64,000 nucleotides of DNA from Lepidodermella squamata (Eukaryota; Animalia; Gastrotricha), in NCBI GenBank assembly GCA_047495785.1, contig JBLDXI010000013.1, forward strand, positions 4,278,001 to 4,342,000. The letters run 5' to 3'. Each line of letters begins with the position of its first letter. Position 1 is the first letter of the stretch. Shown here piece by piece: positions 1 through 64,000 of this stretch. A program made the position numbers and the translations under genes. The notes under the pieces are model-generated. The model did not search any database, was not told where the DNA came from, and saw nothing but the letters and a program-made list of their open reading frames with translations.

Positions 1-3000
1 TAAACATCAACATTAAAAACTGTTTTGCTCCTTGATTTTTCACTCAATTACCTTGTAAGCCTTTAGTTGTCTTGAACAGACGCAAAATTGATAAATTATA
101 TACCGCGGAGCACGCTTATCTTCCTCGTTCCTCGTCATCTATGTTCATCTCATATATTGAATAATTAACACAAAAGAAATATTGTAATATGATATCGACG
201 GCTTGCTTCGTTTTCTGAAAACCAGCGGAAATAGTGAAAAAATAATCGCGGCTGTTTTCACGCAAAAACACACTTAATTTTTTGTGTCGTTGAAGTACAT
301 CGCCGAGACGCGCTTGAATGTGCATGGAAGCGATCGCTATTGTAATTTAAATGTCTATGCTGTGGTTTTTCGCTTGATTCATGTCATGAATATTTCTTCT
401 CTCCTGGTCGTTGACACAACAAATAAAATTGGACATTAGCCTGAGTTGCGGTCGTCTGTTTTTTTTATTATTATTATAAACGAATCAAATCGAGCCGATG
501 AATAATCTGTTTTGTAGATTTTTCGGGCAAGGAAATCGCCGGCATGAAATAACTTTAATACGCCATTTATTCTTGGCTTTATCTCCCGTGGGCAAGCGAT
601 TAGGTACACATTTTTTCGCTTGAAATCGATTTTTACCCATTTGTATTATCACGCGAGTCACGCTTGCTGGAGGGCTTTTTCTCTTCTAGTTCAAAATGCC
701 CTCAACCATTATTTTATCGATCGGCCTGCGTTTACCACAGTTTTTTTCTCCAGTAGGTATCCGAGAGCGCGATTGTCGTATATTAGTGGGTAATATTATA
801 TGAACTGCGTGAGAATTACAAGGCTAAATATAGGAGCCAAAACACGTGAAGAGCAGCCGCAGCAGGGCGCGCCGCAATAAACCAAGCGAATGAATCGAGT
901 GACTGAGCCTACTACAACGGCGGCTTGATTTTTTGAACGAGTCTTTTTTTACACACTTGAGTCGGCTCTCGCTTTTAAAGATGCTGCTTACGCCTTGCGC
1001 CGTGCTTGAGTGATCTCTTATACGGCGCTAGTAAAAAGCTTACATTAGAATTCAGAGTGGCAACTCAGTTTCACGGTATCCTGCTTCATTGTCCTCACAC
1101 CTGTGAAAAACAGTACCTAATATTATCGCAGAAAATATTCCAGTAGGTATCAATATTTTTTCCAGATGTCCCTAAATTATTCTGCGGCTCGTTCATACTC
1201 AAGTTAAAAATCATCGGAAATGACGTCATCAATTATTTTTATTTCACAAAAAACCACATTCGGTTAGCATTCTCGTTAAAGGTGTGATTTTCTGAGCTAT
1301 GAGCGTTCAAGGTGAAAGAGAAATGAGATATTTGAAAATTTGATTACACCGTGTTATATAGGCAAGGTAATGTTTTTGAAATGCCACAATGCATCGCTTT
1401 GCCGTAATTCGTTGCGTCATTTTGGGGGTAAATACCGTGGAATTATCTGGTTGCCGGTTTCTTCCGGATGACGTAGGAATGGCAGTATTCAGGTGGCAGA
1501 TGTGTCAACAGAATAGCCGCGCCCACATTGAAAGTTATACAATTTAAATAGCAGCGTAGTAATAACAATTATTATATATTATACGAAAGACAGCAGGAAC
1601 GGAGTCATCATATCCATGAATACCGCGTAGAGCATTGCGCCCTAAATTCGGGCACTTATTGGATTTTCCCTACTTTGCCACCTAGGTTAATTTTTAGAAA
1701 AAATGGCAAAACTAAATTTATAGAAGAATTCTCGGGCTATCTATCGAATGCAAGTTCCCGCATATCCGGGCGATTTCACCTTGATTTATGGCTAATTTAG
1801 AAGTAAGCTGGACTCCTGAAGTGTGCTAGAGTTAGTAGTAGATAGCAGTAGATACTAGTAGATAATTTAGTATTAGAGGTAGTATTAGATTTTAGTAGTG
1901 AACTAGAATTAGGTTACGCCAATACCTTAAGTTTGATACCGTTAAATTCGTGGACTATCAACAATTTCAGTCAATAATTGCACCAGGAGACGTTTTTTAG
2001 CAGCTGTTTCATGTTTCACTCAGCAGTCGTGAATTTGAAACAACGCCGAGACAATTTTTCATTCCGGAACCTCGTAGGTGCCGCTGATGACGCGGCTCGG
2101 GTTCATCGAAGCTACAACGAATATCACCTTGTTCGTTTGGTAGTAGGTCCGCGAAAAATCCAGCAGCCTTTGCGGTCCGACAAAACTCCCAAGTTTAATA
2201 TGCGGTGGTGTGGCTTTGTTTTGCCGAGACGATTAGCTTTTTACAGCAAATCCGAGTACCGGACAATGCTAGGTACCATTATGCGATTGAAAATGCCGGC
2301 GCGTCGGTCTGCCTCGGAGATATAATGGTAGAACAGATGATTGCGATGCCAAATCGCTTCTGTAAATGCGAAAATTCAAAATAACAAAAATGATAAAAAT
2401 GCTAACTGACCGCAATTTCAGCACACAACGGCCACAACGGAGCAGTTACAAGCTAAAATAAACTTGGGCGGTATGGGGTCACAGCCAGGCGGAAAGTCGA
2501 CGTTTGCGCTACCGTCTACGCAGGAAAAAACTGCGCAACAGAAGGGGCATTTCGGCGGATCGTTGATAGGATCACCTAGATTGAAAAGTTTCAACACACA
2601 AGATCGGCATATCTCATCACTACCACATGTCCGCGGTTTTCACCTATCGTCAGAAGACGTCCGCAAAGTTCTTGCCCAACTTGGCATTTCTGATACACCT
2701 AAACCTAGCCAGCGCAGAGCCTTCCAATTATATTGATGCACGGGCTAAAATTATGCTGATCCCAGCGCTCTTCTCAGAGACACCGCGCTATTTTCTACCA
2801 GCCGCTAATTTTATTTCGCCCTTACATTGTTGTGTTATACATTTGTTAGTTGACGAGGCTACGTAATCGTGCCGAGAGCATCGTAATAGGCGATGGTGAT
2901 GATAATAAAAATAAATATGCCAACATCGCCGCAAAGTCTGAAAATTAAGAGAAGGCGCTTTGGAGCCATTACAACGCTGATTTTGAGAATGTTCGAAACT

Positions 3001-6000
3001 GGGCGAATCCAGTTATTTTTCTCAATATTCGGCGAAAATCAGCAAGGGCAGTGTTTATTCGGGGTTAGAAAATTATGTTTCTCGTTTGTGGAATTTTGCT
3101 TTGTCAGGTTCGCTTCACTCAATCTACACAGTAATCCGAAAGATTGTTATTATTTATGAAGAATACAGAAGACTTCTCCAACTTTAAATGAAACCTGATG
3201 CAATCCCTTCCCAAGCAACAAGATGGCATGTGTTACTGTCGTTTCCTCTCTTCATTGCCCATAATTAGGTTTAAATATGATGTGGTTTCATCTTTCTCCA
3301 TTCGTCTAGGGTCTAGAGCAACAGTAATTTTCATCTTAAGAATTGTCATTTTTCATCAAACGGATTTTCCGTGTTATTTTTCAGTCAACCAATATCTTTT
3401 CCACCTAGTTTTACCGGTCAATCAATCAGGATCAAGGCAAAACTCGTCTTTTCGAGCAAAGTAGCTAGGAATTGCCCGTCCGACTCAAGGTATACGTAGG
3501 GTAGGGCAGCTTGGCAGTGCTAATAGGATAAAGCAATGGAAACGCATAACTTCAGGACAGGTTCACATTCAGAACAGAAAAAAGTGAAGATAGAAATTCA
3601 AAATGAGTCTGCAAAAAAGTCTGCATTTTTTCGGTTTTTCGTTCCCAAACGCTGCATTTATTAAGCAGCTTTCTGCATTAATTTGGCATCGAAAACAATA
3701 TTTTTCCAAAATAAATAATTCTGAGCCATAATTTTATTTGACCTTCACAAATTTATGCCGCTAAAAATCTCTGACCGCGATACACGGCGCGCTGCGATGG
3801 CGAAGCGTGGCGCTCGCATGATTTCTGTTTCCTCTTGTCAACTTCGTTCAGTCCGATCGATTGATTGGGTTTCGTTTATTCATATTTTGTGAATTGCACC
3901 CTTTTTTGATACTCCAGTCGCGTGTGACAACTGCGTTTCCTGTGTCAGCTTTAAAGGTAAGACGTCGTTTATTGTTGTCAGGCACGACCCCTGCAAATCA
4001 GCACTCTGTTCCCAACTCAACCATAATTGGGCTCAATTTTTTCAATTTGCTACATAAATACTGATCGAAGCTTCTAGAAATCATTACTTGATGTGATTTT
4101 TGCGTTTTAATTAGTTACATTCTATTTTTCAGGTTTTCAATCGCACCTCTCATCATGCTTACAGCCGAATCCTTTGCCGCTGAAAGCATCAATTTTCTGA
4201 AAATTTCGTGCGATTACGGAATGGATTGGGAACAAGTAAACAGTGGCATTGAAACCAAATCGCCGAATCTATCTTGAGCCTTGAGCTGACCCAAATAATT
4301 CTTCTACTCAGCTGCAATGTCTTGGATAGCAACGTTCGGCGGATTCTTAGGCAAGATGACCCACTCTGCCTGGGATCATCCCGGGAATGGCTACGCTTTT
4401 TTACCAATGAGCTTCAACTCATGCGCCTTTGTTATTAAATAAGCCTTTTAACTAACGGGCTTTCGAAGTACCCGGATTCTGAGAGACCAATGCCAATCCG
4501 AACGGACTACCTTTCTAATAGCCAAGCTTATCAACTTTGAAATTAATTGACGGTATTTTACTCAAAATGAACATTAAAGGAACATTATTCACCCTTCATA
4601 GATTATTTTGATGCTTTAAATATTAACAACTTTGACGGGATTCTGAAAATCTATGACCAGCCCTATTAGAGATACCGCTTTCAATGCTGGTTCGGCTACG
4701 ATGCTGCTTGACTGTGTTGCTCCCAACGCCCTCCATAAAATCCGCTTTCGCCACGACCGTTTGCTCGAGCCGCCGCTGCTTATCGCTCTGTCCGTTCGCG
4801 CTTCTGCCCAGCGGACCAGGGCCGGTGGGGCTTTCGCCGATGGTGGTGGCGCGCAAGCCTGGGCTCGGAGTTACGGATAACATCAAGCTGAAGCTGAAGA
4901 CGCTGTCATCGTGCCTCACTGGGAAGATTGCGTGGCTGATTGACCGACGAAACTCTTTCCAAGAGCGCAGCATTCATTAGACATCAAGCTGTTCAGCTGC
5001 AGGTCGCTTAACCGTGCGCAGACGCCTTTCAACCTTCAACTCGCCGCACATCCAGCCTGTTCAGCAGCAACTACCAGCTCCAGCATATATTGCACGGCAA
5101 GCTTATTTGCCTTTTCGTGCAACCTCTGCAGCCTCCTCTAAGCCTCCGCAGTACGATCTACAAGCCGGAATCCCTCAGCATCAGAAGTATGCTCAGCCAG
5201 CCCATTGAATGATCTTAACGTCGTGGTCAGCGACGAGCAACTATTGCAGAGCTGGTTCAGGCTTAAATATGGCTCGTAAGCATCAATATTCACAATGCCA
5301 GATGTGCTCCAGATGCAGCCGAAAAGCATTTGACGGGCGCTCATCGAAAAATGACAATTTGACAAAAGTTGACGTGACTTTTTCAGCCACCAAGAAAGGT
5401 CTGGGGTCCGCGCATCTTCTATATATCGATAAGAATAACATGAAAGGATCTTTCTAGCTGATTTCACCAAAAATCAATGTAACGCGCCCTTTTAATGAGT
5501 TTATGACCTTATGGGCAGGTCCCCGGAGGGGGACTGCTGTTAGTCGGAAGACGAGAGTTTTCTGTGAAGAATGCGGCAGACTTCCCTCGATTTCCTTGTT
5601 AATCTTTTGAACATTTCTCTAACTTTTTTGGAATTCTTATTTTAATCAGATTTTTTTCTTTGAATATTCAAATGTATGCAAATTAGGTCTCGCCTAATTT
5701 GGAGGAGAGACGTCCTTCTGCTCGTGCAGGGTTTACCCTCATCGACAGATTTACTCTTTTCTCAGTGAGGATAATCACGCTGCGCTATCATTCGGTTAAA
5801 ATTAATCAGTGATTAGTGAATTCAGTGATAAATGACATGTGATTTTCGTATCTAATAAAGAGCAAGTAATATCGGAAGAAAGCTTCTCTACGACTTAGCT
5901 AACCTCTATTCAATACCTAGTTATCAGTAATTTTTAGTTTTGTATTCGAAAAACTATTATCAGAAGAACGTTTTTATATGATACCTAGAGCTAATTCATC

Positions 6001-6705
6001 TAAAGGTACGCATTCCGAGATCTAACCATAATACGCATCTAAAGAGAGCAGATGCATAATGCTGAGAGATGAAGCTACCCTGAGAGGTCTTCGCAAATGA
6101 ATTGACATCAGCCATCAGCCGCAATCCAATTAGTTTGTGTTACTTTTATTCCTCTTGAATACTCTTGAACTTCTAGATCTTCTCAGAAATTTACCGGCTG
6201 AATTCCTTGGAGATTAATCTATCGAGCGCAATTGTGCTTCCAATTTTTATTTTGAGTTTGCATATTTTTCGTTAGAAGAGTAATAGAACCGAGAGAAACG
6301 CGTGAGTTGAGGCCAACTGTCAATAAGCCCAGAAGTCTATATGCTTATCATTTATCATTATCCACGTTGAACGATCCTTACCAGAGCATTTAAGCTCAAG
6401 CACAGAAAGGCGCCATAAAAAGCACAGAGAGACATAAGTTTTGTTCTCTATGCTCTCAAGTTGCTCGTTTGCTAAATGAGTGTTGGCTTTGACCTTTGAC
6501 TCACTGGTATAGCTTCTCTAAAACGAAGAACAAATGCACTCGCTAACTCACAGTTACTCACAGATTGCGGAAAATGCACCCTGCCTTCCTGTGGCGCTGC
6601 ATGAAGTGGGTGTACATGCCATGTATGGTACGGGTGGTAGCGCCACAACTACGGAACAGGCAGAGGAGTTCTTCGGGATGTGTCCGAAAGAACGGAACCT
6701 TGCGC

Positions 6706-7706
6706 TCATCTCTTACTAGACCTTTTCTATATAAAACATAAAATTCAACATGACATCCGAACGCTTGAACAACACTAAGAAATATTTTACCTTAATGAGA
6801 AATGCGCTGAGTAACTACGAATCTACGAATCTACGAACACTTGGGATGACATTTATGCAATTGAACCCGATAAAACTGGATGAAGAATCCCAATGGGTAT
6901 AGCTTCGACATAATAATACTAAATGTTGATACCAATAAGATGTGAGGCAAGCCTTATGAAAAAAGCCCTTGTTTAAGCTGGAAATATAATTTTAAAAAGT
7001 AATTGCTCAAGAACATTTATTTGTGCATAGTCACCCCAAATGCGGCTTGTCTTAAATACGTCTCGGCTTGTCGGCTTGCAGCACGCATCTTGCAGCATCT
7101 TCAATCTTGAAGTTGCGATTAGCCGAAAATCCAATTCGGACTTCCGCAATTTGATCTCGGATGATACAAAGAATCATGCCAAGATACCAAGAATCTCACG
7201 ACCTTCTGAGGCAGGGTATATCGCACAGGACATACCCGCTGGAATTTCAGGAACGGCGGATAGACCACGCCGATACTCGCTGGTGTCATACAGTTAATAA
7301 CATGAAAAAGCTCATCGTCACGCTGATTGCAAGTCCTGAATGTCAAGCTACGCGGGGTAACTTGCTCAATGACACGAACACTTGACCGCTGCTGCACCCG
7401 AGAAGTCATGAGTCATATGAACGAAATTTGTTGAGGTCTACTTATATTTCAAGCTGGCTGATTAGTTGCCTCTCCAAGCGAGCCAGGTGAAAAGAGTGAA
7501 GACGGCAGTCCGTCAAACATCTGAAATTTAGACGAAAGAATGAAACATGGGATCTAACAAATCTAACACGCCGCGATGATCTTTGAGATTGTTAGCCTCA
7601 ATTTCTAACTGATTCCCGGTTACACAGGAGTCAGCCTTTGTCTCGTTGACGCATCTTTTCTACGTCAGTCATCTCTTACTAGACCTTTTCTATATAAAAC
7701 ATAAAA
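6706..7706. repeat. 38-bp perfect direct repeat (6706-6743 and 7669-7706) bracketing the hAT relic
   Basis: TCATCTCTTACTAGACCTTTTCTATATAAAACATAAAA occurs twice, 963 bp apart. Confidence 0.85.
7020..7330 (+). mobile_element. Degenerate hAT-family transposase relic
   Basis: Across frameshifts it reads CIVTPNAACL ... LQHASCSIFNLEV ... DHADTRWCHTVNNMKKL. This matches the order of hAT motifs VTDNA / C-x-x-H-x-LNL / D-x-x-TRW-x-S-T, but every motif is decayed. Confidence 0.45.
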
Positions 7707-8072
7707 CTCCTTTTTCCGCAAGACAACGCAAGACAATGGGACCTGCCCATTACGCCACGCTGCAAGCGCAGCGCAGCGGCGTAAGAAAATGCTTATGCTA
7801 CTGCGCCACGATCGTATCCGTCAAGGCTAAGAAAAACTGCAGCAATGAATAGCATCAAAATGATATTTAGCAAATAAGATAAATTATAGTCCATATGTAA
7901 TAATGAAGGCCAATATATTATTTAATTATCAGAAAATGCGTCCTTAGTTATCGTTGGGTGTAGCCTGCGGCTAATATGCCGTTTCACGCAATAAACCAAC
8001 AAACCAACATACCATGCAGGTTGTGCGTCCTCGCTTATAGCGGAAGCCATCGGCTGTCTCCCAATTTTCACT

Positions 8073-9987
8073 ATGTTCAGATCCGCTTCACGAGGAACCT
8101 CAGTCACGCCAACGCCACGCAAAGAATCCTTGTTTGACGTTAGTCTTTGATTTGCACACTATTTCATTCATTATTCAGCTGATCCTTTCTTTCCTAGCGG
8201 CTGAGACGTAAGGTATCAAGCAAAGCGGACGTCAAAGCTGTTGCTCGGTCAAATAATTTAGCTGGCAGCCAGCATCTTAGTAGAAGCACGGGAACTTTAG
8301 TACGAGTCGAAGATTTCGATGATCATCAAAGTGTCAACACGTCCTCTCTCGAATCTGATATTCAACAGTCAGCTGAGCCATGTTTACCTATTTTAATATA
8401 TTTGCATGTTCTTATTCCTCAGGCCTCAGCCTCAGCGAGTGTATCGAAGAGCTCAGCATTTCTCCACGCAAAATATAACTGAGGCAGTTCGCCTTACTCA
8501 GAGTGCACCGAAACCTTCCGTAAGATCCACTGATAGTACCGATAAAGAACGCAAACGGCGAGGTAATTGATTGTTCATTCGTCTCTCGTTATCTAATTGG
8601 CAAATGATAATTTCAGAGCTGGTATCGTTAATATCTTCACATGGCATAGCGATGCTGCAAAGTCTGGATGCAAATTTGAAGAAATTGGAAAAGGAAAACG
8701 AGCGACTGAAGAATGAAAACTCGTCTTTGAAGGAGGAATTACACCGCCCTACAGATTCCCGAACGGTGTGTTATCCGCATGTTATGTGATGAGCAACGGC
8801 AAATTTTATTGTGTTAAACAGAATGTGAGAACAACGACTTTTATTAGCGGCGAAAGCGGCATGCCCGAGAGCGTTTCTCAGATATATCTCTTGCAGCAAC
8901 AGCTTAACAAGAATGCTGCTCTTTTAGAGGAGAAGATCGAAGATTCAACTACACTTAGTGCTCAAGGTGCATTAAATTTGACCTCTGATTAATGTCAGCT
9001 TACCATTTGCTATTTCAGTCGCGCAATTGGTCGCGCAAAACAACGATATGCACAAGGAACTGGCAGCTGCCCTCGATAATCAGAAAACATCCCAAGATGA
9101 GATTACTTCGCTGAAAAGGCAGATTAAAGAGTTGCAGCGCACGAAAAAGATGGCTGCCGATGAAGAGGTATTCGTTCTTCAGAATAACTTGGCTGATTTG
9201 CAAAGGTTCAATCTCAATTTGTTCAATCTCGATATTCATTTAATCACATTAAATTTTAGGGAAAAAGAAAACTTGGAAAGGCAGTTGAACAGAGAGTTGA
9301 AAGAGTCTAAGGACGAAGTCTCCCGTCTAACAGCCGAGCTATCTAAAGCCAATGGGCTATTAAACGAATCTCGCCACGAATTTCGAGAACTCACGCTAAA
9401 ATACGAAGCTGTGGTGCTTCAACAGGCTGAATTGACAAGAAGCTGTAAAATTCAGAGTGCAGCTTATCAAGAACTCCAGAAACGAGTGGCCGAAATGGCT
9501 GATGATCAAATGACAAATGATAGCATTTTGCAGTAAGTTTTGAGTATTTCTTCTCTTATACATATGTGTATGTATAATTGAATTTATTATCAGAGCAACG
9601 ATTCAGATGGCTAAAAAAGCCGACAAAGAGAGGAAGCGAGTGTTCGATGTCGTCGAAAATACAGGGAAAGTTTACGAAACTTATTTCGCCGAATACGAAG
9701 CGGACTCTCAGGAATTACGGGCCAAGTTGAAATCGTGCCGAGCTCAAATGTTGCGCAATAAGAGCGTTTATGAAAAATTGCTCAAGGAAGAACGTGCCAA
9801 ACATGCCGATCGGCTCAGATCTAAAGATGACGAACTCGTCTACCTTCGTGCTCTTTTGGGCAACAGGGATTCCGATATCACGAAAGCTCACGGCAGGTAT
9901 ACAACTGCTACTGAACTCTTAGGAATGACTCTTCTCATGCAACAACAGTCGAAGCACTCGGGTCACTTATCTGACGGAATGTATTGA
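8073..9987 (+). CDS. Uncharacterised coiled-coil protein, 8 exons, about 507 aa
   Basis: Exons 8073-8138, 8198-8367, 8423-8562, 8617-8765, 8822-8966, 9019-9205, 9260-9532 and 9594-9987 are joined by 52-61 nt GT-AG introns with consistent phase. N-terminus MFRSASRGTSVTPTPRKESLFDRLRRK is followed by long E/K/L/Q heptad-rich segments. Confidence 0.75.
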
Positions 9988-10953
9988 AAATACGTTTTAT
10001 CGTTGAAGTATAATTCCGATGGTAACTCATTCTCACGCTTCTTGCTTGCGATTCCACGGTCGATCGGCTCATGCTCCACCTGTTAGAGTGCTTGAATTTA
10101 CACTTTTCATTTTCTACGATCTCTTAAATTAATAATTCGCATTCACAAATGTGTTGTTTGCTTTTGTTTGTGCCAGACGTATTGCTGATAATTTGTGCAA
10201 GCTTTGAAGCAATTTTCGCCAATTCCCGGGATGCAAATAAAAACGGTTTTGTTCGTTCAGCGACTTGATTTTATTTTGTTTCCTCTCATCCAAGTCAGAA
10301 TAGAAGCAATTTGAAGCCGTTTCTTCCCAGGTCAATAAACTCTCTGGACAACAAATACTTGGATATCGTAAGTAGCAATAGAAGAAGACGAAGAAGAGAA
10401 TGCACAAATGTGAATGAAGCAAAAAGGAGTTTTTAAAAGGCTTTTCCACTTTCAAGCTCGATCAATTATTCATAAATCGGAGCATTTTGCTTTCATGTAA
10501 ACAAATAAAGTAATTCATTTGTATAATAATAATAACAATAGTGATTTATTAACAATTTTCAATAATATAAATTACACAAATCAAAGAAGGAAGGCGAAGG
10601 ATTATCAGTTTTTCGAATTTTGAAGAAAGCGGCCAGTTTTGAATGAACAGCTGCTGCGCGATCACGCAACGTTTTCTTCGGTAACAAAAACAAACAAAGA
10701 AACCACGCCGAAAAGACTTGTGATGGCCACCATTTTCTCAGATTTTTACAAATCATCAGCATCAAGTACAAAAATTAGACAGAAGAAAGGAGTTCTCTGC
10801 ACCGCGTTCAGAATAAAAAGGATTGTTCAAGCTGATTGTAATTTCCCCATTTTTCCTTATCAATCGAGAGGTAGTTTGAGTAATATAATAATATTTCAAA
10901 TTTATAGAAGCGAAAGATTTCAAGTAGTAGTACCACGCCGTTTCAATTTTTTT

Positions 10954-13900
10954 TCAGTCGTCGACCACGGTTATTGCTTGGTCCTCGGGTGACTCTTCAC
11001 TCGTTCCGACGCTGGACGTATCCGCGCCGACCAACGCCTGACTCGCGTTCATCGCCGCCATGTGCTGCGAGGCGCAACTCGCCGCGGCCTGGCTCGCCCC
11101 GGCCGGCTGCCAAATCACCTTGTGAACGCGTTTCAAATGGCGTTTCAAGTTTTTCAACATCGTGAACGAATCGCCGCAGAGTTCGCACACGGATTGAGCG
11201 ATATTCACGTCGTGCTCCGAGCTTAGATGATGGAGCAGCTGCTTGTAATTTACCAGCTTGGAATCGCAGAGAGGGCACCAAAATTCAGCAGATTCCAGCT
11301 AAAAAAAAGAAAAATATTAATTAAAAATGTAAAAAATGAGGTAACATTTAATGAAATAATTTAGAAAAATTGTAGAATGAGGAGGAAAACTTAGTTACCA
11401 CCGTAACGCGAGGTAATTGTGAGCAATAAATAATAGATTTTCAGGAAATCGCTCAAGTGCTCAAGGTTCGGATTCGATTTGGGATTGGGACCCTTGATCA
11501 TCTCATTTTGCAAATAAAATTGGGCATGGATATTACTTATTATGGATATTCTTCTAATACCGAAAAAATGGATTTCAGTCATAAAATCAGGTAAAATCAG
11601 TTGATAATAATGCGACTACGAATTATTTTTCTTGAATTAAAAAACAAACCGTCCCTAATTTTTGTTCGAATTCGACCACATTTTCAAGGAAACTCCTCAG
11701 GGTATCAAATTCAAATACAACTTTCCAAATTTACGCGACAAATTAGTCGAAAAAACAGAATAATTCTCAAAATTGGCAGGAAAATCAGGAATCACCTTGC
11801 TCAACTCAGTTACAAATTTCAAATTTTGGAGAACATTTTTTTGGCAAAAGCAGATTTTTCACATTTAAAAAATAAGTTACCCATCGTTACGGTAGTACTG
11901 CAATATATTCTATGAGCGGAAATATAAAAGAAGTACTTACCCCATGGATAGTTCTCGCGTGTTTCTGCAGCGATTGCGCGTTCGCAAATTTGTTTTTACA
12001 GATAAAACAGCGCAAAAATTCACTCGGCTCGGCGAGAATCGGCCCAGCCGCCGGCTCCACATCCCCACCGCCCGTCTCATCCGCCTCGCCGTCGCCAATC
12101 ACCGCAACCTGCCTCGACTTGGCCGCTAAGCACTGCCGCTGGTGGTTCGCCAGCGAGCGAACAGTCGGAAACGACCTCTGGCATACATTGCACGCAAAAG
12201 TCTGCGCGGCCGCTAGATTCGCAATCGAATTCTGCAAAGCCGCTGTAGCCGCTTTTGTCTGAGCTGTACCCGGCACCGGCTGCGATGAATGGTCATCCCG
12301 TTCCAGGTCGTGCTGGTACAAGTGATGCGTCAACTCAGCCGGCCATAGAAACGTGCGATTGCACTCCGTACACAAGCACGTCGAGGAACACGTCGCCGTA
12401 TTCGAGCCATGAACCGACCGGACATGTTCGTCCAACGAACTGGCCGAGTCGAAAACGACAATATCACCCGTTTCTTCCTCGTCTTGTTCGGTGCAAATCG
12501 GGCAGTGATAGTTGCCATCCGGGAAGCTGTGCTCAATCAAATGCAGGGTTAACAAATCCTCAGATTGGCACAACGTATCGCATAACGAGCACTGCAAATT
12601 AACCGGAGTTGGTAGGACAAAGTTGTTGGTTTGTTTCGCCTGGATCGATTTCTGCTGTTGACTTCGCGTTTGAATACTCGAGCTCGGTTTCGGTTGACTT
12701 GACTTCGCCGCTGTTTTTTGGCTATGGTACTTCGAATTGTGCCATTTCAAGTTATCAACCGTGTCAAAAACCGCGTTGCATAGGTTACACCGCCTTGATT
12801 CAGCGTCAACCTCGTAGCAATCCGAACAGCAGTACGCTAAATCGTTCGAATTCGGGAGACGGACAGATCGAGCCGCGGCTAAATCCGGCAGCGGGCAGTC
12901 GCAAACTACGCAACTCATCGCCTCAGGGAAGTGAGCTCGAGCGGCATGGGCGGTTAAATCGGCCGAATCTCGCAGGTATTCGTTACACAAACAGCAGGCG
13001 AAGTACGATCGATTCAAATTCGACGACCCTTTATGGCTGGTTTCGACATGCTTCACGTAGTCACTTAACGACGTGATATTCACGCGGCATAACGGGCATC
13101 GCATTGAGGCGGCTGAGTCGCTGGAAGACCCTGCCCCGTGCTCCTTAACCCGATGTTGGGCTAACAACGGCAGATCGGCCAAGACTTTATCGCATAAATT
13201 GCATGCAAATTTCGAAGATTCAGCCTCATCCAGCTCGTTAGCGAGGGCTGAAACTGGTTCGGCGCCATTTTCCGGCGCGGCATTTGCCCGAACTGCATTC
13301 ATTAGATGCTCCTCGAACGTATGCATTTCCAACGCGTATTGCGACTCGAAGGTAGCCGAGCACTGCTGGCATTGAATCAAGCCGCTGTTGGCAAGTTTCG
13401 TCCCGGTTATAACTGGTTTGACGACGGGTTGTTTCCGCGCCGCATTTCCTCCACCAGCGACTAGTTTAGCACTGACAACATTTGAGGTGGATTTCAATAG
13501 GTCTTCCGGGTGTTTTTCAACCATATGCTTCTCTAAATCGATCGCAACTGCGAATGAATCGTAGCAGAACGAGCACGGGAAAGCGGCTGATGTTGAGCTC
13601 GCCCGGGTATTCACCGGCTGAAGGCCATGCGCGTACAAATTATGCTCGGAAAACACACTCGCCGATCGATACACATCCGGGCAAATGTCGCAAACGTAGT
13701 AAGTCTCCTCCGCGAAGATGAAAGATTTAGTTTGATGGTCAAAGTGGTGGAATTGAATCAAATGCTGCTTCATAGCTAGCCGGCCGCGGAAGGTCCGCGA
13801 ACAAGCTAGGCATTGAATGACAGAATCGCTTTGATAGGCCGTCGGGTGGTGGTGCGGCTTGCTGCCTGGGTTTTGAAGTAAATTCTGAAGAAATTGTTGG

Positions 13901-16900
13901 TTATTTTGCCTCGCCGATTGCTGGCGATGGTCAGTTTCGACGTGTTTCGCTAACACCCGGTCGTTGGTGAAAACTTCGGAGCAGCTGTTACAACGCACCC
14001 ATGAATGGCCGGTAACCATATGGGAGAGGAAATGCTCACGGCCCGAGCAAGAAACCGAACAAATCGGACAGCTTAGAAGAATTTTCGAGGTTCCGTTTGC
14101 AGTAGTAGCAGTAGGTAGGGCAGGTCGCTTATTGCCATTGATTTGACCAGACTTTTGGTTACTCGAGTAATCGATAACACCACCATTGTTGGTTGTCGAG
14201 TTGAGAATAGCCGCGGTTGAGGTTGGTGTTGATTGGGTGGCGGTCGAATTGACAACAACGCGGCAATGCGAGCCGAGGAAATGTTTAGCCAGCGCTTCAC
14301 TTTCCGGCGCCGAGAAACTGCACAGCGAGCAGCGGTAGAAAAATTTCAGGTGCGCCGAAAACATGTGCTGGTGGAATTTCGCCAGATTGGCTGTTGAAAG
14401 TTCGCAGTTTGGGCACACAAATGATGGAAGACCTAGGAAAATTACAGAGAAAAATGCATCAATTTATGAAAATTAACAGATTTTGTCGGGGGTTCTAAAA
14501 CTTCCGAAAATGAAAATTACTGAAAAATTACAAGAAAACTTGAAATCAGATCAATCAATTTGGTGATTTAAAAAATCTGGAAAAATTCAGATATAAGAAA
14601 AAGCAGGGAAAATTACCTAAATATAGCGTCAGTCTTCTTTTTCTCATAGACTTTTATTTTTATGGCGGAATTTCTCACTAAATTTCAACAATTTTGGCAT
14701 GGGAACTCATTAGTTTTACTTAAACTAATATTTTCAGCTTCTTTATTCGGCCTGTAAAGTTTCCGAATTTTTTTGAAAATTTGAAGCTTCAAAATTTGAA
14801 AAATTATTCAATTTAAGGGGAGTTGAATATTCCCCCTTTAAATTCGAAATTTCAGCTATTCTGAAGTTCAACTTATTATAGAATCACATTATTTATATAA
14901 CTTGCCCCTAAAATATAAAAAATTCTGAATTTAGTAATTACCTTGAGTGATAGATGAGTTGTCTAAGGCAGGCTTGTTGTTGCTACTAGAACCAACAACA
15001 ACCGGTCCACTGCTAGTCGACCCGGGCGTTTCGGTATTCCTCACCGAAGAAAGACCCGGTTGAAGCTGTTGCTGCTGCTGCTGCTGAACAGCCGCCAGCA
15101 AGCTCTCTTGGCTGAACCGATGATCACACGCTAAATGCATGATCAACATAGGCGCCTGCGAGAACACCTGTTGCTGACCAGCCGGGCACAACGGGCAGCT
15201 GAAAGTCGACGACGAAGAAGAAGCCGCCGAATTGCCGCCTCGAACCGGCGGATCCGGAATGGCGAACGCTTGCGGCTGCTGTTGCTGGTCGAGTTTCGTA
15301 CCCGACCGGGAATGTTGAAGCGGCATCGGCGCATCTTGCTGCACCGGTTGAGCATCCGGGTGCAGCGTGCAGTTCTCCTCGCGTAAATGCCGCCGCAGTT
15401 GGTCGGCTGACGAGAACGCGCTCTGGCAAAACGGGCAGCGCCTCGCGTCATTCTGCGATTCCAGCTTAAGACTCGCAGACGCATCATCGCCAACATCGCC
15501 GAAATACGCCAGTGGGGTTGACATTCTCGCGTCGTACGGCGCGTTCGTAGCTTCGAGGGCGAAATTCGAGTTGGTATGCTCGGCTGAGGACAAAACTGAC
15601 CGCCGGCCCTGCTCGTTCGACGAACTGTCCTCTTTGTGCGAGATTTTCGCCGGTGGTTCGACGCTAGTTTCATCCCTCGCGTCGTAGGACTGCGATCGCT
15701 TAATTGTCGAGTTTGGCAGTTTACTGCCGTTACTTTGAACGGGCGCATTTTTCGTCGGAGTTTGATGCGTAACACGAGAGACGGTGCTTGATAACTGCCG
15801 GTTGTTAGGCGTCTCTGTATTCGCGGATGAAGCATCGAGAATTCCAGGCATGGTATGAGTCCTCGTGTGAGCTTTCAAGTGATCACTCCTGAAAAAAAAT
15901 GAAATAATTTAGACAGAATTTAAACAAATTTCAAAGCCAACATCGACTTTCGACCGCCTCCAGGTAATCGACTTGGATTTTCACCCTGCTTTATGCACGC
16001 TAAATTCCAAAAATTGTAGAGGAAAAAATATTTTTTCCCGAATTTCCTTGCCTTCTAGCTCGGATCTATTGCGTTTCCACGCGCAAAGTTGTTGCTCTGT
16101 AATGCCGAAATGGTTACAAGTAACCGCTAGGCTATGCGTTTCATTAAATTTGAGGATTTCCATTTTCTTCTGTAAAGGCCACGCCCGTCTGGGAATTTTA
16201 GAATCCGCCGATGAATCAGACATTTCATGCAGAATTTTTCTCAACGTAAAAACTCTTCAAATTCGTAGCTATACAGATGAAAATGAGTAAGTGTGGAGCA
16301 GCTGAAACGCGTGCCGTATGACACCGCGGCTGCACGTGGTCAGTTGTCAAATAAAAATACGGAGGCTCAAACTCTGTCTTTTATTTGTTCAATTGTTCGA
16401 TATTCTTGCTCGCATTTTGCACCGTCAACTTTTGACGGAAAAAGCTATGGGGCTCAACTAATAATAATAATTATGAAAATTAAGAATTACATAGCCTTTG
16501 AATCCTGATGAATTTTCAAGTATTTTGCACCTTTTTGTATTACATTATAAATTATACTGAAAAATTGATAATACGAGTGCTAATAGTCTCATTTCGGACA
16601 AAACACGTGTTTTGGGCTGTTTTTCAAGGCAACGATTTTTTCTAAGCTTTTAGCGCCTTAAGATGCGCCTTAAAAAGAGCATATTCTGGGAAATTTCTAC
16701 CTTATATCTAGTAGTTCACTGCGAAAAAACTAATTTTTTATTGCTATCGGCCTTGAGAATAATTAAATAAAAGTCAAAGGTTACATTTTGGGAAACCAAA
16801 TTTTTTGGAATTTTTTGTCTCTAACAAAACCACACTACATTATCCGATTTTTAATCATTCGAAAAGAGGTAAAAAATTATTGAAAAAGAGGGAAATAATA

Positions 16901-17564
16901 AAATAAACTGATAATTCTTCAATGTCGTTTAGCGGCGAAAATTTCCAAAAATTGGCAAAATATCCGAAAATTCGTCAAATAGTCAAAAATTCGTAAGGAA
17001 CTGTAAAAATTGTACAAACCTGTAAAACGAAGCATTGCAATATCTGCAGAAATGCCGCTTCTGCCCCGTGTGGTACATGACATGGCGACTTTTCGACCTC
17101 CGATGTTTAAATTTCCGATGGCAGATATGGCACTCGAACGGGCTGTTGTCAGCACTGTTATTCGCCGAACTATTCCCACCGCCGTTTTTGCCCTTACTAC
17201 CACCGCCAACACTGCTAGCATTATCGTCGTATGGCAGGCCGCCAAGTGGGTCAGCCGTGTCGCCATCCTCACCGGTCATATCTAGCAAACCGGTATCATC
17301 GCCATCGCCGTCGCTCAGCCCGTCGTCGACGTCGTTGTAACTCGCGCCTGAAGTCGGCGTTTCGGTGCTTTTCACGCCTTTCATTTCGACGCTATCGAAA
17401 TCACCGCTGTTTCCCTCCTGCTCTTCGTCGTCTTCACCGCCAACAACGTTGAACTCATCGAGGTGATTTTCGTGGTCGGCGTCGAGAAACCGCGGTTCAA
17501 CAGGCGATGTCGGCATTTTAACCATCAATCTCGGTTTCATCTGCTTCCGCCGAGATGAAGACAT
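10954..17564 (-). CDS. ZNF423: ZNF423/ZNF521 (Oaz)-like multi-C2H2 zinc-finger transcription factor, 4 coding exons, about 1442 aa
   Basis: Exons 17564-17020, 15888-14942, 14432-11941 and 11298-10954 are phase-consistent. N-terminal MSSSRRKQMKPR resembles the NuRD-binding MSRRKQAKPR. PFECHICHRKFKHRRSKSRHVMYHTGQKRHFCRYCNASFYRSDHLKAH matches the ZNF423 fingers FKHKRSRDRH...RSDHLKIH. There are about 23 C2H2/C2HC fingers, an atypical CxxC...CxxC finger and LHLIEHSF. Confidence 0.85.
15920..16223 (-). mobile_element. pogo/Tigger-like transposase N-terminal fragment (Brinker/CENP-B-type HTH) inside intron 1 of the zinc-finger gene
   Basis: RRAWPLQKKMEILKFNETHSLAVTCNHFGITEQQLCAWKRNR forms the HTH. 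After a 52-nt GC-AG gap (16051-16000) it continues SRLPGGGRKS, the GGGRK motif typical of this group, then stops. Confidence 0.6.
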
Positions 17565-20500
17565 GTTGTGTTTTCCGCAATAAAATACAGTGTTTGTTAC
17601 AATAAAACTATCAACATTTTCCTCTCGCTGTAAAAATCTAGACAGGGGACAAAAAACGCGCAGTTAGATAAAGAAATGCACCCTTAAATAAACGATAAGC
17701 AGGGTGTCATAAGGCTGCACCCGGGTCACGTGGTTACAAGTGTCAATTTAGCGACGACAACGCCCAATTCAATCATGCGATGAGTGGAATGGCTTGATAC
17801 TCAACCGCGCGGATTTTCACCGGCAAAATTAGCTGTAAGACATGGCGAAATCACCTGATTGCACTGACAAGTGTCTAAATTAAAGCCATTTGCGCACAAA
17901 AATATCGAAACGGAAAAATAGGAAAAAAATCCGCCTTAATGTAATGAAAGTCACGAATAACGGGCAAAAATTAACCAAAATTAGCCAAATAGACATCGAG
18001 ATGTTTTGAAAAAATTGGGTTACTGTAAATATAGCTGAAATCAAGAAGACAGTAGTTTCCAAATGATCGGAAATTAATTGTTGAGTTCAGAAAAATTATC
18101 ATCGATGTTTAAACAATTTAATATTACAAAAAATTTAGGAACATTAGGGGAAAATGGACATAAAATTTATAAATCTTCCAATAAAATTTTATGTTAAAAA
18201 TCCCTGTTTTAAAAAATTGAAAAATGAAAAAAAATCGAATTTCGAAAATTTTTGCGAAATTACAATGACTTGAGAAAAAAACGCAAAATGATATATTCTA
18301 ACTCAAATATATAGAGGTGTTGAAATTCTCAAGATCATACCCTAAAGATGATAGATCGGCATTTCAAAAATGAACTGATCAGTCAGAAGGCGTTCGTTAT
18401 TCTGAAGGCTTTATACACTACATAATTTTGCGTTTGCCGATGATGAAGAGAGAGAGACCAGCGAGGTCAGCCGGCGAGGAGGGATTTGAAAGCTTTATGC
18501 AGCGAGCTGCTCCCTAGCGATAAACAGGCGAGCAGCGACGGGAAATTGATTGCGCCAGTTAGAGATGTAATAAAGCAATATTATAATACCTTGTATTATG
18601 CGACATGTGCGTATGTACTATGTGAGAGTGTGTGGGCTGCTGCGGCCGATGCTGAATATAAATGCAATGTGCGAGCGAGCGCACAAGGGGAAACCCGCCG
18701 GCTGCTGGCTCTCACCCCGCCGACGCCCTATGGCGACAGCCTGTGGAGGCCAGCCAACCAACCAACACAACTGTCGGCATGGCCTCGAGGGGGCCGCCGG
18801 CTATCAGCTATCAGCAGCCGCAAACCCGGGAAAGTACACATGTGTTAACATATGCGTGCGTGCCAACGCGCCGTTTCTAGCCGCGGAGCACCGCAAGTCA
18901 CGCTGAGAATTCAGAGGTACCTAACCAAAAACCTGCGCAATTAGCGACGAAAAGGTGTAGGTCGCCCTGAAAAACCGCTGCCGCTGATCGCACGACGTCG
19001 GCGGCTGTGTTGTAGACGACGACGACGATGATGATGAAAAATGCGAATATACAAAATGAAAATGTACATATATGACCCGAGGGGACGTGCGCGCGCGTTT
19101 TACGAGACCACGGCGCCTTATTATTGATCGGCAGAGGCGTCGTAATGGGACCCAAAGCCCATATAAGCCTAGCACGCGAGCGCCTCGAGCCGTCATCGCC
19201 GAGTCAATTTCGACTCGCGGTCTGCTCCTGAGGCCCGCCGGGTTGTTTTCAGCCGCAATAGCTAGCGAGTGAGCCCCCACCACGCACAGACAGGCGCGCG
19301 CACATGATAATAAGCGGCAAGTACATGATTACTGTGTTTTATTATTTTCTACGCTTTTTCCCAGTGGTGCGCTCAGGGACCGACCGACCGAGGCTACACC
19401 GGCCGCCGCCGCCGCCGCTGCAGAACTAGTAGTAGTAGTAGTATAATTGAAACAGGCGGGCAACGGCGCAACCTTTACTGGGAAACTAGGGATGAAGAGG
19501 GGGAAATAATCAATTTTGACAGAGAGTAGGAGGCAGGAGGGGCGCGCATCTTCCCGTGTAGAAGAAAAATCGCGCCGGCTTTTGGCAGATTGCAACTGCT
19601 GCAGGGAGATCCGCAACACCGCATAAGCCCCCGGGAGAGATCGAGATCGAGAGGAGAGAGAGACTGGCTAGAAGTAATTAGGGACGCGAAAATAGGTAGG
19701 GCGAATATATCAGCAGTGTAATAAATCGAATAGATCAAACACATCGCCACCGGCCAAAAACTGAGCAGCGATGATAAAACTGCTGCTAATGCCAGATGAA
19801 ACAGGTAAAAGGGCGCCGCGGATGAGCATCAACTGACTGCTCAACTGACTGTTAATCATCGCGCGGCTGCGTCAATAACAAGCCGCGAGAGAAATGCTGC
19901 GAAAGCCAAAACAACAACACGATACCTACCTAGGTAGGCTTTCGAGAAATCAAGTTCTCTCAAGTGAACATGCCCGTTGAAGCACTGCTTGGGGCTTGGG
20001 TGGAATCCAATAGACGAACAAGACGAAAATTGAATGAAACGGCCGTTTTCAATTTACAAAACTTATCAAATTTACTCAAAAATGAAAAACCGAGTTGAGA
20101 CTAAAAACCGAGCTCTTCAAACTCCGAAAATCGCAAAAATATGTGCAAAAATTAAAAAAAACTGAAAATTAAAAAACAGAAGTAGAAATTTTGCAAAACT
20201 TCACTAAAAAATTAACGAAAAAAGAGAAAATTACAAGTAAGGTGGCTAGCAAACCTTAGCAAATCTCTCCCAATGAATTTCTTAATCCGCATAAAGCAAG
20301 CAGTCGTAATTTATCCGCCACACGTGTTGATTTGAAAAAACATTTGGTATTCAGATTGGTTTCGGAATTAGGGTTCTTAAGTCTGATCGGGTACCAAATT
20401 TTGAACCCGAGGAATATGCATTACTGCCCAAAGCCTCAAATAATTGCCGGAACATGGCAGTTTCCGAATGTTTCTCAATGGGCTAAGCAATTTTGGGTTC

Positions 20501-22408
20501 TTATTCTGGCATTCGAAAATGTGATCAATTCGGGGTTAAACGGAATCGAATTTAAGCTGTCTTTAGGGCGATAAGCGTCGACAAAACTTCAAAACAGACG
20601 CAGGCGGGAAATGAAATGTATAAAAAAAATATACAGAAAAATATAATGATCTGGGTCGGAGTTGCAGCGGCAACGTAGCGGAAAAACAGGGCGAGCGAGC
20701 AGGTGAAAAATCAACACAAGCGACATCCGACGCCGCGCGACTCCCTCCTCCTCGGTCAGTGAGCACGCGAGAGTGAGCTTGCGCAAATTCGAGCGACCAT
20801 ATAAACGAAAAATAATAATCATCATCGTCATCGTCGCCACATGTTGTAGCAGAGCAGCAGAAAAAAAAACCGAGGTTATGCAGCGCGACTGGAGCCTGCT
20901 GATACATCATCATCATCATCACCGCCACATTTTTGTGTGTGCTTTTCTCGCGCGCGTCGTCGTCACCACAATCAGGCGCCGAGCGAGAGACACGGCGACA
21001 GAGATACAGTATAATATGGAAAAAGGCGTCGCCGCCCTGTTTGCCGTTTGTGTGCACAGAGACAGTGCGAGATGTGTCACCGAGCGCGCTGGAAAATACA
21101 CGTATAGGTATATCATACTACTACGCGTTCTGGCAGCCACCGGTGCTGCCTGCCTGCCTGTCTGTGCAGTAATGTGATAGAAAAACACGCGCAAACGGGC
21201 TAACCTGACTGACTGTATTAGGCCTAATATTATTAGGACCGACCCGGCTGCGGATGATGGTAATGTTGACGATGATGCTCTCTCTTCATCGACTCATCCC
21301 GCGTGCACCTCTGCGCCGTGTGCTCTCTACGCAGAACGAACCTGCTGCGAAATATACCTACCTATACCTACCTACCCACGAGAGAGAGGCCGACTGGGTA
21401 CGTGCATACACACGCATATTTAGAGCGGAGCTGCTCTCATTTGCTTACGGCGCTCTCGACGAACCGTCAAAACATAGCTGGCGGCTGGGGCTGGGTCACC
21501 CGGAATTTCTAATGGAGGTGCCCAGGTAGTAGTAGTAGTGGTACTGCGCGCCGAAAAACTGTGGCGTATAATGAACGAGTTAATGCGGCGCAGGGGTAGC
21601 AAAGGCACGCTAACCGGATTCTCATGGCTTCCTTCTTCTGCTCAAATAAAGATGTGGCGACCCGCGCCGCAGCGTCGACTAATATACTGTGCACAGTAAC
21701 AACGCCCGTTTCCTGTTTATTGGTGGCGGAGCGTGTCCAAATACTTACTCGCTATCTGTGCGCGGGACCTGTCACATGTTTCGCACTTTGTATTTGTTGT
21801 CGATGCGGCCCTAGCGCGTCACCATCACCACAACCCCGCCATTATTTCTTCCGGACGAGCACTGTAATATGCTTATTATTCTACTGCAAATGGAACGCCC
21901 TAAGCAGGCTCCGAGACGAGCCGCAGCGATGACGAGACGAGCCCTCTGGGGACGTGAGACGTCAAGGCCACCTCTTTCCATGCAATATTGCCGCCCTGGG
22001 GACACGCCAAGACCGGCAAAATATGACACTCTCTCTGGCATATGACGAGTAAAATGCATCAGCGAGCGATCAACCCTTTTAGAGTTTTGACACAAATTCG
22101 CCTCGGGGTGTCGTTGCTCGCGTAGAGCGAAATTGGCCAGTTTATAAAACAACAACATCTAAATACCAATCAAACCGAAAATTCAGTATACATCACACAC
22201 AAAAAAACAGAACGATTTATTCAATACCAATACCACCGGCAAGTCGTTGGCCTGTTATTGTTGATGATAACAAAAAGAATTAGCTTTAATGAAATTGGTT
22301 TCACTAGCATACGCTTTTCACAATGACCGTCGAGTAAAACAACACACATATCGAGGTCGTTAGGTTTAAATTAGCGCTCATGCAAATAGAAGACACTAGG
22401 TAAAATGC

Positions 22409-23206
22409 TTAAATGTGCAAAGTTCTCTTCCGGCTGTTTGCGCCCGATCCTTGTGAACTGCCACCACTTCGATTGCCGTCTTTCCACTCTTCAAAAAGCT
22501 TGCTACAACTCGTAGCCGATCTGAGAAAGGCAAAATTGTCTACCATAACATAATAAAAGGCCAATAGTCTCACTCAAGCATGGTGTTCTCGGGTTCGACA
22601 AGCCTATGAAGCAGTGCAGTTGAAACACCGTAATTGCCATTTGATCTTTGACTGTAGTCCAATAGCATTGAGCACCGATCTCGAAATGTCTGAATCGATA
22701 TATTTATAAAATAAGTCAATATAGCAACGCGGTAGTTCTTACTTGATATAGGGCTTCAGCGATTTCCTTTGCATCGGGCACCCCAAGATTGATCACCTGC
22801 CTGCCAGTGTGGTAAAAAGTCGGACAAAGAGACACCAGATCGGCCGTCTTGGACCCAGCACCGAGAGATTCACGAACAGTCTTGGAGTACTGTTAGTCAT
22901 GAGATAATAAATGAAACTAACTTGGAAATTAAACCGCTTACGCTTTTCGGAGTGTCGACTTCAATCAACCGCTGACCACTAGAACAGAGCACCTTCACAA
23001 CCCATAATGGGAGTTCTAGCTTGCGGCCAGCAGGAATATCTGGTCCGTCAGACTTGGAGTCAAGGAAGCCTATTGAGCAGTGATGATGACATCAAAGTGA
23101 TTAAAATTATGCAATATATACCCATTTTCTTCAAGGGAACCAAGGTTCTGCATGGAATCAATTGCTCGCTAGCAACAATATCTTGGACGTCGAAGTAATT
23201 ATCCAT
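22409..23206 (-). CDS. GINS3: DNA replication complex GINS subunit Psf3, 5 exons, about 195 aa
   Basis: Exons 23206-23122, 23069-22942, 22889-22743, 22689-22574 and 22520-22409, with 52-53 nt introns. The protein reads MDNYFDVQDIVASEQLIPC...GRKLELPLWVVKVL...PKSY...PTFYHTG...EIAEALYQTFRDR...FEEWKDG, with the diagnostic Psf3 motif KLELPLW. Confidence 0.92.
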
Positions 23207-24010
23207 AGGAAGCGACAGGAAATTGAATAAGTATTGGAAATTAAAACCTTAAAAAGTGATGATAACGGGAAGAGTTAGGGAATAAATGATGGCATCCATA
23301 TTAATGACCTCGTCAAGCACTCTACTGGGATCGTATAGCTTGTTATAGATGTTTCAACACGCCCTGAAGACGCACAAGACATTCAATACTACTTAGGACC
23401 ATAGCTTCAAGTATTTTTATAAAAGTACACACAGGGCTAGTGTGAGCTAACGCTATCAATCTTAAAGGGTATTTATACAGAGGCTTCATGATAAGGAGTA
23501 AATTGAATTACACGAATAAGTATTAGGAAAAATGATACCGAAGACAGATGAGGTTGGCTTCATAATAAATGATTTTTGTCGTGGATACTCAAGTTTTGAA
23601 GGAGGAACAGCTAGAAGTTGCAAGCTGCAATCAAAGGCTGAGCTGAAAGTAAGGAAAAAAGCTGCTATTGCGCTGCTATTGCGTATGACTTTAACTTTAA
23701 AAATAGCACGAATGCGATTAGCTGTGTGCATATTTTCCTATTAGTCAAGCAAGCCTCTACTAAGACTAGAAACAATACACAGGAGGGGCTCAAATTCGAT
23801 GGTACACAGAAGACAGCGAAACTGTGTACTATCGAGACGAGATTGACCCTCTTCTCTCTTCCTTTCAACCAACCTCTCACCAACCAAAGGCGACTCTTTG
23901 ATTCCTCCTAGTATAGTTACTTATTCTAGCCGGCAATAAGATCCATGCCTCATGCATTATCTCATCTCGGAAACATGAAGCAACGTAACACATAACCCAA
24001 AGTCTTATAG

Positions 24011-24077
24011 GTAGATACCTGTCTTATGCTTTGGTGTCTTTGGCCCAAAGACACCAAAGCATAAGACAGGTATCTAC
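24011..24077. repeat. Perfect palindrome, 33-bp arms, 1-nt spacer
   Basis: GTAGATACCTGTCTTATGCTTTGGTGTCTTTGG-C-CCAAAGACACCAAAGCATAAGACAGGTATCTAC. Confidence 0.95.
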
Positions 24078-27000
24078 AATCACAGTTGGAATCACAGATG
24101 ACTCGGAAACAGCGTGAGCAACAGATTCCTCCGGCTCAGAAACCTGTTCCCCTCTGTAGAAGCAGAAACCTGTACCTATTAGCATTTAGGGGTTCCAATC
24201 TAATTGGAACACATGAGAGATTCATGCGGCTAAAGATATAATATGAAGCTGGAAAAATACTAGAATGAATTACTTAGGCGTTAGGCGCAACCGGGAACCG
24301 GGAGATCACAGGGAGCCAGACCGGCCGAAAATCGATTAGCCATTAGTGCCTTCGCGGGCTGCCCAGACACTTCCGAAGGATCTGGCGTGACCTCAGAGAA
24401 AGCGCGCCAAATTTCAAATTCTTCAAATATTTGTTGATTGCATATTTTAATTAATAAAAATAAAAGACCAAGTTACTAAGTCACATAAATTATGTGTCAA
24501 AACTAACAAGCGCGTCATTTCAAAATTTTGCCATGGAAACCGCTTGGAAAGGCCACTGACATCTTTCGAACATTCATTATTGCCTGCAAAGGCTCCTCAT
24601 ATTCATGTCAACTCGGGTCCTTGAATGCATGCCACGTTTCAAGCCCTATCTTGCGAGTTCGTCGAGGAGCAACTGGATTAATGGATCGAATTAGAACCCT
24701 AGATTGTATTGTTAATTTTCCACGTTATTGTTTGTTACTCAAGGTTCTCGACCGAAGCCACTGGTTCATGTGCATTGAATATCCTCACGATTGAATGCCA
24801 TTGATTGAGTTTTGCAGTTTTTCATGGATATATATTTGCGTTGGAGTTTGAGGATTGAATATATTCGATAGTATAGTCGAAAAGCGCTATCGATTGATGT
24901 TATCATGATATCTATTACGTAACCCATATTATCCGATTTTCTTAGGAACCATGATTCTTTTTGACCGATGTTGAAATGTTTAATATTAGAAGATAAATTT
25001 AACATTTAAATATTTTAGAAATAAATAAATTGCATCGAAGGTCGATTTTTTGGGTCCATGAATGAATGAATTGAGGTAAAGGGACAACGATTCTCCAGAG
25101 CCGAATGGTGCATGCTTTTACCAAATGGGAAACTTCATTAAAAGGATTATTTTGGAAACCACAACCTGCCTCTGCCACCATCATTGTCGCAAATGGAGCA
25201 TTGTTAGAGAAGATTCTGTAGTGAACTGGTTGTGAATACCCGATTGTATTTTGCGAGAAGAGTGAGAGCTTAAAAAAGGTTATAATAAATGCATCTCGAT
25301 TAGCTTCGTGATTTACAGCCCTCTAGATATAACCTCATCAAACCTCGTTACTAGTCCCAGTGTCAGTGATTTTGGTTTTGCGCTGTTGGCTAATATTTGT
25401 TAGGTATGTAATCTTCAGTTTCTCCCGGGCCGTTTTTTAGTTTCTCCTGCGTACCACCCACTCCTAGATTTTGTATAAATAATTATTGTGCAAAGTGAAT
25501 TTGTGCCTATACCCTATACTCATTCGAAGAAATAAATGATGACGAAATTGGAAATCGTCTGTGTTCACTTGTTTTTGTCATGGATTTTGTCGAAGTTCCC
25601 ATGAATGGGAGATGGGAGTGTTTTATATATAGTCTTTATCTGAAAATAGCAAAGAGTTTCAATCAAGGCTCGGTCACCAAAATCCTCCCGTAATTCGAAA
25701 CCCTGATGATTCCTAGTAGTTCATTGAAAAAAATTCAATGATCAGTTAATCACCACCGTGATTATTTGCCTTAAGACACTGAGTAGTTGAATTTATACAA
25801 TTTTACATAAAAGGTTTCATCATCATCTGTTTTAAATGTGGCTGTTCACGATGCGCGTTGAGTCTTTGATCACGGAGATCACGATGTCGTGGGCAGTGAT
25901 TGTTGGGAGCTCAAAGCGTTAAAATTCCTCTGTATTCCTTATCAGGCCATATATAAGGTTAATTGTGGAAGATCAGATTTTCCTGCGCTATTCAACTGCA
26001 TCTCCTCTCAATGGAAGTTGAGCCTAAGCCGTCAACCCTGCCGTCATTATTCGAAATTTGATATGCTGAGTGAGTCGAAATCGTCTACTGTCGCAAACAT
26101 GGGTTTCAATGGTCACCGGACCAATCAAATTCAACGAGGTTGAGGCACAGTTGCAACCAGCATACAATCCTGGGTATTCTGAGAAAATGAGTTATTTAGG
26201 TGCCATAGAAATTTGTTTGAAAATCTGATTATTGGAATTTTGCGTTTATCGGTTAAGCGTGAATCCAGCTATCAGAGAAAAGTAGAATTTGCTGCAGTTA
26301 TATTGCGAGGCGATCGGGATGTGCTCTACTGAGATTCTCGACAGAGGAACTGAGTATCAGATTCACTTGTCAATACAGGGTGTTCAAATTTTTACCTAAA
26401 AATTTTACCTCGATTTTTAAGCTAGAAATTGTATGCTAATTTCAAACTAACGTCTAGAAATTCCGAAAAAGCCATTAAAAAACTGGGTCGATAGCAGTCT
26501 AGTAAAACCCCAAAATTCATTTATCTATGGAGAACGCCGAAAAACCGGCACGTGCCTTCTAATTCCTCTAGTAGTTTTTAGCATTATGATAAAATAATTC
26601 ATTAATAGCAATAAACCGTCCTAATAGAGTAATTAATCATCATTGGTGACAAAAAATATCCACAAAGGTAAGCTCCACATTATGTAATTGTTACCCTTTG
26701 AAGTGATTCACACTTTTATGAACTTGTTCGCATTTGATCGAATGCCCGAATCGAGCCAGATATCGATTCCATAACCTGGATAGGCCGAGTGTGATAAGAC
26801 TCTTTTCCGCATCAAAACCGGTGCCCGGCATCCTTTGGCTAAAATAACAGTAGAAACACGCGAAAGAGCGCGTGCTGGAGCTATTCGAAACCAACGGACC
26901 GATTGTTTAGATATTTTTAATATTTTGAAAAACAACCTAAAGGCGTGTCACGAGGGAACTTTCTATTTTTACGCAGATTATTATTTGATGGCATTGCACG

Positions 27001-27607
27001 ATCAGAATTTGAATGGCAAAATAATTAGGTAAAACAGCCTGGTTTTTTCGCCCCGATATTTTGCCACAAAAGAAATGTAATATAATTGAAAACCTAATCT
27101 CAAGAAGAATGACCAGAGACAATTGTCCCGCGGTTCAATGTTGGCGGACACCAAAGACAAAAAGAGACAGGCTAAAAATATTCTAATAATTGATATTCTT
27201 TAAGCCTGGTAAGCACGTGACACGTTCGCGTTGTTTTAAGGGGACAGGCAGCTGGGTTATTTTTAGGATTAGAATTTATAAAAATAACAATGTAGCGAGC
27301 TGTCGATAACAACAACAACAACGAGGCGAACGACATGGCTCAGCCAGGTTGAAAACTAGACGTTTTCGATAGCTACATGAAGCTAAAATTTGGCGCGTGC
27401 CAGTCTGGCAGCTATTTTTAGTTTTCCGAAGTTGTTTTTTTCAGGAAAAAGCGTGCTCTAAAAATAGAGAGATTGTTTCCAAAAATAGATTTCAAAATTT
27501 TTCAGTGGTTCAATTTCGCTCAGCCATTTTAGCTTGTTTTATTTGTGTGATGACTCGAGTCGTTAGGTGTAGCAGTTCTTTTTCGAAATCTGCTGTAGTT
27601 GTAATTT

Positions 27608-29332
27608 ATGTTTCCCGGCAGTGCCAATGCGGAAAATCCGCCTCCCGAAGCTACTAGCAACGACTCAAATTCACCAGAATCATTCCTGTCACCGGTAGCC
27701 ATAAAATTTCCAGTATCTAGCGGCATCGAACATGAGCGTTTCGTTGAGCTTGGCGACGATTCAGCTTTCGATCCTCGCAAGGTTAATATTTAAAGAATTT
27801 TCAAAGCATAATTTTCTGGAATTTTTAGAAACAATTCAATAATAGCTTTCCTCAACTGACTGCGGTAGCATCCGTCCAAGAATTAATTAAACGCCGATCA
27901 GAACTTGTTCGCCAATTAGCCGAGGCGCCTAATAATTACCTAGCGACAATGGCACTTGAAGACTGTGATAATCAAATTAACAATTGGTCAAAATCTAACA
28001 AATGTCTCGGCATATTTTACAGCACCACAGACGCGCCTGTTTGCAGGTTGGTTCTCAAAACTTTTAAAACGTTATAACAACTTTTATAGACTCTATTTAT
28101 TAATCATTAATCATCGATTAATTAGCTCCCAACGGGATTATATCGTTTAGAAAGCACGGGCTCGATTGAACTGAAAAAATGGACATTTTCACATTGTTAT
28201 TTTCTTTCACCTAAATGTAGACATTTGACGTTGTTATTGCTACTTGAAAATGCCCTGTTTTTCGCCTAAAATTCCAACCGTAAACGTCAGATTTTTCCAC
28301 ACTTTATATTAGGGAAAATTTTTCGTACGGCACGAGTCATTTTTTATTTTATTTTAAGACTAGATCGCTTTTTAAGGCACTGGAATCTGGAACCTAATGG
28401 ATATTGGTGAAATTGATTCTCTGTATAGGATTTGAATGACTACGACCGGTGGATACATCTCCTCCCGTTTTCTCGAGACAAATTTGGCTTCACGATTTTG
28501 ATGTCGGATAATTTTAGTCATCTTCGGACATATCGGACATAAAAAGATACATTTTTTTAATTATTCTGTTTGCGGGAATGCTTCGGAATACAATCATAAT
28601 TTTTTTATTTTAAACAGCAATCGAGGCGTGAGAACGTTCGAGCAGATTGAAACTGAGGAACTGTCCGACGCCGCTTCGCGAAAGCTCTACTCAAAAAGCC
28701 AACCCTGGGTAACAAAGGTACTGCGTGATAACGCTCTACATTTATTTCCTTACAATTCGCTCATTCTCTAGAAAACATTAACAGCTGGTTCGAAAATCAA
28801 ATCAGGTATCGGTCGGCGGCTACTGCTTCGGATGGGTTGGGATGAGGGCTTCGGCTTGGGAAAACGGCTTGACGGTCAGCAGGAACCAGTTATTTTACCC
28901 GAATCCTACCAGCCATTTTCGAGTCTTCGTGGCCTAACAACAGAGGGTGACACAGTCTGCCAATCTTCAACATTAAACTGCAACGCCTACTACTACAGTT
29001 ACAAGCACCCTGTAACAGAGTTAACAAAATACTGCGCCAGGCAACGCTACGCCCCGCCCGAATTCTTCGATGTTAGTTCGAAAGGTCCAGCTCATCGGCC
29101 GCAATTTCTACTAAAAGTTCGCGTTAATGGCATCGATTATACACCTTCACAGGCGAGTACGTCAAAACGGCTGGCGCGTATCGAGGCCGCGGTCAAGTGT
29201 CTAAATACGCTCGGAGTTTGGTCCGAGGATGATGCGCGCCGATTATTTCGCTTCGGCCGTCGCTGGGTACCACCGGCCGCTTCCGCATCGCCCTCGCCGG
29301 TTAATTTCACCGCTGCCTGGAATATTGAGTAA
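27608..29332 (+). CDS. SON: Compact SON-like splicing cofactor (G-patch + dsRBD), 4 exons, about 350 aa; start codon uncertain
   Basis: Exons 27608-27781, 27829-28046, 28618-28717 and 28772-29332. Contains FPVSSG (conserved in the SON C-terminal region), QPWVTK, the G-patch GIGRRLLLRMGWDEGFGLGKRLDGQQEP and the dsRBD KHPVTELTKYC...PPEF...GPAHRPQFLLKVRVNG...SKRLARIEAA. Confidence 0.8.
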
Positions 29333-29913
29333 AATTATTTATTTCTTCCGAATATAGCAATATATGTATTATGTCAAGTTGCGACCTCAATCCCCTCAAT
29401 GGAGGGCTATTTATTTTTTTTACCTCATCATTTGTCTGGTTTACTGCTCATGTGATTACACAACATTTTTGGTGAATAGTATTATTGTAATTTTCGAGAA
29501 TAAATTCGGTTTACCACGAATTCACATTTAAATTTTTATACCGAAAGAAAAAGAAGCTGAAATCAACTACTGAAGAGTTGGATTGGAGTTTTTTCTTTTG
29601 TCTTAAATGAGATAATGGTTCTGGTATTTTCAATATTTTGTCCGAACACACTTCTCTCTAGATAGTGACTCATGTCCCCTCGAGGGGTTTTAAATTGGGC
29701 GATTTCTCCCACATTTTTACACTGCCATTCGGACATTTCAAATTTTGTCCCCTTTTCCGGTGACCTAGATAAAATGTGGGCTGAAACACTCAGTCAAAAA
29801 TTATGCATGTTTTTTTCAGTCCACGTTATGCTGGGGACTTACATATTTTTAGCCTGCGGGTTATCCTCGCGAATGAAGGTCGTACAATTTTTGTCAAGAA
29901 AATTGAAGTTCTA

Positions 29914-29987
29914 GGGCTGCGGATCGAATCCAAGACCTCTTAGCAACTACAATGTAGTAACTTAGTTTAACCAGTAAGCCACGGGCC
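29914..29987 (-). mobile_element. tRNA-derived SINE head or tRNA pseudogene
   Basis: The minus strand reads GGCCCGTGGCTTACTGGTTAAA (A box) ... GGTCTTGGATTCGATCCGCAGCCC (B box) at tRNA-like spacing. There is no clean anticodon arm. Confidence 0.5.
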
Positions 29988-30797
29988 TGATTCAAAGGCT
30001 ATTTCCGAAGAGCGTGCGGCCAAATATAGAGCACATGATAAGTTAAATAATAGCCATAGTACGAGATCGATTTGGCCGAGCGCTCATGCAGGCACGCGAG
30101 TGAACCTGTTGGATCGCCAAAAATAACTTGTTTTTATTTTTGCGCGTGGCCAGCATTACACGTGATTCTCTGTCTGGGTACATTAACCTCAGACCTCACC
30201 ACGGATTATCCATTCCATTTTTCAAGCGGACCGTCCCAAATGAAAAACTGTTAACATTTGTTTACTGCCCAATTTACCCTCCTATTAGTCCAAGATGTGA
30301 CATGTGACCTCTATCTGTCCACATTTAGGTCACATGAAAATCCTGTTTTTCACGCATCCCTTCAGAATGTATTGCTGCTCTCCTAAAAACCAAGAATCAA
30401 GTGGGGGGTGAAAGAGAGCAGAGGCTTGAGCCGAGCGCTACTCAAAACTTGAATGTCCATCTCAATTCAATCCGATTCAATTTGAACGTTAAATTTTCAA
30501 TTAAAATATGACTAAAATAGTCGTTCATGTCTACTGGTTGTTTTTTGAATATTCTTGAAATAATAATTGCTTCTTTTTTTTGCTGAAAATTAGATAACTT
30601 CTCCAGTCACGTGGACGCTGCGACTCCTCTTCGCGGAAAATAACGTAGATCGCCATATAACTTTTTATTTTACACCGCATGCGATAATTTACGAATCGAT
30701 TCGCATAATAGCCAATAAATATGCTCACAAAATATCGGAATAATTAGTTCATAAATTTCAGCTTGTCTTATCTCTTTCACGTCACTTGCTCTGGTGT

Positions 30798-33700
30798 TTA
30801 CCAGAAACCAGCGTTTTGGAGGTAAGCGCGGTTGCCCTGGTAAGCGGCATCGATTTCAGCTTGGGTCAAAGCGAACGGCGTAATCAGGACATCGTCGATG
30901 TGGCCGTTGAAGTAGCCGTACTGTTGGTCGTTGCCGATGACGTACGGGGCGGAAGAGATGGCCAGGTAACCGGCAACATTTTCCGTGTCAACATTGACCT
31001 AAAAGCAATCAATTAAGGCTCGATTTTTTTCGGAAATTTAAAAAAGAAAATTACAGCGTTGACGTAGAGACGGACAGCGCCGCCGTCGTAGGTGACGCAA
31101 ACGTGGTTCCAGCCATTTCCGGGCACGGTGGCCGTCAAGGTGAGAGCAGAGTTCGGTTGGACGAGGTTGACGCGGGCCTGGAAGCTGTTCGAAGCACCGT
31201 TGGCCATGATGATGGTGTATTCGGTCGATGCCGAGTTCTTGTTGTTCGACAGGATGCCGCCGGCAGTTGCGCACGAGAAACCGCTGCCAGACTCGCAACG
31301 GAAGAAGGCGCACCACGACGCCTGGGTGCGCAGGTCGACGGTCTTGAGGCCGGGGACGGACTGCAGACCGTTGTTGACGGCGAGCGAACCACCGCCGTAG
31401 GCAGAAACAGTCGCATCACGCTCTGTTATAAAACAATTAGTCGTCAATTTTGTTAACAGGAATAAAATGCTCGGGGAAATTTGGTCGAAAATACCGATAA
31501 TTACCGAACCAGTTACCAGCGATTAATCCCGGAATTTCTCGGAATTTTCGGAATTTGATAAATTTTTCAGTGATATCGTGGATAATGGATGGGAAAATAA
31601 TCTTGATAGGTTTAATTTTGATAGGATTATGGGCTGAACTAAAAAATGTTGAAGCACGCGATCGGGTGGATTTGCCATCATCTGAGCATGCTATTTCTTG
31701 ATAAGTGGAAACATCTCCCAGAGCCGATGATCAGTCATCGCGAATCGAACCCGGAAAATGCAGTATTTTTCAAGAAGTAGCATGCTAAGATGCTGGAAAA
31801 TCTTCAGCAATTTCAAGTCCAGCCGATAGGTCCGGCCAATAAAGATTTTGTGGATTCAGTGGTTTCACAAAGACAGTGATAAATCGTGGGAGCAATTTTC
31901 CAGCTCAAAAACTGGCTGAGGAATCTCATGAGACTATTTGCACAACAATTTGGAAAATTTATGGAAAAATCTGAGGACATTTATTGGGAATTCAAAAAAA
32001 TTCGAACATAAATTGCTTTCAAGTAATGCTCCAATTTGGTGGTCCGGCAGCTCACCCTAAAACTTGGATAATTTAAAACCCGAATTCCAAAACTCCAAAG
32101 CACTGATGAAGCTATTGAGGCTGTCTTTCAGGGTCCCATAATTTTCTCAGGAATGTTCGAGGAGCTTTTAAATATTTACCAGTAATTTCTTATTTTTTTG
32201 AAAATAGATAAGAGTATTTTCCATTTTATACATCCACGATTTTACTGAAGAAGAACGCGGAAAAAAACAGAAAAAATGTATACGATTCAGTAATTTTCGG
32301 CATTTTTTATCCTTTTAGATTGTTTTTCTCCGAAATTTTTATGGCATTTGCATGCTACCGCAAATAATTTGAGCTGATAATTTCATCACTGGCGTCATGA
32401 AATTATTTAAAAATGCCTAATTTAAAAATTTAAATTTTTTAATTGAATGGATCCCAAATTTGAACTAGTTTGAAAATTGCTTGGCCGTCACCGAAAAACT
32501 CGTGTTGAGTAAAAATAGTAGTTTAATAAAAATAAACGCACCAGCGCCATCGTACAAGAAGGTGGTGAACTTGTTGACCGACTTGTCCTGGCTGTCGAGG
32601 TCGTACGGGATCCAAAGGGTGGCCTTGCGGTTGTCCGAGGCGGTCGGAACAACGGCATTGTCGTCGAAAACGTCGCAGCGGCAAGCGTCGAGCGAGAACG
32701 CAACACCGCTCGGGCAGTACATGAGCTCAGTGGCATGGCCTTCCTCATCGATCAGGTAGTAGGAGTTGGAGCTGGGGCCAACTGTGATGAAGGTGCCGAA
32801 GGAATCGCGGCACACGGTGGCGTTGTACTGCGTGGCTGGCGCGACGGTGGTAGCGGTGGCTGGTCCGGCTTGGACGCAGGCGTCGGTGCAGGTTGTAGAC
32901 TCGTCGCAAGAGCAGAGAGCGGCGTTGAAGCTCGATCCAACCGGGCAGCACATGCCGTACGAGGCCGAGTTGGCGCAGATGAAGAACTGACGGCAACCGG
33001 TGCCGGCGTAGCAGCCGTTCGGGTTGACGTTGGGGGCACGGCAACGATCGACGCATGGGGTGTCACCCTCGGGCATGCATGAGAGAACCTAGAGATATAG
33101 GCAAAATTGGAATAAATATAGCGGATACTGAAAACAATTTCGCATTTTTAAAATAACTTAAAAAAAATAAAATATCAAAATTTCGGGAAAATTCAAGTTA
33201 TCTATCATGAAATCCTCGGAATTGCCGGCGAAGGAATAAGTGTCCCTAGCCTGAAAATCACATGGGTGATGAGATCCTGGTTTTTAAATTCCGGAAGAAA
33301 TGGATGGTAATGCTTCCATCCACCGCGACGGCAGCGTTCAAGCTTGGTTCGATCGACAACCGGTCGCCCATTTTGGATTTTGGCCAGCGGACAGCCCCGA
33401 TCTAAACCCGATTGAGAATCTCTGGGCCATTGTCAAGCGACGACTACGTAACCGAATTCTCGCACCACGATGAGCTGCGCCAAGCTGTTCACGAATCTAT
33501 CTTATATCTCTCTTTGAGATCAAAGTAACTAGTTTCGGTTCCAAGTAGAAGAAGTCTTGGAGAGCCTTTTATTTGCTCCAGGGGAAAACTCTAAGCTAAA
33601 TGATTTCAATGCTGATTTTTTTGTAAGGTAAATTAGGGGATTCAGCCAGATCTTCAAGGCAGCTTTTCGGACTACTAAATAATTGCTTTACCTCATCGTG

Positions 33701-33925
33701 CCAGAAAGTGTTGGCAGGGCAGATGCGGCGGATGCCAATAGCTGTCGTCTCGTTGTAGTAGAAGCACTGGTAGTAGTGGTGGCACTCGGTCGGATCAGCG
33801 TACAGGTCCTTGCCGTTGCGGCTGTTCGCGTTGCTGAAGCAGAAATCATTGGCCGACTGCGATTCAGGGAATTGCGCCGCAGCTACGGCAACGACAGCCA
33901 GCAGAACAATCAACGTGTAATTCAT
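30798..33925 (-). CDS. Secreted chitin-binding (peritrophin-A/ChtBD2-like) + LamG/ConA-like protein, LamG3/Pif-like (gene A), 4 exons, about 449 aa
   Basis: Exons 33925-33692, 33088-32542, 31422-31055 and 30998-30798. Signal peptide MNYTLIVLLAVVAVAAA; Cys modules YADPTECHHYYQC...CPANTFW, CRQFFIC...CCPVGSSFN and YCPSGVAFSLDACRC; LamG motifs GWNHVCVTYDGGAVRLYVN and IG...FNGHIDDV. Confidence 0.88.
31637..31872 (-). mobile_element. Diverged copy of the palindromic MITE at 55203-55488, in intron 2 of gene A
   Basis: Shares TTCAAGAA..GCATGCTAAGATGCTGGAAAATCT, GATTTTGTGGATTC and the internal CGCGAATCGAACCCGG, in reverse orientation. Confidence 0.65.
33300..33473 (+). mobile_element. Tc1/mariner DDE transposase fragment in intron 1 of gene A
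   Basis: MDGNASIH...WPADSPDLNPIENLWAIVKRRL contains the Tc1 motif WPxxSPDLNPIENLW. Confidence 0.85.
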
Positions 33926-34889
33926 TTTTATAGTAAAAATAAACCTAATCAGTAAAATAATCGTTGAATGAATTTATTTTTTATTTCAAGATTTAGCTAT
34001 AAGAACGCGCGTGTTATTTAGTTGAAATAAAAGCGCTGCGCCGCACGCGACGTTCACCTTTTTGGGGCACGTGTGCCCGTTATTTATCGTGAAAGTTGCA
34101 TCACAAGGCTTGAAAATCCCAGTTTGACGCGAAAAACAGGGCGGGCATTTCGGATGGCTGTCATCTGAAAAATCAGGAATAATGGGTCGCACTTTTAGCT
34201 ATTAAGAATGGTTTAAGAAGCTTGAATTGGGTCAACATTCTGATACAATAATGGCCTATACTTTTTTCAAAAATAAAAACTGGAAGCTAATTTTTCACTG
34301 AAATCTCAAACCTAAGATACCACAAATAAAATAAAAGTATGTCGGATTCTGATATAACCCCTCTATAACTGGATTCCAGGTCCAACTAGTTTTATAGATT
34401 AGTTGGCAGAAAATTATATTTTTCCTCAAAGTACCTATTTTTCAAGACATTCTGACATTGGGAACATTTTCATCGAAAAATTCTATCACTACTAGTACCT
34501 TAGCTTTCAGGCAGGTCATTCATCAAATTGCAAAAAACTGGGTCATCGAAGGTATGATTCAGTGGTTTGTTTTTGCAGCTATATCAGCATCTCGTTTTAA
34601 AAATCCCGAATTCTCAAGCATTTCTGAGTATTGTTGGGTTTTTTCCGCAATTTTCCGCTGGATTTCTTGCTTTTTAACTGGACTCTTGATATTTTCCCGC
34701 AGTTATCACAGCTATCATAAACTAGGATGATGAGCATAAAATAGGGCAATGAAACAGGTTGAAATTGTGATCTGTAACTAAATAGGCTATTGGCGTGCAT
34801 ACTTTTATTACTTCGGAATAATAAATTATCATCAATTGATACTGAAACCAGCAATTATTTCGATTAAAATGATTTTCCTCGCGCACTCA

Positions 34890-36871
34890 TCAGTTTAGTA
34901 AAAAGAAGCCTCGCGACACCAGAAATTGTCGATTCCCAGTGAAATGAGCGTTAATTTCCTCCTGCGTCATTTCGAACGGCGTGATCAGGATGTCATCGAT
35001 GTGCCCATTGAAATCGCCCAGGTGCGGATCTGTGCCAATAATCAGTGGGGCGTGACTAGTGTACAGCGTTCCGTTTATCAATTGAGCATCTACCATGTCG
35101 GAATTTTGGTACAAGCGTAGGATCGAACCGTCGTACGTCACGCAGGCCTGGTTCCAGCCGTTCTGTTGAGCTTTCAACGCGGCGTTAATTGGTCTGTTGC
35201 CAATTGGCCGCCAGTAAACAACTCGACCGACGAGTTTGTTGAAACGCCGAACGCCAATCGATATGGAGTAGTCGGCGTTACGAGGGTCAAGGCTGTTCGA
35301 TAGCAGGCCACCTGCCTCACCGCATAAATGAGGAGTATCCAATGGGCCGTTGGCGCACCTAAAAAAATACAAAAAATGTAAATAAAAATAAATAAATTCG
35401 ATTCGAAACTTAATCAAATTCACAGATAACCGAAAAAAATAAAGAGGGTTTACAAAATTGTCGAACCAAAAATATTGAGGTTCCGGGCTAAATCTAAGCA
35501 CTCTTGGGAGGATTTTATCGAAATTTGGTGCTGGAACCCTAATTTTTGGGTATGCAGGAAGCTCAACAATTTAAATTGTTGGATGAAGTTGATTTTTCAA
35601 TTTTTTTTAATAAGCAACATATAGCGTAATCCGGTACAACTTTGAATAATTTATATTGAATATTGAATAATATTGAATAATTTTGATTAAAATATTTTAT
35701 AATTTAGATATATGGTTTTTTAAATAGCGCAAACAATTACTTGAAAAATAAGCAGATCGAAAATTTGTTTTGAAAATCCGTTGTTTTGAGGTCGGTTAGG
35801 ACAACGTAGCTGTGATTCAGAGCCAAACTACCGCCGCCAGTAACTGCCGACGTTCTCGGATCTCTCGTGGCACCGCTCCGCATCGAAACGTGGTGGCCAT
35901 TGACTGAATGATCAGTCACGTCGGAATCAAACGGCATCCAAATAACAGCCTTCCTAGATTGCGTCAAATTTGTCCGTCCCGAGTTCGACTCAGCTTTGTT
36001 GCAACGGCATAGCAATAAATCGAAGTAAAGAGATGGTGGACACGGCTGGATGGAGCTGCCTTTATAAAAACCGAAATAAATCCGAAAAAATCGGGGGAAA
36101 ATCATTGCTCACCCAGGCTGAAAAAACAAGAAAAATTATTCAAAAAAGATGAAAAATTGAGTTGAGTCAAATTTTTTAAGGTATTTCTAATTATATATGG
36201 AATGATGTAGAATTAATAGGCGATTCGTTCTAGATATAGCTGGAAATACGTGAAAAAAAATCGAAAATTTACTAAAATGCTGCAGGGTTGTCTTTAACGG
36301 CTGCGAGAACATTGCCACCACCGTCCTTGCAAACTGTGTCGTTCAAAGTGATGCTTGCTTCCGGCACGACAGCGTTGGCCAAGCCTCGAATCGTGCAATC
36401 CTCGTTACAGGATTTCGATTTTTCACAGTTTAAACGTGCTGGGTTAAAGGCATGGCCTTCAGGGCAGCACTGGCCTTCCGTTGATTTGTGTTTACACGAG
36501 AAGTACTGGCGGCAGTTGGAGCCGGGGTAACGGCCGGCTTTTCGAACGTCTTCATCTAAACAGAAATCTTGACACGGTATCGGACCTTCGGGTAAGCATT
36601 GTAAGAACCGGTCTTGCCAGAAGTATTTCCCTGGGCAGCGGCGCCGGTAGCCGAACGCGGCTGTTTCATTGAGGAAAAAACATTGGAAATAAGCTGAGCA
36701 GTCGGTTGGATCGGCGTATTTGTCTAGAAAATTGCGACTTTTCGCCCTTTGCCGGCAAAACAAATTTGGATTGATCACTTGAAGATCGAACTCTGTTTTG
36801 CGAGGTTTATTGGCTGGTATGGCTCCGATTGAGGCCAAAAAAGTCGCCAAAGTCAATAGTAATAAATGCAT
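34890..36871 (-). CDS. Secreted chitin-binding + LamG protein, LamG3/Pif-like (gene B), 4 exons including a 5-nt microexon, about 463 aa
   Basis: Exons 36871-36273, 36117-36113, 36059-35741 and 35358-34890. Signal peptide; YADPTDCSAYFQC...CPGKYFW; CRQYFSC...CCPEGHAFNP; CPPSLYFDLLLCRC; GWNQACVTYDGSILRLY; FNGHIDDI. Confidence 0.85.
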
Positions 36872-37226
36872 GGCAAATTTTGAATCTTGAAAATTATTTT
36901 GAAAAATTAAGGGGGAATTTCAAGTCGCGTGCAGCTCAGCGTTTTATCGCGGCACGCGCTTTGTATGGTCACCACATACGTGATCCTAAAAATAGAATTT
37001 AAAATGGTTAATGGTTTTTACCTTTTTGTCTATTTCGAAATGTCATTTCTTAAATTAGAATTAGTGCTCTAACCTCTAACTCGTAAAATATAAATAAGGA
37101 GACACAATTTCGTTAGAATTTGGAAATTACTGAAATTTAGAAATTGATGAGCTTCTCTCACGAAGTCTTTTTCCCAATTAATGGCCTGTATATCACAGTA
37201 ATTTTTTCCAACCCAATTTCAAAGAT

Positions 37227-37281
37227 CCAGCCCAAGTTCCAACCCAAGTTCCAACAAAGTTCCAACAAAGTTCCAACCCAA
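37227..37281. repeat. Short tandem repeat, 11-12 bp unit (core AAGTTCCAAC), about 4-5 copies
   Basis: CCAAGTTCCAACCCAAGTTCCAACAAAGTTCCAACAAAGTTCCAACCCAA. Confidence 0.8.
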
Positions 37282-38725
37282 TTACTAAATGCTAAGGAGT
37301 TCAGGTTAGATCTGGGTAGCGCAGCCCTACTTTAGCGGTTATAACGGTTATTAAGTATTAGGTGAAAAAACCTTGATACTTGATATTCCAAGTCATTTCG
37401 GTAAAATTGAGAAACATTTCAGATCAGGAAACAAAAGTCCGAGCTTCTGCCACCATTTCATCAATTCATTTCTAACTAATCGCTTTTTGATTTTCTATTA
37501 AATAAATTCGACCATCCTTTTCATTGAAATATCGGCAAATCAAAGCCAATTCGCCCGCTCGTGGAATCAGCGAGTTTCGAGTAGAACTTCGATAGCGTGA
37601 TATGTTAAGGTTTTACGCCTTAATCATATATTTTTCAATTATTATTTTTTCTTAGCAATCATTTCCTTGGTTTTGTTGGTCACTGAAAATCGAATATGTT
37701 GTAATTTCTAATGAAAATAATTTCCGCATATCGCTGACCGCATCGAATTGAATAGTTTTGGAATTCTCAAAACATAAGGTGGATTTAAATTTCGAAATCG
37801 AACAAAATCCAAATATCCCGTAATTTGCGACGTGAGTGACAATCGAGTTCTTAACTGGCAAGGCTCGAACATCTTTCTTTTATCAAGTTGCTTTTATACA
37901 TATGATTGGTCTGAATGTAGAGGGTGAATTTTTTTGCAGGCGCAAAAAACTGCTACAGAGAGTCGAAATTATGTCGCAGCGGCCGAATTTAGGGCGGGGT
38001 GCTTCAACAAATATCCTATATTCTTCACTGGCTTTCAAATGGAACCAAATTTGAGGAGATTATGGTTCATCTTGATGTGTCCGAAAATAGGTTGCCTATA
38101 ATTTCGGACATTACGATGACTAAACAATAAAGAGAAAATCAACTATTTGAAAATAAGCTACAGGTAGCCAGTTATACAGGTATAGCTAGGCCGCCTCTTC
38201 AGCTTTGGTACTTGGCCCTTTACCCTGTCTCTATCCAACATGCGTTAAGAATTCTTCGATTATTTTGTTCCCGAAGTTGAAGCAGCCCAACTCAGATACA
38301 GAGAAAAGACGAGAAATTTGTACTGAGTTTGAAGTTTGATTGAAATTAAAACTAGAACTGAGGCTAGACGTCTGTTCTTGTTTTCTTCAATATTTGGACT
38401 CGTGTTCTTGTTTTGTTATTTGTCTGATGTTTACTGCTATTTTTCGGTCACTTGACTACCTAATTCACGTGGTGTTGTTGATTAATCACCCGAACGTGCG
38501 ATGAACTCTACAAAAATCGCATGGCGCCGTTGGCCCCACTGGCGTCGCCGTGTGATGCAATAAACAATCGAGGCGAACGGTGAGAAAACGACACGCGACT
38601 TACCACGCGCTTTCACGCCTTGAAGCACTTTAAAAACCGTCAAAATTTCGCAAAAAAATATCAATTGAAGTTTTTAGATTTCACAATCCACCTCTCATCG
38701 AATTATTTAATTTTGCGAGAAATCG

Positions 38726-41700
38726 ATGAATAAATTGATTTTGCTAGCCTTGATGGCTGTCGGCCTTGTGGCCGTGCCTGGCACCTTTGCCAATGACGGT
38801 GAAATCGTCCAACCCGACTCGATTAGCGCCGTTCGAGGCGGCCGAAGTGGCAGTGGATCGGGCAGCGAAGAAGAAGAAAGCGGTGAAGACCACTTGGGCG
38901 TGAATATTGGCCATGATGCCTTCCTGGACCACTTCCAGAAGTTGCCGGACGAATTCTTGAACACTGCTGACCAGAAATCGGCCGACTTGTTCTTGCAAAG
39001 CTCGCGCCCGTGCTGCTCGCCCGACTTCATTTTCGTCATCGACATCAACGACGAGAACGGCTTCACGCGCGAAAACTGCGAAACCCACATTCGCGAGTTC
39101 ATCATCGCCGTGATCAAGACGGCGTGGAAGAACAAGTGCGACCAGGTCCGCACCGCCGTTGTCGAGTACGGCAGCATCGGCCGCATCCGCACCAACTTCA
39201 CGGCTTTCACCACTGTCGAAGCTCAGATCCAGTACTTCCGCAAGTACACTCCTGGATCAAGCCTTGGTCGCGATAGCAATGCCCTGGTAAATTTCCAATT
39301 TCCAATTAAATTAAATTTTAATTTTAAAATTGAAATCTCAGTACATTCCTAATATAAAATAGCCTAAAATAGCTGGATCTTAAAGAATTTTCAAGGTCGA
39401 AGTAGCTGCTGCAAGGTCTAAAGTTTGGCCTTGAGAAATTAAAATTTTCAAATTTGTTGAAATTTTTGGTTAGGAAATTTGAAAAAGCTCATGATTTCGA
39501 TGATTCACGCCTTATTGCATTTTTTGAAAATTTTTAATTTTATAATCGCTCCGAATATTCTGACCGTCTTTAAAAAGTTTTCCAGATTTAAGCACTGATT
39601 TTCTGAACCTGGCTTTTAATTTTCCCGAATTTTTATCATTTTTTTAGGCTGGATTCACCGGTGCTAAGAAGCTGTTGCTGGAACCTGCCCGCGGTCGTCG
39701 CGCCAGCAGCAACGCGTTCGTTTTCTGGCTCACCCAGTCGAACCCTACCCAGCCGGCCAACCTGCAAGCCTACGTCAACACCTACATCAAGCCAGAAGCT
39801 TACTCGATCGTCGTCGCCGTCGGTGATGAAGTCGACTTCTCCCTGGTCAAGAAGTACGCCACCTCCTCGGCTTTCGCCTTCGCCGTCGATAACATCATCG
39901 ACTTGGTTGGCAAATGCTCCGAATTCTACTTCGACTACTGCCCCAAGCCCAGGTATGAAAATTTCAAAATATTGTCAACTTTCTAGTCTAAAAATTGAAA
40001 AATGAAATTTCAAATTTCAAATCCATAATTACAATTGAGGTAAAAAAGTAAGATTAAAAATTGAAAATTTTGAAATTTTTGAAATTTTAATTTTTTCTAA
40101 ATTATTATAGGACCACCACGACTAAGGCGACTACCCGTACTACGACCACCTTGTTCAACCCGCCCGCGACCACGACCACTCGTTCGACGACCACTATGAC
40201 TACCAGGCCAAAGACCACGACTGCGACCACCCGTACGACCACCACGCTGTTCAACCCGCCGGCTACGACCACTACCCGTTCGACTACCACCCGAACTCAG
40301 CCGACGACGACGACCACCACTAAAACTACAACCAAGACTCATCGCACCTACCCGACCACGACTAAGGCGACCACGCCCACGACCACGACCAAGGCGACTA
40401 CCCGAACAACGACCACCCTGTTCAACCCGCCTGCTACTACGACCACGACCAAGGCGACTACAACCACGCATCACCGCACCAAGCCGCCAAAGACCACCAC
40501 CCATAAGGCTACAACCACTGGCCGCAACCCGGTTACAACCACGACGCACAAGTACACGCACAAGACTACGACTGCGGCTCGTACTACCAGCCGTCTGCCC
40601 GACGCTACCACCCCGCTGCCGCCGTCCGACTTCTGCTTCCAGTGCCGCATGCGCCGCAACCACAAGGATCTGTACGCTGATACGACCGACTGCCATTACT
40701 ACTACCAATGCTTCTACTACAACGAGACCTACGCTGTCGGTATCCGCCGCAAATGCGCTGAAGGCCTCTTCTGGCACGAGGAGGTTCGTAATTAAATTTC
40801 AATTTTTTCCAAAATTTTCAAATTTTTTTTATAGATCCTGCAATGCATGCCCGAGGGTGATGTCCCCTGCGTCGACCGTTGCCGCACCTCTGGCCTGGTC
40901 TGCTACGCCGGTGTTGGTTGCCGTCAATTCTTCGCCTGCGCCAACACTGCCTCGTACGGTATGTGCTGCCCGGCTGGAACCCGCTTCAACGAAACCTCGT
41001 GCGGTTGCGATGAAGATGCTACCTGCACCTCGTCCTGCTCTCAGGTAAATTTTCACAAATAAAAATCTTTTTTAGGAATTTTTCAGTTTCAACAAAATTT
41101 TAAAGGATTCAATTATTTAATTTTAATTTTAATTTCTATTTTTTTTTCTGCTATTTTTGAAATTTTAAAATTTTAAAAATTTAATTCTATTTTTTTCATT
41201 TTTTCTGCAAAAATTTCAGCACAAAATTTAATTTTTCAATTTTTTAAAATATGATCAGAATTTAATATCCTATCCTATTTCCTTTGCTTATAGCAAGGTC
41301 CGGCTGTTGGAACCACTGTCGCCCCGGCTCAACAGTACAACTCGACTGTCTGCCGCGATTCGTTCGGAACCTACATCTCGATTGTCAACGGTGAAGACAA
41401 CGCCTACCAGCTGTTGGACGAAGAGGGTCAAGTGACCGAGAAGCAGTACTGCCCTGAAGGCATCGCCTTCGACCTGGTCACGTGCCGCTGCGACATCGAA
41501 AACGGCGCCACCCTGCCGCCGTCCGAAATCAAGCGCCGCGCCATTCTCTGGATCCCATTCGACTCCGACGCCAAGGACTACTCCTACATGAAGTTCGCCA
41601 CTTTCGTCTACGACGGCGCGCAGGTTGTCACCAACACGGCTGCCCAGGGCGGTGGTTCGCTGTTCGTCAACGAGGGCCACGTCGAAATCCCCGGCATGAA

Positions 41701-42302
41701 GACCTACGACCTGCGCAACCAGGCGTCGTGGTGCGCCTTCTTCCGCTGCGAGTCCGGCAACGGCTTCTCGTGCACCATCCAGGGCGGTGTTCTGTCCAAC
41801 AACAAGGACGCCACCTCGTCCGAGTACACCATCATTCTATCGAACGGCGCTTCGAACACCGTCAACGGCCGTGTCCACTTCTGGAACCCGGTTGGTCCTC
41901 AAACCGTCAACTCTGCCATCTCTGGCACCCCGGCTAGCGGCTGGAACCACGTTTGCGTCACCTACAACGGAAACGCCCTCCGCCTCTACGTCAACGGAGT
42001 GAGTTCCAACGTTAAATAATTTCCCCAAATTTTCATCGAATTTTTAATAATTTTAAAAATTTTTAAAAATATTTAAATTAATTTTTTTTTAATTAAAGGC
42101 TAACACTGATACCGAATTCGTTGGTGGCTACCTGTCCATTGCCCACTGCCCGTACGTCATCGGCCACGACCAACAGATCGGCTACTTCACCGGCCACATC
42201 GACGATGTCCTCGTGACCCCGTTCGAAATGACCGTCGAGGAGATGACCGCTCACCGCGACGGCAACCGTGGCTACCTGCGCAGCCGTGGCTTCTTCCCTT
42301 AA
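38726..42302 (+). CDS. Pif/BMSP-like secreted protein: signal peptide - VWA - Thr-rich mucin-like linker - chitin-binding modules - LamG (gene C), 6 exons, about 885 aa
   Basis: Exons 38726-39286, 39648-39952, 40111-40783, 40835-41044, 41294-41998 and 42099-42302 are phase-consistent. VWA motifs DFIFVID...VRTAVVEYGS...IVVAVGDEVD. The Thr tract contains RTTTTLFNPPATTTT three times. The C-terminal half is closely paralogous to gene A. Confidence 0.9.
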
Positions 42303-42794
42303 GCGACGCGTCGAAAAGCTTACATCTCTAGTATTATCTCGATATAAAAAGTTTATTAGCCGGTGTGAATAGCCGGTAAAGACTTGTATAAAGAAAATGT
42401 TGAAAGATTGATCAAAATTCTATATGCTCAAATGTTGTAGTACTTATTTCCTAGTTTATGCGATTGCTGATTTTCAGCTTGTGATAAAAGCAAGATGGAT
42501 TGAATAAAAAGCACAGTTTTACACGGTGTTGTCATTTTTTGAGAATCGACTAGGGCCAAAACATTCAAATTCATCGAACGCAGATTTGAGTTCGAGATTG
42601 TTAAATATCGGGTCTAGAGGCGTTCCAACGCTTTAGTTGAGCGTCGTGGCGCTACATTTCGATTCTTCATTATTCTTATGTAGATTGGTACTGATGCCCT
42701 CCCTGAACCTGAACTTTTCGAATATTGGGTTCCATTGGGTTGATATTGGAAAAATAACTGATTTGTGGAATCGATACTTTTAATCGATATCTGT

Positions 42795-43898
42795 GAAATA
42801 TACTTTAATTGGCATCTAATCATTTTTTTCTGCATCTAATATCTTTTTTCCATATCTAAATCTTTTTTTCGCATCTAGGCATTTTTTCTACAGCTAATTC
42901 TACTTTTTCTCACATCTAATTTAAAAATAGCTGGAATGACTTCAAAAAAATTGAAAAATGATTCAGCGCGTTTTTCCCGATAAGAACATAAGAAACATAT
43001 GTTTCGTTGCCAGAACATAGGTAAATCGCTTTATTTAGCGAAAAGAAAAGAAAAACATCAATTTAAGGCTTTCCCAGAGCCATATAATGATTCCCAGTGT
43101 AGATGAGGTTGATAATTGGCTTTCGCCCACGTTGACCGTTGTTTATTTTGATTGTAGCGGTCGGCTCCGTGTGAGAGTGCACGGCGATGTTGATGTTCTT
43201 CAGGTAACAATCGCATATAATGCATCGTTGCCAGCCCAGAACCCTGGCACAGCTAGTCATGCTTCGAAAACGACCGCCACGTGAAGAATCTGGTGAAGTT
43301 GCCCTCTTCTTTTTCTTCAATTTATTTTTGATTTGAATGATTTTTGAATGATTTGATTTTGATCAGATTTGAATCTAGCGATTGCTTCCTCCCACGTCGA
43401 ATCAGTTACTCGGAGCTTCTCGAAGTATCTAATGTTTTTACCCCTAGTGGGCTTTTCTCCAACAACGGTATCATCCGATGACGATACTACCGTTGAAGGA
43501 GACGAAAAAATGAGTTGTTTCATGATTTGAGCAAATGAGCAAATGGGCCGATTCAATTTTCAACGACTGATGTGGAGCTGGAAAATTCGCGTGAGGCACG
43601 CGCTAAACATGACTATTTACTACGCCTTTCGCACGTGCATTCTTCTATTAACATTTTCCCACGTGCCTTTTTCCGCGCGCCTGATCTGGCAACGAAACAT
43701 ATGTTTTCTTATCGAGAAAAACGCGCTGAATCATTTTTCAATTTTTTTGAAGTCATTCCAGCTATTTTTAAATTAGATGTGAGAAAAAGTAGAATTAGCT
43801 GTAGAAAAAATGCCTAGATGCGAAAAAAAGATTTAGATGTGGAAAAAAGATATTAGATGCAGAAAAAAATGAATTAGATGAATATTAAAGTATGATCC
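42795..43898. mobile_element. Non-autonomous Mutator/foldback-like element with about 220-bp TIRs and an 8-bp TSD (ATATCTGT)
   Basis: Arms 42795-43014 and 43685-43898 are near-perfect reverse complements built from about 20-bp CATCTAA-T(n) subrepeats. ATATCTGT flanks both ends (42787-42794 and 43899-43906). The internal minus-strand relic RGKNIRY...TWEEA ... C..C...HSH resembles a MULE N-terminal zinc module. Confidence 0.8.
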
Positions 43899-45171
43899 AT
43901 ATCTGTTCTGCAGGCAGTAGATTCCAAGAAACTCTGTAAATTTTTCAGTGAAGACGTGAAACTCTAAAACCCACATTTCGAAGAAAGAATCTACCGCTGA
44001 AACTCCACATTGAGATTGGGAACTTGGGACAATGTATAGTGAAAGATCCAACATTCCCGACTAAGCCGGTGAACGTCAAAAGCCAAGTAATTGGCATTCT
44101 AAAAACAGTCAGCGGTTTCAGATGGATCTTGGAATATTGAGTTGGATGATTATAGTTTCGAAACATTCAAATCGACAGGGTTTTTTTTACAGCTTATTAA
44201 TACAATTTATCTGAAACCTGAAATGGACTTGGCCGAAGTTTTGCCTGTGACTTGGTGGCATGCTTTACTTCACCCTTGGAATTCCGTAATATAACGGTCA
44301 AGTTGCGACATATTTGGGGAAAGAGCTGGATCTTTTTGAATATTACATAAATATTCATTTCGATGCTTGAAAAATCCCATGAGTAAAATGTTTAGAAACA
44401 ATCGTTTGAGTTCATTGCGAATTGCGAATTTCGACATCAAGAGTTGATCCATGCTACCTGGCCCGTTCAATGTTACTTCATACGCCTAAATTCATTCTTC
44501 GTTTTCTTCTCCCTTGCCACCTTAGCGAATCCTACCAAGGAAGATTCCCGGAGGCCATCATAGCCATAAACGATTATAGCGCCCTACTCGTTTTATTTTG
44601 ACTCAGAGTGCCGCTAAAATTCATCGCGCATGCCGAAAATAGAAAGAGCTCACACCGATTAAAATCACGCGCGCAAAATCGACGGTAAATCAATAAAAGG
44701 TGAAAAACAAAGGTGTACCATGGCATTTTAATTAGTTCTCAAAACTGCCTGCAAATGACAATCAGAATCTTTGTATATACAGTAGTCTACTGTATATACT
44801 TAAACTGGCGAAATCGGCCTTGTTCTGAATTCGGAAGATTAAATGTTTGCCTTCAGGTGACTGAGGAATTCGGCTTCAGCCTGAAAATCGAACATTCTAG
44901 ATATTCAATATTCCATCGCCGAACAATTTACTTATTTTGACACCAGCGAACGACCCACTATATGCCTCATATGCAAAAACTTATTTTTACTTGGAAAATT
45001 TGACTGGATTGAGCTAAAAAACATTTTTTATTACTAGTATCTAATTCCCGCCAGTTAGATCGATCTATGTCGTGTGGTAGACAGGTCAAAATAATGGCAC
45101 GAGCTTGATTGAAAAATTTGGTAAAAAAAACCAAAAAGCATTTGATATTTTTTATTTGATTGTAATATGAC

Positions 45172-45774
45172 ATGGCCAAAATCCAGCTAATTCTTCTTAT
45201 TATTTTCGCTGCCTCGACAGTAGTTCATGCGAGACGGTATAAACAGCACCACCATTCCGAGCGCTTAATTTTTGTTGTCGATTTCACGGATGACATCGGT
45301 TTCAGCCGCGACTACTGCGAGTCGAATCTGCGGCATTTCATGAGGGAAACTATCAGAGACTTTATGGACAAAGGCGATGTTCAAGTTGCAGTAGTCGAGT
45401 ATGGATCCCAAGCAAGGGTAGCTCTCAAGTTTGACAACTTCGAAAGTGCTGAACAACTCGATAACAATTATCAATGCGGATCGAATAATTTATTAGGACC
45501 GATTTCGAACGCGGCTGATGCCTTTCTAAAGGTGAAAACCTTGATTAAGAGAAGTTCTCTAGGCCGCCGGTCTACTGATAACCACGTGACTGTTTTATGG
45601 CTGGTTCACTCGACTCCGGAGAATATTCGCGCGATGGATGCTGTAGTCGATAAGCTGAAAGTAACTTATCAGTCAGCCCTGCAGATTATAGTCGTCGCTG
45701 TTGGGGACGAAGTCGACGATAGCGAGATTGAAGATGTAACCAGTAGTCAGGACTTGTTCTTTCACGTGAAATGA
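45172..45774 (+). CDS. Secreted VWA-only protein (gene D), single exon, 200 aa, paralogous to the VWA of gene C
   Basis: Signal peptide MAKIQLILLIIFAASTVVHA. LIFVVDFTDDIGFSRDYCE / VAVVEYGS / LG..SNA / IIVVAVGDEVD align with gene C. AATAAA lies about 20 nt after the stop. Confidence 0.8.
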   Translation: MAKIQLILLIIFAASTVVHARRYKQHHHSERLIFVVDFTDDIGFSRDYCESNLRHFMRETIRDFMDKGDVQVAVVEYGSQARVALKFDNFESAEQLDNNYQCGSNNLLGPISNAADAFLKVKTLIKRSSLGRRSTDNHVTVLWLVHSTPENIRAMDAVVDKLKVTYQSALQIIVVAVGDEVDDSEIEDVTSSQDLFFHVK

Positions 45775-45879
45775 TTAAATGTTGACAAATAATCAATAAA
45801 TATTTCATATAATATAAATCGGCTAGTAACATGAATTTTACTATACCTAATCAAAAACTATCAGGTACACGCAGGAATT

Positions 45880-46310
45880 GTAATGGGGAAGGTAACGGTG
45901 GTCCAAGTCACCCGAAACACATATTAGATGCTGATGGGGTGACTTTGTACCACTCAAATATCGAAGCCGATAACGTAAAGACCCCATGAGTGGGCTACTG
46001 TTGGATAGCCTGTAAACAGAGTGGTTCGAAAATTACACTCAATTTTGACTTCTATCATGGATTCCATTGGCTAGTCACCCAAATTCTACCAGAAATCGAA
46101 CTTTTCAAATTTCCCCTAACTTTACCTGTCATTTTTACTCGGTGACAACTCGGATTGGTGTAAATTTTACACATTTATAGGCCTGATTTTCCTTGGGCTA
46201 TCCCACTCATGGTGTCTTTGCCTTGCCGGCTTCGATATTTGAGTGGCCAAAGTAAAAAATCTCAAGTCACCCCTTTTTGACACGTCAAAGTCACCCCAAA
46301 TTACGTTAAT
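45880..46310. mobile_element. Probable MITE relic with dispersed AAGTCACCC / GGGGTGACTTTG subrepeats
   Basis: GGGGTGACTTTG (about 45937) and its reverse complement CAAAGTCACCCC (about 46286), plus further AGTCACCC copies. Ends are not resolved. Confidence 0.35.
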
Positions 46311-46537
46311 TGAAATTTTCCAGAATTCCGAAAAACATTCATGAAGGGAATGGTAATGAATTATGGGAATTTTGATCCACTTCAATGAGATACCTAGAAT
46401 GATCTCAAAGGGTATATAGGTTGAACTCAATGGCGTGGCTGAATCCTGCGTGATTGTTTTAAACCCAATTAAAAGTGATGAATAGTAGCTTTAGCTGTCA
46501 CTCATTTTTTCAACCTTTTATTTTCTTCAGTTGTTAG

Positions 46538-47378
46538 GTATTAGGCCACATGCAAATAAAAGAGGGATAAGAAGCCGAAAAATGAAAAGGCAGTTACCTC
46601 CTAATACTATAACGATCACACGTAAATTAATCAAAATTTAAAATGGATAAAGTTATTGTAAGCAGAATCCACTTCACTGCTTCTTTCCTGTTTCTTTTTG
46701 ATTCGATAAGGGGTTAGCGGAAAGCGGAACCAAAATTGCTCGTAAGCGAAACAAATTGTTGTGAATTTTCTGGAATTTCTGATTGATTCAAGCAAATCCA
46801 AATATATTATGTTGATATTCGCCGTGAGATATTCAATGCAAGGCCTGGCCATCACTTTGAGAAATCAATCGTGATCTAAAAAAATTTCGAAAATGAGAAT
46901 TTATTCAAGTTCTCGTTTGGTGCCAAGTCCTAAAATTTTGTTTCGCTAATAGATATTCTGTTGGAAATACAAGACAGCATCCGGAAATCAACGCAGGACT
47001 TTTTGAGACGTTGGAGAGGGCGATCCAGGAATGACTACAACCAAGGGTGGCTGAAATTGAATTCATTCTCACACATATCACACATTTGATTAATCAAATT
47101 GAAGCTCCGCCTTTTATTCGACTTATTTTCGAGCTTTTACAAAGTACGAATATAATAAACAATGGAAAAGGATATTAGGAATGAACAAGTAGTCGTAACC
47201 TATCAGAAGAATAAAGCATAGATCACGTCAAGCTTCAAGGGTGTTGTTCATAAACATACGCCAAATTTTTTGAACTTTAAATAAAATTTGATCACAATTT
47301 TCACATAATTTGCGAGACTTATACATTATCTACGCTACGTTGACTGTGAAAAAATTGAAAAACAATAATAGAGTTTAC
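46538..47378. repeat. Duplicated ABCB 3-prime flank (paralogous to about 58819-59538)
   Basis: Colinear blocks from GTATTAGGCCACATGCAAATAA through GAATGACTACAACCAAGGGTGGCTGAAATTGAATT to ACAATAATAGAGT are shared between the two copies. Confidence 0.9.
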
Positions 47379-50300
47379 TTGTTTGATGAGGGCTGCTGAG
47401 CGCAATCCGAAATTACATTATCCGAACTTACAGCAGGCACGCGATCTATCAACTTGAAAATTTCAGCAAGGGCTATTCTAGCCTTTTGCAGGTCAGGAGT
47501 CATTGCATTGGCTTGGCTTATCGTAGAGGCACTGAATATTATTGCCAATAGCCTGTAATAACCTCCATTCAATTGGTTCAAAATTATAGTAAAATTTTTG
47601 ATTCAGTCTTACGCAGCGTAGACACTCTGGAAATCCGTCGAACCTTGTTTAACGAAAACAGCGCCAGCGTAGAAAGCTGCGGCCAGTGCGGAAATCATTG
47701 CAGCTTCAGTGAGACCGAAACAGAATGCGGCGACTTGGATCTTCAACATTTCCCGTCTGTGGCGACTGATAAGCGGTGCTTTGAACATGTCGATGAAAAC
47801 TCGGTATAAACCGAGAGCTGTCACGGTTCGGATATTGCCGGTAAATGCAAACAGCGTTTGAGTCGCTTGTTCGACAAACCTGTCTTGTTTTGCGCCGATT
47901 GCTTTGGCCTGCACAATGCCACCGATAACGAGAACAAGCATGAAGGCTATCATGATGAGCGTGACGCGCCATTCGTGAAGGAAACCAATGACGAGAGCGG
48001 CGATTATGCAAGAGATCACCTGTGCAATTTGCGTCAAGCTCGCTATAGTTGCGTCCTTCACAGCTCTGGCTTGGATTGCCAGCCGCGAAGTCAGCGCTCC
48101 AACAGTGTTTTCGTCTTTGTCGAACCACGACAGGTCCTGACGTAGCATCGATTGGAACGCCAACTTAAGAATTCTCGCCACCAATCGCCCACCCTATTGA
48201 TGAATCAAAAATCGCATGGCTCATGTAACAGTATAGAAGAAGAAATCTAACCCCGAATGCAACCATAACATGCATAAGAAAAACACCGATAAATTTAGCG
48301 CCACCGATCGCCACAAATAAAAGCGAAACGAGCTGGCTTTGTCGATTTCGTTCGCCTTCATCACAATCCCTAAAAATAGGCGATATAAATTGTTTGGAAA
48401 CAGCAGAAATATGATTACGTTAATGCTACGCGCATTCTGGGGAGAATGATCGAAACGAAAGGCCAAATACCCCCGGCAACGATGGCGCCTAAATGATAAG
48501 AATTGTCATATATATAAGGTTGGCACTTTCAATGCTCGCGTACCTAGAACGGCCAAGAGAAAGAACGGATATTCCGGAGCAGCCATTTTCCAAAGTCGCA
48601 GTGAAGAAAAATGTTGTTTAACAAGATCTTTTTCTTGCAGCTTCATTTCGCGATTAGACAATTCAGGCTTGTTGCTGCCTACGGCTTGCTTCGCCTTAAT
48701 TTCGTTTTTAGCGTTGATGAACTTGCTATTCTTCGTCAAGGCAGCTCTGCGTTCCTTAATATCATTCAATGTGGTCTCAATATCGTTAACGCCCCCGCGA
48801 CCTTGTTGAGCTTCGACCAGCTTCGCGTAGATTCCTAGCTTGGCGATGAGTTCGGAATGCGTTCCACTTTCAGCTACTGAACCGTTGTCGATGACGACGA
48901 TTTTATCAGCGTTCATGATGGTGGAGAGCCGGTGAGCGATAACAATTGTGGTACGGCCAGCTTTGGCTCGCTCAAGCGCTTCTTGAACAATCGCTTCAGA
49001 CTCAGTATCCAACGCAGACGTGGCTTCGTCCAGCAAGATTATTTTAGGATTCCGTACAAGGGCACGGGCTATGGCAACGCGCTGCTTTTGTCCACCACTC
49101 AACTGAGCCCCATGCTCGCCGACCATTGTTTCGTAGCCTTGGGGTAGTTTCGTAATAAAATCATGAGCGTTCGCCAATTTCGCTGCGTTTTCGACATCCT
49201 CACGGGTGACATTCGGGTAGCCGTAGCGAATGTTCTCGAAAATCGTTGTGCCGAAAAGTACCGGCTCTTGGCTGACGCTGCCTATCATCGATCGGAACCA
49301 GAAAATGTTGTAATCGCGTAAATCGCTGCCATCGACGCTGATCCGTCCAGACTGGGGGTCATAGAAGCGTTGAAGCAATTGGATAACAGTCGATTTACCG
49401 CAACCACTCGCCCCCACCAATGCAACAGTGGTACCCGGCTCTACGGTTAGCGATAGGTCTCGCAAGATTTGCACACCGGCAGGACGGGTTGGGTAGCGAA
49501 ACGAAACGTACTTGAATTCTATGCGGCATTTAAATTGAGCGTGATCATGCTTGATCCCTTGCCGTGAAAATGCATCGATCGGCGGTATGCGATCGATAAT
49601 TTGAAATACGGAGTAGGCTGCCGAGCAGGCTGCCGAGCTGGCAGATGTCAAGGCCTGTAAACTAGTGACCGACATGCCAAGCGAAAACGTGACCATTATA
49701 ATCGCGAACAACGTAACAGTTACTGTGCCGATATCATAGCCAATGTTCCTGGCATTGATCAGATAAATACCGAAAGCGTAGGAGCAGAAAATGGTGAAAC
49801 ACGTAAGACCCATCCTTGCTCCGGCCAAAGCGCCTTTCTTAGTGCCAGCAATCCGAGCGTCGTTCAGGTTTGAGGCGTAGCGTTCAACCTCACGATGCTG
49901 AGCCCCGAATGAAGCGACAGTCCGAATCGAGCTGAGAACCTCCTGCGCTATCGAGCCAGCTTTCGAATAGGCTTCTGTCTCGTTTTTAGACTGTGTATAA
50001 GTGATTCGAACCATCAGACTACCAGCGAAGGCAAGCGAAAACAACAAGAATAACAGGATGGCCCAGCTGAGGTTCCAGCCGATGAGGATGCTGACAATCA
50101 CGCAGCCGACGAAAGAGCCGACGGTTTGGATGCACAACGCAACTTGGTCCCCCATGCCTTTCTGCATAGAGGCAATGTTCTCGGCGAATTGGCTTGTCAA
50201 AGCTCCGCTGGATTGTTGATCGTACCAGGCAATGTCCTGTCGCAGGAGATTTCGAAAAAACGCCTTCCGAATGCGCCGGATTTGAAACTCGGCGGCAACG

Positions 50301-50920
50301 TTCCATGTCGCCGATTGAATGTAGCCGACAAGCAGCGAAGCGGAGGCGATTACTGCAGGGATTAAGAATAATCAATTTGCTTTTCTTGATCAATATCAAT
50401 GGGGCTTACTGATAATAATTTTAGTTACCGCAGTCATATTATTCATGAAATCCACTAGTCTTCTAGCGTTGATCGGATCGGTCATGTTTGCAAGTGGCAG
50501 GGTGGATGAATTAGAACCGCATCCGCCATATTGCTGTGGAAAATAGTCGAAATCGAGACCTTCCTTTGCGACCCAGCTGAAAGCGAAAACCATTAACGGC
50601 AACACGGCGCCATGAACCAGCGCTGCGATTGATCCTGTTATGATCAAGCTTAAAATTTGTTGTTCTCATGGGCATGGGCAAATATTATGTACCAATAATG
50701 TATAAGAACCGATCCAGCGATGAAGAAAAGCGAAACTAAGAGTAAAGAAATGGAGAAGACTCCTGGTAAAAAGGGTCGAATAATTTACCAATTCACGCCA
50801 TCTGACTGTCGGCTTTTCCTCCTTCCTCCCACCAGTTTCAACATTCGAGCATTTGTACTTCTTTTTCCCCCGAACAGCAGCATCATCGTCAATTTCCGGC
50901 GGTAACAGTTTTTCTGGCAT
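47375..50920 (-). CDS. ABCB1/P-glycoprotein paralog lacking NBD2 (TMD1-NBD1-TMD2), about 8 exons, roughly 1050 aa; may be a young pseudogene
   Basis: Exon layout matches the neighbouring full gene, and I found no stop or frameshift after splicing. NBD1 is intact ([39 protein letters not shown]). After TMD2, IDRVPAVSSDN runs directly into AQQPSSNK-stop. Confidence 0.75.
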
Positions 50921-51124
50921 TGAAAAACATTAAAATTATCGCAGCTAAATGTTGAGAAAATTACCTGCTCCGATGTGTTTCGGTTTTTTCATGTTTATAA
51001 CTTCGTCCCGCTCAAACGCGCCGTTTTCGTGAACTATTCAGGCGATGAAAGCGAGAACAAAGCTGAAGGGCTATATTGCATAATTATTAACCTACCTTGC
51101 AGTTTCATATCAAACTTCCCATTT

Positions 51125-51278
51125 GGGCGGTTCCCGTCTGCGTGACTTATTTTGCGCGACCCAGAGTAAACTTGATTTTGCGCGACACGCACCATGCATA
51201 TGCACCATGTAATAGTCGAGCAGATCGCGTCGCGCAAACCGAGTCGCGCAAAATAAGTCGCGCAAACGGTAATCACCC
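51125..51278. mobile_element. 154-bp MITE with about 36-bp TIRs and an 8-bp TSD (TCCCATTT), MULE/hAT-type
   Basis: Left end GGGCGGTTCCCGTCTGCGTGACTTATTTTGCGCGAC versus reverse-complemented right end GGGTGATTACCGTTTGCGCGACTTATTTTGCGCGAC. TCCCATTT occurs at 51117-51124 and 51279-51286. Confidence 0.85.
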
Positions 51279-51594
51279 TCCCATTTATCCAACCGTTGTC
51301 TTGCGCCATAATCTTATCTTTCTGCTTCTTTTCAGATGCCTGACACTCTACATTAAACTGTTTCAAGTTACGTAAAAATTTTAAATAATTGAAAATGCTT
51401 AACTGACCACCCTGTTTTGGAATTTTTTCTTGAGCTAAATAAACTTTATATAGAGGTATTCGATCGAAGTATCAATAAAAGTGGCATAGACCCATGATTC
51501 ACCCCGAGACACAAGTCACACCCGTAGATGGAAAATCTGAAGTCAAAATGACCCTATATCGTGATGATATAAATATCCGAGTAGGGTAAATATG

Positions 51595-51689
51595 AAGTAA
51601 AAAAGAGAGCGACCGTAGGTTGCTTCTAACAACAACAAATTTAATTTGTTGTTGTTAGAAGCAACCTACGGTCGCTCTCTTTTTTACTT
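51595..51689. repeat. Perfect palindrome, 47-bp arms, 1-nt spacer
   Basis: AAGTAAAAAAGAGAGCGACCGTAGGTTGCTTCTAACAACAACAAATT-T, followed by its exact reverse complement. Confidence 0.95.
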
Positions 51690-51703
51690 GACCCTATAAT
51701 ATC

Positions 51704-52647
51704 ACCGTCATTTGGGGCTATCGCAAGATAAGGGGCTATTTGGTGAGACTTTTGCTTAATTAGTAGAATGAGGCTTACTCAAAAACTATGAATTCAAAGT
51801 CGATAACATTTTGCATGGGGTTTTACCTCGACAGATGACACTTATTCCGTGAAAAATATGAGGTCAAATAATAAATGGTTCTGAAGCTGTCGGCTCACCT
51901 TTCAGGTGGAATTACCCCCTCACTTGTGCATTTATCACTTACGCATTTATCCCGAAATCATTCAGAAATTTGACTGTTTCACAGCCGCGGAGGCACATTA
52001 TTGTAAATTTTTTATTGAACATTTTAAACACGTATTGCGCATCATCTTGCGACAGCTGTCTTGGTTGTCGATATCAACTTCGTTCGACAACCTTAGGTTG
52101 ATAGGTTGTAGTTCTTAGATTCCGGCAAACCCGGCTGGTTTGATGGTTTTCGGCCATCGGTGACGGTGAAGTATACTCCCGCCTGAGCGAACTCAGGGCC
52201 TACATTGGTCAAAAAGATCGAATTCGGCCTGAAAATGGCGCCAAATCGCACGCGATAAATGAACAAGTCGTTTCACCTTTTTGCATATCGTTATAAAATA
52301 TGAAGCTGTTGTATAGACATTTGATTATCTAGTAATGCGTTTTTCGGAAGCCCCACCCATTTCTTGAAACTTTTCATAATAATGTGGCTCAGTGACAACA
52401 AAGCACTAACAAATTCGGGATGATTTTAAAATAAATGCGCAAGTGATGGAAATTTTATAAAAATTTAATGCACAAGAAATTATTGCATATTGACAAATAT
52501 TAAAAAGCCTATATATGTGTCACGAATAGCCCCATCCACGGGGATATTCGGAATCCGGGTGTCATTAGGACCCTTGGAAACGTGTAAAAAAGCAAAAACA
52601 CCAAGGGGTCATTTTTTGACGCCAACCGAGTAACCCCAAATGACGGT
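51704..52647. mobile_element. About 945-bp non-autonomous DNA element with 14-bp TIRs (ACCGTCATTTGGGG), pogo/Tc1-like ends
   Basis: ACCGTCATTTGGGG at 51704 and CCCCAAATGACGGT ending at 52647; no coding capacity. Confidence 0.6.
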
Positions 52648-53339
52648 ACTTGAATAAGAAATCGCTGATTATCGATTATCAATTATCTATCGATTTTCGA
52701 ATACCACAATCCACAATTAGCTAAAGAAATTTCACCTGCATGAGATGCGCGATGTTTCAAAGTATTTTTCTAGTAAATTATAGCTTATTTTTAGAGGTCA
52801 GGCTTTTCAAGAAAAAATTCCAAAAAATCGCTGCTAGTGTCTTTTCAACAACATAACCCTAAAGCCACAGGATTGCTGCATAATTTAATCTTGCATTGTT
52901 TCCAAGCTAGCGCTAAATACTCGTAGGTGTGTATAGCCATGTTGAGCTTTAAGGTCCTTTACTCATATTTGAGTCATAGATGAGTAAATAAGATTTGCTG
53001 GAAAACGCCGTATATACTCATAGTTGAGTAAGCAATTTGAACACTGGCCCCGTATACTCCTATAAGACCAAGAGTTTTTTTGTAATTAAGTAAGAAAGAA
53101 GAAACTCATGTTTAATTGGAAAAAACAAATACCCATATGGCAGATATAAATCCTAACTGCTTGCCCTATGACACATAAAGTTGAGAACCAAGAATGGCTA
53201 TTGTTTCCTAGTTTACATATTGTATTTATATTAGCATAGGGCCGCCACCGTTCACAAATTCAACAAAAATGAGAAATTTTCAACACATTGGTTGCCCCCT
53301 TGAAAATTGCGATTTCGCAATAAAAAATACAAACCAGCA

Positions 53340-54145
53340 GCCGATTTTTTCCGTAGTTCTACCGTAGAAATTGCCATAGTTTTTCCGTAGTTTATCCGTA
53401 GCGCTAATTTCTACTGTAGAAGCAGCAAATACGGTTAAAAATATCAGAAAAACAATTACAAAATGCAGTGAGGGGGCGCAGTGAATCGAACCACCAAATA
53501 CTGACTTGTATATTAAATCAACCATGCCCCCAACAATTATGCCACCCACTACTTCACAAAGTATAATTCGTTTAACGGGCTGATCTCCTTGAGAATATAG
53601 GAAATAAATACCTATTAGAATCAAGGTAAGCATCGGAATGGCAGGATGTAAGGTGAAAAGATTAGAGCCCGCCACTGTTATGAAACTGAATAGCGGTTGT
53701 GACGCGTCAAAAACGCCAATTTGGCTCAACGGCTTAAAATGTACTGTATTTTCAGGGGTGATTTGCGACCACTTTTCAATACCAGGGAATGTTTCCTTCG
53801 GGTTCTAACCATGACAGTTGAATGGAGCGCCCTTAGTCCATAACCCTGGGAAATTTCAAGCCCCCGGGCGCCACTGATTAGCGGTTGTGGCGCGTCAAAA
53901 ACGCCCCCAAAACAACGCTCACCGACTTATCCGTGAAATTTTACCTCAAACTGCCCCTACCACTTCAGTATAGTTTTCGACGTTCATTCCCGACGAGACA
54001 GTGACGTCTTCAATTGAAAATATGTTGATAACTTTATTTTCAAGGTATCAAGCACATATTTTGTTCAAGTTTTCTTACCGTAGTGCTTACCGTAGTTTTT
54101 CCGTAGTTTTACCGTAGTGCGTAGTGCTACGGAAAAACTACGGTA
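53340..54145. repeat. Two clusters of degenerate CCGTAG(T) minisatellite (about 53345-53410 and 54075-54145), plus a 26-bp near-direct repeat AGCGGTTGTG(A/G)CGCGTCAAAAACGCC
   Basis: Directly visible in the sequence; probably the ends of a decayed element. Confidence 0.55.
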
Positions 54146-54481
54146 TAGAAATCGTATATAGGTAATCAATGACGCACTGCACACTGGTTGCCGTTTTTCT
54201 CTCAATTAGCTAACCGTAACCGGCAATTAGCGAAAAATAAAATTTTTTGAATCGAAGTGTTTATCAACTCATATCTAGGGTTAAAAAAATCGCTGATTCC
54301 GAAAATCCCATTTTCAACTAAAAATTCGGCAATTTAAATTTTTGATGTCATATAGGCCCAGTTTTCGAACAGTTGGACTTGAAATAAAAATCTGGAAAAT
54401 TCACCAAAATGTGCGGCTGAAAAAGTTACTATATACAGACCTGTTTTCAGCGTTCTACATTAACTTTTAACATGAGACGTC

Positions 54482-55053
54482 TCATGACCGATCTGACTCC
54501 GCTAGTCGGAAAAGATCAGAATCGGTTGCAAAAACAAGGAAAAACCCAAATGAAAGCATCATTATCGATCGCAGAAACCGTTTCCCAATGGTCGAAATGA
54601 CGTATTGTCTTACTGGGTCCTCTTTGTCATCGACATGAACCGCCGCAATCTGGTCAAAATACCCCCCAATTGTCTTCGGGTTACCCGGTTCAAACTCGCG
54701 TCGAATCGCGTAGAGACTTTTCGACATCGAGGCGAAGTCATTCAGCAAATTAGCCGCTTCTTTAGCTAAATCTGCATTTTTCAGCGTGCAAATAGATCGT
54801 TCATGCGAGCCTTTTCGGTTTCGTAGACTGTCGGTAGAGGCGTTGTTTCGCTGCGAGCCCTCTCGCGAATTCTCGCTTTGGCCATTTCGGAATAAACCTT
54901 CGCGAAATTGGGAACCTCCTTGTGCTTGCCTGTGATCTTCTCGATTTTGTCGGTGGGATGGGTTCCGGCGGCGGGATGGGTGCCTGCGGCGGGATGGATG
55001 CGTGCGGTTGAGTGTGGTTGAAGTTGAGGTTGAAGCGGTTCCTGAGGCGCCAT
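54482..55053 (-). pseudogene. Frameshifted FLYWCH/MULE-type transposase fragment
   Basis: KARIRERARSETTPLPTVYETEK ... (frameshift near 54780) ... LNDFASMSKSLYAIRREFEPGNPKT resembles the region upstream of the MULE DDE domain (SLYRxRR...PxxPK). Confidence 0.55.
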
Positions 55054-55202
55054 GTGCAGTTGCTGCAGAGGAAATGCCTTTTCAATTAGATTAAAATGTT
55101 ATTTTATTTTATATTTCTATTGCTCTTCGACGTTATCATTCAGAGAACAGTTTGCTTTCATTTCAATTTTCCAAATTCTTTTCAATAATTTGTCTGAATT
55201 TA

Positions 55203-55488
55203 CTTAGTGGAACCATCGAATCCACAAAATCGCTATTGGGTGACTAAAAATGGTTGAAGGACGCGATTGGTTAGATTTTCCGGCATCTTAGCGTGTTATT
55301 TCTTGAACAGAAAGAAAATCCTGAATTTCCCGGGTTCGATTCGCGGTGGCCGAGCATCATTTTTTCTGAGAGTTTTTCACTTTTCAAGAAATAACATGCC
55401 AAGATGCTGGAAAATCTAACCAATCGCGTCCTTCAACCATTTTTAGTCCAACCAATAGCGATTTTGTGGATTCGATGGTTCCACTAAG
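55203..55488. mobile_element. Tourist/PIF-Harbinger-like palindromic MITE, about 105-bp TIRs, TTA TSD
   Basis: Arms 55203-55307 and 55383-55488 are near-perfect inverted copies. TTA occurs at 55200-55202 and 55489-55491. Confidence 0.8.
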
Positions 55489-55539
55489 TTAAGAAAACGA
55501 ATTTTTAATTTTTTCTTTTATTTCGAATATTTTGGGAAA

Positions 55540-56929
55540 GGTTCGCCATCCTTTCCTCAACCGCCTTTCCTCAACCATATATTTGCTCCACAACACGCAT
55601 TTACTCAACCTGTACTTTGCTCAACATCTTTGTGGGATTAAGTGGGATTAAGTAGGATTAACGTCTATCGTCAAAACAAATTAGCTTGAATCAGGGACAA
55701 CGCGAGTAAATGAATTCGATAGGACGTTGAGTGCGATTAACGCGTATCAGGACATGAAGTCGATTTTTCGCCAATTACGCGGAAAATGTGGTTAACTAGT
55801 GTTCCTTAGCCTTGCCAACAGCCTTGTTGGTCTCGCTATCTTCTTCCCCAAAATGTTGCCGCAGACACTCACTCTACGCTCTGCTACTCGAATTAGTCGA
55901 ATGAAAGCATGAGGTTGGGCGCGCGCGTTACACAACCAGCACACAATCACACGCGCACAAAAAAAATTTAGATTTATTTCCCTATTATTATTTCTTCCCC
56001 ATTTTTAACCATAAAACCGCGCATATCTGCTAATTCGTTGAAGCCGAATACCGCACTGCCCGAATAAAAAATCATGAAATATATTACTTTAGAGTGCTCG
56101 ACCCAACGACCAAAGTTTACGGGCTCACGTAGAAAAAAGGGTCCTAAATACCCCTTGAAACACCCCTATTACCCTGAAATTTATTTGAGGCTGACATTAG
56201 TTTCGGCTGTACGGTATCAAATGTATTCTTTAAATTCCTCACAGTTGAAAAGTTATCAAGGCGCAAAAATTCGCAATCGGCCGCGCGCTTAAAACGTTGC
56301 GAAAAATGTACACACGGAAAAGTCTGCCGAAAATTAACCATAAATTAATTGAATTTCATAATTATATGGTATAACTGAAACGTGGGTAAAGAGTTCATAT
56401 CTGAACGGAGCCGGCCGAGATTTACGAATAGAAACGAGCCTGAGGCGAGTTGAGATGAGTAAATCGAGTACGGAGAGTTCACTTATATACGATTTACGAA
56501 TGTTATACCGTAAAATATCGAATTGGCCAAGCTACTCGACCTATATTTCTGAGGACAATTCTATATTTGATATATGTCAAAAAGCCGTCATGATAATCGA
56601 AAGTATTCCTTTGACATCAGCGCGCGGGCTCATTTTAGGTTAATAATTTCGACTTGGGCGTTTTGCCGCGAAATTTTAGCTCTCAACAATCTCAACAACC
56701 GTAAATAGTTCTAAGTAGCTGAATGACTCTTAAGTAAGGTGATTTGGTCACGGACGTGGTAGTAAATGTCACCTGTTTTACAACCTCTTGACACACGTCG
56801 CGCACACGTCGCGCGCCCGCGGCCGAGCCTCTCTCGCGCACGCGGTTGAGTGGCGTTAGATGTTGTGTAAACAATACGTTGAGGAAATAGCATGTTGAGG
56901 AAAGGCGGTTGAGGAAAGGCGGCACTACC
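55540..56929. mobile_element. About 1.4-kb non-autonomous element with TIRs made of TTTCCTCAAC subrepeats
   Basis: Left GGTTCGCCATCCTTTCCTCAACCGCCTTTCCTCAAC versus reverse-complemented right GGTAGTGCCGCCTTTCCTCAACCGCCTTTCCTCAAC; no TSD found. Confidence 0.7.
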
Positions 56930-56939
56930 TTGTCACCCC

Positions 56940-57236
56940 ATTTCAATCAAAGAAAAAATTGCGGTCACCCTGCGATACCTGGCCACCTGAGAAAGCCAGA
57001 CTAGTTTGGCGTCTACGTTCAGAATGGGTGCTTCGACGGTACATTTCATCCTGAAGAAAACGCTTCCTTCGATTTATCAAGCGCTTCAGCCTTTTTACAT
57101 GGCGCCGCCGACGACCGAAAAATGGCGAGAACTGGCTGCCGAATTCGGTGCCTATTGGAATTTGCCGTTTTGCTGCGGTGCTGTAGACGGGAAACACTGC
57201 ACCATTACGAAGCCGGCACACTCTGGCAGCGAGTAA
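56940..57236 (+). mobile_element. PIF/Harbinger (HARBI1-like) DDE transposase fragment with a nonsense mutation
   Basis: ISIKEKIAVTLRYLAT*ESQTSLASTFRMGASTV...WNLPFCCGAVDGKHCTITKPAHSGS contains the Harbinger motifs LAVTLRYLATG and GAIDGKH. Confidence 0.88.
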
Positions 57237-57739
57237 GATTACTATAGGGTAAAAATAATATTTTTATTTGCATTTTTGGAATAATATTAAAAAAAATTTG
57301 AACATTTTGAATTTTGAAATTTTCCAAAAAAATCAGATTGAAATGAAAGTTAATTACACATTTTTGTATTTCCGATTTTTTTCAATTTTATAGGGAACTT
57401 AATAAGAAAGAAATAAATGAATAAGACATTTTATCTCTCGCGTTTTTTTAATGCCGACCCTGTAGAAAAATGTTAAAAATGTCGTAGTCACACACCTGAC
57501 GCGCGCCGCACGACGCGCTATTGTTTTAAGCCGCGCACTTCATACAACTTCGGAGAGAGAACAATAGAAACATCGGACGAAATTCGCCGCACTTCGGAGC
57601 TGATAAGACATCCGAACTTATGCACATGGGCTCCGAAGTTCGGATACACCCGTCCGAAGCGGCGTCCGAAGTGTTTATAAATCCAGCATAAGTAGAAAAA
57701 TACGTTCAACAACGTACAACGCAGTGAATCGTTCAGTTT

Positions 57740-58560
57740 AAACATCGGTTCGAAGTGACGCATTTCATACTGGCTCGGTTCATTCAGCTGGAACATGGCC
57801 TGCATCGCTACAGGGGCTTGACCGTTGAGGCATTTCCATACCAAAGTTGCTAAATGAATTGCATGCTTCTGATGCACGCTGGCCCAACCGAGGCAACGTC
57901 GAAGATGAGCTGCGTCGGCGAGAGGATGAGCGCCGCAGATGATTCGAACGGCGCGATCTTGAGTTGATTGGAGCCGATGCAACGTTGTCGGTGCTGCCTG
58001 TCCCAAAGTCAAGTCGCCATAATTGAGATGGCTGAAGATCAGGCTGTTTGCCATCTGAATAGCAGTTTTGCGATCGACAAATTTACTCTGCTTGTTTGAG
58101 CGCGAACAGGCCCTTCCGCGCCTTGCTTTTAGCGCCTTTGATAAGTTTTTTGAACGTAAGCTTATTGTTGTCATGCCGTGGGTTGAACAACTGAGCCGTT
58201 GATTGTAATCGAGAAATTCGGCGCGGTGGGTTTAGAGCATTATTCATTATTGTGATTTTTCCCGTTCACAGCTAGCGAGTTGCATTGAAGCCAATGACAA
58301 TTTCATTTCCAGTTGTAAGACTGGTTTAAGTTCATTCACGTTCTGGCTGGCAAAATAAATCGTAATATCATCAGCATACTGTTTGATTCCACATCGAGTA
58401 ACAACATTCGACAACTCATTAACATATACCGTAAACATCAGAGGATCGAGGACCGATCCTTATGGTACGCCAACACTAACATCTTCAAATGAAGAAAATT
58501 CGATGTTGACCTTGGTTGCTTGACGGCGACCTTGCGGGTAATTTCGAATCGGCATGAGAG
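57740..58560 (-). mobile_element. Degenerate non-LTR retrotransposon (CR1/L2-clade) reverse transcriptase and C-terminal region
   Basis: GVP*GSVLDPLMFTVYVNEL...QYADDITIY (RT motifs) and SLIFSHLNYG...LQSTQDRAVRII...LGW...LVWKCLNGQAP, broken by stops and frameshifts. Confidence 0.88.
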
Positions 58561-59534
58561 CGCACGGTGAAAGATCAAGTCAAAATCAAAATTCAACTTA
58601 AACCGAAAAACAGACCTTTCGCGAACCTTCGTGAGTAGGCAGTCTTTCTTAAATTATTTCTATGGTCGACACCTTGGCGTTGTTTGTGCAAAAGGGGCAG
58701 AACTTCAGCTCGTTGCTGCGGGTCGAGGCGGCAATTGAACGAGTACATCGCCCACCGCTCGTGGTTGTTGAACCGCACGACTTGTGCGATCTTTACGACA
58801 CCCGACTAACTGTGTTAAGTATTAGGCCACATGCAAATAAGAGGGATAAGAAGTCGAGCACAAAATTGCTCGTTGCGGCATCCAATTTGATCGGAAGCCA
58901 ACCAAATTTCGTGAATTTTCTGGAATTTCTGATTGATTCAAGCAAATCCTCGCAGATACTAGCCGTGATATTCAGTGCAAGGCCTGGCCCTCACTTTCAG
59001 AGATCAACGTAATTGGTGTGATCTGAAAAATTATTCAAAAATGGTAATTTCGTTTGGTTCGTTTTGTGCCAAGTTCTAAAATTTGGTTTCGCTAAAAGAT
59101 ATTCTGTTTGAATACAAGATAGGATCCTGAATTCAAGGCAGGACTTTGGGAGACGTTGGAGAGGGCGATCCTGGAATGACTACAACCAAGGGTGGCTGAA
59201 ATTGAATTTATTCTCACACATCTTGTCAGCACAAATGGTCTGACGTCTGATTCGTCAAATTAAAGCTTCGCCGTTAATTCATATCATTTTCGAGCTTTTA
59301 CAAAGTACGAATATAATAAACAATGGAAAAAGATATTGGGAATGAACAATTAGTCGTAACCAACCAAAAGAACAAAACATAAATCACGTCAAGCTTCAAG
59401 GGTATTGTTCATAAACATACGCCAAATTTTTTCAATTTTGAATAAATTTTGATCACAATTTTCTCATAATTTGCAAGACTTTTACATTATATAAATTGAT
59501 AGTGATAAAAATAAAAAAACAATAATAGAGTCTA

Positions 59535-62500
59535 CTAGTTGGATGAGAGTTGCTGAGCGCTCCACAGTCCCCAGTATGTGCCTTTCAAGGCCAGAAGTTC
59601 AGCGTGTTTCCCAAGCTCACGAACAACCCCGTCCTGAATAACGGCAATCACATCGGCGCCCTCTATGGTCGACAATCGGTGGGCAATTACCAGCGCCGTG
59701 CGCCCATTTCGAGCCTTGTCCAGCGCCTCTTGAACAATTTTCTCACTCTCGGAATCCAAAGCAGACGTCGCTTCGTCTAGCAGCAGCATTTCAGGTTTCC
59801 GTATCAACGCGCGGGCAATGGCAACACGCTGCTTTTGGCCACCACTCAGCTGGGCGCCGCGTTCACCAACACGAGTTTTGTAACCCTCAGGCAATTTGCT
59901 GATAAACTCGTGGATGTTGGCCATTTTGCAGGCTTCAATAATCTCGTCTTTCATTGCGTCAGCTTTTGCGGATTCATTCTCGAAGGTAATGCCATCCACA
60001 CCGTATAAGACGTTTTCAGCAATGGTTCGATCGAAGAGGATCGGCTCTTGAGATACCAGCGAAATTTTAGCGCGAACCCATGGCAGGTGAAGTGACGTCA
60101 TCAAATTTTCGTCCAAACGCACCTCGCCTTTGACTGGATCGTAGAAGCGTTCCAAGAGCTGAATTACGGTAGACTTGCCTCCTCCGCTATGATGAAAGCG
60201 GAATGAAGACAGATGAAAAAGGGAAGCTCTAACATACCTAGCTCCCACAAGAGCGATAGTTTGCCCACGCTCCACCTTGAGATTCAGCCCTCTAAGAATT
60301 TTCGCCGTGGGGCGGGCTGGATAGTGGAATTCAACGTCTTTGAATGAAGCAGTTCCTTTGTAAGCATCTATGATAACAAAAGTATGAAATGTTGCCAAAT
60401 ATTCACCAAGTGTCGAGCTTACTTGGCTTGGTTCCGCTTTCGTTATCCCAGCTTATAGCCGGCACGCGATCTATCAACTTGAAAATTTCAGCAACTGCAA
60501 TTCTAGCCTTTTGCTGGTCAGGAGCCATTGCATTGGCTTGACCCATCGCAGAGGCGCTGAATATTATTGCCGATAGTCTGTAATACCCTCAATTTGACTG
60601 ATTCACATTAGGAAAACTTCTGTCTTACGCAGCGTAGACACTCTGGAAATCAGTCAAGCCGTCTTCGACGAAAACAGCACCAGCGTAGAAAGCTGCGGCG
60701 AATGCGTAAATCATTGCAGCTTCACTGAGGCCGATACAGAATGCGGCGACTTGGATCTTCAACATTTCCCGTCTGTGGCGGCTGATAAGCGGTGCGTTGA
60801 ACATGTCGATGAAAACTCGGTATACCCCAAGAGTTGTCACGGTTCGGATGTTGCCGGTAGATGCAACAAGCGCACGAGTCGCTTGTTCGACAAACCTGTC
60901 CTGTTTTACGTTATCGCCGATTGCTTTGGCCTGTACGAGACCACCGATAGCAAGAACAGGCATAAATGCGATCATGATGAGCGTGACGCGCCATTCGTGA
61001 TAGAAACCAATGACGAGAGCGGCGATTATGCAAGTGATCACCTGAGCCATTTGCGCCAAGCTCGCTCCAGTTGCGTCCTTCACAGCTCCGGCTTGGGTTG
61101 CCAGCCGCGACGTTAGCGCTCCAACAGCGTTGTCATCCTCGTCGAACCACGACATGTCCTGACGTAGCATTGATTGGAACGCCAGCTTACGAATTCTCGC
61201 CACCAATCGCTCACCCTATTGATGTATCAAAAATCTAAAGTATAATGGTAGAGGTTGAAATCTAACCCCGAATGCAACCATAGAATGCATAAGAAAAACG
61301 CCGATAAAATTAGCTCCACCGATCGCCAAAAATAAAAGCGAAAAGAGCAGGCCTTTTCGATTTCGTTCGTCTTCATCACAATCCCTAAACATATAGGCGA
61401 TATAAATCATTTTTAAGCAAGAGGAACGTAATTACGTGAAAGCTCCTAGCATTCTGGAGAAAATGATCGAAAAGGAAGGCCAAACAGCCCCGGCAACGAT
61501 GGCTCCTAAATGATAAGAGAAACTCATATTATATAATGTGGGCAATTTCAAATTCTCCCTTACCTAAAAGGGCTAAGAAAAAGAACGGATATTCCGGCGC
61601 AGCCATTTTCCAAAGTCGCAGTGAAGAAAAATGTTGTTTAACAAGAGCTTTTTCTTGCTGCTTCCTTTCGCGAGATGACAATTCAGGCTTGTTGCTGTCT
61701 ACGGCTTGCTTATTCGCTTTAGTTTCGCTTTTAGCGCTGATGACCTTGCTATTCTTCGCCAAGGCAGCTCTGCGTTCCTTGATGTCATTTAATGTAGTCT
61801 CAATATCGGTAACGCCCTCGCGACCTTGCTGAGCTTCGACCAACCTCGCGTAGATTCCTTGCTTTGCGATGAGTTCGGAATGTGTTCCACTTTCAGCTAC
61901 TGAACCATTGTCGACGACGATGATTTTATCAGCGTTCATGATTGTGGAGAGCCGGTGGGCGATAGCAATAGTCGTACGGCCAGCTCGAGCTCGGTCAAGC
62001 GCCTCTTGAACAATCGCTTCAGACTCAGTATCCAACGCAGACGTGGCTTCGTCGAGCAAGATTATTCTAGGGTTCCGTACAAGGGCACGAGCAATGGCAA
62101 CACGCTGCTTCTGCCCGCCACTCAACTGGGCCCCATGCTCGCCGACCATTGTTTCGTAGCCTTGGGGTAGTTTCGTAATAAAATCATGAGCGTTCGCCAA
62201 TTTCGCCGCGTTTTCCACATCTTCACGGGTGACATTCGGGTAGCCGTAGCGAATGTTCTCGAAAATCGTTGTGCCGAAAAGGACTGGCTCTTGGCTGACG
62301 CTGCCTATCATCGATCGGAACCAGAAAATGTTGTAATCGCGTAAATCACTGCCATCGACGAGAACAGATCCAGACTCGGGATCGTAGAATCGTTGAAGCA
62401 ATTGGATAACAGTAGATTTACCGCAACCACTCGCCCCCACCAATGCAACAGTGGTACCCGGCTCTACGGTTAGCGATAACCCTCGCAAGATTTGCACATC

Positions 62501-64000
62501 AGGACGGGTTGGGTAGCGAAACGAAACGTTCTTGAATTCCATACGGCCTTTGAAATGAGCGTGATCACGCTTGATCCCTCGCTGTGAGAAAGCATCGACC
62601 GGCGGAATGCGATCGATAATTTGAAATACGGAGTAAGCTGCCGAGCGGGCAGATGTCAGGGCCTGTAAACCGGTGACCGACATGCCAATCGAAAACGTAC
62701 CCACTATAATCGCGAAAAAGGTTGTAGTAACTTTTCCAATTTGGTACCCGCTCTCTTTGTCATTTATCAGCGTGACACCGTAGGAAAACCCTACAGCGTA
62801 AGAGCAGAAAATGATGAAAAACGTAAGACCCATCATTGCTCCAGCCAAAGCGCCTTTTTTAGTGCCAACAATTCGAGCGTCGTTCAGATTTGAGGCGTAA
62901 CGCTCAACCTCACGAGGCTGGCCCCCGAATGACGCGACAGTACGAATCGAGCCAAGAACTTCCTGCGCTATCGAGCCAGCTTTCGAATAGGCTTCTGTCT
63001 CGTTTTTAGACTGTGTGTAAGTAAATCGAACCATCAGAATGCCAGCGAGGGCAAGCAGAGGCGACAAAGACAGGATGACCAAGCTGAGTTTCCAACCGGT
63101 GATGAAGCCGACAATCATGCCGCCGGCGAAAGATCCGACGGTTTGAATGAACAACGCAACTTTGTCCCCCATGCCTTTCTGCATAGAGACAATGTTCTCG
63201 GCGAATTGAGTTGTCACAGCTCCGCTGGATTGTTGATCGTACCAGGCAATGTCCTGTCGCAGGAGATTTCGAAAAAACGCCTTCCGAATGCGCCGGATTT
63301 GAAACTCGGCGGCAACGTTCCAAGTCGCCGATTGGATGTAGCCGACAAGTAGTGATGCAGAAGCAATTACTGAAGCAGAAGCATTCAGAATAATCAAGCT
63401 GTCTTTCTATTATAAATGAATGAGACTTACTGATGAAATATTTAATTTGCGCGGTCATATTATCCATGAAAGCTGATTTCATTGCATCGGGGTCGGACAT
63501 GTTTCCAATCGGCAGGATGGATGAATTATTAAAACCGCATCCGCCTATTCCGCCATCTTGCTGTATAGAAAAATTAATACAGTTATAATAGGTAAGGAGT
63601 TTCGATGCGAAATTTACAGCTGGTCCTACGAAGCCGTCTATGACATTGCCGAAAACAAGAACCATTAACGGCAAGACGGCGCCATGAACAAGTGCTGCGA
63701 TTGATCCTGTTAAAAGATTCAACCTTAAACAGTGTTGTTCTCATCCTCAGTGGAAAATGCTTACCAATAACGCATAAGAACCGATCCAGTGGTGACGCAA
63801 AGCGAAACTAAGAGTGAAGAAATGTAAGTTCTACAGCAGTTGAAATAATTTTTAAATAATTTACCAATTCCAGCCATCCGACTGTCGGCTTTTCCTCCTT
63901 CTTTTCACCACCGCAACACAAGAATTTCTTCTTCCCATTGGTAGATTCAGCAGTGGAACTATTGCCTGTTTCAACGTCTATATATTTGTACTCCGTTTTC
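59535..64000 (-). CDS. ABCB1: Full-length ABCB1/P-glycoprotein (MDR) transporter; start lies beyond the window edge
   Basis: TMD1-NBD1-TMD2-NBD2 with short introns. Both NBDs carry Walker A (GASGCGKS; GAS|GGGKS split by intron 60237-60187), the signature [25 protein letters not shown] and the H-loop. Confidence 0.92.

What the first reader, a model, noticed from the sequence alone, without database searches (positions are those of the whole stretch)
30798..45774. Cluster of Pif/BMSP-like matrix genes holding the fused protein and both of its halves as separate genes
Seen: four adjacent secreted-protein genes in 15 kb. A and B are chitin-binding modules + LamG, D is VWA alone, and C is VWA + Thr linker + chitin-binding + LamG. 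D aligns with the N-terminal part of C, and A/B align with its C-terminal part. Established: VWA + ChtBD2 + LamG is the architecture of the molluscan shell-matrix proteins Pif/BMSP, and ChtBD2 + LamG without VWA is the related LamG3 type. From memory, the CRxYxxC...CCPxG second module and the degenerate MIDAS (DINDE, DFTDD) also resemble Pif97. No Asp-rich Pif80-type mineral-binding tract is present. Inference: a modular chitin-scaffold toolkit for a hard part (jaw, chaeta, cuticle, scale or shell) in an animal with tiny introns. The locus may record fusion or fission of the VWA and chitin-binding/LamG halves.
Basis: partly seen in the sequence, partly recalled or inferred. Interest (0 to 1): 0.85.

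Follow-up and report, generated by a model that had tools for sequence, protein, structure and literature searches.

The report
Pif/LamG3-type chitin-matrix gene cluster
Four neighbouring genes of a tiny freshwater animal (very probably the gastrotrich Lepidodermella squamata) encode secreted chitin-binding matrix proteins built like mollusc shell proteins; the "half" genes look like cut-down copies of the full-length gene, a pattern already described in oysters.

Summary
Genes A (449 aa) and B (460 aa) have a signal peptide, two CBM_14 modules, a Cys module and Laminin_G_3. Gene C (885 aa) has a VWA domain, a 172-aa linker that is 52% Thr, and then the same cassette. Gene D (200 aa) has a signal peptide and VWA only.

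The cluster continues past the window with two more fused genes. The genome holds about 50-70 cassette loci and arrays of tandem VWA domains.

The halves look secondary, not ancestral:
- D's VWA lies in a clade whose other members are all fused genes. Its reading frame stops two codons past the exon-1 donor position of its fused paralogues.
- A alone among VWA-less genes shares an intron otherwise found only in VWA-bearing genes.
- B belongs to a cassette-only lineage.
- In one paralogue the VWA and the cassette have discordant histories.

The host is not a mollusc. Oysters have a published Pif_LamG3_cluster formed by the same duplication and domain loss, so this is a new member of a known kind in a new, non-mineralising phylum.

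Kinship with mollusc Pif, expression and tissue could not be tested. This scan has noted Pif-like genes elsewhere in this genome.

The parts
30798..33925 (-). Gene A, LamG3-type, 449 aa. It has a signal peptide, CBM_14, CBM_14, a Cys module (X) and Laminin_G_3. Exons: 33925-33692, 33088-32542, 31422-31055, 30998-30798.
   Evidence: Pfam hits are. It is 60-65% identical to the cassette of C.
34890..36871 (-). Gene B, LamG3-type, 460 aa, with the same cassette. Exons: 36871-36273, 36055-35741, 35358-34890. It is the more divergent of the two, about 40% identical to C.
   Evidence: In the cassette tree it groups with the VWA-less locus L013 at 99/91.
38726..42302 (+). Gene C, the fused type, 885 aa. 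It has a signal peptide, VWA, a Thr-rich linker, CBM_14, CBM_14, X and Laminin_G_3. Exons: 38726-39286, 39648-39952, 40111-40783, 40835-41044, 41294-41998, 42099-42302.
   Evidence: Relatives carry the same order in nearly uninterrupted reading frames: P0004 in L001 and P0006 in L051.
39011..39890 (+). VWA domain of C, split by a 361-bp intron (39287-39647). Its MIDAS is degenerate (D-I-N-D-E).
   Evidence: It is 41% and 39% identical to D and about 50% identical to E. It sits in the 99/98 VWA clade.
40111..40621 (+). Mucin-like linker of C: 172 aa, 52% Thr and 10% Pro.
   Evidence: Composition is. This parallels the poly-Thr insert of the bivalve PifN subfamily (PMC11291548, section 17).
40622..41044 (+). 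The two CBM_14 (peritrophin-A) modules of C, separated by a 51-bp intron (40784-40834).
   Evidence: An intron at this boundary occurs only in VWA-bearing genes and in A.
41294..42302 (+). The 4-Cys X module (CB-like) and the complete Laminin_G_3 domain of C, with a 100-bp intron (41999-42098).
   Evidence: Pfam is. X has no Pfam hit even at E = 10, but it resembles the C-terminal half of CBM_14-2 (E 0.002). In the model of relative P0003 the LG part has high pLDDT, and its fold neighbours are ConA-like sugar-binding modules.
45172..45774 (+). Gene D, VWA-only, 200 aa in a single exon. It has a signal peptide and a VWA domain with degenerate MIDAS (D-F-T-D-D).
   Evidence: Pfam VWA E 1.5e-8. 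The AlphaFold model has pLDDT 84.7 and pTM 0.82. Its nearest solved folds are VWF A3, mussel byssus PTMP1 and collagen VI N domains.
45766..45800 (+). The 3' end of D. GTGAAA followed by TGA lies where paralogue F has its exon-1 donor (GTGAGT) and where E also has an intron. AATAAA lies at 45795-45800.
   Evidence: The sequence comparison is and the downstream sequence. No relic of linker or cassette exons is found in 45775-47400 or 42303-45171.

Best explanation
**What it is.** A-D are tandem members of a very large family of secreted chitin-associated matrix proteins. The host is a small-genome spiralian, very probably the gastrotrich Lepidodermella squamata.

**The four genes.**
- C has the full, probably ancestral layout: VWA, an O-glycosylated Thr stalk, two CBM_14, a CB-like module and a ConA-like LG domain.
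- D is a truncated duplicate that keeps only the signal-peptide and VWA exon. It ends by reading through the old splice donor.
- A is probably a fused-lineage gene that lost its VWA and stalk.
- B belongs to an older cassette-only (LamG3-type) lineage.

**Inferred mechanism.**
- The paired CBM_14 modules fasten the protein to chitin fibrils.
- The LG jelly-roll binds a further glycan or protein.
- The metal-independent VWA recruits other matrix proteins.
- The stalk sets the spacing between these parts.
- Full-length, cassette-only and VWA-only forms would then act as cross-linker, chitin coat and soluble VWA competitor or adaptor.
- The likeliest site is the chitinous pharyngeal cuticle; body scales or the egg shell are also possible.

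**Shown:** the domains, the gene models, the family size and the direction of domain loss for D.

**Inferred:** chitin binding, partners, tissue and homology with mollusc Pif.
For: **Domains and gene models.**
- Domains.
- Gene models.

**Family size and spread.**
- 102 exon matches of the cassette, about 50-70 loci, genome-wide.
- 38 of 49 sampled loci carry the whole cassette.
- 59 matches to the VWA profile, including tandem VWA arrays on C74 and C33.
- Fused paralogues E and F lie 3.5 and 12 kb past the window end. More fused genes are in L005, L004a, L025 and L035.

**D as a truncated copy.**
- D falls in a 99/98 clade with C, E, F, P0004 and P0006, all of them fused. All outgroups are fused too.
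- D stops 2 codons after the donor position shared by E and F.
- D's model folds confidently as a VWA domain.

**A as a fused-lineage gene.**
- A shares the CBM14-1|CBM14-2 intron. That intron is found otherwise only in the VWA-bearing genes C, E, L005, L004a and L025, and in none of 33 other loci.
- A tree that holds A together with the fused genes scores 6 log-likelihood units better than the free search.

**Relatives.**
- Relatives from one metagenome have both fused and cassette-only genes.
- A polyadenylated cassette-only mRNA contig exists.

**Chitin context.**
- One chitin synthase in the genome.
- The gastrotrich pharyngeal cuticle is chitinous (PMC5431905, Table 1 footnote).

**Host.**
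- The genome is 121.2 Mb in 151 contigs; this window averages about 43% GC. The published assembly is 122 Mbp in 157 contigs at 43% GC, in a study that also sequenced a second species (PMC11660948).

**Precedent.** The oyster Pif_LamG3_cluster (PMC10543319).
Against: - There is no RNA evidence for any of the four genes.
- D's position inside rather than beside the fused clade is not significant (AU p 0.30). D also has a long branch (1.25), so it could be decaying.
- The inner branches of the cassette tree are unresolved.
- No mollusc, brachiopod or annelid sequence could be retrieved. The best 20 relatives are all unnamed metagenome proteins, so homology with Pif rests on the shared order of modules only.
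- Chitin binding is inferred from Pfam family membership alone.
Confidence: 0.62

Rival explanations
1. The proteins are components of a gut or mucosal barrier, or immune lectins. This would be a peritrophin or intestinal-mucin-like role, or pattern recognition of fungal or prey chitin, rather than building blocks of a cuticle or hard part.
For: - CBM_14 with a Thr-rich mucin stalk is the layout of insect peritrophins and intestinal mucins (established knowledge).
- The LG fold neighbours are sugar-binding lectin modules.
- The family is huge, tandemly arrayed and fast-diverging.
- According to earlier notes of this scan (s1-374010, s1-407803), the cassette is also fused to proteases.
Against: - VWA plus LG is not part of known peritrophins.
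- The same four-module order is that of the mollusc matrix proteins.
- There are no expression data either way.
Confidence: 0.2
2. The locus preserves the original fusion. On this view a D-like VWA gene and an A/B-like cassette gene were the ancestors, and C arose from them by exon joining.
For: All three forms lie within 15 kb. The AU test cannot exclude D as sister to the fused VWAs (p 0.30).
Against: - Every VWA outgroup of D sits in a fused gene.
- Fused genes occur in both major cassette clades and in relatives from other samples.
- D ends at an exon boundary of the fused genes.
- A carries an intron typical of the fused genes.
- The architecture is reported across lophotrochozoans and in two chordates, so it long predates this locus (PMC10543319).
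Confidence: 0.04
3. D is a non-functional relic: a dead first exon left by a partial duplication.
For: - D has the longest branch in its clade (1.25 against 0.3-0.7).
- The donor is lost and the frame ends by read-through.
- No relative of D was found in metagenome contigs.
Against: - The 200-codon frame is intact and has a signal peptide.
- AATAAA lies 21 nt after the stop.
- The VWA model is confident, with pLDDT 84.7.
- At about 37-40% identity to its paralogues it is old, yet it has no stop codon.
- VWA-only members (PifG) exist in a limpet (PMC11291548).
Confidence: 0.22
4. The resemblance to Pif/BMSP/LamG3 is convergent. On this view the same common extracellular domains were shuffled together independently in gastrotrichs.
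For: - The mollusc study itself concludes that VWA-CB proteins arose at least twice by shuffling (PMC11291548, section 19).
- A search of 1.84 billion representatives with the X+LG exon listed no clearly animal relative outside this family among its best 150. Of the 30 hits I checked, 20 were unnamed metagenome family members and 10 were bacterial-type multi-Laminin_G_3 proteins.
Against: The same order of four modules recurs (VWA, CB, CB-like, LG at the C-terminus), including a poly-Thr insert as in PifN. The host is a spiralian, the clade where this architecture is reported.
Confidence: 0.25

Closest known systems
Mollusc 'ancestral Pif' / PifN subfamily (VWA, poly-Thr insert, CB, complete LG); PMC10543319, PMC11291548
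   Same: Gene C has a signal peptide, one VWA, a long poly-Thr insert, CBM_14 plus a CB-like module, and a complete C-terminal Laminin_G_3 without an acidic insert.
   Different: - Gene C has two clear CBM_14 modules.
- The host is a non-mineralising gastrotrich.
- No shell or any matrix proteomics exists for it.
- Sequence kinship is untested.
LamG3 proteins and the oyster Pif_LamG3_cluster (PMC10543319, section 10)
   Same: - A and B are CB + LG without VWA.
- They lie in one cluster with fused genes.
- The cluster arose by tandem, partly inverted duplication followed by domain loss.
   Different: - This is an independent cluster in another phylum.
- It also holds a VWA-only gene.
- It is part of a family of about 50-70 loci.
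BMSP (tandem VWA domains + CB + LG) of mussels
   Same: Elsewhere in this genome, arrays of tandem VWA domains of the same subfamily lie upstream of cassettes (C74 489-533 kb, C33 1355-1361 kb).
   Different: They are not in this window. Their number of VWA domains appears larger. I did not build gene models for them.
PifG subfamily of Lottia gigantea (Pif/BMSP-clade VWA proteins without CB and LG; PMC11291548)
   Same: D is a family VWA without CB or LG.
   Different: Four of the eight PifG proteins carry CCP domains. D is a bare VWA made by truncation at an exon boundary.
Insect peritrophins / intestinal mucins
   Same: They have CBM_14 modules joined to Thr-rich mucin stalks, and they are secreted and bind chitin.
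   Different: They have no VWA and no LG domain. No link to the gut is shown here.
VWF A3 domain, mussel byssus PTMP1 and collagen VI N domains (structural neighbours of D)
   Same: They share the matrix-type VWA fold. VWF A3 binds collagen without a working MIDAS (established knowledge). PTMP1 is a mollusc matrix protein.
   Different: Sequence identity is only 15-19%. D's ligand is unknown.

Membership tests
Pif/BMSP family in the broad sense ('ancestral Pif': VWA + CB + LG) | N-terminal signal peptide | tested here: met
   Hydrophobic N-termini were seen by inspection in A, B, C and D. Residues 2-19 of D are modelled as a helix ahead of the domain. No signal-peptide predictor was available.
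Pif/BMSP family in the broad sense ('ancestral Pif': VWA + CB + LG) | One or more VWA domains at the N-terminus | tested here: met
   In C this rests on homology to D, E and F. Pfam VWA passes the cut-off in D, E, F, L005, L035 and L025.
Pif/BMSP family in the broad sense ('ancestral Pif': VWA + CB + LG) | CBM_14 chitin-binding domain(s) downstream of the VWA | tested here: met
   C has two CBM_14 modules. The first passes the cut-off at 24.2 bits. The second is below it at 17.0 bits but is 65% identical to the above-cut-off module of A.
Pif/BMSP family in the broad sense ('ancestral Pif': VWA + CB + LG) | A degenerate CB-like module after the CB domain | tested here: inconclusive
   The 4-Cys X module resembles the C-terminal half of CBM_14-2 (E 0.002), but it has no Pfam hit even at E = 10.
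Pif/BMSP family in the broad sense ('ancestral Pif': VWA + CB + LG) | C-terminal LG (Laminin_G_3 / ConA-like) domain | tested here: met
   Laminin_G_3 is found at E 2e-10 to 3e-11 in A, B and C. The fold was confirmed in a relative.
Pif/BMSP family in the broad sense ('ancestral Pif': VWA + CB + LG) | The VWA (and LG) group with mollusc Pif/BMSP in a phylogeny | not testable with these tools
   No mollusc sequence could be fetched (searches were blank). The only hint is a weak structural match, TM 0.37, to a mollusc VWA+CBM_14 cluster.
Pif in the strict sense (Pinctada Pif97/Pif80) | LG split by an Asp-rich low-complexity insert, and dibasic cleavage into two products | tested here: not met
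   The LG is uninterrupted and there is no acidic tract. A KRR/RR motif does lie before the LG in C, E, F and L005, but cleavage is unknown.
Pif/BMSP family (functional definition) | Found in a shell or hard-part matrix, or expressed in the secreting epithelium | not testable with these tools
LamG3 (CB + LG, no VWA) | Signal peptide, CB domain(s) and LG, with no VWA in the gene | tested here: met
   For A and B, the start codon and signal peptide directly precede CBM_14-1. There are no VWA matches upstream in the window.
Peritrophin / intestinal mucin | Only CBM_14 repeats with or without mucin linkers, and located in the gut | tested here: not met
   LG is present in A, B and C, and VWA is present in C. 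Location was not tested.

The most novel reading that the evidence does not exclude
The gastrotrich genes are true homologues of mollusc Pif/BMSP/LamG3. With about 50-70 cassette genes, multi-VWA giants and protease fusions beside a single chitin synthase, a non-mineralising animal would then hold the richest known repertoire. That would show that the original job of the 'shell-matrix' Pif architecture was to organise an unmineralised chitinous cuticle. The family would evolve by repeated fission and by swapping of VWA and cassette halves between paralogues, as seen in D, A and L005.
Probability: 0.4. Interest if true: 0.55.

Novelty: new member of a known kind. Interest (0 to 1): 0.36.

Why it matters
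Pif, BMSP and LamG3 are central proteins of mollusc shell formation, and their origin is debated. One study places it in the mollusc ancestor and another in the bilaterian ancestor, with a first function that was not mineral-related. A compact, culturable, non-mineralising spiralian with a large and varied set of these genes offers an outgroup in which that older function can be studied. The truncated and recombined copies here show, at exon resolution, how the domain combinations change. The cluster itself, however, repeats a pattern already described in oysters.

Tried and rejected
**Reads**
- After that, no reference or letters covering 42038-42081 were sent to any search tool.

**Sequence and feature searches**
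- The search for homologous proteins found only the queries' own family or nothing, with P0008, alignment A1 and alignment A3 as queries.
- The protein-atlas search gave only generic Laminin_G_3 and VWA clusters.
- Two scans of metagenome contigs, with D and with alignment A5, were blank. Alignment A4 was too divergent to scan.
- Pfam on the X module gave nothing.

**Genome access**
The multi-VWA genes therefore rest on match coordinates only.

**Host markers**
- No nematode SL1, no nematode cuticle-collagen N domain, no arthropod R&R domain and no cellulose synthase. The host is therefore probably not a nematode, arthropod or tunicate. In some searches the controls did not ring either.

**Other**
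- A search for relic exons after D found none.
- Complex prediction of D with A or B was not run. I do not claim they bind, the halves are separated by a 172-aa flexible stalk in C, and A and B have no single reference.
- The run that holds 54% of the sampled words (X2) fits a transcript assembly. Exons make up about 70% of the stretch. This could not be checked.

Full report
**1. What is there**

Six-frame reading and splice modelling give four intact genes.
- A (minus strand, 33925 to 30798, 4 exons, 449 aa) and B (minus strand, 36871 to 34890, 3 exons, 460 aa) each encode a signal peptide, two CBM_14 modules, a 4-Cys module that I call X, and a complete Laminin_G_3 domain.
- C (plus strand, 38726 to 42302, 6 exons, 885 aa) encodes a signal peptide, a VWA domain split by one intron, a 172-aa linker that is 52% Thr, and then the same cassette.
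- D (plus strand, 45172 to 45774, one exon, 200 aa) is a signal peptide plus a VWA domain.

Pfam, run exon by exon, confirms CBM_14, Laminin_G_3 and VWA. The one weak point is the second CBM_14 exon of C, which scores 17.0 bits against a cut-off of 22.1. It is 65% identical to A's above-cut-off module.

The VWA exons of C are 41% and 39% identical to D. The cassette of C is 60-65% identical to that of A and about 40% identical to that of B.

There is no Asp-rich tract.

**2. The wider locus and the family**

The window is G000:C13:4278001-4342000, in a genome of 121.2 Mb in 151 contigs.
- Two more fused genes lie 3.5 kb and 12 kb past the window end, beyond two ABCB1-type genes. These are E (in L002) and F (in L003). 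Both have VWA, a Thr-rich region, the cassette and the final LG exon.
- About 66-72 kb past the window end lie a further fused gene and a cassette-only gene (L004a and L004b).
- The X+LG exon of C has 102 exon-level matches in the genome, about 50-70 loci. Of 49 loci sampled, 38 carry the whole cassette in order.
- A profile of the VWA subfamily finds 59 matches. These include long tandem VWA arrays next to cassettes on contigs C74 and C33, which recall multi-VWA BMSP.
- Earlier notes of this scan report the same cassette fused to cathepsin L and to trypsin-type proteases (s1-374010, s1-430036, s1-407803). I did not test these.

**3. Relatives elsewhere**

A full HMMER search of 1.84 billion representatives with the X+LG exon found only about 25 proteins matching over their whole length.
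- All 20 that I looked up come from ENA or JGI metagenome or metatranscriptome assemblies and carry no name. Ten of the remaining listed hits that I sampled were bacterial-type proteins with multiple Laminin_G_3 domains.
- Among the relatives whose domains I scanned, some are fused and some are cassette-only.
- In one sample, two almost intron-free fused genes and one cassette-only gene occur (L001, L051, L053).
- One cassette-only contig ends in a poly(A) tail, so that form is a complete mRNA.
- The continuous frames of P0004 and P0006, running from VWA into LG, are the best available support that the exons of C belong to one gene.

**4. Fusion or fission**

*VWA tree* (11 domains).
- D lies in a 99/98-supported clade with C, E, F, P0004 and P0006, all of which are from fused genes.
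- The outgroups (L005, L004a, L035, L025, P0008) are also from fused genes.
- The AU test cannot show that D is nested rather than sister to the five fused VWAs (p 0.30). Either way, its ancestors sat in fused genes.

*The 3' end of D.*
- E and F have an intron directly after the last VWA strand (...FFE | VED..., ...FYH | IDN...).
- D reads FFH, then GTG AAA TGA, where F has its donor GTGAGT.
- AATAAA follows 21 nt after the stop.
- No trace of linker or cassette exons is found downstream.
- D is therefore a first exon that survived a partial duplication or deletion and now ends by reading through the dead donor.
- It still models as a confident VWA fold (pLDDT 84.7). Its closest solved folds are VWF A3, mussel byssus PTMP1 and collagen VI N domains.

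*Gene A.*
- An intron at the CBM14-1|CBM14-2 boundary occurs in C, E, L005, L004a and L025, all of them VWA-bearing, and in A. It occurs in none of 33 other cassette loci.
- A tree that holds A with the fused genes of its clade is 6 log-likelihood units better than the free tree.
- A is therefore probably a fused-lineage gene that lost its VWA and stalk. This is suggestive, not proven.

*Gene B.* B lacks that intron and pairs with the VWA-less locus L013 at 99/91. It belongs to a cassette-only lineage.

*Gene L005.* Its cassette is sister to that of C (100/95), but its VWA is sister to that of L004a (96/94). Forcing C and L005 together in the VWA tree is rejected (AU p 4e-6). The two halves are therefore exchanged between paralogues.

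**5. Host**

- Marker searches argue against a nematode, an arthropod and a tunicate, and a chitin synthase is present.
- The published assembly is 122 Mbp in 157 contigs at 43% GC, from a 2024 study that also sequenced C. elegans (PMC11660948).
- This matches the genome here: 121.2 Mb in 151 contigs, about 43% GC averaged over this window, and a best-holding run from 2024 whose study includes a second organism.
- I put the identification at about 0.8.
- Gastrotrichs are spiralians. Their pharyngeal cuticle is reported to be chitinous (PMC5431905, Table 1 footnote).

**6. Comparison with what is known**

- VWA + CB + LG is called 'ancestral Pif', and CB + LG is called 'LamG3'. Both are reported in lophotrochozoans and in two chordates (PMC10543319).
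- The bivalve PifN subfamily has a poly-Thr insert and a complete LG, as C does. Lottia PifG proteins are family VWAs without CB and LG, as D is (PMC11291548).
- Oysters have a Pif_LamG3_cluster explained by tandem duplication of an ancestral Pif followed by loss of VWA or LG.
- The present cluster is thus an independent example of a published pattern. What is new is the phylum, the size and variety of the family, and exon-level evidence for truncation and for exchange of halves.
- Features of Pinctada Pif in the strict sense (an acidic insert in the LG) are absent.
- Whether the gastrotrich VWA and LG domains group with mollusc ones could not be tested, because no mollusc sequence was reachable.

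**7. Likely working (inferred)**

- The CBM_14 pair anchors the protein to chitin.
- The ConA-like LG domain offers a second binding face. Its fold neighbours are sugar-binding modules of glycosidases, sialidases and clostridial toxin HCN domains.
- The VWA, without a working MIDAS, binds other matrix proteins, as the VWA of Pif97 does in pull-downs (PMC11291548 abstract).
- The glycosylated stalk spaces the two ends.
- Cassette-only and VWA-only products would coat chitin or occupy VWA partners without cross-linking.
- The main rival is a gut or immune lectin role. Only expression data can separate the two.

**8. Limits**

- There are no RNA data and no tissue data.
- The joined protein models were not sent to any search or folding tool.
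- Gene counts are lower bounds, and some loci (C16 against C103) may be two copies of one region.

Noticed in passing
window 33300-33473 (+), inside intron 1 of gene A: This is a fragment of a Tc1/mariner-type transposase (Pfam DDE_3, E 3e-12). It accounts for part of the unusually long 603-bp intron.
   Followed up: partly
L005 = G000:C13:3560001-3570000 (minus strand): This is a further fused gene whose cassette is the closest relative of that of C. Its VWA is of the L004a type, with Q in place of the first MIDAS Asp. The halves have different histories (AU p 4e-6).
   Followed up: yes
window about 41480-41500 (C residues about 661-667) and the same place in E, F, L005 and P0002: A dibasic KRR/RR motif lies in the exposed stretch just before the first LG strand. 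Other subfamilies have RQC there. It is at the same position as the Pif97/Pif80 cleavage site of Pinctada. Processing is untested.
   Followed up: no
G000:C74:489900-533000 and G000:C33:1355500-1361100: Dozens of tandem VWA domains of the same subfamily lie upstream of cassettes. They are probably giant BMSP-like multi-VWA genes.
   Followed up: partly
window 47375-63722 (minus strand): Two tandem ABCB1 (P-glycoprotein)-type genes separate D from the next Pif-like gene E. The nearer one seems shorter, as another reader of this window noted.
   Followed up: no
P0016 (metagenome relative), C-terminal 100 residues: The cassette continues into a stretch that looks like the start of a trypsin-type protease. 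This fits the protease fusions noted elsewhere in this genome.
   Followed up: no
They were kept out of all later search calls.
   Followed up: no
cassette loci genome-wide: Intron positions in the cassette vary a great deal. An intron at about residue 150 of the X+LG exon is common. A has a unique one at about residue 108. L005 has one inside X, B has one nearby, and F has one inside CBM_14-2. This indicates rapid intron turnover in the family.
   Followed up: partly
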